Source: a virus
Lineage: Duplodnaviria > Caudoviricetes
IMG/VR virus record: IMGVR_UViG_3300010234_000013
Coordinates: 1 to 59,356 of that record
Length of the DNA stretch: 59,356 bases
Reading direction: 5' to 3' (one strand)
Shown here: positions 1-59,356 of the stretch, piece after piece
Layout: each line of letters opens with the position of its first letter
Numbering within the stretch: position 1 is the first letter of the stretch
The notes under the pieces: model-generated
The model's database searches: none
The model's input: only the letters and a program-made list of their open reading frames with translations
What the model was told of the DNA's origin: nothing
Program-made: the position numbers and the translations under genes

Positions 1-213
1 CGGGGCAAGGGTCAACGGATGATGTCACAATCAAAAATGATGCTGATGCAACGGTGGTTAATATACCAACAGGCACAACAAATGTAAATGTGGTAGGGAA
101 TATATCCGTTGGTGGAACGGTAGACGGAATAGATGTTGCAACAGATGTAGCAGCGAACACGGCAAAAGTAAGTGCAGATGGAAGTATTACTTCTCATAGT
201 GATGTGGTATCGG
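1..213 (+). repeat. Imperfect terminal direct repeat, copy 1 (copy 2 at 59144-59356)
   Basis: First 55 nt identical; 13 substitutions counted by eye over 213 nt. Confidence 0.95.
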
Positions 214-3200
214 CAACCAATACAGATAAATTTGTATTGGCAGCAAACGGAACAACAGGATATGTAGGAAGGGCATTGGTGGAGGCTGATATATCAGACT
301 TATCGCATACCGCCAACACGGATGCTCAAGATTTAACTTTAGTTGGAAATACTCTTGCAGTATCAGGCGATCCAAACACGGATGTTGACGTATCAACAGC
401 AACGGCAGTATCGGCAAACACATCAAAGGTTACAGAATCAACAACGGTTTCGGATGCTGCAAATGGATTAGACATTACCTTATCCACTTATGATGTATCA
501 GTTGCACTAGACCCAAGTGAAGCAGCAGGGCAAGCACCAGACTTGGCAGATATATTAATAGTTGAAGACGTAACCGATGGTGGTATTCATAGTGCTACAT
601 TAACACAGATACAAACCCTTATAGATACAGACACACAATTATCAGATGCAGCGGTCAAAACTGCTTATGAAAATAATGCCAATACTAACGAGTTTGACGA
701 TACAGAACAAACCAAGTTAGCAGGAATTGAAACGGCAGCAGACGTAACCGATGAAGCCAATGTAGTATCATCATTAGATGGTGCAACTTTAACGGGCGTA
801 ACGGTAGCAGGAACAGACAAAGTACTTGTGCAAGATGTTGATGATTCTGACAACATTAAAACGGTAACGGCTCAAAGTATAGCTGATTTAAGTACAAGTG
901 GAATTGCTAATGTTGTAGAAGATGCAACGCCTCAATTGGGTGGAATGTTGGACGTAAATGGTAATGCTATTGGAGATGGAACATTAGAACTTGTTAAGTT
1001 TACCGAAACAGGATCAGCGGTCAATGAAGTAACTATAACAAATGCTGCAACGGCAGGTGATCCAAGTATAACAGCAAGTGGAGATGATGCGAATATAGAC
1101 TTAACACTTGATGCAAAGGGTACAGGAGTCGTTAAAACACTATCAAGCGACTTGGACATAACAGGCAATATAGTTGTTAGCGGAACAGTGGATGGTATAG
1201 ATATAGCAACAGACGTAGCAGCCAACACAGCAAAAACAAGTAATGCAAATCACACAGGCGATGTAACAGGGGCCACAGCATTAACTATAGCAGTCGATGC
1301 AGTAGATATACCTATGTTATCAGCAACAGGAACAGCGGATGGCACGACATATTTAAGAGGTGATGGCACATGGACGGTTCCAAGCGGATCAGGTGATGTT
1401 TCTAAAGTAGGCACCCCTGTAAATAATCAGGTGGGTGTTTGGACGGGAGATGGCACCTTGGAAGGTGATGCTAGTTTAGTTTTTGATGGCACAAGTTTGG
1501 GTATAGGGTCTACGGCATCAACAGCAACGGTGGAAATCAAAAAAGACAGCTTAGATCATGGCTTAATAGTTACGGGTCATGATGATGTTACTTTGTTGAA
1601 GGTGGATAGTGTGGGCAAGGTGGGAATAGGGGTGGCAGGATCGCCAAATGCACCCCTAGAAGTAATAGGGCTTACTGGCCTTAATGTTGGGATATTCCAA
1701 TCAACAGGGGCAACAGGAAGATTGGTTGTCTCCACAATTGGCGATACAACAAATAATAATTCGGGTATTGATCTTAATTCTGCTGATGGTTCTAGGTATT
1801 ATTCTATTGCATCATATCAAGGGAATAGTGGATACCAAGATTTTACGTTTTTTAATAACCAAACTAATAATGCATCAATGTTTATTAATGGTGATGATGA
1901 TAATGTGGGAATAAACACCACCACCCCTACAGCCCAACTAGAAATCAAAAAAGACAGCCTGGATCATGGGCTAATGGTTACAGGGCATGACGATGTCACT
2001 TTGTTGAAGGTGGATAGTGTTGGAAAGGTAACTGTGACTAAGGAGTTATCATTTGATAAAGCCACCGCTCCGTTTAAAACATCTTTTGAAGCAGGGGGCA
2101 GTGGAAATGCTAATTTTATTGCAAATCATGATAGTGATGTGCAAGATAATTCAGCATATAGTTCTTGGATGTTACAATTGGCCCCAAATAAAGCAATAGA
2201 CGATATGTCTATTAAAAGGAAAACGGCAGGAGGTGGAGGTTTTACTACATTTTTTATGATTGATAGTTCTGGGAATGCAGGAATAGGAACTACCACATCA
2301 CCTACAGCCCAACTAGAAATCAAAAAAGACAGTCTAGATCACGGGCTAATCGTAACGGGCCACGACGATGCTACCTTGTTTAAGGTGGATAGTGTGGGGA
2401 AGGTGGGAATAGGAACAAACTCACCTAATCAATTATTCCATGTAAATGGTGGTAACTTTAAAGTGGAGGGTGCATCAGGTGATAATATGATCAATGAGTT
2501 TTGGGGGGATTTGGCTGTATTTCTTAGAACTTATGATTCGGGTGGTGGTACTGATACAAAGTATATTGATATAATAAATGATGGTGGTGCCTTTTATTTG
2601 AGGCAACTAAATGACAACCAAACTGTAAAAAATGATGCATTAACAATTGCTACAGATGGCGATTTGGGCATAGGCACGTCTTCACCTACAGCAGAACTAG
2701 ACATTTTAACTACAGCACTTAACGATCACCTTAATATGAAAGCAACAGCCGAACAGGGAAGGTCTACTATAATTATTACCTCTGATACTTCAAAATATGC
2801 AAGAACGGTATTTAAACAAGGCGACAAATATCGTCGCGAGATAGGTTTTGGAGACGAAGACACAGGGAGCTTACATATTGGGAATAATAGCATGGCAGCT
2901 AAGTATTTAACACTAGATAGTTCAGGTAATATGGGTGTTGGCACTACATCTCCCTCTGAATTATTAGACGTAAACGGTAACGGAAGGTTCAGAAGTATAG
3001 GTTCTGGAACATCGTCAGGAGCACTACATTATGAATCAGATGGAACACTAACCACCAACACTTCAGATAGAAGATTGAAAAGAAACATATCTGAAATCGA
3101 CAGCACAGACGCCCTTGATAAACTATTACAACTAAAACCAAGTAGATTTAAATGGAAAGAGTCCTCTAAAATAATGAGAGACTCTTCATTAATAAATAAT

Positions 3201-3590
3201 CTAAAGTCGGAATATGCAGAAATTGAATCATCACTTGCTACAGGGTCTGGAAGTTTACTGCCCTCTGAAATACAAGAACTAGAAGCAAGAAAAGAAGAAG
3301 TATTAAAAGAAGCTGATTCATATAGATCAACTAATAAAAAAAGGTTTGCAAATTCTGATCGTTGGAATTTAGGATTCATAGCACAAGATGTAGCAGAAGT
3401 GATCCCACAGGCAGTAGGCAGAAGTGAGAATGGTATGCTATTCCTGCATAGCGATCAATTTCACGCTATCACAATATCAGCCATGAAAGAACAGCAAAGA
3501 CAAATAGAAGAACTAAAAGCAGAAAATGCATCACAACAGATATTAATAGGGCAGATGTTATTAAGATTAGATGCATTGGAAAATCCTTAA
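1..3590 (+). CDS. C-terminal part of giant tail fibre/adhesin with peptidase S74 intramolecular chaperone (frame open at window start)
   Basis: VGIGT-type repeats, three internal repeats, SDRRLKRNI cleavage motif, LGFIAQDV and a terminal coiled coil typical of S74; same reading frame and sequence as the ORF running off the window end. Confidence 0.85.
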   Translation, partial: GQGSTDDVTIKNDADATVVNIPTGTTNVNVVGNISVGGTVDGIDVATDVAANTAKVSADGSITSHSDVVSATNTDKFVLAANGTTGYVGRALVEADISDLSHTANTDAQDLTLVGNTLAVSGDPNTDVDVSTATAVSANTSKVTESTTVSDAANGLDITLSTYDVSVALDPSEAAGQAPDLADILIVEDVTDGGIHSATLTQIQTLIDTDTQLSDAAVKTAYENNANTNEFDDTEQTKLAGIETAADVTDEANVVSSLDGATLTGVTVAGTDKVLVQDVDDSDNIKTVTAQSIADLSTSGIANVVEDATPQLGGMLDVNGNAIGDGTLELVKFTETGSAVNEVTITNAATAGDPSITASGDDANIDLTLDAKGTGVVKTLSSDLDITGNIVVSGTVDGIDIATDVAANTAKTSNANHTGDVTGATALTIAVDAVDIPMLSATGTADGTTYLRGDGTWTVPSGSGDVSKVGTPVNNQVGVWTGDGTLEGDASLVFDGTSLGIGSTASTATVEIKKDSLDHGLIVTGHDDVTLLKVDSVGKVGIGVAGSPNAPLEVIGLTGLNVGIFQSTGATGRLVVSTIGDTTNNNSGIDLNSADGSRYYSIASYQGNSGYQDFTFFNNQTNNASMFINGDDDNVGINTTTPTAQLEIKKDSLDHGLMVTGHDDVTLLKVDSVGKVTVTKELSFDKATAPFKTSFEAGGSGNANFIANHDSDVQDNSAYSSWMLQLAPNKAIDDMSIKRKTAGGGGFTTFFMIDSSGNAGIGTTTSPTAQLEIKKDSLDHGLIVTGHDDATLFKVDSVGKVGIGTNSPNQLFHVNGGNFKVEGASGDNMINEFWGDLAVFLRTYDSGGGTDTKYIDIINDGGAFYLRQLNDNQTVKNDALTIATDGDLGIGTSSPTAELDILTTALNDHLNMKATAEQGRSTIIITSDTSKYARTVFKQGDKYRREIGFGDEDTGSLHIGNNSMAAKYLTLDSSGNMGVGTTSPSELLDVNGNGRFRSIGSGTSSGALHYESDGTLTTNTSDRRLKRNISEIDSTDALDKLLQLKPSRFKWKESSKIMRDSSLINNLKSEYAEIESSLATGSGSLLPSEIQELEARKEEVLKEADSYRSTNKKRFANSDRWNLGFIAQDVAEVIPQAVGRSENGMLFLHSDQFHAITISAMKEQQRQIEELKAENASQQILIGQMLLRLDALENP
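1533..2410 (+). repeat. Three intragenic ~90-nt repeats (EIKKDSLDHGLxVTGHDDxTLxKVDSVGKV)
   Basis: Copies start at about 1533, 1941 and 2316, separated by unrelated spacer modules. Confidence 0.9.
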
Positions 3591-3687
3591 CAAGAAAAAT
3601 TCGGCAACAATTAACTTTAGGAATTCAACACAATTTAAACCACCCTTTATAAAATTTAATTTAATGGTTATAAAGGCAATCGAATTC

Positions 3688-3924
3688 ATGGAAGATATTA
3701 AAGTTATAATTGGAATAATTGGAACATTTTTGGTTACTGGTGCTGGTTTAATTTTTGGTGCAGGAAAAGTATTTCAAAGGATGAAAAGTAATGATGAAAG
3801 AATTGGTTCTGTTGAAAAAGATGTAGACGAACTAAAAGGTGACGTTGCTACAATGAAAGGTCAATTTTCACAAATACTGCTCAACCAGGAAACCATGTTG
3901 GATTTTCTAAAAGATGGAAAGTAA
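3688..3924 (+). CDS. Small membrane protein with coiled coil (holin/XhlA-like)
   Basis: N-terminal TM IIGIIGTFLVTGAGLIFGAG then coiled coil; start of lysis region. Confidence 0.5.
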   Translation: MEDIKVIIGIIGTFLVTGAGLIFGAGKVFQRMKSNDERIGSVEKDVDELKGDVATMKGQFSQILLNQETMLDFLKDGK

Positions 3925-4005
3925 CATGAATGATTATTAATTAGACATATATTAAAAATAATATTAATATCTTAGAAGTATACTAATCAAACGTTATAAA
4001 CCAAT

Positions 4006-4266
4006 GTGATGAATAAAAAGCATTATTTCGTTGATCTGTATTTTATAATTGTTATATCATTTTCGTTGGTCTGTTTATCATTTGCGGCTCAGAATAGTCA
4101 ACCGGACATCATATTTAATCACTTTCCGGATGGTACAACACAAATGCATTTTAACAAGCACAGTTTAACGGAAGAAGAGGCATTGGATGTGATGACAAGA
4201 TTTATAATAAAGCGTGAAAGAGGTGATCTATTTGACGAAGAAAAGAAGAAAATAAAGAATTTTTAA
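4006..4266 (+). CDS. Hypothetical protein with signal peptide or N-terminal TM
   Basis: Hydrophobic N-terminus ending SFAAQ. Confidence 0.5.
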   Translation: MMNKKHYFVDLYFIIVISFSLVCLSFAAQNSQPDIIFNHFPDGTTQMHFNKHSLTEEEALDVMTRFIIKRERGDLFDEEKKKIKNF

Positions 4267-4287
4267 CTTATCAAAATAAAGTAAATT

Positions 4288-4626
4288 ATGTTACAAGGAT
4301 TTTCAATTGCAGCAATAGCAGTCTTATTGTTTATTGGGTACAAAATTTGGGATGACTCAAGAATTAAAACAAAAGAACTTAGTCCAGGAGCCGAAAAAGC
4401 AAAGGCGTTGTTGACACAAATTTCGGTAATACTTGCATCAATAGTGTCGCTGAATCTATTTGGTCAAATACCATTTGTTGATAAATTGGTTTCTAGTTTG
4501 GGGTTTGTGGTTGATAGTTTTGACAATGCCTATGATCTTGGTGTTCAAATAATTGCTGTAGTTATTTCTTTTTACAAAATATGGAAACCAGCAGTTGAGG
4601 TCGAATTAAAGGCTAAAGGTCTTTAG
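4288..4626 (+). CDS. Putative holin
   Basis: 2-3 hydrophobic segments, directly upstream of endolysin. Confidence 0.55.
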   Translation: MLQGFSIAAIAVLLFIGYKIWDDSRIKTKELSPGAEKAKALLTQISVILASIVSLNLFGQIPFVDKLVSSLGFVVDSFDNAYDLGVQIIAVVISFYKIWKPAVEVELKAKGL

Positions 4627-4642
4627 TATACGGTTATAACGT

Positions 4643-5170
4643 ATGGCGTCATTACAGCAGCAAATATACACTGTAGCCAAGTCTTTTAATGGGTTACGGG
4701 AAATAAAAGGACATCTAGATAATGGCTTTTTGGTAAGTATAATTGTTTGGGCCTTACCTTTTGTAAGAGGACAAAATGATATAGATGGAAGATATGCTTA
4801 TTGTGGCATATTTTTAGGCCATATCTGCAAATCTATAGGCAAAGAACATCTATTACCAAATAAGTTTTATCGTGCGAGGAATTGGCTTAATGTGGGTATT
4901 AATATAAACCTGGAAGAAGCGCAGAAAGGCGACTTTGTAATCTTTTACAGGGGCCACAAAGATGGAAGGATGGGCCATGTATCATTATATGAATCACATG
5001 ACAAGGAATTCATAAGATGTTTTGGTGCAAATCAAAGCAATGCAATAAGAAGTAGCAATTATAGAAAGGATAGATTGTTAGGTGTAAGGCGAATGGTAGA
5101 TGTAAAGTCTTATTTCCTGCCTGATAGCAAATCCAGTGTATTGAGTAAGCTATTAAAGAAGTATATATGA
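4643..5170 (+). CDS. Endolysin, NlpC/P60-CHAP superfamily (TIGR02594-like)
   Basis: Catalytic Cys in YCGIF, ARNWL, GDFVIF, GHV, GANQSN. Confidence 0.8.
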   Translation: MASLQQQIYTVAKSFNGLREIKGHLDNGFLVSIIVWALPFVRGQNDIDGRYAYCGIFLGHICKSIGKEHLLPNKFYRARNWLNVGININLEEAQKGDFVIFYRGHKDGRMGHVSLYESHDKEFIRCFGANQSNAIRSSNYRKDRLLGVRRMVDVKSYFLPDSKSSVLSKLLKKYI

Positions 5171-6201
5171 GTGATGAATTTCCAATAAAAAGTCCACCAT
5201 TAAGGGTAGTGCAGAAAGATGTGATATTACCTAAATCTGCAAACCCAATATATGATGAAGGAGCAAGGCTATTGGGTATTGAAAAATATCACAAGCTCTA
5301 TGAGTTGATGGGCGAAGGAAAGACTTATGTGATAATGGATGACGGACATAATAAGCATGGTAACTTAAGTGATCCGATAGAAATAATAGCCTATGGATTT
5401 GGGAATACAGATACACCCTCCGGACATGGTAATTCCACCAATGGAATAATAGGAATGATAGGAAATCCAATCTTGGGGCCTATATCAAAAGGAAAAACAG
5501 TTCACAAAAAAGTACTTGGCGTAAATGGTGGTTCGCCAAATCAGATCAACAAAGCGTTTATAGATTTTCTTAATAGCGAACATGTATATGCAAATGCTTC
5601 TTTTGGTGCAAGTGGTAGTTTTTCGCACAAGCCCACTGAAGAAACTTTAAAGAAAATAAAGGCTGCAAACAAGATTGTATGCGTGGCATCGGGAAATGAA
5701 TATGATGACAAGGTTGGGTGGCCTGCAAATAGTCCATATGTATTTGCAATAGGATCTGTAGACTTTGACGAAAATCATGCATTGTATTCTAATTCTGGTG
5801 ATGATTTGGATTTTGTTATTTATGGCAGTAACATATTGGCTCCAAATAAATCGGGAGGTCATGATAAAATAACAGGCACATCCGCTGCTTGTCCTTATGC
5901 ATTGGCATGTATAATGGCATACCACGAATACTTTGAAAGGCTTTTCAAATACACTCCTGGATGGCAGGAAACCTATGACATATTAAAATGCTATGCAAAG
6001 GACTTAAGGGATCTTGGATATGACTTCAAAACAGGACATGGACTAATTACTTTAAGAGGTATAGACGATAAATTTAGGAAGTATATTTTGGATTATGGGC
6101 GTAAGGATTTAGCCAAAATGTTGGATGACAAGTCTTTAGAAGATGTAGTAGAAGAAATAAACAAGAAACCACCAAATACTAAAAAAAAAAGAATTGGCTG
6201 A
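5167..6201 (+). CDS. Subtilisin-family (S8) serine protease without signal peptide
   Basis: Triad motifs IMDDG, HGNST, GTSAACP; oxyanion ASGN; GHGLI. Confidence 0.9.
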   Translation: MSDEFPIKSPPLRVVQKDVILPKSANPIYDEGARLLGIEKYHKLYELMGEGKTYVIMDDGHNKHGNLSDPIEIIAYGFGNTDTPSGHGNSTNGIIGMIGNPILGPISKGKTVHKKVLGVNGGSPNQINKAFIDFLNSEHVYANASFGASGSFSHKPTEETLKKIKAANKIVCVASGNEYDDKVGWPANSPYVFAIGSVDFDENHALYSNSGDDLDFVIYGSNILAPNKSGGHDKITGTSAACPYALACIMAYHEYFERLFKYTPGWQETYDILKCYAKDLRDLGYDFKTGHGLITLRGIDDKFRKYILDYGRKDLAKMLDDKSLEDVVEEINKKPPNTKKKRIG

Positions 6202-6235
6202 ATAGATTTTTTGAAGCTATTAAAAACTTCTTTTC

Positions 6236-6535
6236 ATGAGTGTATTTATAGAATTTCTTTGGAATGTAATGATTGCAACCGGAAGCTTAACTTTTGTCGC
6301 TGTTGATGATTACCTGGATCCTATAGGAATAGAAATAAGGATAACAGATGAAGATGATTTTTTGAAGTTAAAACCTAACACTTTATATGCTGTAAAGGAT
6401 GGCGATGATTCCAACAATGCGGAATGGCGAATGGATGGCTTATATCAATTCAGTGGCCAAGAAATTACAACCATGTCATTAGGCCAATTCAATTTCCATA
6501 TAGATGAAAATATAGAAGCATTTCACAAATACTAA
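6236..6535 (+). CDS. Hypothetical protein
   Basis: ORF in operon context. Confidence 0.55.
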   Translation: MSVFIEFLWNVMIATGSLTFVAVDDYLDPIGIEIRITDEDDFLKLKPNTLYAVKDGDDSNNAEWRMDGLYQFSGQEITTMSLGQFNFHIDENIEAFHKY

Positions 6536-6539
6536 AACG

Positions 6540-7019
6540 GTGGAAGAGATAGGAATAATGGAAGGGAGATATAAATTACCAGAATTCAAACATGTATTGC
6601 TGCTGTTTTTTCTATTTGTGGTATACCTGGAATGTACAGGCCAAGAATACATCAATCCGAATTATGAATTGATCGATGGCAAATATTATCTAAAGTCAAC
6701 TGAAGCTGAAAAGATAACAGCTAAAGGATGGATAGATGTATTAACACCAATTGCAAGAGGCATCAACAATGCAATGAATGACAACGAAAATGGTCTTATA
6801 CAAGCTGAAAAAGCCGAAAAAATAAATACCTCAAATAATAAAAAAATCGGGAAACAACTAATAGACATTAAAGAGAAATACAATTCAGATAAATACGATT
6901 GGTTTGAATACATATATCTAAAATCTCACCTCCTACAAATATCTATTGAAGAAGTAATTAAACAAGAAGCATTAGCACATAAAATGCGAATTATGGTAGA
7001 ACCCCACTATCATAATTGA
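6540..7019 (+). CDS. Hypothetical secreted protein
   Basis: Hydrophobic stretch HVLLLFFLFVVYLECTG followed by Q. Confidence 0.55.
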   Translation: MEEIGIMEGRYKLPEFKHVLLLFFLFVVYLECTGQEYINPNYELIDGKYYLKSTEAEKITAKGWIDVLTPIARGINNAMNDNENGLIQAEKAEKINTSNNKKIGKQLIDIKEKYNSDKYDWFEYIYLKSHLLQISIEEVIKQEALAHKMRIMVEPHYHN

Positions 7020-7045
7020 TAATTATTTAAAATAAAACTGTACGA

Positions 7046-8137
7046 ATGAGTGGTAGGTTAAGAGCTGACTTGCATCCTAATTTTAAAGGACATCCGTTAC
7101 TGAGAAAGGTTAGAGAAGAATTGTCAAAGCGAAACCCTGATGACCTTGCTCACATGCTTTTTGACTTGGTTGGTGACCATGAGGCTCTTGCTAAATACTG
7201 TGAAAAAGAAGGAATACCAATAAGCTCTGTAAATCACTATTGGCACAAAGGGAAGCAGTTTAGCGTATTTTCTAAGACTAGACCAATAAATTATTTTGAT
7301 GTAAGGGATGACATTATTGCGGAGATGAAAGAATATGCTCCTGTGTATCAGCCTATAACAAGAGAAGAAAAGAATGATCCGCACTTGCTTGTAATAGACC
7401 CCTCAGATGTTCATATCGGTAAACTATCTACCGTATTTGAAACTGGCGATGAATACGATATTGATATAGCTGTAAAAAGAGTATTAGAGGGTGTGCGTGG
7501 ATTGATAAATGAGTCTTCTCACAAGAATATAGAAAAGATATTATTCATTGGTGGCAACGATATATTACATACGGACACGGCAAAAGGTACGACAACTTCG
7601 GGAACATCTTTGGACACAGCAGGTATGTGGCATACTAATTTTATTGAAGGCAGAAAGTTATATGTTAAGGTAATAGAATTGCTTCTTCAGGTAGCCGATG
7701 TGCATGTTCTGTTTAATCCTAGTAACCATGACTTTCTGACTGGATTTTTCTTGTGTGATACGATAGCATCGTGGTTTAGAAACAATGACAATGTCACTTT
7801 TGATGTAGACATGAGACATAGAAAATATTTTAAGTATCATGATAATTTAATAGGGTCTACACACGGAGATGGAGCAAAGCAAGCTGACCTTCCATTGCTG
7901 ATGGCTAACGAATGTAGGTTCTGGAGCGAAACCCCCAAGAGGTACATATACGGTCACCACGTTCACCACAAAACAAGCAAGGATTACATAGGGGTCACCT
8001 ACGAAACACTAAGAAGCTCAAGCGGTACGGACGGGTGGCATTGTCGTAAGGGATTCACAGGGGTTCCAAAAGCAATAGAGGGATTTATTCACCATCCTAT
8101 TAACGGTCAGGTTAGTAGGCTAACACATTATTTCTAG
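7046..8137 (+). CDS. Calcineurin-like metallophosphoesterase
   Basis: SDVHIG, GNDILH, SNHD, THGD, GHHVHH motifs. Confidence 0.85.
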   Translation: MSGRLRADLHPNFKGHPLLRKVREELSKRNPDDLAHMLFDLVGDHEALAKYCEKEGIPISSVNHYWHKGKQFSVFSKTRPINYFDVRDDIIAEMKEYAPVYQPITREEKNDPHLLVIDPSDVHIGKLSTVFETGDEYDIDIAVKRVLEGVRGLINESSHKNIEKILFIGGNDILHTDTAKGTTTSGTSLDTAGMWHTNFIEGRKLYVKVIELLLQVADVHVLFNPSNHDFLTGFFLCDTIASWFRNNDNVTFDVDMRHRKYFKYHDNLIGSTHGDGAKQADLPLLMANECRFWSETPKRYIYGHHVHHKTSKDYIGVTYETLRSSSGTDGWHCRKGFTGVPKAIEGFIHHPINGQVSRLTHYF

Positions 8138-8139
8138 AT

Positions 8140-8568
8140 ATGGATAGAAACGAAAGGCAACGGAAAAGGAGGCGTGGAAACAATAATTTTCATACAAAGA
8201 AATATGAAAAGACGAAAAATGGGTTTTTGATGAGGGCGTATAGAAACATGTTAAGTCGTGTAAGAGGTGTTACTAAAAATAAAAATCATTTGTATTTGGG
8301 ATTGGAAATATTGCACAAGAAAGATTTTTATGCTTTTTCTCTTGCAGACAACAACTTTCATAAACTGTTTTATGTGTGGGAAAATTCAGGCCACGAAAGA
8401 CGATTAACACCAAGCATAGATAGAATAGATTCTAAGCTTGGGTACACGTTGGATAATATGCAATGGATAGCGTTTAGTGATAATTGTAGGAAAACAAGCA
8501 GAAACCTTGTGTATAGAAAAGTTAGATTTACGGAAAGCCTGGATTATATCGGCAAATCCACCTGCTGA
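8140..8568 (+). CDS. HNH-like endonuclease
   Basis: [20 protein letters not shown]...N motif. Confidence 0.7.
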
Positions 8569-8696
8569 AGTAAATCATTAGAAACGTGAGTGTAAATCTC
8601 TGTAGTCTTACTGGACTTGTGACCAAGTAGTTTTTGAACTATTCTCAAATTGGTTCCGTTTTCAATTAAAGCTGTAGCGTTAGAATGCCTTAACAT
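8544..8696 (-). pseudogene. C-terminal remnant (50 aa) of XerD/IntI-like tyrosine recombinase
   Basis: Manual translation [39 protein letters not shown]; RHS, LLGH and catalytic Y present, N-terminus replaced by attC-like hairpin. Confidence 0.85.
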
Positions 8697-8819
8697 CGGC
8701 TATAAAATCATTTCCTTGTGTATAGTTTTTATCCATTTTCTTTATATGTTTTTTGAACGTGTATAGTTATTAGCGTTTTCTTTACATATCGGCAACGCTT
8801 CGTAGCCAAAACGTTAGCG
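8688..8819 (+). mobile_element. attC-like recombination site 1
   Basis: TAAC(8691)-atc-GGCTAT ... GTAGCC-aaaac-GTTA(8813) imperfect hairpin. Confidence 0.7.
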
Positions 8820-9068
8820 GTTATTGCACTCGGTTAGATAATCTTGTATCTGTTTATCACAACTGAGCAAGTACATTAACTCTATTTCATTATCAGTTAA
8901 CCCACTTTCATTTTTACCGCCATCTTTTTCAATAAGCATCGAGTACAGCCTTCTTTTAGCAAGCAACAAACCGCTAACATTATCTAAACCCAATAAGGGT
9001 GTAGTGCTATTTGATGTGGTTGTTTCTTGATTTTCATCGTACATACTTAGTTTTTTAAAGTTTTTCAT
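8814..9068 (-). CDS. Cassette-borne hypothetical protein
   Basis: Starts inside attC-like site 2, stop codon lies in core of site 1. Confidence 0.65.
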   Translation of the reverse strand: MKNFKKLSMYDENQETTTSNSTTPLLGLDNVSGLLLAKRRLYSMLIEKDGGKNESGLTDNEIELMYLLSCDKQIQDYLTECNNR

Positions 9069-9101
9069 AATCCCTTACTGTGTTTAGATTTAGCGTTAAA
9101 G
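8969..9101 (+). mobile_element. attC-like recombination site 2
   Basis: AACCGCTAAC-att-ATCTAAAC..AATAAGGG ... CCCTTACT..GTTTAGAT-ttagc-GTTA(9095); AACCGCTAAC is the exact reverse complement of GTTAGCGGTT at 8813. Confidence 0.8.
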
Positions 9102-9155
9102 CGCAATGCACCCAATAAGGTATAATCTCCTTCAGATCAATATCCAATGTACCTT

Positions 9156-9348
9156 TTAGGGTATAACTGGCAATTCCTCAACTTCCTGGATAAAATTATT
9201 TATCGTTTGCTTTAATTTTTGATGCTGTTCTCTTTCCATAGTTTTATCTAAAAGGGTTTTGTTTTTTTGTATTCTGCCGTATATGCAACATGCTTCGCAA
9301 TTCACCTTTGGCCCTTTCCCATGCCATTAATTTTAATATTCCTTCCAT
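9156..9348 (-). pseudogene. Possibly frameshifted small gene (MEGILKLMAWERAKGELRSMLH.../...MEREQHQKLKQTINNFIQEVEE)
   Basis: Start overlaps upstream stop; two short protein-like frames join near 9280. Confidence 0.3.
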
Positions 9349-9695
9349 TATGATTTTTCTGATTTTACGCTCCTGGTTTCAAAATAATTCTTGTACTCCG
9401 GATGCATATATTCAAAATAACGTGCATAAGAAGCTGTGTAATCGTTGTTAATCTTGTATCCGTCCGTACTTAAGGTTTTGATGTAATGGCTTGCTCTCAA
9501 GTACTCTATTATCATTTTGCTTGATAGCCTTTTTGCTCCTTTTTCAATAAGCTGCAAAGCCAATTTTTCAAATTCTTCATATACGTGTTTATTGTCAAGA
9601 TGAAATTTCCACATCCTTTCTTTAGCGGATAATTTTATGTTGTTTCTTTTTGACAAAATGTTGTTTATGAAAACAAGAACGATGCTGTTATACAC
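9348..9695 (-). CDS. Conserved-looking phage hypothetical protein
   Basis: FHxxNxHVY...SSKMIIEYLR...KINNDY pattern. Confidence 0.6.
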   Translation of the reverse strand: MYNSIVLVFINNILSKRNNIKLSAKERMWKFHLDNKHVYEEFEKLALQLIEKGAKRLSSKMIIEYLRASHYIKTLSTDGYKINNDYTASYARYFEYMHPEYKNYFETRSVKSEKS

Positions 9696-9723
9696 CGTTC
9701 CTGCTCACTTGAAAAATGGCTGA

Positions 9724-10074
9724 TTAAAAGGGCATATCATCATCGTATCCAGCAGCTTCTGGAATTGCAGACGGTGCATTCGTGTGTGCTGCTTCTGATA
9801 GTTTTTCAATTTTCCAAAACTGAAGGTTGTTAAATACCTTTCCTTCGTAATTATTTCCGGTAATGTCAAAGAATACATTTACCGTTTCGCCAACTTGAAC
9901 ATTCGTTACTAAGTCGCTTTTATCTCCAAATGCCGAAAACTTTACAGGTTGTGGATATTGCCCTATTGTTTCGATCAACAAATGGGCTATCGTGTAGTCC
10001 TTTCCAGAATTCTTTGATTTCTTTGTAACCGGATCAACTTTATTGGTTACTATCCCTTGAATTTGTAAGTTCAT
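9724..10074 (-). CDS. Single-stranded DNA-binding protein (DUF3127-like)
   Basis: OB-fold-like pattern, QYPQ, acidic tail DDDMPF. Confidence 0.85.
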   Translation of the reverse strand: MNLQIQGIVTNKVDPVTKKSKNSGKDYTIAHLLIETIGQYPQPVKFSAFGDKSDLVTNVQVGETVNVFFDITGNNYEGKVFNNLQFWKIEKLSEAAHTNAPSAIPEAAGYDDDMPF

Positions 10075-10291
10075 ATTTTTGATTTAATTTATGCTCAAAT
10101 TGTTTAATAAAATTTTTAATTCTCATTTCGTGCAAAGGTCTGTATACACTATCTATACCTTTATCGTTTCCAAGAAGGCTATCCATAATAAATAATGCAT
10201 CTAATATTCTTTGTTGTGCCTCAACCAAAAGTTCAATGGCTTCCCATTTATCCTTCGGTGATGGTGCTGTTTTTTTTACATCTAAATTCAT
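10040..10291 (-). CDS. Hypothetical protein
   Basis: Operon-coupled ORF. Confidence 0.55.
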   Translation of the reverse strand: MNLDVKKTAPSPKDKWEAIELLVEAQQRILDALFIMDSLLGNDKGIDSVYRPLHEMRIKNFIKQFEHKLNQKYELTNSRDSNQ

Positions 10292-10294
10292 AAT

Positions 10295-10660
10295 TTATTG
10301 CATCGATTTAATCCACCTGGATATTGAATTAGCAACAGCAGATCCAGAATCAAACATTATCCTAAATCCCTTCAACTTTCCTTCTAATTCTGCTTCCTTG
10401 ATTCTCAAGTCTTTTGTCTTTACTATCGAAGAACTTTCTCTATCTGCAACCGTTCCTTCTGCTGTAAGTTTTTCTTTTGCCTGTGTTACCTTTCTATCTA
10501 CATAAGCAGTTTTGAATTTACCTTCCAGGATAGCTATTTGCTTTCCCAATTTTGCCAACTCAATAGAAAGTAATTGATCTTGTCGCAATAGATCATTAAG
10601 GTCATATTCTTCAATTGTGAAGTTTTCGTACCAGTGTATTATTTCGCCTATTTTGTTCAT
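10295..10660 (-). CDS. Coiled-coil protein in recombination module
   Basis: Heptad-rich helical sequence downstream of recT. Confidence 0.6.
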   Translation of the reverse strand: MNKIGEIIHWYENFTIEEYDLNDLLRQDQLLSIELAKLGKQIAILEGKFKTAYVDRKVTQAKEKLTAEGTVADRESSSIVKTKDLRIKEAELEGKLKGFRIMFDSGSAVANSISRWIKSMQ

Positions 10661-10668
10661 GCCGATTA

Positions 10669-11499
10669 TTAATTATTAAATAATCCTTCTACCCTTTCAA
10701 CTTTCGTTTCGTCAATTCCGTCATTATCTATGTAGGTGATTTCATTTTCATTTATCACCGATTGATCCACTCTTATCGCTTCACTTAGATTTTGAATGCT
10801 TTGACTTTTTACGCTTAATGGCGCATACTTTGAAAGCAATAGTTTCAACACCGTTTTCTTGCACATTGCATCTTTCATGTCCTTCCAAAGCCCAAATCCT
10901 TTTGCATAAGTTTTGCTGTACTTTTTTCCATGTTCTTCTAATTGTTCAGAAGTCATATACAGTGTTTTTTGGAACCCATTTGTCAATCGGAAAAAGGCCA
11001 CATAACCAATTGTGTTTACATTGTTGCGTTCTTCTCCTGCTATCCAATCAAATGTGTATTCACCTGTTAATCTGTCCACGTTAATCAATTCCCCTTCTCT
11101 AACATCGTCCGTATTAATCACCGCAAATTGTCCGGTTCGTTGTGCCAACTGGATATAACCCTTTGCACCTATTTGAAAATTTGCTTCTTTCTTCCATTGA
11201 TCTTGTGCGCCATTTTTGCCTCTTACTTTTACATTGTATGGTAGGACATAGGCAAATCCAAGATTCTGGTCTAATGGTAAATCAAGTGCTGTTGCTTTCA
11301 ATGCCGAATACATAACCGATGAAGGCGTGCATTCCTGAAGTCCTGTATTTGAAGAAACTATACTTACAATATTTGCTACGAATGATTCCTTCTGGTGGCC
11401 CACAACCGATTCAATGTATTCCTGCGTCTTATCATTCATGATGTAGGAATTGAACTGCTTAAGCCCTGTTGCTTTGTTTTGCATTACCGTTGTTTCCAT
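10669..11499 (-). CDS. recT: RecT-family ssDNA annealing protein
   Basis: LPLDQNLGFAYVLPY, FQIGAKGYIQLAQRTG, MCKKTVLK. Confidence 0.93.
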   Translation of the reverse strand: METTVMQNKATGLKQFNSYIMNDKTQEYIESVVGHQKESFVANIVSIVSSNTGLQECTPSSVMYSALKATALDLPLDQNLGFAYVLPYNVKVRGKNGAQDQWKKEANFQIGAKGYIQLAQRTGQFAVINTDDVREGELINVDRLTGEYTFDWIAGEERNNVNTIGYVAFFRLTNGFQKTLYMTSEQLEEHGKKYSKTYAKGFGLWKDMKDAMCKKTVLKLLLSKYAPLSVKSQSIQNLSEAIRVDQSVINENEITYIDNDGIDETKVERVEGLFNN

Positions 11500-11502
11500 T
11501 TC

Positions 11503-12462
11503 TTAACTCTTTAATTTTATTTGAAGAGAAGGCTTTACGGTTGTTTGCTTTGTAAGGTTTTCATATTCGGCTCCAACAAATTCTTTTACCTTTTTGGTGT
11601 CAACACTGGATCTTACATAACTTTCCTTTGCTGTTATGGTAAAGTATGGAGTGCTGATTGTTTTTATCCCTCGTTGCATCATATTATCAAGCAATCCAGT
11701 TCTTATTTTGCTTTTGATTAATGCTGCTTGTTTTTCCATCAGCAAAGCATCTTCCAAAGCCTTCATTGCTGCAACTTCTCTAGTTTCAGATTCGGACATG
11801 TAGATAGTTTCCTTTTCTTCGTAAGGCTCAATTGTTTCCCATTCAGTGTCCAGTTTTTGAAGTCCGTGATAAATTGCCCTTTGTGTGTCTGCAAAATTGG
11901 ATACTGGATGAAAGGTTAATTTTGATTCATCAAATTCATACAATTCTGGTGTTGTATAAATATCCTTTGTGTCGTAATGTGCAAACTGAAAAGACTGTTC
12001 TTTTTCAAGCTCGTCCATAATCAAACAATGCCATGCAATTTGACCTTGATATTTTTTTGTGGTTGTTGCAACATCATCTTTGGTTGCTTTTAGTTCAACA
12101 AAGAAATTATCAGATTCAAAATCAATGTGACAGTAAGCGGTGAAGTTTACGAATGTATTTTCTGGAAGTGAATTGGTAGGATTAGATTTTATTCCTTTCC
12201 ATTCTTTATCGCCTTTCAGATAATCAAAAACATCGGATTCAACTTTGTTTCCAAGATCAAAGTATTTTGAAAATATTTCTTTACGCTCAATTTCCCCTTT
12301 GATTTCTGAAATTCTTCGTCTTAGTGAATTGTTGATTATTCCGGTTGCTGCGTAGTGTAAAATATCACTAGCATCGGAAGATCCGAATCCTTTCTTTTTG
12401 TTTTTTAAGAATGATTTGTCGATAGATTTTTCAGGCAGAATCGCCATTTTCCCATTTTCCAT
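11503..12462 (-). CDS. YqaJ/lambda-exonuclease-like recombination nuclease
   Basis: GFGSSDAS, GNKVE, HIDF, VELKAT, YQGQ; adjacent to recT. Confidence 0.8.
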   Translation of the reverse strand: MENGKMAILPEKSIDKSFLKNKKKGFGSSDASDILHYAATGIINNSLRRRISEIKGEIERKEIFSKYFDLGNKVESDVFDYLKGDKEWKGIKSNPTNSLPENTFVNFTAYCHIDFESDNFFVELKATKDDVATTTKKYQGQIAWHCLIMDELEKEQSFQFAHYDTKDIYTTPELYEFDESKLTFHPVSNFADTQRAIYHGLQKLDTEWETIEPYEEKETIYMSESETREVAAMKALEDALLMEKQAALIKSKIRTGLLDNMMQRGIKTISTPYFTITAKESYVRSSVDTKKVKEFVGAEYENLTKQTTVKPSLQIKLKS

Positions 12463-12653
12463 TTTAACAAGTTTTAAGTTTGAAAAAATAGAAACGGAAA
12501 GCATCAATAAACTAACCTGGAAAGATTAGTTTGAAATAATCGTACAGCAAAAATAACAATAATAATGCAATAATTCAAGTCAATAATAATTTCTATAGTG
12601 TTTTGACTTGCTTGTTAGCATCTGATTATCAGATAATTATGAACGTAAAAAAA

Positions 12654-13799
12654 TTATAAATTTGATATTTTCAGTATAGCTTTATCGCTTATTGATCCAT
12701 ACTTTGCCGTTGTTGCTGTGGAGCTGTGCGCCATCATTTCAGCAATGATATGTAATGGATAACCTCGTTCTAACATGATGGATTTAAACGTGTGTCTTGC
12801 ACCATGAACGGTCATATATTTATCGATTTCTGCTTCTGTCAATAGCTTTCTGAAATTGGAATTGAGATCATGGTTGTGAACTTTTTTGAACGGGCCATGA
12901 TTATTAAATAAATCCAAAGCTCTGTTGTCAAATAAGTGAATTGGAACCCTTGCAAATTTTCCTTTTCGCTTTTTAGTTTTCCCTGCAAGGTATACCAGAA
13001 GTCCATTCTTTTTGAAATTGGATTTTGTGATAATAGAAATGTCGCCTACCCTCATTCCGGTGTAGAATAGGAATAGCATATAATATTTCACTTTGAGCAA
13101 CACATTTGAAGATGGAGTATGTTTATAGAATATTTCAAGTTCTTCTTCAGTCAAGACTTCTACAACCTTTGCTGTCCTGCTGATCTTAAACCCGAAGAAA
13201 ATATCTTCATTGATGTATCCCTTCAATCTTGCTGCTCTTACAAATTTTCTGAATACCACAAATAGAGAATGGATATAGTTGGCAGACAACACTGTTCCTT
13301 TGTGCGACTTTTGTTTAAACAACCAGGATTTAAAATCAAGAAGAAAATTGTGGTTCAGTTGGCTACAATAAATTGGATCTTGGAATGCTTTTAGTTTTTT
13401 GAATACATCTAACCTTTTTTTATAAGTTGAATCTGCCAATCGTTCACCTTCCTCATAATTTAATTTATAGCAAAATTGCAGAAAATCGACATCAGAAAAT
13501 TGGTCATACTGCAAATGCCTTATAAGATCCTTTGGTACAAACCTTTCTTTTTTCTTCCATTTGCTTCTATAATATCTTCTAGCTTCCAAGATCCATGTCT
13601 GGATGTCTTCGTTGTACTGGTAAGCTTCCAAATGCTTCATTACCCATTCTTTTTTCTCGTTCCATTGAGTAGGTTTCACAAGTATCTTTGTGTCGAAATA
13701 AAATGGTTGTCCTTGATAAATAAATCGGATATGTATTTTTCCTAATCCATCGGCTCTAAGTCGTTTAGATCGGTTAAAAACGGCTTTGATGTTGAGCAT
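12654..13799 (-). CDS. int: Tyrosine integrase with N-terminal arm-binding domain
   Basis: YTGMR, K, HGARHTF, MAHSS, catalytic Y; likely start MLNIK at 13799. Confidence 0.93.
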   Translation of the reverse strand: MLNIKAVFNRSKRLRADGLGKIHIRFIYQGQPFYFDTKILVKPTQWNEKKEWVMKHLEAYQYNEDIQTWILEARRYYRSKWKKKERFVPKDLIRHLQYDQFSDVDFLQFCYKLNYEEGERLADSTYKKRLDVFKKLKAFQDPIYCSQLNHNFLLDFKSWLFKQKSHKGTVLSANYIHSLFVVFRKFVRAARLKGYINEDIFFGFKISRTAKVVEVLTEEELEIFYKHTPSSNVLLKVKYYMLFLFYTGMRVGDISIITKSNFKKNGLLVYLAGKTKKRKGKFARVPIHLFDNRALDLFNNHGPFKKVHNHDLNSNFRKLLTEAEIDKYMTVHGARHTFKSIMLERGYPLHIIAEMMAHSSTATTAKYGSISDKAILKISNL

Positions 13800-13800
13800 A

Positions 13801-14001
13801 TTTGTAAGCGATTTGTAAGTATAGTTACGCAATATTGCGCTTTAATACCTAAAATCAATACTCTAAACCCATATATTTGTTGAAGTGTTACGCAGTATTG
13901 CGTATGAGGCCGTATCCAGTTGAACTACGCGGCCATACTATAATATGTTAATAATCAATGCTTTATGAAATTAACCACAATTTTTTGTAAGTGATTTGTA
14001 A
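13801..14001. other. Putative attP: arm-type repeats flanking a tRNA-5'-end-like core
   Basis: TTTGTAAG(C/T)GATTTGTAA at 13801 and 13984; GTTACGCA(A/G)TATTGCG at 13824 and 13887; minus-strand GGCCGCGTAGTTCAACTGGATA at 13934-13913. Confidence 0.75.
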
Positions 14002-14208
14002 TTAATAGTATTCGTCAAAAGCAGAGTTATCTACATCTAGATTGAACTTCATCAAGTTGACTAAAGTATTCCTTCCAACCTTCTTCTTCTCAATGAAACC
14101 CGAAGTTATTAAATTTTCAATCTTTCTCCTACTTATACCAGTAACACTACATAAGTACTCTATGCCGACCCATTTGTTAGGGATTATGTGTTGTGTTGTG
14201 GTGTTCAT
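14002..14208 (-). CDS. xis: Excisionase-like winged HTH protein
   Basis: 68 aa, WVGIEYL..TGISRRKIENLI..G..KKVGR; adjacent to attP/int. Confidence 0.7.
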   Translation of the reverse strand: MNTTTQHIIPNKWVGIEYLCSVTGISRRKIENLITSGFIEKKKVGRNTLVNLMKFNLDVDNSAFDEYY

Positions 14209-14216
14209 TTTGACGC

Positions 14217-14597
14217 CTATACAAAAGTAGATAAGAAGTCGATTCCCTCTTCCAAATTATCATAGGTGGCATCCGACACTTTTTTCAAAAACTGCAAATA
14301 TCTGTCTTTGTCGTGTCCTGGCTCTAAAACCAAAATAACAGTTTTGTCCTTCCCTTTTGCGTACCCTGCTTCAACAGCTAATCCAAACCCACTAGGATTT
14401 GATTTTTCCATATACACAAAACAAATGTCACATTGTTTTATATAGTTTAAATCCCAAGTGCCATATTCTTGCAATTCAAATTCCCTCTTTACCTCTTTCA
14501 GTTTTGGATCATAAAACTCAACATTATCCAATGACCTAATTCTTTCTCTCCAATTAGAACGCATACCTCCGGCTAGATAAACTTTTTGCTTTTTCAT
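14217..14597 (-). CDS. Nucleoside 2-deoxyribosyltransferase/N-glycosidase-like protein
   Basis: VYLAGG, FYDP, DLNYIKQCD, SGFGLAVEAGYA. Confidence 0.8.
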   Translation of the reverse strand: MKKQKVYLAGGMRSNWRERIRSLDNVEFYDPKLKEVKREFELQEYGTWDLNYIKQCDICFVYMEKSNPSGFGLAVEAGYAKGKDKTVILVLEPGHDKDRYLQFLKKVSDATYDNLEEGIDFLSTFV

Positions 14598-14862
14598 ATT
14601 TTTTAAATAGTTGTTTATTAAATATTTGAGAAGTTATTTCTCTTCTCTTTTCTTGGCTACCGTACCCGCTTTCAGGGTCGGCTAATGATCCATCTTCTAG
14701 GACTCTTTGCCACGTCCACCAGTTACTTAATCTACCGTTTACCTCATACTGTCCATTATTTACATATACGTCACATGGGTAGTTTGGATTATCTTCAAAT
14801 CTCCATCCTGTGTGGTGTACTACTGACCCACTTGCAGGGGCGTGTATTGTTTCGTTTTTCAT
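14554..14862 (-). CDS. Hypothetical protein following attC-like site 3, probably chimeric C-terminus
   Basis: Starts about 30 nt from the hairpin core; composition changes after GYGS and tail overlaps next gene. Confidence 0.55.
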   Translation of the reverse strand: MKNETIHAPASGSVVHHTGWRFEDNPNYPCDVYVNNGQYEVNGRLSNWWTWQRVLEDGSLADPESGYGSQEKRREITSQIFNKQLFKKYEKAKSLSSRRYAF

Positions 14863-14886
14863 AGTTTTATTTATTTAAATATAAAA

Positions 14887-14947
14887 GCATATAACATCGT
14901 ATGATCAAATCATGCTATCGCACGCTTGATATACAGGCGTTAGCGTT
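14887..14947 (+). mobile_element. attC-like recombination site 3 (short)
   Basis: TAAC(14892)-atc-GTAT-g-ATCAA..TGC-tatc-GCA..TTGAT-ATAC-aggc-GTTA(14939). Confidence 0.8.
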
Positions 14948-15212
14948 CATAGCCTTTTAAGAACTGTTCTGCATCTTTAAGTCCGAATGAGTACAGTTTA
15001 TTTTTAGCTTCTTCCTTTAGTACTTTAATAGCTGTTAACTTTTCGCCATTATTGTAGGCATCTATACATATTTTCAAGATATCTTTGTCAACTTCAACCA
15101 AAGGCAACGAAACGCTAACACTATATAAATCCAATAGCTTATTAGCTGTTTCACCTATACAGTTTTCACCTGTTTGCATCTTTAGTAATAAATCATTTAT
15201 TTGTTTTTTCAT
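14940..15212 (-). CDS. Cassette-borne hypothetical protein
   Basis: Starts inside attC-like site 4, stop in core of site 3; KLTAIKVLKE..FGLKDA resembles an L7/L12 C-terminal-like motif. Confidence 0.65.
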   Translation of the reverse strand: MKKQINDLLLKMQTGENCIGETANKLLDLYSVSVSLPLVEVDKDILKICIDAYNNGEKLTAIKVLKEEAKNKLYSFGLKDAEQFLKGYER

Positions 15213-15244
15213 ATCGCTACTAGTTTTATATTTTAACGTTAGTA
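15111..15244 (+). mobile_element. attC-like recombination site 4
   Basis: AACGCTAAC-act-ATATAAA..ATAGC ... GCTAC..TTTATAT-tttaac-GTTA(15238); AACGCTAAC is the reverse complement of GTTAGCGTT at 14939. Confidence 0.8.
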
Positions 15245-15398
15245 GTCATACACGTTTTGCCCACGAACCATCCATCCGCACATATGCTCGCAACATAGTT
15301 CTGTTTGGTTGTCTATCATTATTTACTGTTCAGCCCAATTTCCACAAACCACAAAAAGCCCATAGCTACATATCCAAGCACTGTAATTATCTTTAGAA

Positions 15399-15908
15399 TC
15401 ATGATTGGAATTGATTCATCCGACTTTTCCCAATTGTCTTAATCAGCGTATCCCCTCTTCTCACATACATGTAATCTCCTTCGATATATCTTTTTGGTGG
15501 ATCCAGTTCTATTTTGGACATGTTGAACCTGTTGATTCCAGATTTCAAGTATTCGTAAATTCTTTGTCTTAATTCTATAAGTCCGTAATTGTATAATTCC
15601 ATACCGGACAATGCACCTTGCGTTATTCCAATTTTATTCGCTAAATCTGTTTGGCTTACCTTTCTATCTTCTCTTAACTTCCTTAATTTATCACCGTATA
15701 ATTTTTGTGGAATCTTTGCTTCAATTCCTGGTAAGGATGCCAACCATTCAATAATTTTTTTTGAAATCGCAATGTTTCCGTAATAATCCCTTTCCAGAAG
15801 AGTAACAGATTCATATGACAAATCAAACTCTTTTGCAATTGCTCTTTTCGTCAATCCCTTTTGTATTCTTAGCTGTTTTATTTTCATCCTATTAGTATTT
15901 AATAACAA
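15399..15908 (-). CDS. Tandem XRE-family HTH protein
   Basis: IKQLRIQKGLTKRAIA and LRKLREDRKVSQTDLANKIGITQGALS. Confidence 0.85.
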   Translation of the reverse strand: MLLNTNRMKIKQLRIQKGLTKRAIAKEFDLSYESVTLLERDYYGNIAISKKIIEWLASLPGIEAKIPQKLYGDKLRKLREDRKVSQTDLANKIGITQGALSGMELYNYGLIELRQRIYEYLKSGINRFNMSKIELDPPKRYIEGDYMYVRRGDTLIKTIGKSRMNQFQS

Positions 15909-16317
15909 AATTGAAGTCTGGATATAATGCCTTTGCCAATTTCCATTTTATGCGCCACGCATAAGTCATTGTTGCTTTTGATTTTACCTCCCAATATTCT
16001 TGTCTTCCATCTGTGAACTTTACGAAGAAGTCTACAGCGTATCGGCAAATTTCTTTTCCTGCTACTATCATTTTCAATGTCTTTTGTGGTATCCATTCTT
16101 TTACTTCTCCTGATAGTTTTAGCATGTCTAGTTGGTATGCGTATTTTGCTTCTAGTTTGCTGTCATAAGACTTTCCCCTGTATGTCTGTCTTACGGCATT
16201 GAATTTGTTTTTCTTCGTCTTAGGGCGTATTGTGTGAAGTCCGCAATAATTGTTTTCATTCGACACTTTTATCTTGCATCCGGATTTTTTACATGTGGGT
16301 TTTGTCATACTGTTCAA
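15892..16317 (-). CDS. DUF1064-like PD-(D/E)xK nuclease
   Basis: YDSKLEA, YAVDF, WEVKS. Confidence 0.8.
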   Translation of the reverse strand: MNSMTKPTCKKSGCKIKVSNENNYCGLHTIRPKTKKNKFNAVRQTYRGKSYDSKLEAKYAYQLDMLKLSGEVKEWIPQKTLKMIVAGKEICRYAVDFFVKFTDGRQEYWEVKSKATMTYAWRIKWKLAKALYPDFNFVIKY

Positions 16318-17383
16318 TTACTTTGAATATTTCATACGCTACTTGTGGCACAATTGCGTTTCCTAATTGCTTAAGTCTGTCCGACCTTTTTGATATATTT
16401 TTTGCAACTCTTGGTATATCTCTTGGTTCGTTTTTGATATATCTGTCCATCCGGGAGGAAACATCATTAGCCACTCCACCCACATCGGGTTCAACTGACC
16501 AGATACCGTCATTGTAAGCTCTATTGACTTTCCCTTCGCTATTCTGTTCTTTATACATTGATCTTCTGGATTTCCCCTGTTCCTGTGACCTGAGGACATC
16601 GGTGTTGGCAGTAATTTGTTTAGTTCCTCGCTCTTTATTGGTCTTGTTTTCCCGTTCTCGCACACTTTCAGCCCTTGTGTCTGTGGTGTTGGTAGCATCC
16701 TCACATATCCAGGAAGATCCATTGACTCCCCCTTGTACGCTCTCCCTTGTGGCCCTTTCCAATCCCTCTTCATTGGCGTGGGTAGAAATCCGCTGTATAT
16801 CTCCTGCGCTAGGCTGCCACTGTTCCCCTTTACCGGATTCGCTTTTCCGCTCACCACCGTTGCATCGAAAGCCGTTGGAGTTTTTAACATTTCCTCTTTT
16901 GTACGCACATATCCAGATCCTGTCTCTTCTATGCCATGCTTGGACGGCACAAGCTGGAATAATAAACGATTCCACTTCGTACCCTTCGCTTTCCAAGTCA
17001 GTGTATATTTTTTCAAGTGTGGCGCCATCTTCCATGTTGACGAGGCCAAAAACATTTTCGCCAACGACATAGGTCGGTTTAGACTCTCGTATAATTCTAA
17101 GCATTTCCGGCCAGAGATAACGGTCATCATTTTCTCCCTTTCGCTTTCCTGCAAGGCTGAAAGGTTGGCATGGGAACCCTCCTGAAATAATGTCAACTGC
17201 TCCTTTGTATTTTGTACCATCTAATTCAAATATGTCTCTGTGATGAATAATATTTGGAAATCGTTTTTCTAAAACAAGATTCGCTTTATCGTCTTTTTCG
17301 CAACTGAATACATTTTCCCATCCCATCCATTCTGCTGCCAGATCAAACCCACCTATTCCAGAAAACAATGATCCATGCTTCAT
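16289..17383 (-). CDS. DNA cytosine-5 methyltransferase, alpha chain (motifs I-VIII and X)
   Basis: LFSGIGG, GGFPCQ, ENV, HRRDRIW, RLKQLGNAIV. Confidence 0.92.
   Translation of the reverse strand: MKHGSLFSGIGGFDLAAEWMGWENVFSCEKDDKANLVLEKRFPNIIHHRDIFELDGTKYKGAVDIISGGFPCQPFSLAGKRKGENDDRYLWPEMLRIIRESKPTYVVGENVFGLVNMEDGATLEKIYTDLESEGYEVESFIIPACAVQAWHRRDRIWICAYKRGNVKNSNGFRCNGGERKSESGKGEQWQPSAGDIQRISTHANEEGLERATRESVQGGVNGSSWICEDATNTTDTRAESVRERENKTNKERGTKQITANTDVLRSQEQGKSRRSMYKEQNSEGKVNRAYNDGIWSVEPDVGGVANDVSSRMDRYIKNEPRDIPRVAKNISKRSDRLKQLGNAIVPQVAYEIFKVIEQYDKTHM
16363..17220 (-). CDS. Methyltransferase beta chain in alternative frame (motif IX plus LPTP repeats)
   Basis: Nested 285-aa ORF ending GQLNPMWVEWLMMFPPGWTD. 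Confidence 0.75.
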   Translation of the reverse strand: MVQNTKEQLTLFQEGSHANLSALQESEREKMMTVISGRKCLELYESLNRPMSLAKMFLASSTWKMAPHLKKYTLTWKAKGTKWNRLLFQLVPSKHGIEETGSGYVRTKEEMLKTPTAFDATVVSGKANPVKGNSGSLAQEIYSGFLPTPMKRDWKGPQGRAYKGESMDLPGYVRMLPTPQTQGLKVCENGKTRPIKSEELNKLLPTPMSSGHRNRGNPEDQCIKNRIAKGKSIELTMTVSGQLNPMWVEWLMMFPPGWTDISKTNQEIYQELQKIYQKGRTDLSN

Positions 17384-17608
17384 CTACTTCTCAAATAATT
17401 CCAAAAAATACTGGTGCATCATTTTTAACTTGAAACTCGTATAGCTGAATCCAAGTGATAATTCTCTATCGCTTTTTCGTATGCAGAAATAACCGTATCC
17501 TGGACGATGTATGATTTGTAAAAATCCTATGCCTTCCTTCTTCAAGTATTCTTCGATTTTTCTAATTGTACCAGTTGGCACAGCGTAAGTTCTGGTTGTT
17601 GTTGTCAT
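17384..17608 (-). CDS. Hypothetical protein
   Basis: Translationally coupled ORF. Confidence 0.55.
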   Translation of the reverse strand: MTTTTRTYAVPTGTIRKIEEYLKKEGIGFLQIIHRPGYGYFCIRKSDRELSLGFSYTSFKLKMMHQYFLELFEK

Positions 17609-18333
17609 GCTTTATCGTTTAATTCTGCTTCGTTTCTTTTCAAGGATTCGCCTTGAGATTCGATTACTTTCATTCTTGCGGAAATGTTTGGATCGTTTTC
17701 ATTTTTCTTCGTTGGTACGAATTGTTTTGGAAGTTTTTTGGAATCACTGGTTTGAAGTTTTTTTACAAGCTCTTGTGTGCGCTCTTTGAATTCTTCCGGT
17801 ACTTCAACCTTGATTGGTTCATCCAATTTATTCTTAAGATTCCTATGATAATTTTCTCTTACAACACTCACATCTTTTTCTCGTTCTTCATAGTAATCCT
17901 TTGCCCATCCAAACATTACCTGGACATCAATCCGATTGTAGTTTTCAGTCTTAACCGCTTTTTTAAATATTTCTTTGATCTCACAAATTCTTAGATCATC
18001 ATATTTCTCATAAACCATTTCAGCCCAAATTCGGAATCCTTCAGCACCGATGACATTGTCAACCGCAAACATGCTTCCTATCATTTTCGCTGCTACTCCT
18101 GCTAAAAATTTCATGCACTCTTCTTCATCGAGTTTTTTAAGCTTCGGTGATTTGTGTATAAACAATTCGCCATAAGTTTTCGGAAACCTGTGTTCAGGAT
18201 CCTTGACACTTAAAGCCATTGCCTTTGCACTCCATTCAAATATCGAGTCCGGCAGTAAGTTCTGCGAGTTCTCCACTCGTGGTTCTATTGCCAGTTCTTT
18301 TGTGCCTACCTGCTTGTGCATCTTTGACATCAT
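17605..18333 (-). CDS. Replication-associated hypothetical protein (helicase-loader position)
   Basis: Overlaps 3' end of initiator gene. Confidence 0.55.
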   Translation of the reverse strand: MMSKMHKQVGTKELAIEPRVENSQNLLPDSIFEWSAKAMALSVKDPEHRFPKTYGELFIHKSPKLKKLDEEECMKFLAGVAAKMIGSMFAVDNVIGAEGFRIWAEMVYEKYDDLRICEIKEIFKKAVKTENYNRIDVQVMFGWAKDYYEEREKDVSVVRENYHRNLKNKLDEPIKVEVPEEFKERTQELVKKLQTSDSKKLPKQFVPTKKNENDPNISARMKVIESQGESLKRNEAELNDKA

Positions 18334-19117
18334 TTAAATTGTGATCAAATTGTTTGTGTCCGAATAAAACCTTCGGAGTTAAAAACTTTCTTTGTTTACT
18401 TGGTTGCTTACTTCCGTTCGCATCAATTGTTCTGAGTTCAATGATTCTGATTAAGTCTTCTGGTGTATGCCCTTCATTCAATCGCTGCTTGATGATTTCT
18501 ACAGATTCAGAATGATTGGTTGGTAAATGTCGATTTGTTATTTCGACATATCGAGTCATTACTTCAGCAATTTCTTCATGTTCCCCTACTCCATCGATTT
18601 CAAAATCAAAGTTTTTCGTTTCTGCAAAATCAAAATTTTGTGTTTCCTTTTCCTTTTCCTTTTCCTTTTCTGTATCCTTTTCCTTTTCCTTTTCTGTATC
18701 CTTATCCTTATCCTTATCCTTATCCTTATCTTGTAACCCTTTGTTAAGGGTTACGTAAGAGTTACCGAATCTTGTTAAAATAATTTCTAACTGTTTGAAT
18801 TTCAACAATTTATCAATTACTGACTTTTGAGGCGCAACGGATTCTTTTAATCCTCTAGGATATTGGAATTTTAAAAACGAAGGAATAAACCACTCGCCAG
18901 TTTTCAGAAAAATTATTTTATCGTTGAACAGATCCTCAGCTTCTTCTTCTGAATAATTATCACCGATATATGCATTTGCAACAGCAATATTTGGCGACCA
19001 AAAACCTGCATTGTCGCATTTGTCGGTGATGTATATCCAAAATAATTTGTGTTTCGCAGGAAGGCGTGAAAACCATACGTCATCCCATTTTTGCGAATCT
19101 GTGAATCTTTTTGCCAT
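18236..19117 (-). CDS. Phage replication initiator-like protein
   Basis: MAKRFTD..KW..WF N-terminus, DKDKDK/EKEKE linker, RLNEG..FLTPKVLF conserved phage C-terminal domain. Confidence 0.75.
   Translation of the reverse strand: MAKRFTDSQKWDDVWFSRLPAKHKLFWIYITDKCDNAGFWSPNIAVANAYIGDNYSEEEAEDLFNDKIIFLKTGEWFIPSFLKFQYPRGLKESVAPQKSVIDKLLKFKQLEIILTRFGNSYVTLNKGLQDKDKDKDKDKDTEKEKEKDTEKEKEKEKETQNFDFAETKNFDFEIDGVGEHEEIAEVMTRYVEITNRHLPTNHSESVEIIKQRLNEGHTPEDLIRIIELRTIDANGSKQPSKQRKFLTPKVLFGHKQFDHNLNDVKDAQAGRHKRTGNRTTSGELAELTAGLDI
18645..18731. repeat. Hexamer microsatellite (TCCTTT/TCCTTA) in initiator gene
   Basis: Encodes DKDKDK...EKEKEK. Confidence 0.9.
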
Positions 19118-19352
19118 ATATCTATTGAATTTTTATGAAAAACGGTTCAGGTATACCCGTTACCCAAACCGAAACTTTTTAAAAAAACCTTTTTACATTT
19201 TTATACTTCTTGTATTCATCAAATACAAAAAATAGAATAGGTAGTATCATTATTATTTTGATCATAAATAGGCTTGATTTTAGTGTAGAAAAATCGGATA
19301 GCTCATAACTTTTTACAAGCTATTCCGACCAATCTTTTAGAAATAAAATAGT

Positions 19353-19562
19353 TTAATATGCCTCTTCATTTTTGGCTCTTGTGAACAAATAAGGATACCT
19401 GGATTGCCCTAACAAATAAACTCTATTGAGTATCAAATCCTTCGTTTCTATATTTGCTTCTTCTAGTGTTCTTGTCAAGTCAAGTATACATTCAAAGTAT
19501 CCGACTTCTTCATCTGAAAACTTTTTCTTAGCCCCTTTACTTATCTCTATTACTTTCGTCAT
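19353..19562 (-). CDS. Hypothetical protein
   Basis: Small early ORF. Confidence 0.5.
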   Translation of the reverse strand: MTKVIEISKGAKKKFSDEEVGYFECILDLTRTLEEANIETKDLILNRVYLLGQSRYPYLFTRAKNEEAY

Positions 19563-19755
19563 TGTCTTATAGTATTCTGATACAATTATGATTTCTCAGG
19601 TCTTAATTTGTTCAGTTGCAGTTTTGAAAAAATGGTGGCCCTACCTAACCAAATAAAGCCCACCATTTCATAAAAGTGAAACGTATTACTAGCAAATTTT
19701 TACGATTATATTGATGCTTCCGCTTCATGTTATCAACTACTTTTAGCCGATATTT

Positions 19756-19941
19756 TTAATTCATATTTGCAGTCATTGTAGCCATTACAGGCTCACATTT
19801 TTCCTGCTTGTCTATGTAGTTTTGCATCATGAGTGAAATCTCATATTGCATTTCATTTAGATCGTCGCGATCTTCTTCAGTGTAGGTTCTACCGGATTCC
19901 TTTGTCATTGCTTTTTTAAAATCCCTTAGTATTCTTTTCAT
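19756..19941 (-). CDS. Hypothetical protein
   Basis: Small early ORF. Confidence 0.5.
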   Translation of the reverse strand: MKRILRDFKKAMTKESGRTYTEEDRDDLNEMQYEISLMMQNYIDKQEKCEPVMATMTANMN

Positions 19942-19957
19942 GTATTATGAGTTTTAG

Positions 19958-20308
19958 TTATACCGCTGTTTTGTACTGTTGTCCAAACCCTTCAAAAAGG
20001 CTTTTTAAGGCGTTGTCTATCGTCTTCTTTTTGAAAGTGTCTGCTTCTATATGAAATAATACTTCGTCGCTTGAAGGCATCCAGTATTCGACCGGAACGC
20101 CATCTATAGTTTCGTCTTCTCCTATAAAATTATCATCGGCCCAAAACCCACCTGCACCAATATCATATCCATTGGATTCGGCAAATTCTATTTTGTCTAT
20201 TTCCTTTTCAAATACAGTGGAACCGTTATTGAAGAATACGCTAATACTATCCTTCCCGTATCCAGTAAATGAAAAATCGGTGTCTGGTGTAAAGAATATT
20301 GTTTTCAT
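19958..20308 (-). CDS. Acidic hypothetical protein
   Basis: Early ORF. Confidence 0.6.
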   Translation of the reverse strand: MKTIFFTPDTDFSFTGYGKDSISVFFNNGSTVFEKEIDKIEFAESNGYDIGAGGFWADDNFIGEDETIDGVPVEYWMPSSDEVLFHIEADTFKKKTIDNALKSLFEGFGQQYKTAV

Positions 20309-20338
20309 ATTTGCATTAATTATATTAATTTCTTACAT

Positions 20339-20647
20339 TCATTTTAATGCTTGAATCAAAGCATCTTGTGAAATATTAGTGTTAGAATATTGTATTTCCA
20401 ACTCTAGTTGCACAATCAATCCTGCTCGTAGGATTGAAGCAAGAATTAGAGGGTTTTTAATTCTCCTTGCTTTGGCATTTCTAAATTGTAGCTTATTGAC
20501 CTTCGCCAATTCAATTATTCTTGCTCCATAGCCCTTCACGTCTGTACTAAGCTTATCCCACTCAATCAAAAATTCATTTTGATTAATTCTTACAATAGAC
20601 ATTATGCTTTCGTATCTTTCGGTGTATGTCATAGTACAAATGTACAA
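20339..20647 (-). CDS. First gene of leftward early operon (Cro position)
   Basis: Divergent from HTH repressor; minus-strand TACATTTG near 20644-20637 suggests a start a few codons inside the listed ORF. Confidence 0.5.
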   Translation of the reverse strand: MYICTMTYTERYESIMSIVRINQNEFLIEWDKLSTDVKGYGARIIELAKVNKLQFRNAKARRIKNPLILASILRAGLIVQLELEIQYSNTNISQDALIQALK

Positions 20648-20694
20648 TAATAGTTATAATAGTCAAAGAAATTGACCATAAATATTCAAATAAT

Positions 20695-20919
20695 TTGATA
20701 AAGGACGGAGAAATATTACGTAAACTACTGATTATCAAAGATATATCGGAAAAAGAAGTTGCAAAAAAATTTGGAATATCGGAGAGGCAAGTATACAGAT
20801 ATTATGATTCTGAGACCATTTCTAGGAGAAATAGAGAGAAGTTCTTAGACCATTTTGGTATTGACTTGACTATTAAAAACGCCATACTATTTAGGCCAAT
20901 ACTTTGTCCTGGACGATAA
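20695..20919 (+). CDS. XRE-type HTH regulator (repressor position)
   Basis: ISEKEVAKKFGISERQVYRY. Confidence 0.7.
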   Translation: MIKDGEILRKLLIIKDISEKEVAKKFGISERQVYRYYDSETISRRNREKFLDHFGIDLTIKNAILFRPILCPGR

Positions 20920-20973
20920 TTAAATAATTATTTTCTGGACACATATATAAATATTTGATTATATCTTAGTGGG

Positions 20974-21303
20974 GTGAAACGCATTATTAGTGTAATGACT
21001 AATAAATGCAATATGGACACTTCAATATTTTTGCCTGAATCAAAAAAGGTATTTGCCGTTTTGGGAAATGCTATGGTAGAAAGAATCGTAGTAGACAATA
21101 TCGTTTACATAGATTACCTGTTTAACGATTACGGTTGTAGCTGCCGACTCATAGGAGAAAACAATTCATTTTCATTACATACATATTACATCAAGGACGA
21201 AACCAATGACAGGTTTATGGAAGTCCTGGAATGGAGCAATACAGAGTGTTCTAGATTGAATGCAATCATTAGCGAAGGAATAAACGAAACAGCGGATGTG
21301 TAG
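20974..21303 (+). CDS. Hypothetical protein
   Basis: ORF after TATCTTAG promoter-like element. Confidence 0.5.
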   Translation: MKRIISVMTNKCNMDTSIFLPESKKVFAVLGNAMVERIVVDNIVYIDYLFNDYGCSCRLIGENNSFSLHTYYIKDETNDRFMEVLEWSNTECSRLNAIISEGINETADV

Positions 21304-21580
21304 TAATGATTTCATATTTCCGGATGACCTGGATCATGTATACAGAAATCTAGGATTTGCGAAGGTGGAAAAATCGCAAAATGGAAACGAAGAAGTTTAC
21401 ACGTATGACTTTCAAGATTTCGGAGTGCTACTTCAGATAAAAGATGACGGTGAATTCTTCCAGTACAAAATTGTAAAAATGCGAAACCGGACATTGGAAA
21501 GATTAGAAGATATACATGAATGGTACATGGAAGAAATAAACAATATTGAGTCCAACAAACCAACAACACATACTTTATGA
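21296..21580 (+). CDS. Hypothetical protein
   Basis: Coupled ORF. Confidence 0.55.
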   Translation: MCSNDFIFPDDLDHVYRNLGFAKVEKSQNGNEEVYTYDFQDFGVLLQIKDDGEFFQYKIVKMRNRTLERLEDIHEWYMEEINNIESNKPTTHTL

Positions 21581-21783
21581 AAGTTGCTATCAAAAAAGCA
21601 ATACAATCACCAGTAACAATTGTGTTATTGGGAATGGTGTTTTGGTTCTTGTTCTGGTTCGCTGCTATACTATTGTTTCCGGTTATCGAAGGAATCATAA
21701 TGGTATTGATAAGCTATCCAATAGGGATAATAATGTTTTTAGCTGCTAAGTGGTTATGTGATAATCTAGCAAAAGCGATATAA
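21577..21783 (+). CDS. Small two-TM membrane protein
   Basis: Two hydrophobic helices. Confidence 0.55.
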   Translation: MKVAIKKAIQSPVTIVLLGMVFWFLFWFAAILLFPVIEGIIMVLISYPIGIIMFLAAKWLCDNLAKAI

Positions 21784-21796
21784 GAAACGGTACAAT

Positions 21797-22426
21797 ATGC
21801 CTAAAAACTGTCTTGACGAAAAGGACATGAATTTTGTCCATAACTATTTTGGAAAAAAGGAAACCTATAAGGATAGTTTTCAAAGCTATCTAGGTTCCAA
21901 CAAAGAACAATTGTTAAGCAAGTGTAAAAATGCGGATCTAGAAAAAATATTCGGATGGTACATAGACAGCAACATAACGGTAATCAGAAAGGATGCATCG
22001 CATAAACTATCAAGCCATTTAGTATGGAAAGAAGGAATGCGAGTGGTAAGAAGAAAAAGTAATAAGTCCAAGAATGAAATTATTATGCTTAACATGTATG
22101 ATAATTACAAAGAAAAATTCGGACAGGAATTACTAGACGTATACGCTGAATACGAAGACACGTATAATGAAGCAGGTGCGTTATATGCCAATCCTTGTGA
22201 AAACATATATCGTATGATGTACATGTTCCGATATTTTGAATACATAGAAAGAAAGTATTTTATGTCAAGCATACAAAAAATGATGGCAGGAGAAGTGCGG
22301 AGATTAGACACGTTAATCGATGCAAATAGTGCATGGAAAACAAAGCGACTAGAACTAAAGAACAGGCTCAAAGACGATGGGTTTAGAGTAAACTATTCGG
22401 GAATCGCAAATCTTGAATTGGTGTGA
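21797..22426 (+). CDS. Hypothetical protein (candidate late regulator by position only)
   Basis: 209-aa ORF before the packaging genes. Confidence 0.55.
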   Translation: MPKNCLDEKDMNFVHNYFGKKETYKDSFQSYLGSNKEQLLSKCKNADLEKIFGWYIDSNITVIRKDASHKLSSHLVWKEGMRVVRRKSNKSKNEIIMLNMYDNYKEKFGQELLDVYAEYEDTYNEAGALYANPCENIYRMMYMFRYFEYIERKYFMSSIQKMMAGEVRRLDTLIDANSAWKTKRLELKNRLKDDGFRVNYSGIANLELV

Positions 22427-23085
22427 AAGGAAAAGTAGACAAAAGAATAGGGAACGAATTCTGGAAGCTAAGGAATAGGTGTGGAAGAAAAAAGATATTT
22501 GAAAGACCCGAGATGATAATAGAGGCGGCTAATGAATATATTTCTAATTCAAACCCTGTATATACTTTAAGAGAATTTGCAGATAGAAATAACTTTACAA
22601 GGAGTACACTTAATTCTATGGTCGGTGAACACAAAGTCGCGGCATTTAGAGTTAAGGATATGTTTTTTGATTTAAACCATAAGGCATATTTGCGAGGAGA
22701 AATAAATCGCAACGCTATTGCCAAAACAGCATTCGACAGGGGGATTGAGTTGCCCAAATCTCAAATAAGAGAAGGGTATATTGTTAAAACAAGAAAAACT
22801 AGGCCAGTAATAAAACAAGGTGCTGGATTCTGTTACCTCATCAAATTAATGGGCCTCGCAGACAGTATTTATAAAATAGGATTTAGCACAAATCCAAAAA
22901 GAAGGCTTAGAGATATATCGGGGGGCCTACCTTTTAATATAAAGGTTATAAAATGCAAACAAGATTTATTCGCTTTTGAGCTAGAGCAATCTTTACATGA
23001 AATGTTTGAAAACAAAAGAGTAAAAGGAGAATGGTATAAATTAGACAAATCCGATGTGTTACTTGCAACAGGGCATATGAAATAG
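22423..23085 (+). CDS. TerS-like N-terminus fused to GIY-YIG/T5orf172 nuclease
   Basis: GNEFWKLR..GRKKIFERPE; YLIK..YKIGFSTNPKRRL..LEQSLH..GEWY. Confidence 0.75.
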   Translation: MKGKVDKRIGNEFWKLRNRCGRKKIFERPEMIIEAANEYISNSNPVYTLREFADRNNFTRSTLNSMVGEHKVAAFRVKDMFFDLNHKAYLRGEINRNAIAKTAFDRGIELPKSQIREGYIVKTRKTRPVIKQGAGFCYLIKLMGLADSIYKIGFSTNPKRRLRDISGGLPFNIKVIKCKQDLFAFELEQSLHEMFENKRVKGEWYKLDKSDVLLATGHMK

Positions 23086-23090
23086 AAATT

Positions 23091-23552
23091 ATGGCGGCAC
23101 CAAAAGGAAACAAATATTGGCAATTAAGAACTAAAGACGGAAGAGATAAGGAATTCGATTCACCAGAAGAGTTATGGAAAAGAGCATGTCAGTACTTTGA
23201 ATGGATAGACAACAACCCTTTACTCAAGAATGATTTTAAAGGAAAAGATGTAGAAGAAGTAACTTATGAATTACAGCGGCCTTACACCCAAGACGGACTA
23301 CAAATATTCTTAGATATAACCGACAAAACTTGGGGCAATTATAGCAACGGAAAGAACAAATCCTATAAAGATTTTTTTCGAGTCTCTAAGAGAATTAATA
23401 AAATAATCAAGACTCAAAAGTTTGAAGGAGCAACTGCGGGAATATTCAATACAAGCATAATAGCAAGAGATTTAGGTCTAGCAGACAAGAAAGAAGTTAC
23501 AAAGGTCAAAGTAGGAAAAGACAAAATGGAAGAAGTGTGGGAAGATGATTAA
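23091..23552 (+). CDS. terS: Terminase small subunit (P22 gp3-like)
   Basis: MAAPKGNKYW..GR..PEELW..YFEW; QKFEGA..IIARDLGLADK. Confidence 0.88.
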   Translation: MAAPKGNKYWQLRTKDGRDKEFDSPEELWKRACQYFEWIDNNPLLKNDFKGKDVEEVTYELQRPYTQDGLQIFLDITDKTWGNYSNGKNKSYKDFFRVSKRINKIIKTQKFEGATAGIFNTSIIARDLGLADKKEVTKVKVGKDKMEEVWEDD

Positions 23553-24974
23553 ATGGAAAAAGCAAGATTTAGTAAAAAATGGGTAAACCCCGTCTATCAT
23601 GAAATAGAAAAACATGTAAAAACTGAGAATGTCAGAATAATAATATTGTATGGTGGCAAATCAAGTTCAAAGACATTCAGCATTTCACAGTTTACGGCAA
23701 AGGAATCAGCAATACATGGTAAAAGCACATTGGCATATAGAAAGGAAAGCAGCACTATAAAAACAACATTGAAAGAGACATACAAAGCAGCAATTGATTC
23801 ATTTTACCTTAGTGACTTAATAGAGAACTTACAATTTGAATTTAGAAGTGATGCCGGAGGAATAATTTTAAGAGGATTAGACCAGGAAGAAAAAGTAAAA
23901 GGAATAGAGGGTTTTGATTATTTATATTTCAATGAAGGCAATCAATTTACATATAACGAATTCAAACAAGGAAACTTAAGTTTAAGAGGAAAAGAAGGAC
24001 AGAAGATATTCATAGACTTAAATCCGGTATCAAAGGAAAATTGGGTAAAGAAGGATTTTATAGATAGTTATGAGTGGGATGAAATAGACCATACACTTCC
24101 AGGTAAACATTCAAAAGTCTGGAAGTCTGGTGATGGCAAAGTAGTATTGATAAAGACCACTTACTTAGATAATTATTGGACGGTTGGAAGTCCATGTGGT
24201 GAATATGGGTTTCTAGACCAAAATCTTATAGATGAATATGAGGCATTAAAACACAAAGATCCATATAGCTATGACGTAAATGTGATTGGAGAATGGGGTT
24301 ATCCACAAACGGAAATGCCTTTCTTCTCAAACTATGACGATCAGATACATTACACAAGCAATGAATACAAGATAATTGACAACAGGGATTTGTGGTTAAG
24401 CTTTGATTTTAACGTTGAGAATTGCACCATGACAGCATATCAATTCTTTTCACATCTAGATGAAGAAGAAGGCATATATCCAGGAGCATATGCATTAAGA
24501 GAAGTAATCGCAGCAAAAGGAGGAACAAGGGCATTGTGCAGGGAAATAAACAACAGCGAAATCGGAATAAACACAAATAGAAAGTTCTGGAATATTGTTG
24601 GCGATAGTACAGGAGCAGCAGCAAAATCAAGTAGTGATAACATGACGGACTACGATATAATAATGGATGAATTGAAATTGGGAAAAAGCCAGTTCAGCCA
24701 TGTAGCGAAGAAGAATTCAAATCATGAATACAGTAGGAAAGTATGTAATGAATTTTTGTACACAGTTCCATTTGCAATAGATGAAAGATGCGAAAAATTG
24801 CGAAGGGATTTATTGATTGCGGAAACGGACAAGAACGGAAAGTTGTTCAAGGATAGGAGCAAAGGGCATCATATGGACGCTGTAGATACATTTAGATATG
24901 TTGTGAATGCAAGGTTTCCAGGAGGGTTTGAAGACATCAAGCATTTTGGGAAGTTATGTGATATGGTAGGATGA
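23553..24974 (+). CDS. terL: Terminase large subunit (PBSX/SPP1-like)
   Basis: YGGKSSSKT Walker A, LNP coupling motif, SFDFN and DAVDTFRY nuclease motifs. Confidence 0.9.
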   Translation: MEKARFSKKWVNPVYHEIEKHVKTENVRIIILYGGKSSSKTFSISQFTAKESAIHGKSTLAYRKESSTIKTTLKETYKAAIDSFYLSDLIENLQFEFRSDAGGIILRGLDQEEKVKGIEGFDYLYFNEGNQFTYNEFKQGNLSLRGKEGQKIFIDLNPVSKENWVKKDFIDSYEWDEIDHTLPGKHSKVWKSGDGKVVLIKTTYLDNYWTVGSPCGEYGFLDQNLIDEYEALKHKDPYSYDVNVIGEWGYPQTEMPFFSNYDDQIHYTSNEYKIIDNRDLWLSFDFNVENCTMTAYQFFSHLDEEEGIYPGAYALREVIAAKGGTRALCREINNSEIGINTNRKFWNIVGDSTGAAAKSSSDNMTDYDIIMDELKLGKSQFSHVAKKNSNHEYSRKVCNEFLYTVPFAIDERCEKLRRDLLIAETDKNGKLFKDRSKGHHMDAVDTFRYVVNARFPGGFEDIKHFGKLCDMVG

Positions 24975-25101
24975 AAATTTAATTGAAACCGGATATATAT
25001 GAAAACAACTTTAGTATTAATAGCATTAGGCGTATATGTCCTACTCGTATTCTCATTTGTAGTCGTAGTAATTAAGAACATATTTAGCAAAACGAATTGA
25101 A

Positions 25102-25341
25102 ATGTTTTTTAGGAAAAAGAAAAATCAAACCTCTTCAATCAAGATTCAGAACAAGCAAATAGAACCAATCTTGAGAAGATATATCCGATACATACCGGAT
25201 AGCAAGAAAAACAAATTCGCAGATGATCTTCATGCCTTGTATTCTGTAGTATTGAACGAAGCAATGGAAACAATTACAAAATTAGCAACGATAACAGCTC
25301 AAAATGATGAACTGGAAGTTTTGGAAGAAAAAAAGGATTGA
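25102..25341 (+). CDS. Hypothetical protein
   Basis: ORF in operon. Confidence 0.5.
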   Translation: MFFRKKKNQTSSIKIQNKQIEPILRRYIRYIPDSKKNKFADDLHALYSVVLNEAMETITKLATITAQNDELEVLEEKKD

Positions 25342-25894
25342 TTCAAGCATCATTGATGTTGTCTCAATGCATGGAAACAAGTATTCTGTATTAAATCCTG
25401 TTGAAATGCCTTACGTCCGTCAAATGGCTTTATACAGCACCGAATATGAAAGATATTGGGGAATGGAGAAGGAAGACATAATAAAGTTTGACACTGTAAT
25501 GATTGAACAAACTGGATTCCCTGAAGAGTGGAAAAACAAGGATGAATTAATAGCCCGCCTAACGGAAAAATTGAATGCTGTCAATAAGTTGGCAGAAGTT
25601 AGAAAGGCATTGATAGAAGAAGATTTCCAGTATAAGCCATTCATTAAAGCAGCGTGTATTATGATACTGTTGAATGATGAAGATCCGGAACGGATAAACA
25701 TGGAAATGAATCAAGAAAAATTGGCGATGTGCGAGAAACATGAAGATGTAGAACTTTTTTTTTTGAGAGTTATAAGAGCTTCACACTTAAACATGCAAGG
25801 CTTATCAGATACATCCGAGACATGGGATTGGTATCCGAAGGATCATCTCAAGAGCATGGAAAACTTAGTATACCAGAAGATAAAGGAGAATTAA
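25304..25894 (+). CDS. Putative tail assembly chaperone (G-like)
   Basis: Upstream of tape measure; contains T10 slippery run. Confidence 0.6.
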   Translation: MMNWKFWKKKRIDSSIIDVVSMHGNKYSVLNPVEMPYVRQMALYSTEYERYWGMEKEDIIKFDTVMIEQTGFPEEWKNKDELIARLTEKLNAVNKLAEVRKALIEEDFQYKPFIKAACIMILLNDEDPERINMEMNQEKLAMCEKHEDVELFFLRVIRASHLNMQGLSDTSETWDWYPKDHLKSMENLVYQKIKEN

Positions 25895-26085
25895 TAAACT
25901 GGACATTCATAAAACACAAAGACATTGTCGATTACAACATCAATGCACATTTAGATTTAACGGCATTATCGCAATCAAAAGGATGTACAGAAAAGGATTT
26001 GTATACTATGAGCGTACAGGAATATTACATGGCGTATGCTGCTTATAGGTTGTACCTAAAAGAACAGAACAAGGAAACCCCGTAA
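25755..26085 (+). CDS. -1 frameshift extension (T-like) of tail chaperone
   Basis: -1 frame open from TGA at 25741 through T10 (25755-25764) to 26085. Confidence 0.65.
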
Positions 26086-26087
26086 TT

Positions 26088-26127
26088 GGTAACAATCAAG
26101 AATAGGTTAAGGGTTAAGATATATTTG
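26088..26127 (+). promoter_or_regulatory. Late promoter motif
   Basis: GGTAACAAT at 26088, TATATTTG at 26120. Confidence 0.8.
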
Positions 26128-26164
26128 GTATTGATAAAATCATATCTAATTTAATATTTCATTT

Positions 26165-28396
26165 GTGGCCGAGACAGTTGCACGATATAACGCAGTCTTT
26201 GAACTATTAACCAATTCCAAACAAGCAGGAAAGGATATAGACAAAGTAAAGAAAAAGGCCAAAGGTCTTAATGCTGCTTTTGAGGTTGCCAAAGGAACCT
26301 TTGCAGGTATTGTTGCGGTGCAAGCTGTAGAAAAAGCCGTTAGCGGATTAGGTAGATTGTTAAGTAAAAGTGTTCAACTTGCAACTCAGTTTGAACAAAT
26401 GGCGGTATCCTACAAAGTGTTCACCGGATCGGTTGCGGAATCAAAAAAGGTTTTAAAAGAGATAGAAAAATTCAGTTCTGTTACACCATTCCAACAATCA
26501 GAATTACAAGAAGTAGGTAAACAGTTATTATCGTTCGGAACTAATGTAAAGGATCTATTACCTGATTTAAAGGCATTGGGTGGAGTATCAGCAGCAACAG
26601 GAAAAGACTTAGGAAGAATAGGTTTAATATTTGGTCAAGTCCAGGCGAAAGGAAAGTTGATGGGCGAAGAATTGCTTCAATTTAGAGAAGCAGGGATTCC
26701 AGTTGGTGATATATTGGCTACAATCGGCAAAAACGCAGGTGACGCAAATATTAGTTTTGATGACTTAAGAAAAGGGTTTAGAAAGATAACAGGAGAAGGA
26801 GGAAAGTTTGAAGACGCAATAGCGGATCAGGCTAAAACTTTAGGTGGTCTAAAAAGTACAATTGATGATTTAGTGAATAATTCACTGAGAAATTTAGGTA
26901 GGGTGTTCCTTCCTGTATTAAAAGAAGTGAGCAAGACAATTATCAAACTATTGACCCCTGTAAACGATAAGCTTTCAGAATTATCGGAAACAGACTTTGG
27001 AATAAAATTAGCAGCGGAGTTCAAAGCAACTGAAGCGGTTATTTCCGCATGGTCTAATAATATTGGAATAAGAATATCGAATGTAAAACTTGGTCTTGGA
27101 GGTTTAGCCCAAGCAATCAAATTAGCTGTAACAGGAAATGCAAGATTAATATCGGCCTTAGATGCACCTATTGAGAAAGCACAGGAAAAATTAAGAGAAG
27201 GTCTAGTCGATGTTGATGAAATATACAAAGGAGCATTTGAGAAGGCTTTTGAAGAATTGAAAGATAGCATTGATAGCGGGGAAGCCGGAACGGTGATAGA
27301 CGATGTAATAACATCAATAAAAAGCAAATTCAAAGCACAAAAACTGGTAGATGTAGAAGATTGGACAAACATATTGGGTCTTGATGTATCAGGACAAAGT
27401 GAAGTTTCTGACGATGTAGCAGAAGCTATGTTTTCATGGATCAAAAAAGGTGCTGAACTGATCCAGGAAAGCAAACCTTCAGATTTCTTTGAAGGGGATT
27501 TGGTAGATGTAGACGAATGGACAAATGCATTTAGTATAAGCAAGCCTTCCGACAAACCGGATGAACCGTCATTTTTTGAAAAACTATTTGATCTTGAAGG
27601 CGATGAAGGCGAAAAGTTTGAAAAGCTTTTGCAGGATGGATTGAATTCATTAAAAACATTTGCAGCGGAGCGTGCAAGAATGTATGACGATGATATAACC
27701 CAACAAAAAACAAGAGTAGACAAAGCAAATAAAATTGCTGAAGACGGAAATGTAAAGCAATTAGAAATAGAAGAAGCAAGATTAGAAGAACTACAAAGTA
27801 AAAGAGAAAAAGCGGTACAACAACAACGTGCATTGGCAGCAATAGAATTGTCAATAAATAACGCTTTGGCAGCATCAAAAACGGCAGTAGGTATTGCAGA
27901 TGCAATTAAGGCAGGTTTTCCGGCTGCTTTGTTAGCGGTTCCATTAATGATCGGATTAATTAGTCAAGTAGGTGGATCCATCTTAGCAATAAACAACGCC
28001 TTTAGTGCTGTTCCAGGATTCGCAGAAGGTACAGATTATGTGCATGGGCCTGGAACGGGAAAATCTGATTCTATTATAGCGAGACTTTCAAAAGGTGAAA
28101 GGGTTGTGGATTCTGAAACGAATTCTAAAATGGCAGGAGTGTCAAATTCCATGTTACCTGAAGCGGTGGATCTGTACAAGAATGCACCAAGAATAAAGAA
28201 GGATATTATCATAGAAATGAACAGGTATAGAAGGGATGATTTGCAAGAAATGAGAAGCATGAATACAAAATTAGAATTGCTTGTCGATGCCTTTGAAAAT
28301 TCCAAAACCAATGTAAGATTCGACAAAGAAGGGTTTGCATATAGTCAAATAAGACTGAAGGAAAAAATGCTTAAAAGGAAAAGATATATCGCATAA
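26165..28396 (+). CDS. Tail tape measure protein
   Basis: TPF..EL, GKLMGEEL.QF.EAGIP tape domain; GFAEG..GPGTGKSDSI.ARLSKGERV C-terminal motif. Confidence 0.9.
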   Translation: MAETVARYNAVFELLTNSKQAGKDIDKVKKKAKGLNAAFEVAKGTFAGIVAVQAVEKAVSGLGRLLSKSVQLATQFEQMAVSYKVFTGSVAESKKVLKEIEKFSSVTPFQQSELQEVGKQLLSFGTNVKDLLPDLKALGGVSAATGKDLGRIGLIFGQVQAKGKLMGEELLQFREAGIPVGDILATIGKNAGDANISFDDLRKGFRKITGEGGKFEDAIADQAKTLGGLKSTIDDLVNNSLRNLGRVFLPVLKEVSKTIIKLLTPVNDKLSELSETDFGIKLAAEFKATEAVISAWSNNIGIRISNVKLGLGGLAQAIKLAVTGNARLISALDAPIEKAQEKLREGLVDVDEIYKGAFEKAFEELKDSIDSGEAGTVIDDVITSIKSKFKAQKLVDVEDWTNILGLDVSGQSEVSDDVAEAMFSWIKKGAELIQESKPSDFFEGDLVDVDEWTNAFSISKPSDKPDEPSFFEKLFDLEGDEGEKFEKLLQDGLNSLKTFAAERARMYDDDITQQKTRVDKANKIAEDGNVKQLEIEEARLEELQSKREKAVQQQRALAAIELSINNALAASKTAVGIADAIKAGFPAALLAVPLMIGLISQVGGSILAINNAFSAVPGFAEGTDYVHGPGTGKSDSIIARLSKGERVVDSETNSKMAGVSNSMLPEAVDLYKNAPRIKKDIIIEMNRYRRDDLQEMRSMNTKLELLVDAFENSKTNVRFDKEGFAYSQIRLKEKMLKRKRYIA

Positions 28397-30160
28397 ATGA
28401 ACAGGCTTTATATTGACGGAATAGAAGTAACTGGTGACGCAATAGGATTGAAGAAATTCACTATTGAGGTTTCCAAGAATTCAACGGATAGCACAGTTCA
28501 AAAAACATTGTCTTCCGAAGTCACATTGAAAGGCGATAGTGCAAAGTGGATTGAAAGCAGATACTTTACAGATTGCAATGCATTCACCGTTGAAGTTCCT
28601 GCAAGATTTTATTCAGAAAGTTGTGGCGGTTTTGGTGTTGATTTGGTATTGACGATTTCGGGAATGAAGACAATGCCTTGTGAATGTTTGGTTTCGTTTC
28701 CTTTGAAATCAATAACGGATGCTAATAAAGCGTATAACAGATTAAGCAAGGAATACTTTTGGGAAAATGGATATGTTGATGGTGCTGTATTGCCGAAGGT
28801 TCCATTTTGTATTCAGCCAAGTATGCTTCAATATTTGGTACTGTTGATTAGACAAGCTCTTGCAATTGCTTTTGCTCCTTCCGGTTTCATCTTTAAAGTA
28901 ATCGACACAATAGTAAATGCTGTTATCGATGCTGTTGACGCTATAACACCAGGAGACATTGGAAATGTAGACCTTGATGTAATTGACAATGTATTTGCAT
29001 TGATAGACAACTTCATAACAGGTGCAGGAAACTATGCGCCAACGATAATAATTAGGGATGCAATATCTTATCAATGTGGTGTCAACGATTTGAATTTTTC
29101 CAGTACAATTTTGAATGATTCATCTTCCGATTATTATGAAATGGTAATGTTTAGTTTAGAGGGTGGAAGAAAAGGTGGATTCAATGATAAATCGGCTGCA
29201 ACCGCAAAAGATGTATTTGAACACAACGCACCATTATTGACAACAATAGGATTATTGGAAAGCCTTAAAATGATTTTCAATGCGGAATATCGGATCATTG
29301 GAAAGACATTGTTTTTTGAAGAAATTGAATGGTTTCAGGATCCTAATAACTTAATTCAAATATTAGATGCTGTAGACTATTGTAAAAACAATCTAATTAG
29401 TGCGACATATTCTTACAATTCAAGCAGAGCATGTGCATACGGTGATTTTCAATTCAGCCAAGATTCGCAAGACGGAGAAGGCAATAAAGCATTAAGGACG
29501 CTATACAAAGACAAAGTAGAATTCAATGACCCGCCAAGCGATGCACAGAAAGGTGTTTGTAGTGTGATAGCCGAATCTTATGCTGCTTCAAGATTCATGT
29601 TTGACCAAGAAAGCTATGAAAAGAAAGGATTCTTTGATTGGGAAAATTTGATCGATGAATTCAGGGATGGTTCGCAAGGGTTCTTTGGTTTTCTATTTGG
29701 CAATGATGGGTATATCAGAACGAATGATTTGATTGTAACAAGAGATATGACCGAAAAATACAAGTTGCTGATCTTAGAAAACAACTATGATCCGGAAGAA
29801 GCATTGGTGATAAGAAAGCCTATTCCTGATGCGGTGGATGAAGGGAAAAGCAAGTATCACTATTACAACTATCCTTTGTACATGAAAGAAGATTTACCTG
29901 AAGTATTAGGTGAAAACGAATTGATAAATAACTTCCTTCATAAGCTTAACCCAAGAACAAGAAAGGACACTTTAGAAATGGAAGGTTTTGATATTCCATG
30001 TGATTGCGATGTCATACAAAATGTACTGGAAAATGGAGATAATGGATATATCAATGTTCATGGAGAAGGCAGAATTGGGATACCAGAAAGATATGAAATC
30101 ACCTTTGATGATAGCGGTGCAAAGATTAAGTTTTCAGATATAATTGTGGTATGTGTTTAA
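28397..30160 (+). CDS. Tail tip/hub protein
   Basis: Immediately after tape measure; acidic, Cys-rich. Confidence 0.6.
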   Translation: MNRLYIDGIEVTGDAIGLKKFTIEVSKNSTDSTVQKTLSSEVTLKGDSAKWIESRYFTDCNAFTVEVPARFYSESCGGFGVDLVLTISGMKTMPCECLVSFPLKSITDANKAYNRLSKEYFWENGYVDGAVLPKVPFCIQPSMLQYLVLLIRQALAIAFAPSGFIFKVIDTIVNAVIDAVDAITPGDIGNVDLDVIDNVFALIDNFITGAGNYAPTIIIRDAISYQCGVNDLNFSSTILNDSSSDYYEMVMFSLEGGRKGGFNDKSAATAKDVFEHNAPLLTTIGLLESLKMIFNAEYRIIGKTLFFEEIEWFQDPNNLIQILDAVDYCKNNLISATYSYNSSRACAYGDFQFSQDSQDGEGNKALRTLYKDKVEFNDPPSDAQKGVCSVIAESYAASRFMFDQESYEKKGFFDWENLIDEFRDGSQGFFGFLFGNDGYIRTNDLIVTRDMTEKYKLLILENNYDPEEALVIRKPIPDAVDEGKSKYHYYNYPLYMKEDLPEVLGENELINNFLHKLNPRTRKDTLEMEGFDIPCDCDVIQNVLENGDNGYINVHGEGRIGIPERYEITFDDSGAKIKFSDIIVVCV

Positions 30161-30174
30161 TAAATTAAATAACA

Positions 30175-30501
30175 ATGTCCAAGATTAAATTATTAGTAGC
30201 AAACAACGCTAATAGAGAAATATTAAAATTGGGTAACAATCACTTGATGTTTCATGATGGATACATAGAATTGGTTTGGAACTTTAAAATGATAAGGAAA
30301 GAAACAGGAGAAGAAGAAATGTATTATGAAAAAACAGGAATACCAAAAAACAACAATTTTATGCTTAGCATCTTCAGATTGGAAGACGCAGAAGAAGAAG
30401 CAAAATTTGCTGTTTATATCAATGGTATTCAATTGGACTTTGCATCGTTTGATGAAGCTAATGATTGTTGGTTAAGGATAATGGAATGGAAAGCATCATG
30501 A
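30175..30501 (+). CDS. Hypothetical protein
   Basis: ORF in operon. Confidence 0.55.
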   Translation: MSKIKLLVANNANREILKLGNNHLMFHDGYIELVWNFKMIRKETGEEEMYYEKTGIPKNNNFMLSIFRLEDAEEEAKFAVYINGIQLDFASFDEANDCWLRIMEWKAS

Positions 30502-30589
30502 TTTTATGTATATGCGGAGGTTTTGAATTTGTTTGGTTGCTGATATTTGGAGTGGTCAAATTGATAATGGATTACAAAAACAATGATTT

Positions 30590-30820
30590 ATGATAAAGCA
30601 AATTTCATTCTTATTGGACAAGTTTGAGGAATCAGATAAAAGGCAAAAAGAAAAAATCCAGGTGTTACAAAAATCTTTAGAATTAATAAAAGGGCTTCAT
30701 CAACTTGGTTGTGAGCATATAACCGAATTAGAAGACAGAGTCGAAAAGCTAGAAAAGCGAATCAAAAAATGCAAAAAAAAGTTCAATAAAAAGTTTGATT
30801 CAGAATACGATTGGTATTGA
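30590..30820 (+). CDS. Coiled-coil hypothetical protein
   Basis: Heptad pattern. Confidence 0.5.
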   Translation: MIKQISFLLDKFEESDKRQKEKIQVLQKSLELIKGLHQLGCEHITELEDRVEKLEKRIKKCKKKFNKKFDSEYDWY

Positions 30821-30827
30821 TGCAAAT

Positions 30828-30867
30828 GGTAACAATTCAATAACAATAACCAACAACATTAAATTTG
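30828..30867 (+). promoter_or_regulatory. Late promoter motif
   Basis: GGTAACAAT at 30828, TAAATTTG at 30860. Confidence 0.8.
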
Positions 30868-30871
30868 TATC

Positions 30872-33556
30872 GTGCTAATATCCACTTCAATAAAGCGTCC
30901 AATACAAACTTCGTTAGGCAAATACGAAACAATAGTAAGTAGCTTTACAAGTACTTCCGATACGCCATTAACAGGAAAACTTTTAAGGGTTCTTCCTGCT
31001 TTGTATTTATCAGATCCAACATTAGACCCTCAACCAAATAGCAAATCATTTCAAGTAATATACCCTGCAAGTGGTTCTGTAGAACTTACAACGGTTGCAG
31101 ATATAAGAAGCAAAAACTACAAAGTATCACTAGAGGTGATCGATGCATATTCATTCAAATTGACTTATAGCTTTTTTGTAAGCAGGTCGGCAGAAGGTTA
31201 TGTATTAGATAATTTGCAAGACAACAGAACACTATTTGATTCTTCGGCATTCGATTCTAATGTAGTATTGCACGTTGATATAAATAACACAACCGCGAAA
31301 TATGTTGCACCAATACAAGTAAATGCATGTGGTCTTAAAACAGATTTCGGAGTAACAGGATACACACCAGGAACCGACCTTGAGTTTGAGATAAGTTATT
31401 TGCTAAAAGAGGTAAACAACAATTTCTATTTCGGATTTTATAGAGAAGATATAATTGGAAACAATTCAAACTTTGTCAAGGATTCGGGCCTTAATTATGC
31501 ATTGATAGATTCGGGTGTAAATCAAGTGGATTCATTACCGTATGCATCTATAACGGATGGATCAGGTTTTGTAAGCGGTGTTGGAAAAATAACAATAGAC
31601 GGTGCTACCCTATTATCGGGCGCAACATATAAAGCCTATGTAGTCTATCAATACAACGGAAGTTGGTTTACATGTATATCAGGATCCATTACACAATCGG
31701 GCGCAACTATTCCTATCACATTAGGAAATCTATCTTCATTAATAACCGATGAACTTGGAGGAACAACAACGTTGGAATGCATAGAAGGAATTTCAAGCTG
31801 TGCAAATATCAATGCATGTGTTACACTGGATAAAGTTAGTTATGGAACCAATCTAACAGCAAACGGAATTACAGGCGTTTTTAGCGATTATTTTGTAAAA
31901 GGCACAGTTACGGTCAATGGAACAACAAACGCTGTAGGTGGAACCGCTATATCGTCCGTAACAACAGATAATGCGAATGATGTAGAACTTTGCGTGGATT
32001 ATATGCCAACGGAAGGTTTTATAGGTCAAAAATATCTAGTATTCAAGTTTGAATTTGATTATGGAAGTCATAAGGATGAAATAATACAGATTATAGAACT
32101 TAGATACAATGTAGTTGAAACGGTGAATGTATTAGATGACGTAATATGTTCTGAAACGGCAGGAAGTCAAATATTTACAGTAACAACCGGAAGCGGATGT
32201 TTAGACAAGACAAGCGTGAACGGTTCGCCATTTGTCACAAGCAATATAGTAACCGCAAATTCTGGAAGTAGCCTAACAATAGATTCAGATTTGTTGTCTG
32301 TGAACGATGAATTAACGGTTAAATCTATATGTGATGGAACGACCGGAACCGATGCAATAGACGATACATGTTCGGATAGGGCCATTGTGAATATCGTACA
32401 AAGAACAACGGTATTAAACGATGCATATAGCGTTGAACTTTTGGTATCTGGTAGCTATGACAGCATTGTAATTCTTGCATCAGGACTAATCGGCAATAAT
32501 ACATTAATCGGATCGGGTGTATTGATTTCAGGAAGTACAGGATTTGGAAGTTTGCCTTCCTACCCTATTTCATACACTGTAACTGTAACTGTCAATGGAA
32601 ACTCCGAAAGTTATTCTTTCTCAATGGCACAAGGAAATGAAGTTGCAAATGGAATATATGAAACTGTAAACAATACAACAACAGATATAAATTGTGTTGC
32701 TGATACCTTGTGCAGCGAGAATGTGGCAGGGTTTGAAATAACTTGTGACGAAGCAACTCAAACGATAACGATAGTACAAACACAAAGCTTCTCAAGTGTA
32801 GTGGAAAATGACACAAGCAGTATGACAACTGATGGTGTAACGTTTGCAGCAATTCCGGCTAGTGTGGTGGGTGAAGAGAAAGTATTCTTACAAAGGGATG
32901 TAACATTTGCTGATGGGTGTGACCCAATAAGCATTCAACAAACGGTCACATGTCTTGCAGAAGTAGAATGTACCAATACAAGAGATATTACAATAGCTTA
33001 TGATTCTGGTAATACAGAGCTGGATATTACATTCGCGGATACTATTAGCAGCACAAAATCAGAAGACATACTGAGGGTAAGTATAGATGGCGGTTTGACA
33101 TTCCAGGAATATGATTTAATTGCTTCCTCATATACATCTATTGCTATTGATGGCAACGAAACCGTTGTTGTTGAAAATACTGTAAAATTCGCAGATGGAT
33201 GTGCGGATCTTGTATTTACGGAAACCGTAAACTTGGCAGAATCTTTTGTTGATTGTGATTATTCTACATATACAGCAACAATGGATGCATATGACGCAGA
33301 CAATGAAGAGTTTGCAGTATCATTTACGGGGGATGAAACGGCATTAATAGTAAATGAAAAGTACTTCACATTGGACGGTAGCAATCCATTTGATGAAGAA
33401 GGAAATATCAAGGGAATACCATATGAGGGCGTAGTAAATGCGGTTGGTCAATTTATTATTGGGTGGCGTGTACAAAAAGAAAATTGTAATCCTGAAATCA
33501 TTTATGCTTATCAGTATGTGTCAGGATTAAGTTTCAAGAATGTAGCAGGTGCGTAA
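30872..33556 (+). CDS. Large beta-rich virion/tail protein
   Basis: 894 aa, S/T/Cys-rich, repeated V.FADGC modules. Confidence 0.65.
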   Translation: MLISTSIKRPIQTSLGKYETIVSSFTSTSDTPLTGKLLRVLPALYLSDPTLDPQPNSKSFQVIYPASGSVELTTVADIRSKNYKVSLEVIDAYSFKLTYSFFVSRSAEGYVLDNLQDNRTLFDSSAFDSNVVLHVDINNTTAKYVAPIQVNACGLKTDFGVTGYTPGTDLEFEISYLLKEVNNNFYFGFYREDIIGNNSNFVKDSGLNYALIDSGVNQVDSLPYASITDGSGFVSGVGKITIDGATLLSGATYKAYVVYQYNGSWFTCISGSITQSGATIPITLGNLSSLITDELGGTTTLECIEGISSCANINACVTLDKVSYGTNLTANGITGVFSDYFVKGTVTVNGTTNAVGGTAISSVTTDNANDVELCVDYMPTEGFIGQKYLVFKFEFDYGSHKDEIIQIIELRYNVVETVNVLDDVICSETAGSQIFTVTTGSGCLDKTSVNGSPFVTSNIVTANSGSSLTIDSDLLSVNDELTVKSICDGTTGTDAIDDTCSDRAIVNIVQRTTVLNDAYSVELLVSGSYDSIVILASGLIGNNTLIGSGVLISGSTGFGSLPSYPISYTVTVTVNGNSESYSFSMAQGNEVANGIYETVNNTTTDINCVADTLCSENVAGFEITCDEATQTITIVQTQSFSSVVENDTSSMTTDGVTFAAIPASVVGEEKVFLQRDVTFADGCDPISIQQTVTCLAEVECTNTRDITIAYDSGNTELDITFADTISSTKSEDILRVSIDGGLTFQEYDLIASSYTSIAIDGNETVVVENTVKFADGCADLVFTETVNLAESFVDCDYSTYTATMDAYDADNEEFAVSFTGDETALIVNEKYFTLDGSNPFDEEGNIKGIPYEGVVNAVGQFIIGWRVQKENCNPEIIYAYQYVSGLSFKNVAGA

Positions 33557-33765
33557 TGTCAAAAAGAACATCAATAAAGATCAATATCATGGTTCCAATT
33601 ACCCTATTGATTTTCGTGGTGTTAATGGTATTGATAAAAGAAATAATAGATATAAAGCAAAATCAAGACATCATTGCTTATTTGCTTGACGACCTTAACA
33701 AGACAGATAGTGTATATATAAAATTAATCAGAATGAATCATGACTTGATCATGATTAAACAATAA
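33556..33765 (+). CDS. Single-TM small protein
   Basis: N-terminal hydrophobic helix. Confidence 0.55.
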   Translation: MSKRTSIKINIMVPITLLIFVVLMVLIKEIIDIKQNQDIIAYLLDDLNKTDSVYIKLIRMNHDLIMIKQ

Positions 33766-33767
33766 AA

Positions 33768-34094
33768 ATGAAAACAACCAAATTGACGCTCTTGTGCGTA
33801 CTAATTAATATTGGCGCGTATGGGCAATTAGAAATGGATACGGTGAAAACAATGCTAATGTATAGCGACACGCAACGTCCATTTTATATCAAAAAAGATT
33901 TCAGTGTAAGTGGTTCTAAAAAAGACACCACTTTTCTTCAACCGGATCTATATGCAAAATGGATATATGGCTTACAGATATTAGAACTTATAGGCGAATC
34001 AAATTGCCATTGGGTTCATAAAAAATACTTGAACAAAGATGGAAGCGAATTATCGGAAACGATAACGGTGTGGCAAACCAAGAGAATAGAATAA
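33768..34094 (+). CDS. Secreted hypothetical protein
   Basis: MKTTKLTLLCVLINIGAYG|Q signal peptide. Confidence 0.65.
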   Translation: MKTTKLTLLCVLINIGAYGQLEMDTVKTMLMYSDTQRPFYIKKDFSVSGSKKDTTFLQPDLYAKWIYGLQILELIGESNCHWVHKKYLNKDGSELSETITVWQTKRIE

Positions 34095-34104
34095 TTTCTA
34101 CCAA

Positions 34105-35379
34105 ATGCAAAGGACAACAACATTTTACCCAAAATTAGCAGCAATAACCCTTGTATTATTGGTTTTAAGTTGCAATAAACGGTCATATACGATACTTAAC
34201 GATCCAAGTGACGTTGACTTTGTTCTTCCAATAGAAAAGCCTATAGGCAAAGATTATGTGCGTACCGAATTCCCCAATGATATAAACGCAAAGTTTACAT
34301 ATTGCCTTTTTGATTGGTTGATATTTAGGGGTCAAGGTGGTGGTCGATGGTATCTTGAATCAGGGCCGGAAAATAATAATGTAGCGCAACAATTGTTAGA
34401 CGATAATCCATGCATTGCATTCGATCAGGAACCAAAAGGAATTTACACTTTTGAATATAGGATTTGTTGTCTTTGGGGAACAAAGGTGTTTTGCTTTAAT
34501 GTATTTCCAAAGTTTTACAACATGGATCTTGGGGATATTCAGATTCCGGATACTATTCAAACGTGTACATCGGAAGGAACCTTTGTAATAATGGATAGAT
34601 TTGATTTTTACCGACTTGGTGTTGATGCCAGTTATAGTTTTGATACGGTAACGGCAGGATACACAAACACAGGTGATGTTACAACGGATACCTATAACCC
34701 TGTAACCGATGGAAATGGATACTACAATTATACTTTTACGTGCAGTCCGGTTTTCCCTTCTGGTTATGTTCCTGATACTGCAAGAGTTGTTGATGTGTAC
34801 TACAGTTTTGTGATTGATAACAATGCAACATGTCCAGAAATTTGCGATAGTGGAAGCGATGAAGATGGCGATGGAGATATAGATTGCGCTGATTCGGATT
34901 GTGATCCATTTGTGCAAATTTCGGGTAACAATCAAATTTGTGTAGGCGATACAACTATCTTGACATCGACAACAGCGGTTTCCTATTCATGGTCAACAGG
35001 CGGAACAGCGGATACAATAGAAGTAATACCAAGTGTAGGAAGTAATAACTATGTAATAACAATTACCGATGCAAACGGATGCACGAACACTACAAGTTAT
35101 GCGGTTCAAGTGGACACAATACCGATAGTAAACGCAGGTGATACATTACAGGCAAATTGCTATGATGATACTTTAACAATGTCGGTAACTGGTGCAGAAT
35201 TATATGAATGGAATCCAGGTGATACATTGGTTGGAAAGTTTAGCGATTCGCCAATAATTTATTATCAAGGGTTGGTAGAATTGATTGTGAAGGGTACAGA
35301 TGGAAATGGATGTGTTGGATATGATACTGTTACTGTGTTTCCTAATGATCCGATAATACTAGGAATAACATGTGAATAA
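34105..35379 (+). CDS. Lipoprotein with Ig/SprB-like repeats and Ca-binding Cys loop
   Basis: Lipobox LLVLS|C; EICD..DEDGDGDIDCADSDC; YSWSTG..TITDANGC. Confidence 0.75.
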   Translation: MQRTTTFYPKLAAITLVLLVLSCNKRSYTILNDPSDVDFVLPIEKPIGKDYVRTEFPNDINAKFTYCLFDWLIFRGQGGGRWYLESGPENNNVAQQLLDDNPCIAFDQEPKGIYTFEYRICCLWGTKVFCFNVFPKFYNMDLGDIQIPDTIQTCTSEGTFVIMDRFDFYRLGVDASYSFDTVTAGYTNTGDVTTDTYNPVTDGNGYYNYTFTCSPVFPSGYVPDTARVVDVYYSFVIDNNATCPEICDSGSDEDGDGDIDCADSDCDPFVQISGNNQICVGDTTILTSTTAVSYSWSTGGTADTIEVIPSVGSNNYVITITDANGCTNTTSYAVQVDTIPIVNAGDTLQANCYDDTLTMSVTGAELYEWNPGDTLVGKFSDSPIIYYQGLVELIVKGTDGNGCVGYDTVTVFPNDPIILGITCE

Positions 35380-35396
35380 AAATTAAAAATAACATT

Positions 35397-35585
35397 ATGA
35401 AAAAAAGCGATTTAATTAAAGTAGGGTTCAAGAAAACTTTAAGATCCGATGGCGCAAATGTTCTTAGTTTTAAACTTAGTGGAAATGCCTTTTTTGAAAC
35501 TTGGGGAAATCTAGAAAATGGCGAAGTTACGGGGTTGTCACATGTGGTTGGTGGAAAGTATCGTGATTCCATAAATATTGCATAG
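35397..35585 (+). CDS. Hypothetical protein
   Basis: Small ORF. Confidence 0.45.
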
Positions 35586-35671
35586 ATGGGAATGGTATGG
35601 AGCATATTATTATTCGCCATTTTAATTGGCCTTTGTATTTGCTCCACTGCAACAATCTTCATAGATCAAAG

Positions 35672-36157
35672 ATGATAAGGAAAACAATTATCCTATTACT
35701 ATTTCCTATTCTATCCTATAGCCAGGATTGCACACATTGTGAAAACGATACAACCACAATGAATTCAAATGCACCTACCGCTGTAAGTTATTATTGGGAT
35801 TGTAGTAATAATCGGCAAAGTGTAATTAAGAACTTTAAATTTATCATTGATACATTTGGAACGGTAGTATGCACATTAACCGTTACGGATGAATTCGGAT
35901 GTACGAATTCGGATATATTGACACATTATGCAATAGAACTAGACACATTTAATACATCATGTACGCTGTTTGTTGATTTAGATTCTGATACAATACACGA
36001 TCCAGTTGACAATTGCGAAGGTGTAGCAAATACCGACCAATTAGATTTTGACGGAGATGGTGAAGGCGATGCATGTGATACGGATATAGACGGTGATGGA
36101 TATTTGAATGGTGTGGATTGTGATGACTATGATCCGTTAGTTTGGACGGGATGTTAA
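35672..36157 (+). CDS. Secreted PKD-like plus thrombospondin type 3-like protein
   Basis: [17 protein letters not shown]|Q; LTVTDEFGC; [19 protein letters not shown]. Confidence 0.75.
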
Positions 36158-36182
36158 GGCACTAATAAAAATAAAAATACCT

Positions 36183-36584
36183 ATGAAAAACCTTGTTGTT
36201 TTATTCGTTCTTATGCTTACTTCAATGTTTGCAATAGGACAAAATCTTTCTTCTAATTCTATCACTTTAGTTGACGCAGGTGGTGGAAATTTCTACATGT
36301 TGGATTCAGTAACTTATAGCAATGGATTGATCATAATCAACAGGACAGCAAACCAGGACAGTGCAGCAATGGTGGTAAGTGTAAATGCTGATTCTTTAAG
36401 TTCTTTAACATCCTACAATGTGTCAAATAGAGCTTATAGTTCTGATACGACAAAAATCAACACTGTAAACGCCAATTTAGCAGCATTAGTAACGAAGAAG
36501 GCAACGGATAGTTTGGCAGCAGGATATTGGAATACAAGGATTGCTCAATTGTCTATTGTCTTGGATTCATTGGCGGCAAATTAA
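36183..36584 (+). CDS. Secreted hypothetical protein
   Basis: MKNLVVLFVLMLTSMFAIG|Q. Confidence 0.7.
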   Translation: MKNLVVLFVLMLTSMFAIGQNLSSNSITLVDAGGGNFYMLDSVTYSNGLIIINRTANQDSAAMVVSVNADSLSSLTSYNVSNRAYSSDTTKINTVNANLAALVTKKATDSLAAGYWNTRIAQLSIVLDSLAAN

Positions 36585-36684
36585 AAGTATAAATTATGTT
36601 TTCAGGAGTATTAAAGCGATTTTTTACAAGAAGAAGAAACAGGACAAGTGCGAATATTGTTCCGTTACATTATCATTAGAAATT

Positions 36685-36724
36685 GGTAATAATCAAGAAC
36701 GATTGAATCTTCTTTTCATATTTG
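36685..36724 (+). promoter_or_regulatory. Late promoter motif
   Basis: GGTAATAAT at 36685, CATATTTG at 36717. Confidence 0.7.
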
Positions 36725-36766
36725 AATAGAATTCATTTTTTAATTAGCTAATTACAAATTACTTCT

Positions 36767-37207
36767 ATGAGATTTTTATTATTTCTTTCATTATTGCTTT
36801 TCACTGTAGCAGCAATAGGCCAAACCAGAGTTGGACAAAGTTCATTCAATGAGGATGAAGGCTACATGGAATTGTTTACAAAAGACACGCTTACGAATAC
36901 TGAAACGTTGACCTTTTTAGCAGATGCTTATTGTAAAGAACCTTGTCTTGTAAATTATGGTGCTGAAATTGATACTTTAACTGGAACCGCAACAATTACC
37001 TACATAATTGAGGAAGGTTTAGGATCAGGTACAATTGCTGAAGCTGATTGGATTCAAGTCGCTTCAGGATCAATAACCGCTAACGATTCAACTTGGACAG
37101 TAGGTAGAACTATGAACTTTGGATGGAGAAGTAGATTAAAAGTATCGCAAACAGGAACAGCGACCACAAGTGTAAAAATGGGTGCCTCATTAAAGGCGAT
37201 AAAATAA
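36767..37207 (+). CDS. Secreted beta-sandwich protein with its own promoter and terminator
   Basis: MRFLLFLSLLLFTVAAIG|Q; Thr-rich beta strands. Confidence 0.7.
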   Translation: MRFLLFLSLLLFTVAAIGQTRVGQSSFNEDEGYMELFTKDTLTNTETLTFLADAYCKEPCLVNYGAEIDTLTGTATITYIIEEGLGSGTIAEADWIQVASGSITANDSTWTVGRTMNFGWRSRLKVSQTGTATTSVKMGASLKAIK

Positions 37208-37241
37208 AGTTTTGCATTTCTAAACGGTTTTGGTTAGTAAT

Positions 37242-37276
37242 AAGAAGGGGGTTAGGGTAATCTCCTTCTTTTTTTA
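37242..37276 (+). terminator. Intrinsic terminator
   Basis: AAGAAGGGGG...TCTCCTTCTT followed by T-run. Confidence 0.7.
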
Positions 37277-37292
37277 TTTACAAACAACTATC

Positions 37293-40200
37293 ATGACAAG
37301 GATTTATCAAACACTATTACTTACACTTCTTTTTACGCTCAATTTAGCTTCTCAGGCCGAATATTATAGTCGTAGCCAAACGATTAGGGTAGATTACAAC
37401 GAAGTACAAGCAAGGTCAATAAACGAGGACGTAAGCGCAAATATAAACGGCACCGATGTAAAGATTACAACGGACTTCATAGTAAGTTGGAAGTGCAACG
37501 AAGAACAGCAAAAGAAAATCCTATCCAAATATATCTGTACAGTAACCAAAGAAGCATCCTATTATACCGTTATCAATTTCTTTGATGTAGGATCCGGCTT
37601 TGAATTCCTTAAAGAAGCACATGACAAGGATCTAATTGATTGGGGGCAACCTGATATAATTGCACCGATAAGGTTTGAAACAGATCCTTATTTTGACACT
37701 CAACATCAAATTTATGATTCTACAATTTATCCATTTAGTGTCAATATGGATACGGTTTGGAATATTACAAAAGGCGCAGGTGTAAAGGTTGCAATAATAG
37801 ACAATGGATTAGAAGATCATGACGATTTAGGAACGATTGATACTACATACAATCCTTTTACTGGTGGTACTGGTGAACCATTGGGGCCGGATACTATAGG
37901 AGGCAGTATTTATGCAAGTAGTCATGGATTATCGGTTGCAGGAATCGTGAACATGCAACATAACGGTATAGGTGGAAGAGGTATAGCTCCTGAAGCTTCA
38001 TTGATAGGTGTGAATATATTTTCAGACGGTATAAGTTCGGCACAAATCGCAACGGGAATTGATTTCGCTGTGAATCAAGGTGCAGATGTCTTGGTTAATA
38101 GTTGGGGATATATTGGCAGTGGTGGTGGAAATCAATGTAGCGTGAACTTTCCATTGATAGAAGCAGCAATAGACAATGCAAGCACAAACGGCAGAAACGG
38201 CAAAGGATCTGTTGTTGTTTTTGCTTCTGGTAATTGGTCAAAAACTGGAACATTAGGAGGAACGGATGAGTGCGTAACACAACCAGGAAGTGTTGAAAAT
38301 GCTTTAGCGGTTGGAGCAATAAATTATCAAACCGGAAAAAGAACTTCATACTCAAGTTATGGGATTGCTTTAGATGTTATGGCACCATCGAATGATCAAA
38401 TATTAAATGACAGGGGAAAAGTAACAGATAATATTGGTGGTGTTTTCACTTGTAGCGATGCACCGAATTCTTACATAACAGGCTTTGGTGGTACTTCTGC
38501 TGCTTGTCCTGTAGTCGGTGGATTGGCAGCATTACTTATAGCAGCGGATACTATGCTAACGGGCGCAAGGGTAAAAGATATAATTCGTGCAAGTGCAAGA
38601 GACTTAGGAAAGATTGGATTTGATACAGAAACGGGTTATGGATTAGTTGATTTTGAAATAGCGTTTGAAAACCTTGATAATCAATTGACATTATTGGAAT
38701 TATGCATTGACACAACGGACGCTGATAATGACGGAATATGTGCAACATTGGATTGTGATGATTCAGATTTGAATGCACCCTACCCTTGTGGAAGTGCTTG
38801 TGACGATGGAGATTCAACAACTTATAATGATGTTTATTTAATGGATGGATGTACATGTTTAGGCATAGCTTGTGCGGAAATTTGCGAAACAACATCAGAG
38901 AAATTATTTCTTACTTCAGATTGTGCAGATACATTGTCATGGTCGGTAAGTGATGGGTCGTTCAATCTAATTGGAAGCACAGCAACTTGGACGCCTCCTG
39001 GAAGTCCTGATGAAAACTATATCATAACCTCAACATGCAAGGATAGTTGCTATTCGACCAATGAAAATGAAGTAATAATAATACTAACAATAGATACGGG
39101 TGGTACTATAATTTCAGATCAAATAATTTGTACAAGTGGAGATCCGGATCAAATTTCGGGAATATACTTGGATGAAAACAATGTTAATTATCAGTGGCAA
39201 TCCAGTATTGTAGATTCTTTTTCGGGATACTCAGATATTGGTGGCGCAACATCAGGAAGTTATGACCCTACAACAATAAGTCAAACGACATGGTATAGAA
39301 GAATGGCGCACAATGCTTGTTTGGATACATCATATTCTAATGTCATTGAAATATTGGTAGCAAGTCCACCTACGGCATTGATTTCAGGAAATACATCTAG
39401 TTGCACAACTGATAGCACAACACTAACTGCAAGTGGTGGAACAGAATATTTATGGTCAACAGCAGAAACAACGGCAGCGGTGAATGTATTGCCAGGAACT
39501 TACACGGTGACCGTAACAGACGCAAATGGTTGTACGGCAACAGATGACCACACAATAACCGATTCAGGGCCATGTTGTACAAATGTAACTGTAGCAGGCA
39601 CATTATCTGGAAATCAGGCGATATGTGGCGGTTATGACCCTACAACAATAACTGGAACTGTAGCAAGTGGCGGCGTAGGCGGTTCGATAGAATATAGATG
39701 GTATACAAATGGAGGTCTTAATGGGGGAACGGGTCAAAATTACGATCCACCAAACATAAGCTCTACAACAACTTATTATAGAGAAGCAAGAAGGGATTGT
39801 CAAGCAAGTTGGATTAGCAGCAACACAATTACCAAAACGGTTTATGGATTTCCTACAGCAAACGCAGGAGGCGATCAAACTGTAGGTTGTGCAAGTTATA
39901 GTGCCAATCTTTCTGCAAGTGGTGGTGTATCATACCTTTGGAATAATGGTGGCACATTAAGTTCTACGACAATTTCAAATCCTGTTGCAACTCCAAGTGT
40001 AACAACAGATTATACCGTTACGGTTACAGACGGAAATGGATGTACGGATACTGATGTAGTAAGGGTTAATGTCAGAACAAATACTTCTGCAAATGCCGGA
40101 GCTGATACCGATCATTGTACAGGTGGAAGTTCCAATTTAAGTGCAAGTGGTGGCGTAACTTATGCATGGTCGCCATCAACAGGACTAAGCGCAACAAACA

Positions 40201-41138
40201 TTTCAAATCCTGTTGCAAGCCATACAAGCACTTTGGTTTATACGGTTACGGTAACGGATGCAAATAGTTGTACAGATACCGATCAAATAACGGTAACGGT
40301 AAATTCAGCAACCGCAAATGCTGGATCAGATGACGAAGTTTGTACAGATGAATTAGTTCAGTTAAATGGTAGTGGTGGCGTAACTTATGCATGGGAATCT
40401 AACAACGGGCAACCAGACCCTGCAAGTGTCGCAGGGCCATATGTGGGGCCAAATGTAACAACCACATACACATTAACCGTTACCGATGCGAATGGTTGTA
40501 CAGACACGGATCAGGTAACAATAACGGCAAATCCAATTCCAACGCCTACGATAGACGACACAAGTATTTGTGATGATGACGATGTTGGTTGGTCATGGAC
40601 AGCTACAACAGGCAATTATGATGTAACAACAAAAATAGGTGCCGGAACTCCTGTAAATCATCCTTCACAAGCAGGAACAACAATAGATATTGCTGAACTT
40701 GGAACATTTACTTATAGAATTACTGTAACCGATGCAAATGGATGTGATGATACTGAAAGTGACGCTGTAACGGTCACCAATCCTTTACTTATAGTCACCG
40801 AAACAACAGCACCACCGACTTTTAATGATTTGGGTAGCGCGTGGTCATTTACTTGGGATGCAACGACAATGAATAGGAATGCATGTTGTCTTGATGTTAT
40901 TGATTTCTCATTTGAGACATTTAGAAAAGGTGTTTCTGTGGACACACATTCTGGAACCACAACATCAGGATCTTATCAAGCATTTGAAAGTATTGCTTGC
41001 GCTACGTCATCCCCTGTTGCTGGTGATGAATTAAGAGTTACAGGAACGATTAGCAGTGATTGTGAAGCCACAGTGTATAGCTATGACATAACATATACTA
41101 TGACTTCGGGCGATGTTACAACCTGTGGATGTCCTTAG
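37293..41138 (+). CDS. Secreted S8 subtilase with long Ig/SprB-like repeat stalk
   Basis: MTRIYQTLLLTLLFTLNLAS|Q; VAIIDNG, SHGLSVAG, FASGN, GGTSAACP; many ANAG.D..Y.W..TVTDANGC repeats. Confidence 0.88.
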   Translation: MTRIYQTLLLTLLFTLNLASQAEYYSRSQTIRVDYNEVQARSINEDVSANINGTDVKITTDFIVSWKCNEEQQKKILSKYICTVTKEASYYTVINFFDVGSGFEFLKEAHDKDLIDWGQPDIIAPIRFETDPYFDTQHQIYDSTIYPFSVNMDTVWNITKGAGVKVAIIDNGLEDHDDLGTIDTTYNPFTGGTGEPLGPDTIGGSIYASSHGLSVAGIVNMQHNGIGGRGIAPEASLIGVNIFSDGISSAQIATGIDFAVNQGADVLVNSWGYIGSGGGNQCSVNFPLIEAAIDNASTNGRNGKGSVVVFASGNWSKTGTLGGTDECVTQPGSVENALAVGAINYQTGKRTSYSSYGIALDVMAPSNDQILNDRGKVTDNIGGVFTCSDAPNSYITGFGGTSAACPVVGGLAALLIAADTMLTGARVKDIIRASARDLGKIGFDTETGYGLVDFEIAFENLDNQLTLLELCIDTTDADNDGICATLDCDDSDLNAPYPCGSACDDGDSTTYNDVYLMDGCTCLGIACAEICETTSEKLFLTSDCADTLSWSVSDGSFNLIGSTATWTPPGSPDENYIITSTCKDSCYSTNENEVIIILTIDTGGTIISDQIICTSGDPDQISGIYLDENNVNYQWQSSIVDSFSGYSDIGGATSGSYDPTTISQTTWYRRMAHNACLDTSYSNVIEILVASPPTALISGNTSSCTTDSTTLTASGGTEYLWSTAETTAAVNVLPGTYTVTVTDANGCTATDDHTITDSGPCCTNVTVAGTLSGNQAICGGYDPTTITGTVASGGVGGSIEYRWYTNGGLNGGTGQNYDPPNISSTTTYYREARRDCQASWISSNTITKTVYGFPTANAGGDQTVGCASYSANLSASGGVSYLWNNGGTLSSTTISNPVATPSVTTDYTVTVTDGNGCTDTDVVRVNVRTNTSANAGADTDHCTGGSSNLSASGGVTYAWSPSTGLSATNISNPVASHTSTLVYTVTVTDANSCTDTDQITVTVNSATANAGSDDEVCTDELVQLNGSGGVTYAWESNNGQPDPASVAGPYVGPNVTTTYTLTVTDANGCTDTDQVTITANPIPTPTIDDTSICDDDDVGWSWTATTGNYDVTTKIGAGTPVNHPSQAGTTIDIAELGTFTYRITVTDANGCDDTESDAVTVTNPLLIVTETTAPPTFNDLGSAWSFTWDATTMNRNACCLDVIDFSFETFRKGVSVDTHSGTTTSGSYQAFESIACATSSPVAGDELRVTGTISSDCEATVYSYDITYTMTSGDVTTCGCP

Positions 41139-41160
41139 AACATTACTGTAGACAACATCG

Positions 41161-42081
41161 ATGAAAATCATAATATTTATTGTTGTGTGTTCGTGGGGTC
41201 TTAAATCTCAGGAATGTCTATATCTTATTCCTCAAGGAATGGAAATTGGTAACAACAAAATATTATCAAAAGGTGCAAGTTCGCTAGAAGACAAGTGCAT
41301 AGAAATATACATTGAAACTGACTTGTTTACATACAATAACATAGGGTCTGTTATCGCAACAGAAACATGGATAAGAGATTGGTTTTCAGGCGTAAAAGAA
41401 TTGTATGCGAATGAAAGTATAGAAATAAGAATAAGCGATATACATGTAAAAACACAACCATCTTGGTCTGATAATTTAGTGGACATTGTTGAGATACTAA
41501 ATAAATTTGGGGAAGTAACACAAAACAATTATAGCGGTAGACTTGCACACTTTATTACACAAAGAAATTTGGGTGGTGGTGTTGCATGGTTAGGTACTTA
41601 TGATTGGGATTACGCTACAAGTAACGGGCAACATTTTGGCCCATATGCGGTTTCTGGAAATATGACTTTATCGTTTTCTGAATTTCCTAATTATTCATGG
41701 AATGTAAATGTATTTGCTCATGAAATGGGTCATAATTTGGGATCAAGCCACACTTTTGAATGCGTATGGAATGGAGGCGATAGAATAGATGATTGTTTTA
41801 TTAATAATCAATGCAATTTGATACAACCTATAGAATACAGCACGATAATGAGTTATTGTCATTTAACAGCACATGGGATAGATTTTAATTTAGGATTTGG
41901 CACACTTCCAGGTGGGCTAATAAGATCAAATGTAGCTTTATCGCAAAGGTTGTATTGCGAATGTGAAGCAGTTGTAATCGACGCTCCTGTTTCTGGTGAT
42001 ATTAAAGGATATACTTTTGAACTTAAGCCAGGTGCAGAACTGTTGCCAAATACTAATTTGATATTGTGTGATACAATATGA
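41161..42081 (+). CDS. Secreted metzincin (M12B/reprolysin-like) metallopeptidase
   Basis: HEMGHNLGSSH, Met-turn TIMSYC, GGVAW; short signal ending KS|Q. Confidence 0.88.
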   Translation: MKIIIFIVVCSWGLKSQECLYLIPQGMEIGNNKILSKGASSLEDKCIEIYIETDLFTYNNIGSVIATETWIRDWFSGVKELYANESIEIRISDIHVKTQPSWSDNLVDIVEILNKFGEVTQNNYSGRLAHFITQRNLGGGVAWLGTYDWDYATSNGQHFGPYAVSGNMTLSFSEFPNYSWNVNVFAHEMGHNLGSSHTFECVWNGGDRIDDCFINNQCNLIQPIEYSTIMSYCHLTAHGIDFNLGFGTLPGGLIRSNVALSQRLYCECEAVVIDAPVSGDIKGYTFELKPGAELLPNTNLILCDTI

Positions 42082-42101
42082 TTTAAATAAACTAATGAAA
42101 C

Positions 42102-42323
42102 ATGATTGATAAGTTTTTAAATATTACCGGAAGTCATGCTTGGACGGGCTTAATGTTTTTATCATGTATTGGTTTGTGTGTGTTGCTTATGTTCTATCCA
42201 GAACGAATCGGAAATGATATACTCTTTATTTTGGGATGTCTATTTTTTGTAGAAAGTTTAGTTCATTTGACAGAGTTGATTAGAAGGTATGTAGAATATA
42301 AATGCAAAAGATTGAATGCATAA
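42102..42323 (+). CDS. Two-TM small membrane protein
   Basis: Two hydrophobic helices. Confidence 0.55.
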   Translation: MIDKFLNITGSHAWTGLMFLSCIGLCVLLMFYPERIGNDILFILGCLFFVESLVHLTELIRRYVEYKCKRLNA

Positions 42324-42357
42324 AAAAGGCGCATGGAGTGGAGTCCAACGCGCCTTT
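42321..42357. terminator. Hairpin terminator (T-run on minus strand, possibly bidirectional)
   Basis: AAAAAAGGCGCATGGA-gtggag-TCCAACGCGCCTTT. Confidence 0.7.
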
Positions 42358-42418
42358 GATAATCTTAAATCTGTTGCGATTTATGAGACAAAAGTACAAA
42401 GAATAATTGATACAAACA

Positions 42419-42458
42419 AGTAACAATTACATGTACATACCCTAAAACAATATATTCG
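42419..42458 (+). promoter_or_regulatory. Late promoter motif
   Basis: AGTAACAAT at 42419, TATATTCG at 42451. Confidence 0.75.
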
Positions 42459-42464
42459 CACTAG

Positions 42465-43367
42465 ATGGTAAATCAGCAAATATTCAGAGCAACAGATTGC
42501 TTTAATTTTGACCACAATGTTTACGTCACAAAATTTCAACCAAAAGTAATTTGCTTTCCTCAAGTGAATCGTGGACTTCTGGTAGATTGTGACGAAGAAT
42601 GGAATTGTAATCTTCCAATTACAGGAGATCAAAGATATTTCAATCCAATTCCGGCAGATGGGAAAATAATGCTTCAAACCAATTTCTTTGACGATGTAAG
42701 TGCAGATAGAACAAATCCGTCAAGCGGTTGGGGAACGTGGGTACATGCCGAAATAAAAGATACTGATGGAACGGTAGTTGAAACTAACTTGGCAAATATA
42801 GCAAGTCAATATGTAGTGGGGTGGACAGGAAAAGAATCTTATCAAACAATAGAACTTGACGCATCAATAATTGTTGAAGATTGCTTTAGTGTAAGACTTT
42901 ACACAAGTGACGGTCAGGAATCTTGCACGCAACATTTCAAGAAATCGGAGTGCGAAACATTGGTAACTTTGGAAGGCGTACACACCAAGAACGATTGTTG
43001 GTCAAATTGGTATGCTGTAGGTGAAGGATTTTCGGGAACTTCCAATTTTGTATACAGCAATAAAATCTATATTGAAGCCGATGTAAAATACTATGGAAGC
43101 GAAGTAGATGTAACGGATGAATCCGATATAGTAACAAGGTCGGAAGTGAATGAATACTATAGAGTTTTTCCTAGAAGATCGATACCACCCTATCTTATGA
43201 AGTACATAGTCAATAAGATAATGAATGCAAATAGCATTCTTGTAAATGATGATTCCTATGTAAATTCTGGAATAAGCAGAACATCGCCAAGTGAGAAAAC
43301 AAGTATGTTTTTACCTGTATTAGAATTCAGATTACCATACTGCGACATCAAAAACAGTTGTGCATAA
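42465..43367 (+). CDS. Cys-rich virion structural protein
   Basis: Late promoter, structural context. Confidence 0.55.
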   Translation: MVNQQIFRATDCFNFDHNVYVTKFQPKVICFPQVNRGLLVDCDEEWNCNLPITGDQRYFNPIPADGKIMLQTNFFDDVSADRTNPSSGWGTWVHAEIKDTDGTVVETNLANIASQYVVGWTGKESYQTIELDASIIVEDCFSVRLYTSDGQESCTQHFKKSECETLVTLEGVHTKNDCWSNWYAVGEGFSGTSNFVYSNKIYIEADVKYYGSEVDVTDESDIVTRSEVNEYYRVFPRRSIPPYLMKYIVNKIMNANSILVNDDSYVNSGISRTSPSEKTSMFLPVLEFRLPYCDIKNSCA

Positions 43368-43369
43368 TT

Positions 43370-43409
43370 GGTAATAATTCAAAACAAATAAGTTGATGTT
43401 ATAATTTTG
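43370..43409 (+). promoter_or_regulatory. Late promoter motif
   Basis: GGTAATAAT at 43370, TAATTTTG at 43402. Confidence 0.8.
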
Positions 43410-43415
43410 TAAAAT

Positions 43416-43664
43416 ATGGATGAAAAAGTATATGTAACCCATAATGGAGGAAAAACAATATTGTCTTATCCGTTAAGTGTTTGGGAGAAAAGAAAAGATG
43501 TACTAGAAAAGAGAAGCTTTGTGCTTGCGACATCCGCACAGTTGAAAATGCATGGATACGAAGTTGAAGAGGTAAAGGAAAAAAAGAAGAAACCAAAAAG
43601 AAAAAAAGAAGTTGAAGTTGAAATTCCAGTGGAAGAACCAACAGCAACAAACGATATAGAATAA
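43416..43664 (+). CDS. Small charged protein
   Basis: K/E-rich tail. Confidence 0.55.
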   Translation: MDEKVYVTHNGGKTILSYPLSVWEKRKDVLEKRSFVLATSAQLKMHGYEVEEVKEKKKKPKRKKEVEVEIPVEEPTATNDIE

Positions 43665-43724
43665 GTAGAAAATAAAATGATTTAGGAAGGCAACTATTTT
43701 TTAAATCATAAAAATATCTTACTT

Positions 43725-44375
43725 ATGTTTCTATGTGGAACTTGCACGCCTACACTCACAGAACGTTATGACAAATCGAATTGTGATGACAACAAACGAA
43801 AGGCAGGTGCATCGCATTTTGTACTTTTTAAATGCGGTATAACTTGGACTGATATACTGGATACGGCAGCATCGGGAGAATGGGAAACTAAGATGGGCGA
43901 TGGTTCCGTAATAGTAAGTCCTTTGGATGGTAACTTTGTAATTAATTCTGCAACAACCGATTCATTGGGTACAGATGGAAGAGGAAGAAATATAAGAGAT
44001 GTAAGCGAGTTTCCATTTGATTACACAAGTTCAAGTGCATTGTCGGATAGATCGGATGAAGAATGGTTTAGAAGTTTGAATAAAGACATTGAGCTTTATA
44101 CAATTGGGATTCTTGACGCAGCCGATGGATTGGCTTTATCCGATGATATTATAACATTGGTAAAAGCAGGAATTACAGGAGCTTCGGCAGTTGCTTTGAC
44201 AGCAGCACAACCGGCAGGTTTTGAAGTTTCAATTTCTTCAATACCTCAATTTAATCCAGTAAATGCACCAGGAAAATCAGGTCAATGGGCTTTCAGTGGA
44301 TATATCAGAAGTGGTGAAGTGTTGAGATATGCCGAAATTCCAGGATTGACAGAACGAATTATATCAGTTGCTTAA
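43725..44375 (+). CDS. Putative major tail tube protein
   Basis: 216 aa, beta-rich pattern, late unit. Confidence 0.5.
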   Translation: MFLCGTCTPTLTERYDKSNCDDNKRKAGASHFVLFKCGITWTDILDTAASGEWETKMGDGSVIVSPLDGNFVINSATTDSLGTDGRGRNIRDVSEFPFDYTSSSALSDRSDEEWFRSLNKDIELYTIGILDAADGLALSDDIITLVKAGITGASAVALTAAQPAGFEVSISSIPQFNPVNAPGKSGQWAFSGYIRSGEVLRYAEIPGLTERIISVA

Positions 44376-44398
44376 TTGTAGCTTAAGAAATTAACGAT

Positions 44399-46339
44399 GT
44401 GTCTGTATACGAATTATTACAGTCTATTGAGAAGAATGATCCTGCTAAGATAGCGGATAGTCACTTATTAGAGCTATATGATAAGGTTGCTACACAAGCA
44501 ACCAGACATACCACAAGATCAAAGTTTGAGGCTTTGTATAATATAAGCCGACCAAACGAGGATAAGATATTTAAAGATTGGCGTGAAAGTAATATAAGGC
44601 ACATTACCAGTGCGCCAATCAATATGTTTTCTTCAATGGTGGTGCGTGTATTGCATCATTCATTCGTTGACATAAATAATCTAGTAGATGAAACCCAAAA
44701 GGAATATTTGAATGAAGTATATCTCAACAGATATAACTTTGATAATTTCAGATATGAGTATTTAATTCCGCTATCATTCAGGGATTGCAACGCTTTAGTT
44801 GTTGAGTTTCCTTTCAATCCAAGCAATCCAGATGTTCCATTAACCGCAACGGCTGAAGAAGGCGGTCTAAGGCAAAATGAAAGTCTTGCTACAGAAACAA
44901 AAGTCGTTTCTTCTTACAACATTACCCATTACTCACATGACAAGTTAATTTGGAAAGCAGGCCAAAAGGATGTTTCAATAGATCCGGAAAAAGTAAGGTA
45001 TGCACCCTATTACATTGGTGTTGACAAAGAAGCTTATTGGATTATAATTCCAAGACTAGAAGAAGGCGACATTGTCTATGATATAAAAGATTGGTATGCA
45101 CATGACAAAGACATACTACCTGTAACGGAAATCGCAGGAAGAACAACTACGCATACAGTAAAAGCGGATAAGACAAAAAACTTACTAAACAGAGAGCTTT
45201 TATACAAGGAGGCATTCACTTGGCAGGCTTACGAATATTTGGATCAGGCCATAATTGATTTCTCAAGTGATCAAGTGAATAGTATTCGCTTCATGTCGCC
45301 ATTACTTGCTTTGGATGCTGAAATAGAATGTCCTACTTGTAATGGAACCGGATTTGTAGAAACCAATTCATATTTATCCTATGGTAAAGAAATTACTTGT
45401 GGAGATTGTAAGGGTACAAGAAAGATCAACAATGTAGGTCAATTCAGTACCTTAAAAATAAGAAGATCCAATTCAGAATTTGACAAGGCCGGAACTCCTG
45501 CAAGTTACATAACACCACCTACAGATACATTGAAATATGGTTTTGAAAGATGGCAGGAATTAATAAAAATGGCAGAACGCACATTATGCGTGGATCCATT
45601 AGAAAGCACAGGAAATGAAAGCGGAGTAGCTAAAGAATTAAGATTAGAGCCGAAAGGCGATCTAATGAAAGACATAGGCAAATCCTTCATCAATATGACC
45701 GAAGGAATACTTAATGTCAAAAGCACTTTAAGAACGGATAGCGAACCCGTATTGGTAAACATACCATTGCCATTAACTTATGAAACAAAGACGGTAGCGA
45801 TCCTTAAAATGGATGTAGAAACCGCTGCACTAGCTACAAGAAGAAGTAAGTTTTTGAAGCAAATAGAAGCAGAGTTCAGAGGCGATGAAATGATGATAAA
45901 GTCTTACAAATTGGCAATAGACTTTGCGCCATTGATGATTTACAATGATGAAGAAACGACAACGGCATTAGCTCAGGAAGCTTATAATGAAAAAGACATC
46001 ATAAGAAGGGATTTTGCATTGAGGGCTTATGAAGATATTCTTGCTGAAGACAAGAACAGCGAAAAGACATTCAAGGAATATAGAGAATTGGCTGAAACTT
46101 GGATGGTTGAGAATGGATTGTTTGATCATTTGGAGATGGCAGAAGAAGAGGAAGGTGAAGAAGCAGAAAAAACGATAGAAGAAGATGCATTACCTGAAGA
46201 TTTGGATGAATTAGAAGAAGTAATGACAGCGTTGTTAAATGAAGAAATAGATAGATCAAGAGCTATTGAATTAATAGTAATAATTGAAGACATGACAGAA
46301 GAGGAAGCAGAAGAATTGGTTGTGTCAACAGGATTATGA
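44399..46339 (+). CDS. Portal protein with inserted DnaJ-type zinc finger
   Basis: NESGVAKELR portal-like motif, size, acidic tail; CPTCNGTG...CGDCKGT. Confidence 0.75.
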   Translation: MSVYELLQSIEKNDPAKIADSHLLELYDKVATQATRHTTRSKFEALYNISRPNEDKIFKDWRESNIRHITSAPINMFSSMVVRVLHHSFVDINNLVDETQKEYLNEVYLNRYNFDNFRYEYLIPLSFRDCNALVVEFPFNPSNPDVPLTATAEEGGLRQNESLATETKVVSSYNITHYSHDKLIWKAGQKDVSIDPEKVRYAPYYIGVDKEAYWIIIPRLEEGDIVYDIKDWYAHDKDILPVTEIAGRTTTHTVKADKTKNLLNRELLYKEAFTWQAYEYLDQAIIDFSSDQVNSIRFMSPLLALDAEIECPTCNGTGFVETNSYLSYGKEITCGDCKGTRKINNVGQFSTLKIRRSNSEFDKAGTPASYITPPTDTLKYGFERWQELIKMAERTLCVDPLESTGNESGVAKELRLEPKGDLMKDIGKSFINMTEGILNVKSTLRTDSEPVLVNIPLPLTYETKTVAILKMDVETAALATRRSKFLKQIEAEFRGDEMMIKSYKLAIDFAPLMIYNDEETTTALAQEAYNEKDIIRRDFALRAYEDILAEDKNSEKTFKEYRELAETWMVENGLFDHLEMAEEEEGEEAEKTIEEDALPEDLDELEEVMTALLNEEIDRSRAIELIVIIEDMTEEEAEELVVSTGL

Positions 46340-46342
46340 TAT

Positions 46343-46987
46343 ATGAAGAAGCAATGCAGAATAATAGCCGCGCATAAACGAAAAGGAAAGCCAGTTAAGC
46401 AGCATGTCAGATGCACCTCAGTAAAAAACACGCCTAAACAAACAAAAGAGAAAAGTAGTAGTAAAACATTTTCAAATTACGATGACGCTACAAGTCAATT
46501 TGATAGTTTTATGGATGGTAAAGATGACGCGATAGCATCTATAAACGAATACACAGATGGTAACTATTCTGAAATAAATAGTAGCTTAAGAAGATCAGGA
46601 AAGCTTGATAGTGGGAATGATGCTACAGTCAAAGGAATCGATGAAGTTTTTAAATCTAATCCACCCGTATTTGAAGGAACAACTCATAGAGCAATAGGGT
46701 TCACTGATGAAAACAAATTCAAATCTTTTGTGTCTAGTTTAGAAGGAGGTGATACATTTGTAGATAAAGGATATATGTCTTCATCTAATAATAAAAGAAT
46801 CACAGAAGATTTTGAACATACCTTTAGTGTAAGGTTTGAGATTAATAGCAAGAAAGGAATATCAATAAAGAATTTTTCAAATTTTCCGAAAGAAGAAGAA
46901 ATATTGTTCAATAGGGGATCAAAGTTTAATATAAACTCTGTTGAAAAAGATGGGACTAATGGTTATAAGGTATCTCTTTCTGATTAA
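46343..46987 (+). CDS. VIP2/C2-like (R-S-E) ADP-ribosyltransferase
   Basis: EYT..Y..IN..LR, THRA, GYMSSS, EEEILFNRGSKF. Confidence 0.88.
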   Translation: MKKQCRIIAAHKRKGKPVKQHVRCTSVKNTPKQTKEKSSSKTFSNYDDATSQFDSFMDGKDDAIASINEYTDGNYSEINSSLRRSGKLDSGNDATVKGIDEVFKSNPPVFEGTTHRAIGFTDENKFKSFVSSLEGGDTFVDKGYMSSSNNKRITEDFEHTFSVRFEINSKKGISIKNFSNFPKEEEILFNRGSKFNINSVEKDGTNGYKVSLSD

Positions 46988-47744
46988 GCACATCTTCAAT
47001 GATTTCTATCCTAGTTATATGCTTAAGTAGAGATTCTTCAATACCGTAATGAAGACCTGCTACAGCACCAGCTACACAAGCATTTGTGTCTGTGTCATAA
47101 CCATAAGAAACTGCTCTTTTAATGCAATCTAGAAAGTTATCTGTTTCTATAAAGCATTTTATAGCAATGTTCAAACTTCCTACTACATATCCTTGAGGGT
47201 CTAAGTTAGACTCTATAGAGTATTTTCTATCGCATATATTTTTCGCATCAACTTTATTTTCTCCTTCATCTATTAATAGCATATAATCTAAAAAGTATTT
47301 GCAACAATCTATAGGCACTTTATGCTGATGTGTAAGTCTAGATATATCTTCGATATACTCATAATCTTTATTTGCTTTAAAGTCTTCATATATCGCACAT
47401 ATACGCATCAGGCTGCCATTCCCATTCATATGATCCTTATCAGTATCCGCGTCATTTGTTATAGCATCTCTTGTTGTAAGACCTACATCAAATACATCTC
47501 CATGCGAAGTGTAGTCGCTATATAAAAGCCAGTTGCGAAAATTCTGTTTTATATCTTCTATTGTATTCCCGTCTAATGTTGCGAGAATTAAAGATGTATC
47601 ATCACTCCAAGAACCTAAAGGTTGATTGTGAATCCCGTCTGAAGTGAAGGTTATATCTTTTTGCGGAGGCAAGAATTCGTAAGGTACACCAAGAACGTCA
47701 CCTAGTATGGCGCCATAAATGTGAGCATTTTTAGTCAGGGTCAT
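46956..47744 (-). CDS. ADP-ribosylglycohydrolase (DraG/ARH family)
   Basis: GDVLGVPYEF, WSDDT, GNGSLMR, LTH, DTDTNACVAG. Confidence 0.93.
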   Translation of the reverse strand: MTLTKNAHIYGAILGDVLGVPYEFLPPQKDITFTSDGIHNQPLGSWSDDTSLILATLDGNTIEDIKQNFRNWLLYSDYTSHGDVFDVGLTTRDAITNDADTDKDHMNGNGSLMRICAIYEDFKANKDYEYIEDISRLTHQHKVPIDCCKYFLDYMLLIDEGENKVDAKNICDRKYSIESNLDPQGYVVGSLNIAIKCFIETDNFLDCIKRAVSYGYDTDTNACVAGAVAGLHYGIEESLLKHITRIEIIEDVLNQKEIPYNH

Positions 47745-47853
47745 AGACTATTTCAACCTCTCCTTTATCGTTTATAGTCGCACCTAGATTGGTTTCGGAG
47801 ATTCGATCCAACGCAGTGTTTTTCTCTTCTTTTTTATCGTCTTTGTCTTTCAT
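47731..47853 (-). CDS. 40-aa acidic peptide coupled to ARH gene
   Basis: Manual translation MKDKDDKKEEKNTALDRISETNLGATINDKGEVEIVYDPD; overlaps ARH start. Confidence 0.55.
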   Translation of the reverse strand: MKDKDDKKEEKNTALDRISETNLGATINDKGEVEIVYDPD

Positions 47854-47932
47854 TTCTTTTATTAAAGTGAATTATAATGATTACAATGTTCGTTTTTATA
47901 AAGGTAATGGATTATTCTTTTCAGTTCCCTTG

Positions 47933-48085
47933 TTACTCTTTTGAGTGCCTTTCCAGGTATTCTTTAATTGCCACATGAACGATTCTTGCTGCTGAAGACA
48001 TATCTTTTTTTGCGAATGCTTCAACTTTCTTTTTTAGTTCTTTATCGAACCAGAACGTCCATTTTATTTTATCTTCCGACATCAT
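47933..48085 (-). CDS. Ribbon-helix-helix DNA-binding protein (50 aa)
   Basis: Manual translation ..IKWTFWFDKELKKKVEAFAKKDMSSAARIVHVAIKEYLE. Confidence 0.75.
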   Translation of the reverse strand: MMSEDKIKWTFWFDKELKKKVEAFAKKDMSSAARIVHVAIKEYLERHSKE

Positions 48086-48086
48086 A

Positions 48087-48120
48087 CAAAGTTAATGCGT
48101 TGTATTGACTCAATCAATAC
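48087..48120 (-). promoter_or_regulatory. Leftward promoter with palindromic operator
   Basis: -7 TAACTTTG (48094-48087); GTATTG-N7-CAATAC at 48102-48120. Confidence 0.75.
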
Positions 48121-48150
48121 AATTGTGATAATCATCTAGTGTTTTGTATT

Positions 48151-48339
48151 TCATGGTGTTTTTATTATTGTCATTTCTTCTAAATATGCCTCTGCTTCTT
48201 TTTCGGTGGCGTAAACTCCGATAATTGTTAATCCTAACATATCTCTTGCATCTTCTTGGGATATATCCCAAATGCTGAAATATACTCCATGATATTTGTC
48301 TTCGCCTTCACATAAAATAAATTTGTATTTCTTTGTCAT
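48151..48339 (-). CDS. Small hypothetical protein
   Basis: 62-aa ORF in antisense operon. Confidence 0.6.
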   Translation of the reverse strand: MTKKYKFILCEGEDKYHGVYFSIWDISQEDARDMLGLTIIGVYATEKEAEAYLEEMTIIKTP

Positions 48340-48388
48340 TGCTTTTGATTTTAATGTTAGAGTAATTATTCTTTCATTGTTTTATTTT

Positions 48389-48877
48389 TTATATCAAACT
48401 ATTTGTAGATGCGCGGAATATCATTGTACTAGGCCAACAACCCCATGAATCATGAAATTCACGATCCGAATCATTCTTAACTGCGCCACCTTCTATTCCC
48501 TTGAACCCCCACACTTCGCCATCTGGAATTATCTCTATGCTTGTTCCAAACATTTCGTTCAACATGTCCGCACAAGTTTTCTTGTAGTCGAAAGACAACT
48601 CACGGTTGTTGGATACAAATTTTACTTGTGGTATATCCGTATTCTTGTTTGAATATTCATAGATGTCTTCCATGCCATTGAAATGTCCATACTGATATTT
48701 TGCAGTTATTTTTGCTACTTCTTTTTCCATCGGCCCATCTACCCAATTGATGTCCACTGAATTTCCCATAGAAAAATTATCAGATTTAACCTTGAATTTT
48801 ATTCCTGGAAAAGCCTCTTTCAATTCTTTGCGAATCGCCTTTGCTGCTTGGGCTGCTATTGACATTGTTTTTTTCAT
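48389..48877 (-). CDS. LPD29-like (polyvalent-protein-associated) domain protein
   Basis: AAKAIRKELKEAFPGIKFKVKS..SMG.SVDINWVDGP..FNGMED. Confidence 0.75.
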   Translation of the reverse strand: MKKTMSIAAQAAKAIRKELKEAFPGIKFKVKSDNFSMGNSVDINWVDGPMEKEVAKITAKYQYGHFNGMEDIYEYSNKNTDIPQVKFVSNNRELSFDYKKTCADMLNEMFGTSIEIIPDGEVWGFKGIEGGAVKNDSDREFHDSWGCWPSTMIFRASTNSLI

Positions 48878-48899
48878 CTCTCTCTTTTTAATTACACCA

Positions 48900-48933
48900 C
48901 TAAGATAATCTATTGTATTGTCAATGTCAATAC
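48900..48933 (-). promoter_or_regulatory. Leftward promoter with palindromic operator
   Basis: -7-like TATCTTAG (48907-48900); GTATTG-N7-CAATAC at 48915-48933. Confidence 0.7.
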
Positions 48934-48940
48934 CTTGTGA

Positions 48941-48980
48941 AGTAATAATAGAAATATCATTCATCCTACAAGTAGTTTTG
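48941..48980 (+). promoter_or_regulatory. Late promoter motif
   Basis: AGTAATAAT at 48941, TAGTTTTG at 48973. Confidence 0.75.
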
Positions 48981-48988
48981 AATTCACA

Positions 48989-49897
48989 ATGAAGCACTCA
49001 GAACTAGAAGATTTAATCCGCAAGAAGCTCACAATACTTGATACATCGCACGTTGTATTTTACAAGGCTGTAAAGGACATAGAAGAAAACCTTTTAAAGA
49101 AGGTGATAGCCTATCTAAAAAGATTCACAACCAAGTCTGGAAAGTTGGATCGGAAAAGCAGGTCAAATAAAAACTTGCTAATTGAATTCAATAAACAAAT
49201 CAAGAGAATATTATTCGGGTCTAAGTTGAAAAAAGAAACCGGAAAGTTTCTCAAAAATTTCGATGAAATAGAAAACATAAGCCTGGATATACTGAAAGGC
49301 GTAAATGGTATAGACATTAAAAAACTAAAATTATCAACAGAAAAAAAGTTAGCAGTCGAAGCGATAACGGATGGTCTTTTAAAAGGAACTTCTTTAAATC
49401 GAGAAATCGGAAAACCAATAAGGAAAATATTATATCGGCATGTTACAAGAGGTACATCTATATCTGTAGCGGAAAAAGAATTAAAAGCGTTCATTGCAGG
49501 CAGTAACGGAAAGTTGGGTAAAGTATCTGGTTATGTCCGACAAATAGCAACGGATACGCTAAATAGGTATGACGGTACAATTAATCAAAAGGCATCCGAT
49601 GAATTTGATATGGATGGTTTTAGATTTATAGGAAGTCTTATAGAAACATCAAGAACCAATTGCATTCAAATGGTAGATGGAACCGGATCATTGGGAAAGT
49701 TCAAAAAGAATGGAAAGTATAGAAAGAAAGACATAAAAAAGATAATAGCCATTGCCAAGAATCGTCCAGGATGGAAGGCAGGAACTAACGAATCCAACTA
49801 TTTTATCAATAGGAATGGGTATAGTTGCCGGCATACGATTATTCCAACAATATTATTAAGTAAGGACAAAGACAGCTTTGACGAAAATGTGAATTAG
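48989..49897 (+). CDS. Minor head protein (MuF/SPP1 gp7-like)
   Basis: FIGS..TSRTNC and NRNGYSCRHTIIP motifs; between portal and scaffold. Confidence 0.7.
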   Translation: MKHSELEDLIRKKLTILDTSHVVFYKAVKDIEENLLKKVIAYLKRFTTKSGKLDRKSRSNKNLLIEFNKQIKRILFGSKLKKETGKFLKNFDEIENISLDILKGVNGIDIKKLKLSTEKKLAVEAITDGLLKGTSLNREIGKPIRKILYRHVTRGTSISVAEKELKAFIAGSNGKLGKVSGYVRQIATDTLNRYDGTINQKASDEFDMDGFRFIGSLIETSRTNCIQMVDGTGSLGKFKKNGKYRKKDIKKIIAIAKNRPGWKAGTNESNYFINRNGYSCRHTIIPTILLSKDKDSFDENVN

Positions 49898-49935
49898 TAA
49901 TAATTCATTACCACCTTATAATGAATATACATTTG
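49896..49935 (+). promoter_or_regulatory. Late promoter motif
   Basis: AGTAATAAT at 49896, TACATTTG at 49928. Confidence 0.8.
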
Positions 49936-49960
49936 TTGAAAATAAATTTCAAATACAATT

Positions 49961-50320
49961 ATGGCAAATAAGCACACGGTTAAGCTAGTGAAAGTGCATT
50001 GGGATAGAGTAGGCAACAGGGCTTTTGAACCCAATCATGCGGAAATAGTTTTTTGCACTCAAGCAAGTGCAGCAAACAACCTAAGAAGAAGCAAGGGGAA
50101 ACCGAACCCTTTGTGGATGGATATTGATTCTGCAAAAAGAAGAGGTATACAAATAGATGTTCAGGAAGAAACGGCACATGAAGCTGAAGAAGTGGTGGAA
50201 GAGGTGGCTGAAGAAACAATAGAAGAAGATGTACAAGAAACTGTACAAGAGACAACAGAAGAAACGAAGCCTACGACAAAAAGAGCAAGAAGGCCAAAGG
50301 CTAAAAAATATCAAAAATAA
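49961..50320 (+). CDS. Hypothetical protein with acidic then basic tail
   Basis: EE-rich stretch followed by KRARRPKAKK. Confidence 0.6.
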   Translation: MANKHTVKLVKVHWDRVGNRAFEPNHAEIVFCTQASAANNLRRSKGKPNPLWMDIDSAKRRGIQIDVQEETAHEAEEVVEEVAEETIEEDVQETVQETTEETKPTTKRARRPKAKKYQK

Positions 50321-50342
50321 CATAGGATAAAAACAACATAAC

Positions 50343-51239
50343 ATGGAAAACATTAAAGCATTCTTAGAAGGAATACATGTCGATTCTAAGATTTTAGAAA
50401 AGCTTCAAGCAGAAGAAGTGATACCAGGAGAAGAAATGGAAGGAATAACCGAAGCTTACATCGAAGGGCGTAATAGTTATTATGAATCTCAGAACCTATC
50501 AAGGATCCAATCGGATTCTAAAAAATCGGGAATATCATCATATCAAATAAACGAAAGAAAGAAATGGAATAAGATATTGGGTTTGGGTTTGTCAAACTCC
50601 CAAATGGATGAATATTCAGACAATATGGATGACTATTATAAGGTCATTGACAAGGCTTTAAAGACACGTACAGACGAATTAAAGAATGATGTGAGCCAAG
50701 CAACGAAAGATGAAATAGACAGGCTTAGAACGCAACTATCTGAAGAGTCCGAAAAGCGTGAATTGTTAGAAAATAGCAAGGAAGAATTTGAAACGAACTT
50801 GAGAACGGAATACGCACAAAAGCAGCAACTTACAAATGCTAAATCTAAGTATTCCAGACTAGAAGCAGAGGTAAGAAAGAGCTTGGTTTCTGATCTTCCA
50901 GGTGATACACTGGATAGGCTCTTGAAGTCATATGAAAATGAGCTATTCAATTCTTATAAGGTGAACGAGGACTTAACCATATTGGATAAAGAAACAGGTG
51001 GTAAGGCGAAACATTTAGATCCTAATATCAAGAATGTGCCGAAACACGCAAAAGATATTTTGGAATGGCAGGTAAGGGATTTGATAAAGAAAAACAATGC
51101 AGGGGAAAAACCAAAAGTATTGAATGTTGGAAAAGATCAACCGATAATCAGAACGGACGGAAAAGAAACCAAGTTATCTAAGGCTGCAATGGATAAATAT
51201 AACAGATATAAAGATCAAGGAGTAGAATTGAACGCTTAA
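50343..51239 (+). CDS. Putative capsid scaffold protein
   Basis: Charged coiled coil directly upstream of capsid gene. Confidence 0.65.
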   Translation: MENIKAFLEGIHVDSKILEKLQAEEVIPGEEMEGITEAYIEGRNSYYESQNLSRIQSDSKKSGISSYQINERKKWNKILGLGLSNSQMDEYSDNMDDYYKVIDKALKTRTDELKNDVSQATKDEIDRLRTQLSEESEKRELLENSKEEFETNLRTEYAQKQQLTNAKSKYSRLEAEVRKSLVSDLPGDTLDRLLKSYENELFNSYKVNEDLTILDKETGGKAKHLDPNIKNVPKHAKDILEWQVRDLIKKNNAGEKPKVLNVGKDQPIIRTDGKETKLSKAAMDKYNRYKDQGVELNA

Positions 51240-51244
51240 CAATT

Positions 51245-51284
51245 GGTAATAATCGAAAACATAAAATAATAATATATAACATTG
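51245..51284 (+). promoter_or_regulatory. Late promoter motif
   Basis: GGTAATAAT at 51245, TAACATTG at 51277. Confidence 0.7.
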
Positions 51285-51435
51285 TTCTATAGGGGATGGA
51301 AAACCCCAAACAATTAAACCAAAAAACAAATAGGACAAGCTGAGTCCATCGAATTAAACGCACAAAAAGCGGATAATTTGCCTTCCACTCTAATTAGGCA
51401 TTACATTTTTTTGAATACAATTAAAATATAATATA

Positions 51436-52548
51436 ATGCCTTTAACAGCAGGAACTAAGGCACCGCAATTTTGTCTAAATTCGCAAATATCGGTAGACAA
51501 TTTTGACACTGCGCCTTTAAAATTAAGACAAAAGACGGGTTTCCTAAATAAAGTATTATCGCCTGATAATAACGCAGATTGGAACCAAATCACAACTTCA
51601 CCTATTGGTGGAAAGGCTGCACCAGGTGGAACAAATACCGGACAAGCAGTTGAAACAACAATAGAATACAGAACGCCATATTGTGCAGGTGGAACCACTC
51701 CAGGTTCAGCTTCAGAAATATGTGCGGTTACTGGATCGAACACGGAAGAAAAAGGATATCTATATGTAGATGTAGATAAATTTGTAGAAAGAAGTTTTGA
51801 TGTAGACCTTGCGGATTTTGACGCAACATGTGAAGCTCCTAATGATCGAATTGCCGATCAGATAGCGAGAAAAGCATACGAGATGCGAAGAGAAATCAAT
51901 TCAGATGGAATCGACGATTATCATGGTGTGTTATCCGCTTATCCGGTTTCTGGATTAACTCCAACGGGCGCAAACCTTCAGGATATTAATGTAATATCTG
52001 ATGAAGGAAACATCATAAACGCAGGTTTCGCGAAAGCAAGAGGAACGTTTAGACATGCTCTTTGGGATGGTGGCGTTCAAATGGTTGGTGGAAATAGAAT
52101 GGGTACTTACTTTGATGTAAGAGCAATGCAAGGACTTTCACACAGAAGGGGCGCTGATGGAACTTTAGAAGATCCTTTTTCAAATACTGAATTTGCTTTT
52201 GATCTTGACCTTGATTCAAGAATTGGAACTTTAGAGTCTGCTTCAGATTCTTATGTTTTGGCTTGGGCCGATGGTGCTTTCGGAATGGTAGAATGGATGG
52301 AGAATACAGCATACAAGAATTATGTGTTTGAAGATCATATTAGAGATACTATAACAGTCGATGGAATGGAGTTTGATTATTTCGTTCACTTCGATAAGTG
52401 TACTACTCCAAAGTGGAGGGTAATGTTGAGAAAATATTACGGTTGGATGGCAATTCCTGATACTGCTTATTGCAACAACAACGGCTTGAGATTTATGTAT
52501 AAGTCAACAGCAGGTGCAATAACAAGTACACATTTAGATCCGGCTTAA
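51436..52548 (+). CDS. Putative major capsid protein
   Basis: 370 aa, after scaffold, own promoter and terminator. Confidence 0.7.
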   Translation: MPLTAGTKAPQFCLNSQISVDNFDTAPLKLRQKTGFLNKVLSPDNNADWNQITTSPIGGKAAPGGTNTGQAVETTIEYRTPYCAGGTTPGSASEICAVTGSNTEEKGYLYVDVDKFVERSFDVDLADFDATCEAPNDRIADQIARKAYEMRREINSDGIDDYHGVLSAYPVSGLTPTGANLQDINVISDEGNIINAGFAKARGTFRHALWDGGVQMVGGNRMGTYFDVRAMQGLSHRRGADGTLEDPFSNTEFAFDLDLDSRIGTLESASDSYVLAWADGAFGMVEWMENTAYKNYVFEDHIRDTITVDGMEFDYFVHFDKCTTPKWRVMLRKYYGWMAIPDTAYCNNNGLRFMYKSTAGAITSTHLDPA

Positions 52549-52600
52549 TCAAGATAGTTGTTTTCCTATTTCTTGTTAAATTTTGCTTTGTCATGAGAGG

Positions 52601-52630
52601 GAGGGTTCTTAATCGAACCCTCTTTTTTTT
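52601..52630 (+). terminator. Intrinsic terminator
   Basis: GAGGGTTC-ttaatc-GAACCCTC-T8. Confidence 0.85.
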
Positions 52631-52670
52631 GGTAACAATCAAAGCCAATGTCCTATCGGTATTAAATTCG
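52631..52670 (+). promoter_or_regulatory. Late promoter motif
   Basis: GGTAACAAT at 52631, TAAATTCG at 52663. Confidence 0.8.
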
Positions 52671-52674
52671 TACT

Positions 52675-53730
52675 ATGCGTATAAATGAAATTTCATCTTG
52701 TCTATCCTCATTAATAGGATTGCGCGGAACTTGTGAAACTTATGACACTGAAGTATACATAGATGACCTTCCAGGAATCAATTTGGTAAATCTTGAAGAT
52801 ACTGTAGATGGGCTTAGAACAACGGCATCAGAGTTATTTACAAAGGTTGTGAATTTAGCAGAAAGACAAGTAACGCATGACTTTTCTTCAAGGATAAGAC
52901 AGGACTTTAATATCAAATCAATACTTAGCGATCATTCAATAAGACTAAGTGGTAACGATACAACATACGGTGGTGTAGATGAATTTCTATCCATCAAGAT
53001 CAAAAGAAATGGTTTTGATAAGTTTCAAGGGATAAGAACATTCAATTTGGGAATAAACGTGGATCGTGTTGTAGCTGATAAAAAATTCTATGTAGTTACC
53101 TCAAATAAGGATTCGTACACACCCCAAACGTTTAATCTGGTAAAAGGTTATAATAAAGTAGCAATAGATATTCATTCCGCTGCTGAAGAAGTAAAAATTT
53201 ACTTCGATGTATGCAACATGAAGGTTGGCAAACGAAGTGCTTCATCTTCGCATAATTGCGGAAATTGTATCAGTACTTGTGCGTGTTATGATTACTCAAA
53301 GTATGGTCTTAGTGTAACTTGTGAAATAGGCACACAGGAAGAAGAAGGTGGTGCAATTACATGGGTGGATACAACAGCATTTGGATTTGATCTTGATATT
53401 CAAAGATATGCATCAAAGGAATTGATAGCGTGTTACTTTGCACATGATTTGCTTATGCCTATGCTTTATAAAAGTGGGATTACTTTCTTGTTAGAAATGT
53501 CAAGTACAAGCAGAATCAATGATTATACGACTAATAATAAAAGCCAAGTCCAGGATCTATTGTTAAGATGGAATGGTGGTCAAGATTTTAGCACAGGAAT
53601 AAACCACAAAAGCGAATATTGGCGATACCTTACAAGTTCCATCGATAGTTTGAAATATACTATTCATGATATGCATGACACTGAAATATTTATAAATCAA
53701 GGTACGAGGGTTTCAAATTCGTTACCATAA
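52675..53730 (+). CDS. Putative head-tail adaptor protein, Cys-rich
   Basis: Follows capsid; CGNCISTCAC cluster. Confidence 0.55.
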   Translation: MRINEISSCLSSLIGLRGTCETYDTEVYIDDLPGINLVNLEDTVDGLRTTASELFTKVVNLAERQVTHDFSSRIRQDFNIKSILSDHSIRLSGNDTTYGGVDEFLSIKIKRNGFDKFQGIRTFNLGINVDRVVADKKFYVVTSNKDSYTPQTFNLVKGYNKVAIDIHSAAEEVKIYFDVCNMKVGKRSASSSHNCGNCISTCACYDYSKYGLSVTCEIGTQEEEGGAITWVDTTAFGFDLDIQRYASKELIACYFAHDLLMPMLYKSGITFLLEMSSTSRINDYTTNNKSQVQDLLLRWNGGQDFSTGINHKSEYWRYLTSSIDSLKYTIHDMHDTEIFINQGTRVSNSLP

Positions 53731-53742
53731 AAACAACTAACA

Positions 53743-53862
53743 ATGGGATGTTCAGCATGTAAGAAAAAGAAGTTACAGGCCAAATCCGGAAAGGTAGAAC
53801 CAAAAGTTTCTGTTACTAAAATGAACGGGAAAATATATACAGTAACCATACCTAAAAAATAG
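53743..53862 (+). CDS. 39-aa basic CxxC peptide
   Basis: Manual translation MGCSACKKKKLQAKSGKVEPKVSVTKMNGKIYTVTIPKK; stop abuts next ATG. Confidence 0.55.
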   Translation: MGCSACKKKKLQAKSGKVEPKVSVTKMNGKIYTVTIPKK

Positions 53863-54339
53863 ATGCCTACATTTACAGGAAGTATAGAACAAGTATTTGC
53901 CAAAATGGAAAGGGGTTTCGATTGTCTGGAAGAGAATTTGGATGAAATCGCATTGCCTGTAATGAAGGCTTTGGAAGGTGCAATGACGCAAAGAATACAC
54001 AATGAAGGTAAAAAATCCGATGGTTCTTCGATAGGTACATATTCAGCCAGGTATGCCAAGTATAGACAATCTAAGGGCCGACAAACTGGATATGTTGACT
54101 TAGAAGATACATCAACGCTTAGAAGTGCATTACAGACAGGAGAAGTAAATGGAAAGCCTGTATTGATGTTGAATCCAAATGTAGGGTACGAAAAGAGCAG
54201 CAAGAGGGCCAAAGAAATAGCAGGATACCATGAAGAACATTATGGTGAATTGTATAAGCCAACGAACGAGGAAATGGATGAGGTAAAAGAAATAGTAAAG
54301 CTACAACTCAAGAAACAGGTAAAGGAGTGTTTTAGGTAA
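53863..54339 (+). CDS. Neck/tail completion protein
   Basis: RIH.EG...YS..YAKYR..KGRQ..VDL..T..L motif. Confidence 0.65.
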   Translation: MPTFTGSIEQVFAKMERGFDCLEENLDEIALPVMKALEGAMTQRIHNEGKKSDGSSIGTYSARYAKYRQSKGRQTGYVDLEDTSTLRSALQTGEVNGKPVLMLNPNVGYEKSSKRAKEIAGYHEEHYGELYKPTNEEMDEVKEIVKLQLKKQVKECFR

Positions 54340-54342
54340 AAT

Positions 54343-54717
54343 CTAATCCAGGTCTATTTCAAAATCCAATTCATCCGCATCGCTATCATAATCTTCAAGT
54401 AACAATCTTTTAATATCATCGCCTGAAAAAATAGTATCTTCTTCTTTGTAAGAAATCATGGTCGCTTTCAAATCATCGTAAATTGTACGCAATTCACCTT
54501 CAAGAATAGTTTCAATGGAATCATCATAACTGAGATCATGGAGAATTCTAGAAAAGTGAAGTTTGTGGATATGGTATTTTTTAACTATTTCTAAGAAGGA
54601 TTTATTAGAAGTAGTATCCAGTAATGATTTAAAGCCAAGTAATACTATAAGGCGGTTTAATTCATACGGATATGAATAAAGAATTTTTTGTACATGCTTA
54701 GAAGTCTTCTTGTTCAA
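54343..54717 (-). CDS. Antisense hypothetical protein (start uncertain)
   Basis: Fills a gap in the plus-strand operon; acidic C-terminus. Confidence 0.4.
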   Translation of the reverse strand: MNKKTSKHVQKILYSYPYELNRLIVLLGFKSLLDTTSNKSFLEIVKKYHIHKLHFSRILHDLSYDDSIETILEGELRTIYDDLKATMISYKEEDTIFSGDDIKRLLLEDYDSDADELDFEIDLD

Positions 54718-55182
54718 ATCAAAGATAAGTTACTACTAAATAATGAAGTATTTGGTACAAATGGTTTTGTATACACCAAAACATTAGAAAAAACATCGGG
54801 CGTAAGTGATAAATATGCCAATCAAGTATTTTTCAAAATACTGGAACAGTCAAATAAACAATACGAAATAACCAAAATATCAGAGCCGAATCTTTATAGC
54901 GTTTCGGCAAATATGCGATGTGTAATTCAGATCCAAAGCGATATTGATATTACAACATCCATGAACAGCATATTGTATCAACTTGATGAATGGGAAGAGG
55001 TGGCAATATCATCAGCAACGGCAGACAATCAACATGTAAGGGAATTGGAAGAAATAGAAGACGGAGTAATAAGGGATTTCAATTTAGCGGTTATCGACTT
55101 TGAGATTTCCGATGAATTGAGTTTTCGGACTTGCGACCCTATATGTTTTCCTGAATCCAGGATAAAGTTAAAAAACAGCTAA
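54694..55182 (+). CDS. Putative tail terminator-like protein
   Basis: Size and position in neck cluster. Confidence 0.45.
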   Translation: MLRSLLVQIKDKLLLNNEVFGTNGFVYTKTLEKTSGVSDKYANQVFFKILEQSNKQYEITKISEPNLYSVSANMRCVIQIQSDIDITTSMNSILYQLDEWEEVAISSATADNQHVRELEEIEDGVIRDFNLAVIDFEISDELSFRTCDPICFPESRIKLKNS

Positions 55183-55596
55183 ATGGGAATATTTGAAATA
55201 ACGGAAATGGTAATGTCCTATCACTTCTTAAGTTATCTGGTGGTGGTTTTGATAAGTGCATTTGTTTCGTCAAGGATAGCTAAGATGCTAGATTTTGGAA
55301 TGAACCCCTATCATTTGCTTTGGTTTGTCAAAAAGTTCCTTGTAGGAATATTAAGCAACCAATACATTGAGTATAGGTATGACTTAACATATGATCAGAA
55401 TTATGAAGCAATGTCAGATGCCTATGAAAGCATATCCAAAGATTATTTTGTGTTGCGCCTTATCAATTGCGTGTACTGCATGACCGTATGGGTTAGCATA
55501 ATTGTAACAATAGCATTATTAATACTTACACAACTACATTGTTCATTATTGGTAATTGTGCCAATAGTAGCATTCTATATGACCGAAAAATTATGA
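55183..55596 (+). CDS. Membrane protein with CxxCxxxW motif (DUF1360-like)
   Basis: LINCVYCMTVWVS flanked by TM helices. Confidence 0.6.
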   Translation: MGIFEITEMVMSYHFLSYLVVVLISAFVSSRIAKMLDFGMNPYHLLWFVKKFLVGILSNQYIEYRYDLTYDQNYEAMSDAYESISKDYFVLRLINCVYCMTVWVSIIVTIALLILTQLHCSLLVIVPIVAFYMTEKL

Positions 55597-55943
55597 TGAT
55601 AAGGAAGTTAAACGAATGTACATTTGCGGTGAATTTAGAAGCATCTAGTTGTGATATTGTAGACATTCCATTCGTTGCTACGGAAACAAAAGTTTATTAC
55701 ATAAGATTTAAGATAAACGGCATCAATAGGATATTTCCATTATTCGGAAAAGTAGGCAACAACCTTGCAATTTTGATAACGGATTTCCCTAAAAACAGGG
55801 AAGTAATAATAGAGGTTATGGAGGATGACGAAGTAGTAACTGATACTGGATTACCGCGTGTATTTGGTAACAATCGAAATTATAGCGCGGATGACGATAT
55901 TTTTGCTTACATAACTAATAATACAAATCTAGATCATCCATAA
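55593..55943 (+). CDS. Hypothetical virion protein
   Basis: Coupled ORF. Confidence 0.5.
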   Translation: MMIRKLNECTFAVNLEASSCDIVDIPFVATETKVYYIRFKINGINRIFPLFGKVGNNLAILITDFPKNREVIIEVMEDDEVVTDTGLPRVFGNNRNYSADDDIFAYITNNTNLDHP

Positions 55944-56368
55944 TGGCATATCCTTATAATATACCAGACGTTTCAGGTGTTCTTACAAGTGCCGAATGGG
56001 TACAAAATCAAGATACCATAAACAATATTGCCACCCTATTAGAGGCTTTAGAATCAACGGATTCTTTATTTACGAGGTATAAGGAAGAATTTGTAACAAG
56101 TGCCGATGAATCCATTACAATTACTGTTAATTCAGGCACATTGCCATCGAATTTGGATGATATAGATGTATTTATGGATGGAGCCGAAATATCCAGGCTT
56201 GCAGGTGAACTTCGTTGGTCTGTTTCGGGTTCTGTCATAACTTTTTTAGAATATACAATAGACGGTACATTGGTTGGGAACTTTTCACATACCGGATATG
56301 TATTTGTTAAGTTCTTTTCACCATTTGATTTTACAATTGTTGCACCATTAGAAGTAGTATGCGGATAA
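55943..56368 (+). CDS. Putative fibre-associated protein
   Basis: IDVFMDG...WSVSGSVITF pattern; overlaps fibre start. Confidence 0.5.
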   Translation: MAYPYNIPDVSGVLTSAEWVQNQDTINNIATLLEALESTDSLFTRYKEEFVTSADESITITVNSGTLPSNLDDIDVFMDGAEISRLAGELRWSVSGSVITFLEYTIDGTLVGNFSHTGYVFVKFFSPFDFTIVAPLEVVCG

Positions 56369-59356
56369 AGATTATTTTAATTGCTTTAATTTCTTTTGTA
56401 TCGTTAAGCCTATCTTCACAAATAAGGCTTGATCCTACTTACAGAATTAAATTAGCGGACACATCGGATTATATTTTGCTTTCTGATACTTTAGGAAGGT
56501 TCAATATTGTATTGAATCCTGATGTATCACTTGATACTTCTTATGTGGTTGGCGATTCTGTCTTATTGGTAACTAATAAGTATGGAGTTGCATTTGATAC
56601 AAGTTACATTGATATAAGTAGTTTTGGTACAGGTGCAATTAATCAAATTGTGTCGGATACAGCGACTGTATTAAGGGCCGAATTCGCAGCAGCAGATGTT
56701 GTTGTTACAAGTGCATTGCAAACCGAAATAGGTGATACCTCTGCCCTATTGAGAGGATTAATAACAACGGCACAGGACAGCGCGAATACAGCACTAACAC
56801 AAATAGATGTATTGCAAACAAACGATGCTGCTGATACCGATCAAGATCCAACAAATGAATACAATACTTCGGTAGGATTGTCGGGAACCAATTTGCAAGT
56901 CATAGATGGTGGTGGTACAAAGCAAACCGATTTAGACGGAACGTTTGCAACAGACGCAGATGTAACTACAGAAATAGGTGATACTTCAGCGGTTTTACGG
57001 GCTGAATATGTTGCAAGTGACGCTGCTGATTTAGATAAGTCGGCAACCAACGAACTAGATTCAATGCTTTATGGTGGAACAAATGTAGTAGACGGAACCG
57101 ATATACAGCCATTAGTGCAAATCGAAATTGGCGATACTGCAACGGTATTAAGGGCCGAAAGTGTGGCTTTGGATGCTTTGGATTTAGACAAATCGGCAAC
57201 AAACGAACATCAAGATTTAAGTTATAATGCAAGTAGCCGTGAAGTTGAAATAACAAATGGAACGAATGCGACTATAATAGAAGCAATAGCAAGTGGTAAT
57301 AGTGGACTTTTGACAGGATCAGACAAAGCTAAAATAGACGGAATAGAAAGCGGTGCAACGGCAGATCAAATTGCAAGTGAGGTTACATTAACACCCAATG
57401 GAGATATTGCAGCTACAGATGTGCAAGCAGGAATCGTTGAAGTGAGAGATGATACTGATACCAAGTTAACGGGGAAATCAGATACGGGTCATGCACATGC
57501 AACTTCTGATATAACAAGTGGAACTTTAGCGGATGCAAGAGTAGCAGAAAGCAATGTAACACAACACGAAGCAGCGTTGACAATTACGGAATCTCAAATA
57601 TCAGATTTAGCACATACGGCCAATACGGACACACAAATTGATTCAATAACCTTTACCGATTCGCAAGTCTTCATTTGGGATGGTGGATCAAAAAAAGATA
57701 GTGCCGACATTAGCACATTAACTTTAACCGAATCTAATATTTCTGATCTTTCACATACAACAAACGCAGCCGATTTGGTTTCGGGTTTATTGGCAGATGC
57801 AAGGGTTCAGGAAAGTAATGTGACACAACATGAAGCAGCACTAACCGTAACGGAAAGTCAAATTTCTGATCTTTCACATACAGTTGACACAGATACACAA
57901 ATTGATAGTGTCACTTTTACGGATTCACAAGTGTTTATTTGGGATGGTGGAGCGAAAAAGGATAGTGCCGATTTGAATACATTGACCTTAACAGAGTCTA
58001 ATATATCTGATCTTTCGCATACAACGGATACCAATACATTAGGGGCTGATGGAGATAAAGGAGATATAACAGTTGGCGGTACAGGAACAACATTAGACAT
58101 AGATAATGCTGCTGTTGATATTGCAGAATTAGCAGCAACAGGAACGCCTGATAATACAACATTTTTACGTGGTGATAATACATGGTCAACTCCTGCTGGA
58201 TCAGGTGATGTTTCCAAAGTAGGCACACCAGTAAATGATCAGATTGGCGTATGGACAGGTGATGGAACATTAGAAGGTGATGCGAATTTGACTTGGGATG
58301 GCAGCGAATTATTAATGACAGGGTCACAGGATTTAATACATGTATCAGCAGCAAATGATGATCATGCACTAGAACTAGACGTGGATGCAGCAGGATTTGG
58401 TGATGTGAAAGCTGTTGATATTAATTATACAACAGGGGCAGTATCAGCAGGGGAGGAAGAGGCTGTAATACTTACCGACATAAATCAAATTAGTGCAACG
58501 GGGGGGACTTTGGTAGCACATGAGGTACTAGCTACAGATGGATCAGCAGATGCAATATACGCACAAAAAGCAGGGGCGTTAGTTGGGCCTATAACACAGT
58601 CTTCTGGGGTTTTCTCTAATCCAACTACAGGAACTAACAATACAACAGCAACGGATGTAGCGGCAATGATTGATGGATCAACAGGAACAAGTACAACCAT
58701 ATTTGTAAACGATAATGATTATATATTAATAGGTGCAGCAGCAGAATTCACAGAAATAGAATTTATATTAGAAACCCCTGTTGGTTCTCCTGGTATAACT
58801 CCAACATTCGGATATTCTACAGCAGGAGCGCATCAGTTTACATCATTTTCTCCAATAGATGGCACAAATGGATTTAGGAATACAGGAGTGATATCATGGG
58901 AGTCATCCGATCTTACATCTCACACCACGAATGATAATACAGGAACATATGACATCCTGATAACTAGGACACATAATAGTAAGGGTAGTGCATCCCTTTA
59001 CTATGCAAAAACGGCTGCTACAGTGAAATATTCATGGAATAAGGATGGAGTGGTCACAATTAATACCGTAGAACCTATGGGCGATGTATCGGCAGCGGAT
59101 AATGCTGCTGTAGGGTACACAGCAACAGAAGGTATAATAATAACGGGGCAAGGGTCAACGGATGATGTCACAATCAAAAATGATGCTGATGCAACGGTAG
59201 TAAATATACCAACAGGCACAACTAATGTAAATGTGGTAGGGAATATATCCGTTGGTGGAACGGTAGATGGAATAGATGTTGCAACAGATGTAGCAGCTAA
59301 CACAGCAAAGGTAAGTGCAGATGGAAGTGTTACCTCCCACAGTGATGTAGTATCAG
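56359..59356 (+). CDS. N-terminal ~1000 aa of giant tail fibre/adhesin with signal peptide (absent from ORF track; runs off the window end)
   Basis: ATG 56359 MRIKIILIALISFVSLSLSS|QIRL; repeats EIGDTxAxLR, ESNVTQHEAALT, FLRGDxTW, GDVSKVGTPV; in frame with 59143 ACG GGG CAA that matches window start. Confidence 0.85.
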   Translation, partial: MRIKIILIALISFVSLSLSSQIRLDPTYRIKLADTSDYILLSDTLGRFNIVLNPDVSLDTSYVVGDSVLLVTNKYGVAFDTSYIDISSFGTGAINQIVSDTATVLRAEFAAADVVVTSALQTEIGDTSALLRGLITTAQDSANTALTQIDVLQTNDAADTDQDPTNEYNTSVGLSGTNLQVIDGGGTKQTDLDGTFATDADVTTEIGDTSAVLRAEYVASDAADLDKSATNELDSMLYGGTNVVDGTDIQPLVQIEIGDTATVLRAESVALDALDLDKSATNEHQDLSYNASSREVEITNGTNATIIEAIASGNSGLLTGSDKAKIDGIESGATADQIASEVTLTPNGDIAATDVQAGIVEVRDDTDTKLTGKSDTGHAHATSDITSGTLADARVAESNVTQHEAALTITESQISDLAHTANTDTQIDSITFTDSQVFIWDGGSKKDSADISTLTLTESNISDLSHTTNAADLVSGLLADARVQESNVTQHEAALTVTESQISDLSHTVDTDTQIDSVTFTDSQVFIWDGGAKKDSADLNTLTLTESNISDLSHTTDTNTLGADGDKGDITVGGTGTTLDIDNAAVDIAELAATGTPDNTTFLRGDNTWSTPAGSGDVSKVGTPVNDQIGVWTGDGTLEGDANLTWDGSELLMTGSQDLIHVSAANDDHALELDVDAAGFGDVKAVDINYTTGAVSAGEEEAVILTDINQISATGGTLVAHEVLATDGSADAIYAQKAGALVGPITQSSGVFSNPTTGTNNTTATDVAAMIDGSTGTSTTIFVNDNDYILIGAAAEFTEIEFILETPVGSPGITPTFGYSTAGAHQFTSFSPIDGTNGFRNTGVISWESSDLTSHTTNDNTGTYDILITRTHNSKGSASLYYAKTAATVKYSWNKDGVVTINTVEPMGDVSAADNAAVGYTATEGIIITGQGSTDDVTIKNDADATVVNIPTGTTNVNVVGNISVGGTVDGIDVATDVAANTAKVSADGSVTSHSDVVS
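59144..59356 (+). repeat. Imperfect terminal direct repeat, copy 2
   Basis: About 94% identical to 1-213. Confidence 0.95.

Follow-up and report, generated by a model that had tools for sequence, protein, structure and literature searches.

In this phage and its relatives, small early genes appear, from comparison of related sequences, to be assembled from two interchangeable pieces, a hairpin element carrying the ATG with a short leader peptide and a body without a start codon, joined in frame at a GTT, so that many different small proteins come to share one leader. Shuffling of leaders and bodies at this GTT is well supported by the sequences compared. We give about an even chance to the wider reading, in which the whole stretch analysed (59,356 nucleotides, hereafter the window) would hold remnants of a cassette system resembling integrons and operating by hairpin-based site-specific exchange, a system found at higher density in related phages of aquatic Bacteroidota. 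If this is true, exchange at the cores would be a route to leader-fused small phage proteins via swappable cassettes; an earlier note on this DNA, which proposed a protein-fusion shuffling device, is to that extent partly supported. The following features were annotated:

8544-8696, minus strand: C-terminal 50 codons of a Xer-like tyrosine recombinase (Pfam PF00589, E = 8e-14)
8691-8816, minus strand: H1, generic-type inter-cassette element, TAAC-GTTTT-GGCTAC ... ATAGCC-GAT-GTTA
8813-8978, minus strand: body cassette of the 84-aa ORF (8814-9068), flanks GTTAGCGGTT ... AACCGCTAAC
8975-9098, minus strand: H2, leader-2 element; minimum-energy fold is the long hairpin, leader found on 14 other bodies
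14892-14942, minus strand: short inter-cassette element of generic type, TAAC...GTTA, separating the 90-aa ORF from the 102-aa ORF; weak
14939-15119, minus strand: body cassette of the 90-aa ORF (14940-15212), flanks GTTAGCGTT ... AACGCTAAC
15116-15241, minus strand: H3, leader-1 element; conserved in relatives, with stem covariation and codon-position bias

The minus strand of the window carries three elements running from TAAC to GTTA (8691-8816, 8975-9098 and 15116-15241), and it was confirmed that in each an ORF starts at an ATG in the hairpin loop and reads the GTT in frame as Val, as the earlier note had described. These ORFs are 8736-8680 (H1, 18 codons), 9068-8814 (H2, 84 aa, with V31 encoded by the GTT at 8978-8976) and 15212-14940 (H3, 90 aa, with V32 encoded by the GTT at 15119-15117). 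Both complete ORFs were also found to stop, as claimed, on the TAA of the next core, within CGCTAAC (8814 and 14940). The 5' half of H3 consists of TAAC (15241-15238), a 6-nt spacer and the stem arm ATATAAA, followed by the ATG at 15212; 31 leader codons, the arm TTTATAT, a 3-nt spacer and GTTA (15119-15116) make up its 3' half. H2 is built in the same order, with a 5-nt spacer, an 18-nt stem arm (2 mismatches), the ATG at 9068, 30 leader codons, the second arm, a 3-nt spacer and GTTA (8978-8975). The corresponding inverted repeats are 18 nt long and 89% complementary in H2 (8982-8999/9072-9089), and 16 nt long and 81% complementary in H3 (15123-15138/15216-15231). H1 has a stem of only 5 bp, its TAACGTTTTGGCTACG agrees with the consensus of relatives with 2 mismatches, and its ORF ends three codons after the GTT, leaving a leader without a body. 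The span 9100-14860, within the 6.5 kb between the hairpins, is an ordinary recombination/lysogeny module outside the feature.

Window-only statistics were modest. There are 8 copies of GTTAGCG where 2.39 ± 1.42 would be expected (at least 8 in 0 of 100 shuffles), and four of these copies are the paired cores of the two complete ORFs. Folded as single-stranded DNA, H2 adopts the long hairpin (z = -3.1, with 2 of 200 shuffles equally good), H3 reaches z = -2.7, yet with a minimum-energy structure other than the long hairpin, and H1 is not significant (z = -0.4). A strict scan (TAAC, spacer, stem of at least 7, and on to stem, spacer, GTTA) gave three matches, representing two elements; 100 randomisations gave 0.99 ± 1.28 with a maximum of 7, which puts the result within ~1.6 sd of random. 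The window alone is therefore only suggestive, and the main support, which we regard as strong, comes from related sequences.

The earlier note had proposed looking for one leader fused to different C-termini exactly at the GTT-encoded Val, and this was found for both leaders. Of 226 candidate proteins, 225 matched residues 1-40 of the 90-aa ORF (leader 1), and those listed among these matches, 120 in number, fell into at least 46 body clusters, 35 of them singletons, joined at V32. This valine was kept in 114 of the 120, and was followed by S (101), R (15), T (3) or K (1). An exhaustive HMMER search returned 118 representatives at 50% identity, the majority matching the leader only and ~20 the body only. 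For leader 2 (ORF 8814-9068), 19 homologues comprised 3 near-identical proteins, 14 with the same leader and other bodies, and 2 with the window's body behind other leaders. Nor is a leader always inherited with the same body, which would have spoken against shuffling. The 84-aa ORF body recurs in P0124 and P0125 (leaders of 48 and 11 aa), both joined at D-VSG, while that of the 90-aa ORF was seen with at least five other leaders (P0141, P0142, P0144, P0145 and P0153; junctions ..DV|, ..GV| and ..NV|) and also standing alone (P0154, P0216). In addition, one body family is common to leaders 1 and 2 (P0068/P0133, 43% identity, E = 5e-11). At the DNA level, conservation among ~20 related loci begins at the TAAC of the leader-1 element and ends at its GTTA, beyond which the sequences are unrelated.

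Across 32 leader codons in 24 sequences, variable sites numbered 20, 7 and 28 at codon positions 1, 2 and 3, respectively. Such variation, mostly at third positions, indicates that the leader is translated and that its amino-acid sequence is under purifying selection. The earlier view of the site as a translation start module thus holds in that the element supplies the ATG, but falls short in that the leader is also selected as a protein. A structure model predicts helices at residues 2-14 and 19-31 followed by a low-confidence linker (mean pLDDT 67), and from this predicted two-helix module and linker the leader probably confers something in common on its payloads, for instance the same partner or destination. 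One body is Lar-like (restriction alleviation); by analogy, the payloads plausibly serve conflict with the host.

The hairpin stem covaries in the alignment of leader-1 elements. In total, 78% of cells were paired, compared to at most 49% with the partner slid, and the covariation score was reached by none of 500 shuffles; pair 30-142 occurs as AU (13), GC (6) and GU (2), and pair 31-141 as AU (14) and UA (8). G-T and A-C mismatches each number 6, which leaves the strand unassigned, and the symmetric cores make the two strands of the window look the same. In relatives, spacers are asymmetric with gene direction, 5-6 nt after TAAC and 1-3 nt before GTTA (commonest pairs among 245 hits: (6,3) × 11, (5,1) × 9 and (5,2) × 8). 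The suggestion that the genes run opposite to the attC top strand was consequently not upheld, the spacer asymmetry of relatives running with the genes.

The strongest inverted repeats of the window, absent from the earlier note, bound the ORF bodies at 8813-8978 (GTTAGCGGTT) and 14939-15119 (GTTAGCGTT), the only two good cassettes in the window itself. The 90-aa ORF body has no start codon of its own and its stop TAA lies within the 3' TAAC; the stop of the 84-aa ORF cassette likewise lies inside TAAC. The short element at 14892-14942 resembles the TAACG..TATAT / GTTATATGC elements of one relative (L021), with a weak fold (z = -0.9); the gene after it starts with GTTATATGC, for which no 3' partner was found. 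In the arrays of relatives, 8-10 nt inverted repeats anchored on GTT...AAC flank bodies and ordinary small genes alike, amounting to ~20 distinct cassette-specific sequences, each matched by its own complement. When the 5' flank of a gene was paired with its own 3' flank, 26 of 54 genes shared an inverted repeat of at least 8 nt anchored on GTT, compared with 73 of 2860 pairings of mismatched flanks; at 9 nt or more the counts were 20 of 54 and 29 of 2860. Of 28 genes with a repeat, 14 read the GTT in frame as Val and 5 have it in another frame; in the remaining 9 it lies upstream of the ATG. The cassette termini are DNA-level features: an identical 5' end, GTTAGCGGTTCGTTGCC, and 3' end, ..CAATGACCGCTAAC, are read in a different frame in two loci (L049 and L050). 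Judged by their sequence, the cassette-specific repeats are a signature of integron-type cassettes, and with the architecture they bear out the description of the elements as attC-like.

The anatomy that emerges is as follows. Between genes lie hairpin-forming elements that open with TAAC and a spacer of 5-6 nt, continue with a stem of 7-18 bp enclosing a loop, and close with a spacer of 1-3 nt and GTTA. A cassette begins with GTT(A) and 5-6 specific bases and ends with their complement and (T)AAC, as would be expected of cassettes that pass, at least transiently, through a circular form whose ends rejoin into one hairpin. In the leader class of element, the loop carries a translation start and a leader of 11-48 codons, reading in frame via GTT (Val, usually Val-Ser) into a cassette without a start codon; given this in-frame reading, exchange at or next to the TAAC/GTTA cores could place any start-less body behind any leader, and both kinds of combination occur in nature. 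We infer site-specific hairpin-based exchange, its enzyme and the function of the leader from these patterns.

The candidate enzyme would be a Xer-like recombinase, present in the window only as a remnant. No integron integrase was found in the window, which instead holds a Bacteroidota-type phage integrase and this 50-aa remnant. NCBIfam XerD, XerC and XerA-integron models match the remnant over their last ~46 positions only. It is 44% identical to the C-terminus of a 278-aa XerA/XerD-like recombinase, below the integron-integrase cut-off, which adjoins the leader gene in L009 and is the only nearby recombinase in a relative. Homology ends at the GTTA of H1, with a TAG two codons upstream of its ATG, and a remnant cut exactly at the GTTA abutting H1 is consistent with what a secondary-site event would leave. 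The H1 leader is in a different frame. The earlier idea that such sites switch on non-coding sequence would have H1 as its only example, where the leader reads just three codons into the out-of-frame remnant. A relative with direct terminal repeats (G002, 100% complete) carries the leader gene and has no PF00589 match, so that if exchange is enzymatic, the enzyme is often in trans or lost.

In canonical integrons, exchange takes place at G|TT only and each attC is linked to the upstream ORF. Against an integron reading, three loci (L012, L013 and L021) keep the leader element together with the downstream body, while the upstream gene and the downstream element vary, with breaks at TAAC. This pattern is not what a canonical integron predicts, and it calls for a second point of exchange or for homologous exchange. 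The short, AT-rich stems with loops of 70-190 nt likewise count against that reading. Hairpin-based site-specific recombination is nevertheless the best explanation in our view, held with evenly balanced confidence, and its main rival is homologous exchange at conserved linkers. The linkers would then be regulatory elements (promoter, terminator, processing signals) doubling as homologous-recombination patches, in the manner of the PeSLs of T4-type phages, and modules would be swapped by the RecT/exonuclease system of the phage itself, without hairpins as substrates. We regard this as possible, though clearly the less probable account. The window does encode a RecT-like annealing protein beside ORF 11503-12507, a putative exonuclease partner; a 16-25 nt consensus (TAACGGTTTGGCTATG..) is common to generic elements of different loci and the leader element (~125 nt) offers enough homology. 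Breakpoints on both sides of the element, where homologous recombination within it would also leave them, and the absence of any tyrosine recombinase from G002 point the same way, and PeSL-mediated shuffling and mini-circles are documented (PMC2839356). Left unexplained, however, are the gene-specific repeats at invariant GTT/AAC, the stem covariation and the retention of cassette termini whatever the reading frame; moreover, positions 8400-15500 displayed no excess of sigma-70-like promoters or intrinsic terminators, in a scan that does not cover Bacteroidota promoters.

Selection on the leader as a protein, and its predicted helical hairpin and linker, would also suit ordinary two-domain small proteins of polymorphic-toxin or RiPP-precursor type, with hairpins and repeats incidental; conserved leaders beside hypervariable C-termini are known in other systems. 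This is unlikely: the 46 body clusters among the matches listed have unrelated folds and sizes rather than being one diverged domain, the same body occurs with unrelated leaders, the junction is a DNA motif whose repeats also bound genes that begin at an ATG of their own (9 of 28), and no modifying enzyme was listed among the window's annotated neighbours. Marginally less probable still is a role of the hairpins in mRNA (translational control, cistron processing or stability), with the leader as a fused regulatory upstream frame. The start codon lies in the loop, codons 28-31 pair in the stem with the stretch 15-22 nt upstream of the ATG, and short ORFs in integron attI/attC sites are known to modulate translation (PMC8876359). 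AT-rich stems of 7-10 bp with ~95-nt loops are nonetheless weak RNA structures, a search of Rfam matched no family, leader amino acids are conserved where a purely regulatory ORF need not show it, and the gene-flanking repeats and combinatorial pattern are not accounted for. Chance, to which the abundance of weak inverted repeats in AT-rich phage DNA, the strict scan and the insignificant H1 fold lend something, is contradicted by all comparative results and very improbable, being refuted for H2 and H3 with H1 alone still weak.

Among known systems, polymorphic toxins have swappable C-terminal domains behind a conserved junction motif and T4 internal proteins have capsid-targeting leaders. The likeness lies in one conserved N-terminal part or junction with many unrelated C-terminal payloads, an analogy of layout alone; to our knowledge, neither comes with hairpin elements or with repeats specific to a cassette. 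Plasmid dif modules of Acinetobacter, like other elements that exploit Xer, are single-gene modules moved by Xer-type tyrosine recombinases and bounded by inversely oriented recombination sites. They resemble our case in that the sole candidate for the enzyme is a Xer-like recombinase. No 28-bp dif-like site (two 11-nt arms, 6-nt spacer) was recognised in the window; the phage repeats, unlike dif sites, are specific to each gene.

PeSL cassettes of T4-type phages (PMC2839356, PMC4122927) are closer, with conserved composite intergenic elements flanking small ORFans in plastic early regions subject to modular shuffling, and their authors themselves likened PeSLs to integrons (PMC2839356). They differ in containing a promoter and terminator and in exchanging by homology within these, and the description in PMC2839356, as far as its excerpts go, is without gene-specific inverted repeats, fixed GTT/AAC cores or protein leaders. 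ORF-11 and ORF-18 of class 1 attI1 (PMC8876359) likewise place a start codon and initiation region inside a recombination site, with a short ORF that crosses the crossover point and helps cassettes without initiation signals. ORF-11 works through translational coupling and is read in a different frame, with its stop on the TAG of GTTAG, its peptide sequence being of little importance, whereas the phage leaders (11-48 aa, protein-conserved) use the frame GTT AGC, would yield a true fusion protein and occur at many sites rather than at a single attI.

The closest likeness is to integron attC sites and CALINs, attC clusters without integrase that have been reported in phages (PMC9892861). Qi et al. 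2023 (PMC9892861) report attC sites predicted around two methyltransferase genes of Polaribacter phage P12002L, a Flavobacteriia phage, and IntI1-mediated recombination of one of them at G|TT. The TAAC...GTTA architecture flanks methyltransferase and Mom-like genes in the same phage, a likeness of phage and architecture, and the IntI1-recombined site may be one of these elements. Shared features comprise imperfect hairpins of 45-190 nt between small, mostly co-oriented genes, outer cores that end in AAC and begin with GTT, stops often inside the AAC core, bases after the 5' GTT that complement the cassette's own 3' core and, as in CALINs, no integrase nearby. With regard to differences, there is no IntI here, and cores of the window and its relatives fit the attC consensus RYYYAAC/GTTRRRY (given in part in PMC9892861) at AAC/GTT(A) only. 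Cassette-specific pairing is longer (8-10 nt, with further pairing to ~17-21 nt), the phage elements are alike in sequence as well as structure, exchange seemingly occurs on both sides of the element, and many of the elements code for a leader, translated and under selection, that is fused in frame with the cassette following it.

Three minus-strand hairpin elements, each running from TAAC to GTTA, lie in the window and are referred to here as H1, H2 and H3:

8816–8691, minus strand: H1, a 5-bp stem only (GGCTA/TAGCC)
9098–8975, minus strand: H2, made up of TAAC, 5 nt, an 18-nt arm (two mismatches), ATG plus 30 codons, the second arm, 3 nt and GTTA
15241–15116, minus strand: H3, made up of TAAC, 6 nt, ATATAAA, ATG plus 31 codons, TTTATAT, 3 nt and GTTA

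An earlier note had described three open reading frames that start inside these hairpins and read across the closing GTT as valine, two of them ending on the TAA of the next core; the window sequence confirms all three frames, each junction and both stops just as the note gives them. The N-terminus of the 90-aa ORF 15212–14940 (H3, valine at position 32) is termed leader 1, that of the 84-aa ORF 9068–8814 (H2, V31) leader 2, and the start-less cassette joined in frame at GTT is termed the body. Within-window statistics for the elements were modest: GTTAGCG occurred 8 times against 2.4 expected (none of 100 shuffles reached 8), and a strict scan for the architecture gave 3 hits versus 0.99 ± 1.28. 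H2 folded as the long hairpin (z = −3.1), the minimum-energy structure of H3 (z = −2.7) differed from the long hairpin, and H1 had a z-score of −0.4. The best inverted repeats in the window, overlooked in the earlier note, flank the ORF bodies (GTTAGCGGTT...AACCGCTAAC at 8978–8813 and GTTAGCGTT...AACGCTAAC at 15119–14939), with own-flank pairing of 9 and 10 nt in the two cassettes. The 280-nt gap upstream of H2 contains a 22-nt direct repeat (9104–9125 and 9145–9166, 77% identity), which is overlapped by a 13-nt inverted repeat.

Leaders and bodies were found in many combinations. A search with leader 1 (residues 1–40 of the 90-aa protein) matched 225 of 226 candidate proteins. All 120 listed proteins carried leader 1, and 114 retained V32. 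Following this position came serine in 101, arginine in 15, threonine in 3 and lysine in 1, and beyond that residue the proteins were dissimilar; their C-terminal parts formed 46 BLASTP clusters, with 35 singletons, among them helical sequences and others resembling zinc ribbons or membrane segments. HMMER, run exhaustively over 1.84 billion representatives, returned 118 hits, most to the leader alone and about 20 to the body alone. The body-only hits placed the body of the 90-aa ORF behind other N-termini (..PDV|AQSLALVEVD, ..ADV|RLSLVEVD, ..GGV|GQSLVLVEVD, ..ADV|VGSLPLIEID and ..SNV|RQSLALVEVD, the bar marking the junction), and this body is also known with almost no N-terminal extension. 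The 19 homologues of the 84-aa protein comprised 3 near-identical proteins, 14 in which leader 2 preceded other bodies, and 2 in which the window body followed other leaders (48 and 11 aa long, both joined at D|VSG). A single body family was found behind leader 1 as well as behind leader 2. The leader swap predicted in the earlier note was therefore observed in both directions, one leader with many bodies and one body with several leaders, joined at the valine. At least eight further leader families were present in the arrays of relatives, all ending in a similar ..L.L..|V(S) junction.

Pfam and PHROGs searches of the 84-aa and 90-aa proteins returned nothing, and an L7/L12-like reading of the 90-aa protein was rejected as Pfam stayed silent at E values up to 0.1. 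Among nine other leader-bearing proteins scanned for families, P0126 (leader 2) alone matched, to Lar restriction alleviation protein (E = 4e-5, below the cut-off). The 84-aa protein had no relative among viral contigs, the 90-aa protein had no tblastn match in the GenBank phage collection, and the leader query gave no usable hit in the protein atlas.

Several leader-bearing sequences had unusual layouts. In one protein (P0068), a 77-aa upstream ORF continues across the element, so that leader 1 and a body follow it in a three-part fusion, and a 179-aa protein (P0150) carries two diverged leader-1 copies in tandem. One array (L021, 4395–5321) has three leader-type elements in a row; one leader of this locus provides residues 1–15 of a signal peptide of lipoprotein-like type, the lipobox lying in the body cassette (MKNLIKLPQLFILCL|VICFLSSC). 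Many leader-bearing proteins came from contigs of 0.5–2.5 kb, one leader-1 ORF was split over both ends of a 76.7-kb contig (L035/L036), and another contig (L009) begins just upstream of its leader-1 ORF, with the leader 153 nt from the contig start. Assemblies may break at the leader-1 element because co-occurring genomes differ behind it.

Variable sites in 24 leader-1 DNA sequences were distributed as 20, 7 and 28 over codon positions 1, 2 and 3 (32 codons), and many codons showed synonymous variation only. The AlphaFold2 model, built from an alignment informative for the leader only, had helices at residues 2–14 and 19–31 and a poorly defined linker from V32 (mean pLDDT 67, moderate). Judged by its codons, the leader is maintained as a protein as well as DNA, and such selection argues for a role beyond that of a start signal.

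The hairpin is under selection as well. For the leader-1 element, related loci are similar in nucleotide sequence from (Y)TAAC, some 33 nt before the ATG, as far as GTTA, and unrelated beyond these limits. Codons 28–31 and the stem arm that precedes the ATG vary in concert, in three forms (ATATAAA/TTTATAT, GTATAAA/TTTATAC and GCAAATAAAT/ATTTATTTGC). Stem positions paired in 78% of alignment cells, versus at most 49% with the partner slid by 1–3 columns, and double changes occurred at two stem pairs, in 6 and 8 sequences; the covariation score was reached by none of 500 shuffles, the sequences representing few related groups and hence few, at least two, independent events. G-T and A-C stem mismatches were equally frequent (6 vs 6), indicating no strand.

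Dense arrays of small genes in related contigs (L008, L013, L021 and L022) repeated the same layout in nearly every intergenic region. Each region opens with a few gene-specific bases and TAAC, continues with a shared consensus (GGTTTGGCTATG...) and closes with GTTA and further gene-specific bases, 18–44 nt before the next ATG. The gene-specific bases are complementary across the two sides of one gene: own-flank repeats anchored at GTT and at least 8 nt long were present in 26 of 54 genes versus 73 of 2860 mismatched pairings, and those of at least 9 nt in 20 of 54 versus 29 of 2860. When the GTT anchor was dropped, AT-rich matches overwhelmed the search for inverted repeats around genes. In 28 genes with an own-flank repeat, GTT was an in-frame valine codon inside the ORF in 14, lay upstream of the ATG in 9 and was in another frame in 5; because the TAG in GTTAG rules out one frame, the preference is for Val-Ser over Leu-Ala. 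The cassette termini are DNA features: a 5′ end GTTAGCGGTTCGTTGCC and a 3′ end ..CAATGACCGCTAAC recur in two loci (L049 and L050), where the reading frame differs and the linker compensates by 1 nt. The C-terminal N-x-(R/C/G/S) of 46 of 139 leader-bearing proteins reflects a conserved DNA terminus (..AAT GAN CGC TAA C), not a protein motif, and this terminus is read in other frames elsewhere. Spacers were consistently asymmetric, with 5–6 nt after TAAC and 1–3 nt before GTTA (top pairs 6,3; 5,1; and 5,2), and oriented with the genes. From the interpretation in the earlier note, the central prediction of leader and body shuffling was supported; this support did not extend to its mechanism or to its claim that genes run opposite to the attC top strand, the asymmetric spacers of relatives running with the genes. 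Compared by eye with Bacteroidota −33/−7 motifs, the TAACGGTTTGGCTATG consensus did not fit and was rejected as a host promoter.

The window is a linear viral contig of 59,356 nt with an estimated completeness of 57%. Its relevant minus-strand genes are as follows:

8.5–20.6 kb, minus strand: early/lysogeny block
8544–8696, minus strand: C-terminus of an Xer-like tyrosine recombinase, 50 codons
10669–11499: RecT-like gene
11503–12507: ORF adjoining the RecT-like gene, read as its putative exonuclease partner
12654–13832: phage integrase of Bacteroidota type, Arm-DNA-bind_5 + SAM_5 + Phage_integrase (PF17293 + PF13102 + PF00589)
14002–14208: excisionase-like gene
14217–14597: nucleoside deoxyribosyltransferase-like gene

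Against the GenBank phage collection, blastn found no close genome (4 records, 1–4% coverage), and named-phage nucleotide matches were only short ones, to Flavobacterium and Cellulophaga phages; these matches and the integrase type are consistent with a Bacteroidota host. No Rfam family and, with ARAGORN, no tRNA was found in the window. An HNH/endonuclease VII-like gene (8140–8568, plus strand; PHROG matches, E = 5e-11) converges on the recombinase remnant that ends the minus-strand block. Just upstream of the integrase start are two copies of GTTACGCA(A/G)TATTGCG (13824–13839 and 13887–13902, plus strand; 2 matches vs 0.03 expected), each containing a near-palindrome, which are probably integrase or attP binding sites. 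The first copy is overlapped by the 12-mer ATTGCGCTTTAA (13834–13845, plus strand), whose one further exact copy (9096–9107, minus strand) shares bases with the TAAC that opens H2 on its 5′ side; a connection of the phage integrase with the cassette cores through this shared 12-mer is possible.

No integron integrase was found in the window, which has only the Bacteroidota-type integrase and the 50-aa Xer-like remnant. Homology of the remnant breaks at the GTTA closing H1, and the H1 leader frame runs into it out of frame for 3 codons. L009 encodes a 278-aa recombinase 0.8 kb downstream of its leader gene, and the remnant shares 44% identity with the C-terminus of this protein. The L009 protein narrowly misses the cut-off of the XerA/integron-integrase model NF040815 (212.5 bits against 220) and stays far under that of the integron-integrase subfamily model TIGR02249 (184 bits, in two stretches, against 265). 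Among other relatives, L013 has a 233-aa serine recombinase-like gene (5705–6406) two genes downstream of its leader gene, with XisF, IS607 and invertase models as weak NCBIfam matches, one related genome (G003) has a prophage integrase, and a complete one (G002) has no tyrosine recombinase at all.

The likeliest mechanism, to which we give about an even chance of being correct, is a hairpin-based, integron-like site-specific exchange at TAAC/GTTA cores. It is preferred as the only reading that covers four observations together: repeats particular to each gene, stems that covary, termini kept whatever the reading frame, and a recombinase gene broken off at GTTA. Exchange between cassettes would then be site-specific, hairpin-based and located at these cores. 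In three loci (L012, L013 and L021), however, the leader element is kept with the downstream body, and the upstream gene and downstream element differ, with breaks at TAAC; this association of leader element and body speaks against a canonical integron. Such breaks imply either exchange on both sides of the element or a contribution from homologous recombination through the conserved elements, for which the window encodes a RecT-like annealing protein and the promoter-early stem-loops (PeSLs) of T4-type phages offer a precedent of homologous shuffling (PMC2839356). Inversion of bodies between their flanking repeats as a source of alternative proteins was rejected, as the reverse strands of both window bodies, inspected by eye in the GTT frame, hit stops after 13 and 17 codons.

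Building on integron-like exchange, a tentative and rather speculative proposal is that aquatic Bacteroidota phages run a system assembling both proteins and gene orders, in which hairpins encode selected leaders (a two-helix tag and linker), start-less payloads are plugged in frame at GTT, the leader gives a shared destination or partner, and the payloads form a fast-turnover arsenal against host defences. If true, the phages would have their own counterpart of exon shuffling, carried out through site-specific recombination, and the common destination or partner might be, for example, virion delivery or docking on a common host target. Small orphan genes fill phage early regions, and their origin and spread are poorly understood; the arrangement would account for the assembly and re-sorting of many small proteins. 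It supplies a grammar recognisable in sequence (GTT...AAC cassette ends, TAAC...GTTA hairpins and leader elements), and with it a route to annotating start-less 'ORFs' mis-started or missed by gene callers and an aid to finding payload libraries likely enriched in anti-defence functions, one body being Lar-like. Polaribacter phage P12002L and flavobacterial phages are indicated as culturable test systems.

Among known systems, RiPP precursors pair a conserved leader with a core that is short and hypervariable, and have a modifying enzyme encoded nearby, whereas the bodies here are 20–110 aa long and helical, zinc-ribbon-like or membrane-like, and none of 10 neighbouring window ORFs scanned was a modifying enzyme. 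Each PeSL combines a strong early promoter with a terminator stem-loop; at the elements here no minus-strand terminator-like site was seen, and sigma-70-like promoters showed no excess (29 vs 26.8 ± 6.4) in a scan of 8400–15500 that models sigma-70, not Bacteroidota promoters. The window does not hold a complete integron, with intI bearing the IntI-specific insertion, an adjacent attI and a cassette promoter. The elements do share with integron attC sites a bipartite, imperfect hairpin (outer box, spacer, inner stem, variable loop) with arm asymmetry (TAAC, 5–6 nt, a stem of at least 7 bp ... stem, 1–3 nt, GTTA). Integron cassettes are recognised as circularisable units through complementarity of the bases after GTT with the cassette's own inverse core, and this signature is present here. 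The R″ core of attC is RYYYAAC. The R′ core is quoted as GTTRRRY in PMC9892861; at the ends of the elements, AAC and GTT(A) show essentially no variation, whereas other positions (e.g. CGCTAAC/GTTAGCG) break the purine/pyrimidine consensus. H1 and H2 are 160 nt apart and H3 is 6 kb off; calling them a CALIN (at least two close attC sites, no intI) would presuppose that they are attC sites.

Qi et al. 2023 (PMC9892861) report attC clusters without integrase in 17 phages, including P12002L. Two methyltransferase genes lie within the P12002L cluster, and IntI1 recombined one of its predicted attC sites at G|TT. The same element architecture surrounds methyltransferase and Mom-like genes in P12002L (for example TAAC-GGACGAG-TATATACGT...ACGTATATA-CATT-GTTA), with gene-specific repeats GTTACCTA/TAGGTAAC and GTTACCCA/TGGGTAAC. 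In L007 and L008 the leader-1 element has a 5′ arm that agrees at every position with the first 15 bases of this example. The IntI1-recombined site may be one of the TAAC...GTTA elements. In attI1, ORF-11 and ORF-18 have a start codon inside the recombination site and read across the crossover; unlike the leader fusions described here, the attI1 ORF stops in the core and acts by translational coupling (PMC8876359). Literature searches on phage and attC elements encoding fused leaders and on flavobacterial phage intergenic repeats yielded no description of the present arrangement. The recently reported attC-like sites of phages, so far few and scattered, are joined here by dense arrays, with in-frame leader fusion as an added function: phage attC-like cassette arrays are the known part, and translated leader modules fused in frame are the new one.

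Follow-up and report, generated by a model that had tools for sequence, protein, structure and literature searches.

Textbook accounts place the assembly of tailed phages wholly in the cytoplasm. The locus described here raises the question of what becomes of a tail fibre whose gene opens with a cleavable-looking signal peptide, and how such a protein could end up on a virion. The gene begins near the right-hand end of the window, by which we mean the whole 59,356-nt stretch of tailed-phage DNA that was analysed. The original prediction had offered two fates for its product, either trimerization in the periplasm followed by docking on the virion at lysis, or a role as a host surface adhesin. 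Export of the fibre, which both fates share, is well supported. Between the two, we lean towards the virion because of the position of the gene and because the fibre lacks the N-terminal domain of a related cellular family.

Results

The reading frame of the fibre begins MRIKIILIALISFVSLSLSS, followed by Q. Its ATG is the first start to follow the in-frame stop at 56326, and the end of the preceding gene reaches 10 nt into the frame (ATGCGGATAA). As no other ATG occurs among the first 235 codons (a TTG at codon 40 is the next candidate), a true start downstream of the hydrophobic segment is unlikely. The public gene call has the identical 999-aa sequence, letter for letter, so the earlier remark that the frame was missing from the gene track was not confirmed. 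The leader has all the hallmarks of a Sec-dependent type-I signal peptide, namely a positive n-region (R2 and K4), an h-region without charge whose 14 residues (I5-L18) lie within the usual ~7-15, and small residues at -1/-3 (S at -1 and S or L at -3, by choice among adjacent Ser sites). Signal peptidase I is predicted to cut after Ser20 (TCA, 56416-56418), and codon 21 is CAA, so that the predicted mature N-terminus reads QIRLDPTYRIK, in agreement with the signal peptide and Q originally noticed. There is no Cys (no lipobox) and no RR (no twin arginine) in residues 1-40. Gln at +1, the Q-rule, is described in PMC10653852 as exclusive to Bacteroidetes Sec/SPase I substrates.

Leaders were called by a simple rule made for this analysis, not by SignalP. 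By this rule 10 of the 59 ORFs of the phage are signal-peptide-like, seven of them with Q at +1 against a background of 2.8% of residues, and none of 146 control segments beginning at an internal Met was called. Taken together, the classic leader anatomy, the Gln at +1 and the recurrence of both on the closest relatives and in the fibre modules of two other lineages make export of the fibre well supported.

Table 1. Positions in the window of the fibre gene, its parts and its neighbours
Feature	Position	Strand	Remark
Upstream 141-aa ORF without signal peptide	55943..56368	+	Candidate virion-side adaptor, weak lead
Fibre, N-terminal 999 codons	56359..59355	+	Open at contig 3' end
Predicted signal peptide, codons 1-20	56359..56418	+	MRIK / IILIALISFVSLSL / SS, closing in SLSS
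Gln codon CAA, +1 of predicted mature protein	56419..56421	+	Fits Bacteroidota Q-rule
Two 236-nt direct repeats, 77% identity	57526..58025	+	Within shaft
Contig end	59144..59356	+	Aligns to 1-213, same reading frame
Contig start	1..213	+	Counterpart of 59144-59356
Fibre, C-terminal 1195 codons	3..3590	+	Open at 5' end; tail-fibre PHROGs; ends in S74
Three 124-nt direct repeats, 71-77% identity	1498..2404	+	Encode recurring EIKKDSLDHGL module
SDRRLK, fits SDxxxK catalytic Ser/Lys motif	3063..3080	+	Ser codon 3063-3065
S74 intramolecular chaperone, 175 aa	3063..3587	+	Expected release after trimerization
Three small membrane or leader-bearing ORFs	3571-3924, 4006-4266, 4288-4626	+	Lysis-type region
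Cell-wall hydrolase, leaderless	4643-5170	+	Lysis-type region 3571..5170

The fibre frame runs off the end of the contig, whose last 213 nt match its beginning at 94% identity. The first 55 nt of this overlap are identical and the rest carries 13 mismatches, with one amino-acid change in ~70 and the same codon phase. Because this match preserves the reading frame, the frame 3-3590 is most likely the continuation of the fibre beyond 59355, giving ~2,120 aa when joined. The record is classed as linear with a CheckV completeness estimate of 57%, and a 72-nt segment similar to the overlap recurs at 1163-1234; this recurrence and the inexact match make the copy number at the junction uncertain. The need to join the gene across the contig ends, together with the completeness estimate, counts against docking at lysis.

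The frame 3-3590 has 927 relatives at E<=0.001 and matches the tail-fibre PHROG families 9942 (5e-15), 18345, 1980 and 33119. PF13884 matches its residues 1021-1056 (59.8 bits against a cut-off of 22; 3.2e-16), and SDxxxK is the catalytic Ser/Lys motif of S74 according to PMC10769870. The S, D and K are invariant in our alignment A3, and the S74 region matches the tail fibre in PDB 8jov (E 8e-5), the SDxRLK stretch included. In an intact relative of 1933 aa (P0002), leader, Q and S74 lie on a single chain. The S74 end claimed for the gene lies outside the coordinates first given for it, and both this end and the length of more than 2100 aa depend on the join.

Searches with the N-terminal part of the fibre were largely empty. 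Residues 1-150 have no true homologue among 1.84 billion representatives (phmmer; one match, a junk repeat), residues 1-140 none among longer proteins, and residues 21-140 nothing above chance in the Atlas feature and structure search; residues 1-250 found one locus in viral contigs, matching residues 159-196 only. A docking domain therefore cannot be named, which we count against docking on the virion. Farther along, the middle region is similar to annotated tail fibres of phages, and tblastn of the 999-codon part against phages gave nine records, seven of them Synechococcus phage tail-fibre genes, at 5-17% query coverage each. A candidate motif common to the mature N-terminus and other fibres, Y.IK.A....Y.L.S, is a lead only (best match L018 6052-8604, E 0.0098; P0093, E 0.18; ~150 N-termini), and the regular-expression seed of a motif of leaderless fibres found three proteins only.

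The fibre contains no Cys in 2,194 residues and has no more O-glycosylation sequons than chance predicts (10 vs 12.1 and 8 vs 10.5 expected). Disulfide formation and sequon enrichment were accordingly rejected as reasons for exporting it. Two obvious benefits of periplasmic maturation are thus inapplicable to this fibre, and this too counts against docking after export. Secretion by the T9SS was rejected as well, with no CTD family among the NCBIfam or Pfam matches of the fibre.

The fibre gene closes the head/tail operon, overlap-coupled to the preceding gene, and the lysis genes come next. Late-operon position and sequence kinship to known fibres, the canonical marks of a tail fibre, are both found. 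No terminator was called ahead of the gene in a scan that, like the promoter scan, gave fewer sites than shuffles and is therefore uninformative; Bacteroidota promoters lie outside the coverage of the scan. The lysis-type region matches phrog_1259 at 1e-17, with weak Amidase_5 and NlpC/P60 matches, and since the endolysin has no leader, lysis would need a holin to open the inner membrane. Two genes before the fibre, the same operon encodes a DUF1360 membrane protein. The phage is temperate, with an integrase at 12654-13832, and seems to have a complete set of genes (integrase, recombination, replication, TerS/TerL, portal-sized protein, tail and lysis). It also encodes two leaderless receptor-binding candidates, 28397-30160 (587 aa) and 30872-33556 (894 aa), so that it need not depend on the leader-bearing fibre, another point against docking.

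The 141-aa protein encoded immediately upstream has one close homologue only (P0122, 87% identity). It has no Pfam or PHROG family and no relatives in viral contigs or by tblastn against phages, and P0122 has none in metagenome contigs. As a lead, its Atlas model resembles BppU_N and T7-tail-fibre-N-containing clusters (TM ~0.5). Its AF2 single-sequence model was too poor for use (pLDDT 43.5), and a complex model of three copies each of fibre residues 21-130 and of the 141-aa protein scored 0.00 with its controls unfolded, which speaks neither for nor against binding.

Judging from sequence comparison, the signal is not a one-off but recurs in the fibre genes of other such phages. Leader and Q stand at the start of five of the ten best relatives of the distal half (P0002, P0004, P0006, P0008 and P0009). 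In a 48-kb genome (G001; CheckV 97%), all four consecutive fibre-like genes, ~9.5 kb in fibre position, have both; one protein of this module has 31 sequons where 5.7 are expected (z 11.2), while 39 Cys occur in a protein of 624 aa. No leaderless gene of G001 matches a tail-fibre family. There is no integrase among the 45 of its ORFs scanned, and the leader trait thus appears not to be tied to lysogeny. In the lineage L015/L018, L018 has seven consecutive leader + Q genes, among them those for a collagen-like protein of 850 aa and for an S74 fibre. Leader and Gln are kept while the leader sequence drifts, both between P0002 and P0004 and between the S74 fibres of L015 and L018. An N-proximal domain of 150 aa is common to the leader-bearing P0008 and P0097 and the leaderless P0050, P0093 and P0077 (E 1e-12 to 1e-20), from which P0008 and P0097 look like ordinary fibres with a leader added. 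Most S74 fibres in viral contigs are nevertheless leaderless (11 of 14 with a visible N-terminus), which we count against docking of an exported fibre. A literature search of partial coverage returned no paper on Sec signal peptides on tailed-phage fibres.

Other leader-bearing proteins of the phage look truly exported by their sequences. Among them are an S8 subtilase of 1302 aa, which has PKD/Ig domains, and a metalloprotease of the reprolysin type, and seven genes for exported proteins other than the fibre form a cluster. The O-glycosylation sequon of the host phylum is enriched in ORFs 36183 (z 6.2), 34105 (z 4.6) and 36767 (z 3.1). Q-rule leaders and sequon-rich exported proteins point, indirectly, to a Bacteroidota-type host, and eight of the ten genome loci with the nearest S74 regions are Bacteroidota MAGs. 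The capsid-candidate protein had no match in viral contigs or in 401 sampled Bacteroidota genomes, the latter result being uninformative.

Discussion

Our tentative answer, to which we give slightly less than an even chance, is that the gene encodes an exported tail fibre of a temperate Bacteroidota phage that matures in the periplasm and docks on the virion at lysis. The proposal starts from what is read directly in the DNA, namely the leader with its Gln, the S74 motif, the place of the gene and the presence of leaders on related fibres. In its favour we count the leader anatomy at the only plausible start, the Gln at +1, the other exported-looking proteins of the phage, the leaders with Q on diverged relatives and in the G001 and L018 modules, the virion-type gene context, the domain that leader-bearing and leaderless fibres share, the absence of the N-terminal motif of the cellular family, and the leaderless endolysin. 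The fibre would be made as a pre-protein and exported unfolded via Sec, signal peptidase I would cleave it after Ser20, and the new N-terminal Gln would be cyclized to pyroglutamate by a periplasmic glutaminyl cyclase of the host. Chains of ~2,100 residues would then trimerize in the periplasm under the control of the C-terminal S74 chaperone, which would cleave itself off at the serine of SDRRLK. Heads and tails would meanwhile be assembled in the cytoplasm, apart from the fibres, and the finished fibres would meet the particles only when the inner membrane has been opened by the holin, or else at lysis. Docking would occur by the mature N-terminus, possibly on the leaderless 141-aa protein from the upstream ORF.

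The same idea may extend beyond this phage. It is possible, though we rate it below an even chance, that a set of Bacteroidota tailed phages follows a two-compartment assembly, in which the receptor-binding apparatus passes through Sec, matures in the periplasm and is added after the holin has opened the inner membrane. Such an apparatus would comprise S74 fibres, collagen-like fibres and Cys-rich and sequon-rich accessory proteins, and its maturation would include pyroglutamate capping, together with O-glycans and disulfides on some of the proteins.

A different fate is that the trimeric S74 fibre is exported and never joins a virion, staying in or on the envelope of the infected cell or lysogen as an adhesin, a conversion factor or something else. 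It would then be a phage-borne counterpart of the Bdellovibrio MAT fibres and of a cellular Bacteroidota S74 family. We regard this idea as rather unlikely. Exported S74 fibres outside virions do exist, as MAT (PMC10769870) and as the cellular family, one locus of which lies in a plainly cellular context. With an integrase in the window phage, a surface protein expressed by the lysogen is conceivable; the cluster of seven other exported proteins and the leaderless receptor-binding candidates point the same way. However, the fibre gene is tied to the late structural operon by its overlap, with no terminator call ahead of it, and its product has no N-domain like that of the cellular family, nor could a relative of the MAT-type one be detected. 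With neither a T9SS C-terminal domain nor a lipobox, the fibre has no visible route across the outer membrane. Moreover, G001, in which no integrase was seen, gives ~9.5 of its 48 kb to four such genes and has no leaderless tail-fibre-family match.

Docking at lysis also has to be weighed against readings in which the leader does not act as a cleaved signal. It is improbable, in our estimate, that the leader stays uncleaved as an inner-membrane anchor or is bypassed late, in which case the fibre would be added to the tail from the cytoplasm and the Gln would be incidental. Cleavage is a prediction, the 14-residue stretch is at the long end for a signal peptide, the DUF1360 membrane protein is encoded nearby, and the fibre bears no sign of periplasmic chemistry. 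On the other hand, 14 residues are short for a membrane span, and small residues at -1/-3 followed by Gln fit a cleavage site. The retention of leader and Gln under drift is the pattern of a working signal peptide, and the Cys- or sequon-rich sister proteins of the fibre modules would make sense only outside the cytoplasm. We consider it very improbable that the whole case is an artefact, by a wrong start or a chimeric or fragmentary contig whose leader-bearing N-part and S74-bearing C-part are two genes. The linear record, its estimated completeness, the inexact end overlap and the similar 72-nt segment allow for it, but the overlap is in frame with a single amino-acid change, the gene content looks complete, no alternative ATG occurs for 235 codons, and P0002 has leader and S74 on one chain. 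Even as separate genes, the leader would still be on a 999-aa fibre-like protein.

Should periplasmic maturation of fibres hold for a whole group of Bacteroidota phages, completion of the virion would be tied to lysis, and phage receptor-binding proteins could bear host-type modifications such as pyroglutamate, Bacteroidota O-glycans and disulfides. The window fibre itself is a case where neither cysteines nor sequon enrichment accounts for export. Signal peptides have been used to sort 'cellular' from 'phage' fibre genes among DGR targets (PMC6199706), and would no longer be usable in this way. The question also bears on the annotation and engineering of phages for Bacteroidota.

Among known systems, the fibre is closest in form to the S74 fibres and spikes of phages, such as the K1F endosialidase and the L-shaped fibre pb1 of T5 (as cited in PMC10769870). 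It shares with them the long repetitive trimeric-type sequence, the PF13884 end with SDxxxK, a gene placed last in the structural operon, ahead of lysis, and matches to tail-fibre PHROGs and cyanophage fibres. In contrast to those proteins, which have a cytoplasmic anchor domain and no export signal, it has a Sec-type leader with Gln and an orphan N-terminal stretch of 150 residues. The MAT (mosaic adhesive trimer) fibres of Bdellovibrio bacteriovorus have an S74 subgroup, to which Bd3182 belongs, that combines a signal peptide, S74 self-cleavage and surface display, and all 21 MAT proteins have a conserved 130-aa N-domain after the signal peptide (Caulton et al. 2024, PMC10769870). The window fibre resembles them in its signal peptide, long trimeric-type fibre and predicted self-cleaving S74 chaperone, and gives a weak direct match to Bd2133 (PDB 8ond; E 0.0066 over 33 residues). 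However, MAT proteins are cell-encoded and surface-displayed, whereas the window gene is part of a phage record, with head/tail genes before it and lysis genes after it. The N-domain of MAT is beta-rich, and phmmer with residues 1-150 of the window fibre found no true relative of any kind.

Bacteroidota cells do encode exported S74 proteins, as first stated for this locus. PF13884 matches occur in 129 of 401 sampled Bacteroidota genomes, and of the 20 best loci 19 have a leader and then Gln by eye (by rule, 18 are signal-peptide-like and 16 have Gln at +1). This family shares with the window fibre the leader, the Gln and the S74 end, the S74 regions being 30-59% identical. The two differ in that 17 of the 20 cellular proteins examined keep an N-terminal domain whose mature N-terminus reads Q.P.GF.[FY]Q, a motif absent from the window fibre and from 11 leader-bearing fibre-module proteins of G001 and L018. 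They also differ in their neighbours, which are of phage type here and are housekeeping and gliding genes (MetRS, SIR2, PorP/SprF and SprB) at one cellular locus. Lom and Bor of lambda and the T5 lipoprotein Llp are exported proteins of tailed phages that, like the window fibre, bear signal peptides and have their genes within or beside the tail-fibre region. They are small outer-membrane proteins or lipoproteins of the host envelope, without fibre repeats or S74.

Results

The fibre gene starts at ATG 56359, the first start downstream of an in-frame stop at 56326, and no other ATG occurs in 235 codons; the next candidate start, a TTG at codon 40, would open a 108-nt gap if used. The ATG overlaps the stop codon of the upstream ORF, the usual mark of translational coupling in structural operons, and the same 999-aa product is present as a public gene call. 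The encoded protein begins with MRIKIILIALISFVSLSLSS, then Q. This leader lacks Cys and RR; it combines two positive charges with a stretch of 14 hydrophobic or small residues that bear no charge, and the residues at -1 and -3 are small. The first 150 residues had no relative in 1.84 billion representatives. Under our own signal-peptide rule (K or R, then an uncharged 8-residue window with mean hydropathy ≥2.0, then a small/x/small site), 10 of the 59 window ORFs were signal-peptide-like; of 146 control segments that began at an internal Met, none was. Gln, which accounts for 2.8% of residues, occupies +1 in seven of these ten, and by eye also in ORFs 4006 and 6540. As worded in PMC10653852, a Gln directly after the leader, which a periplasmic glutaminyl cyclase then converts to pyroglutamate, is a feature of most Sec/SPase I substrates “exclusively in the Bacteroidetes phylum” (the Q-rule). 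The fibre's leader, followed by Gln, therefore bears a mark of genuine export that is specific to this lineage.

The gene is the final one of the head/tail block and is open at the contig end after 999 codons. Positions 59144-59356 align with 1-213 (the first 55 nt identical, then 13 mismatches; one of about 70 encoded residues differs), and both copies share codon phase. The frame entering at position 3 has 1195 codons, matches tail-fibre PHROGs, and contains PF13884 (59.8 bits against a cut-off of 22). Its catalytic motif, SDRRLK at 3063-3080, fits the S74 consensus SDxxxK as given in PMC10769870, of which S, D, and K are invariant in our alignment of S74 regions. The simplest reading is that the genome would be circular or permuted, that assembly failed within a stretch of the fibre that is variable or repeated, and that the two frames form one gene of about 2,120 codons. 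Since a similar 72-nt segment also lies at 1163-1234, extra copies may be hidden at the break. Regardless of this join, the relative P0002 (1933 aa; 33% identity to the distal half over 680 residues, and much closer across the S74 end) carries leader, Gln, and S74 on one chain.

The window is the entire IMG/VR record of 59,356 bases, classed as linear with a CheckV estimate of 57%, and the virus is a temperate tailed phage that also encodes RecT-like and RecE-like proteins and a replication initiator.

Coordinates of the main features of the phage genome
Feature	Position	Strand	Remarks
Fibre, C part	3-3590	+	
Cell-wall hydrolase (endolysin)	4643-5170		leaderless; 3' of fibre
Small membrane proteins			3' of fibre
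S8 subtilase	5167-6201		leaderless; directly after cell-wall hydrolase
Integrase	12654-13832	-	
Terminase, small and large	23091-24974		
Tape-measure-like protein	26165-28396		
Leader-bearing gene run	33768-42081		seven co-directional genes, between tail-tip-like genes and portal-sized gene
Portal-sized protein	44399-46339		
ADP-ribosyltransferase-like ORF	46343-46987	+	PF03496, 1.8e-19; adjoins portal-sized gene
ADP-ribosylglycohydrolase ORF	46956-47744	-	phrog_6572, 1.7e-48; convergent with preceding ORF, overlap ~30 nt
Capsid candidate	51436-52548		no PHROG or Pfam match; no match in 401 Bacteroidota genomes
Tail protein	53863-54339		
DUF1360-type membrane protein	55183-55596		PF07098, 2.3e-5; strongly hydrophobic; in structural operon, two genes 5' of fibre
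Fibre, N part	56359-59355	+	

The module order across 23091-52548 is unusual, running from terminase through the tape-measure-like gene, large tail-tip-like genes, the exported-protein run, the portal-sized gene, and a scaffold-like gene to the capsid candidate. The two ADP-ribose-related ORFs may form a writer/eraser pair. In G001, another phage record, an S8 protease related to the leaderless subtilase of the window (locus L006, 18992-19849) comes after an amidase, and its position beside lysis genes is conserved between the two phages.

Of the seven members of the leader-bearing run, six carry Gln at +1 and the other a lipobox Cys. Among the products are a reprolysin-type M12B metalloprotease and an S8 subtilase of 1302 aa that also has PKD and Ig domains. 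O-glycosylation sequons were scored as D-(S/T)-(A/I/L/V/M/T), the Bacteroidota motif in the form stated in PMC8550257, against shuffles of each protein, and three small members were enriched (z 6.2, 4.6, and 3.1). The other Gln-marked proteins of the window, which form this run, are judged from sequence to be of the exported kind.

When residues 640-1195 of the C part were used as query, 927 relatives were found; 120 of these were listed, and a crude hydropathy filter picked out 31 of the listed ones. Leader plus Gln occurred in five of the ten best of the 927 (P0002, P0004, P0006, P0008, and P0009). P0006 sits on G001, a virus record of 48,247 bases, estimated to be 97% complete, that encodes terminase, portal, and primase/helicase, with no integrase among the 45 ORFs scanned. 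At BLASTP level, all that G001 has in common with the window is an S8 protease, a small exported protein, and the end of the fibre, so it represents a different phage lineage. Its four consecutive fibre-like genes (959, 1037, 624, and 538 aa) all have leader plus Gln, and two match collagen-like tail-fibre PHROGs at about 1e-40. The first, collagen-like (L006 1536-4415), contains 31 sequons where 5.7 would be expected (z 11.2), and 39 of the 624 residues of the third are Cys; such sequon excess and Cys richness make sense solely outside the cytoplasm. Between residues 80 and 140 of the first protein, many sequons belong to a periodic array of the form Y-x-Y-D-S/T-hydrophobic-Y; it may serve glycosylation, or it may be a repeat of structural origin that fits the motif by chance.

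The S74 alignment picked up 19 loci in a scan of viral contigs. The N-terminus is visible in 14: three have leader plus Gln (G001, L015, and L018) and 11 are leaderless with usual N-terminal domains. L018 carries seven consecutive leader-plus-Gln genes (3679-12391), two of which encode an S74 fibre of 617 aa and a collagen-like protein of 850 aa, and L015 carries five. Between orthologues (P0002 and P0004; the S74 fibres of L015 and L018) the leader sequence drifts, with shape and Gln kept. A 150-aa N-proximal domain is common to the leader-bearing P0008 and P0097 and the leaderless P0050, P0093, and P0077 (E 1e-12 to 1e-20). P0008 and P0097 are ordinary fibres with a leader added, and the leader is a property of a group, not of a single gene.

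That Bacteroidota cells encode exported S74 proteins, the background to the original prediction, is borne out by PF13884 matches in 129 of 401 sampled genomes. Among the best 20 loci from these 129, each from a different genome, our rule recognised a signal-peptide-like start in 18 and Gln at +1 in 16. Inspection by eye puts leader then Gln in 19, and 17 have the mature N-terminus Q.P.GF.[FY]Q. One such gene (L038, 7190-10519) has a cellular context, lying between MetRS, SIR2, a SPOR protein, PorP/SprF, and an SprB adhesin. A cellular S74 gene occupies the same spot, MetRS/SIR2 on one side and SPOR/PorP-SprF/SprB on the other, in L039 (6619-10498), where it is split into two overlapping frames; the two loci are from Bacteroidia MAGs of different families. 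In a Thiohalospira MAG (L033), a 5.8-kb contig binned to this gammaproteobacterium encodes an S74 protein whose leader is Bacteroidota-style and whose start is QVP.AF.YQ; the cause may be a binning error or gene transfer.

Discussion

We file the window fibre as a predicted S74 tail fibre with a Sec leader. Its leader and the established biology of the phylum make it quite probable that the protein would be exported, cut before Gln21, and capped with pyroglutamate. S74 trimerisation and self-cleavage require no cytoplasmic factor. The matured fibre would then dock onto particles built in the cytoplasm after holin has opened the inner membrane. We favour this whole chain, from export to docking, tentatively and at slightly under an even chance, because the fibre gene is coupled to the structural operon and lies in fibre position, 5' of the lysis genes; because the endolysin is leaderless, so that holin must open the membrane; and because a cellular anchoring domain is absent from the fibre and no leaderless G001 gene was seen to match a tail-fibre family. 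One candidate for the virion-side adaptor is the leaderless 141-aa protein whose gene lies immediately upstream; its Atlas model resembles BppU_N- and T7-fibre-N-containing clusters at a TM of only about 0.5, a lead at most.

Several observations count against this reading. Exported non-virion S74 fibres are common, the phage is temperate, and the window also encodes two leaderless candidates for tail-tip proteins (587 and 894 aa), all of which would suit a fibre of the host envelope that is not part of the virion. The fibre has 0 Cys in 2,194 residues, and in neither part do sequons exceed expectation (N part, 10 observed and 12.1 expected; C part, 8 observed and 10.5 expected), which leaves the benefit of export without explanation for this protein. 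The negative result is that cysteines and sequon enrichment are not general features of leader-bearing fibres.

Our literature search found no description of Sec leaders on tailed-phage fibres. PMC6199706 even counts a lack of signal peptides in favour of DGR targets having come from phages. Counts stated for cultured Bacteroidota phages are two and one signal peptides per phage for Bacteroides (PMC5723332); for two phages of Polaribacter, signal peptides are given for 1 gene out of 82 and for 0 out of 86 (PMC4615864). The window contributes a temperate case of a leader-bearing S74 fibre together with Q-rule statistics, alongside two further phage lineages with leader-bearing fibres and a contrast with the cellular S74 family. 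Neither the window fibre nor any of the 11 fibre-module proteins that bear a leader in G001 and L018 has the cellular N-terminus. For the exported cellular S74 proteins, a published parallel is the Bdellovibrio MAT family, which, as described in PMC10769870, combines a signal peptide, a conserved 130-aa N-domain, and a fibre with S74 in 13 of 21 members, and is displayed on the cell surface.
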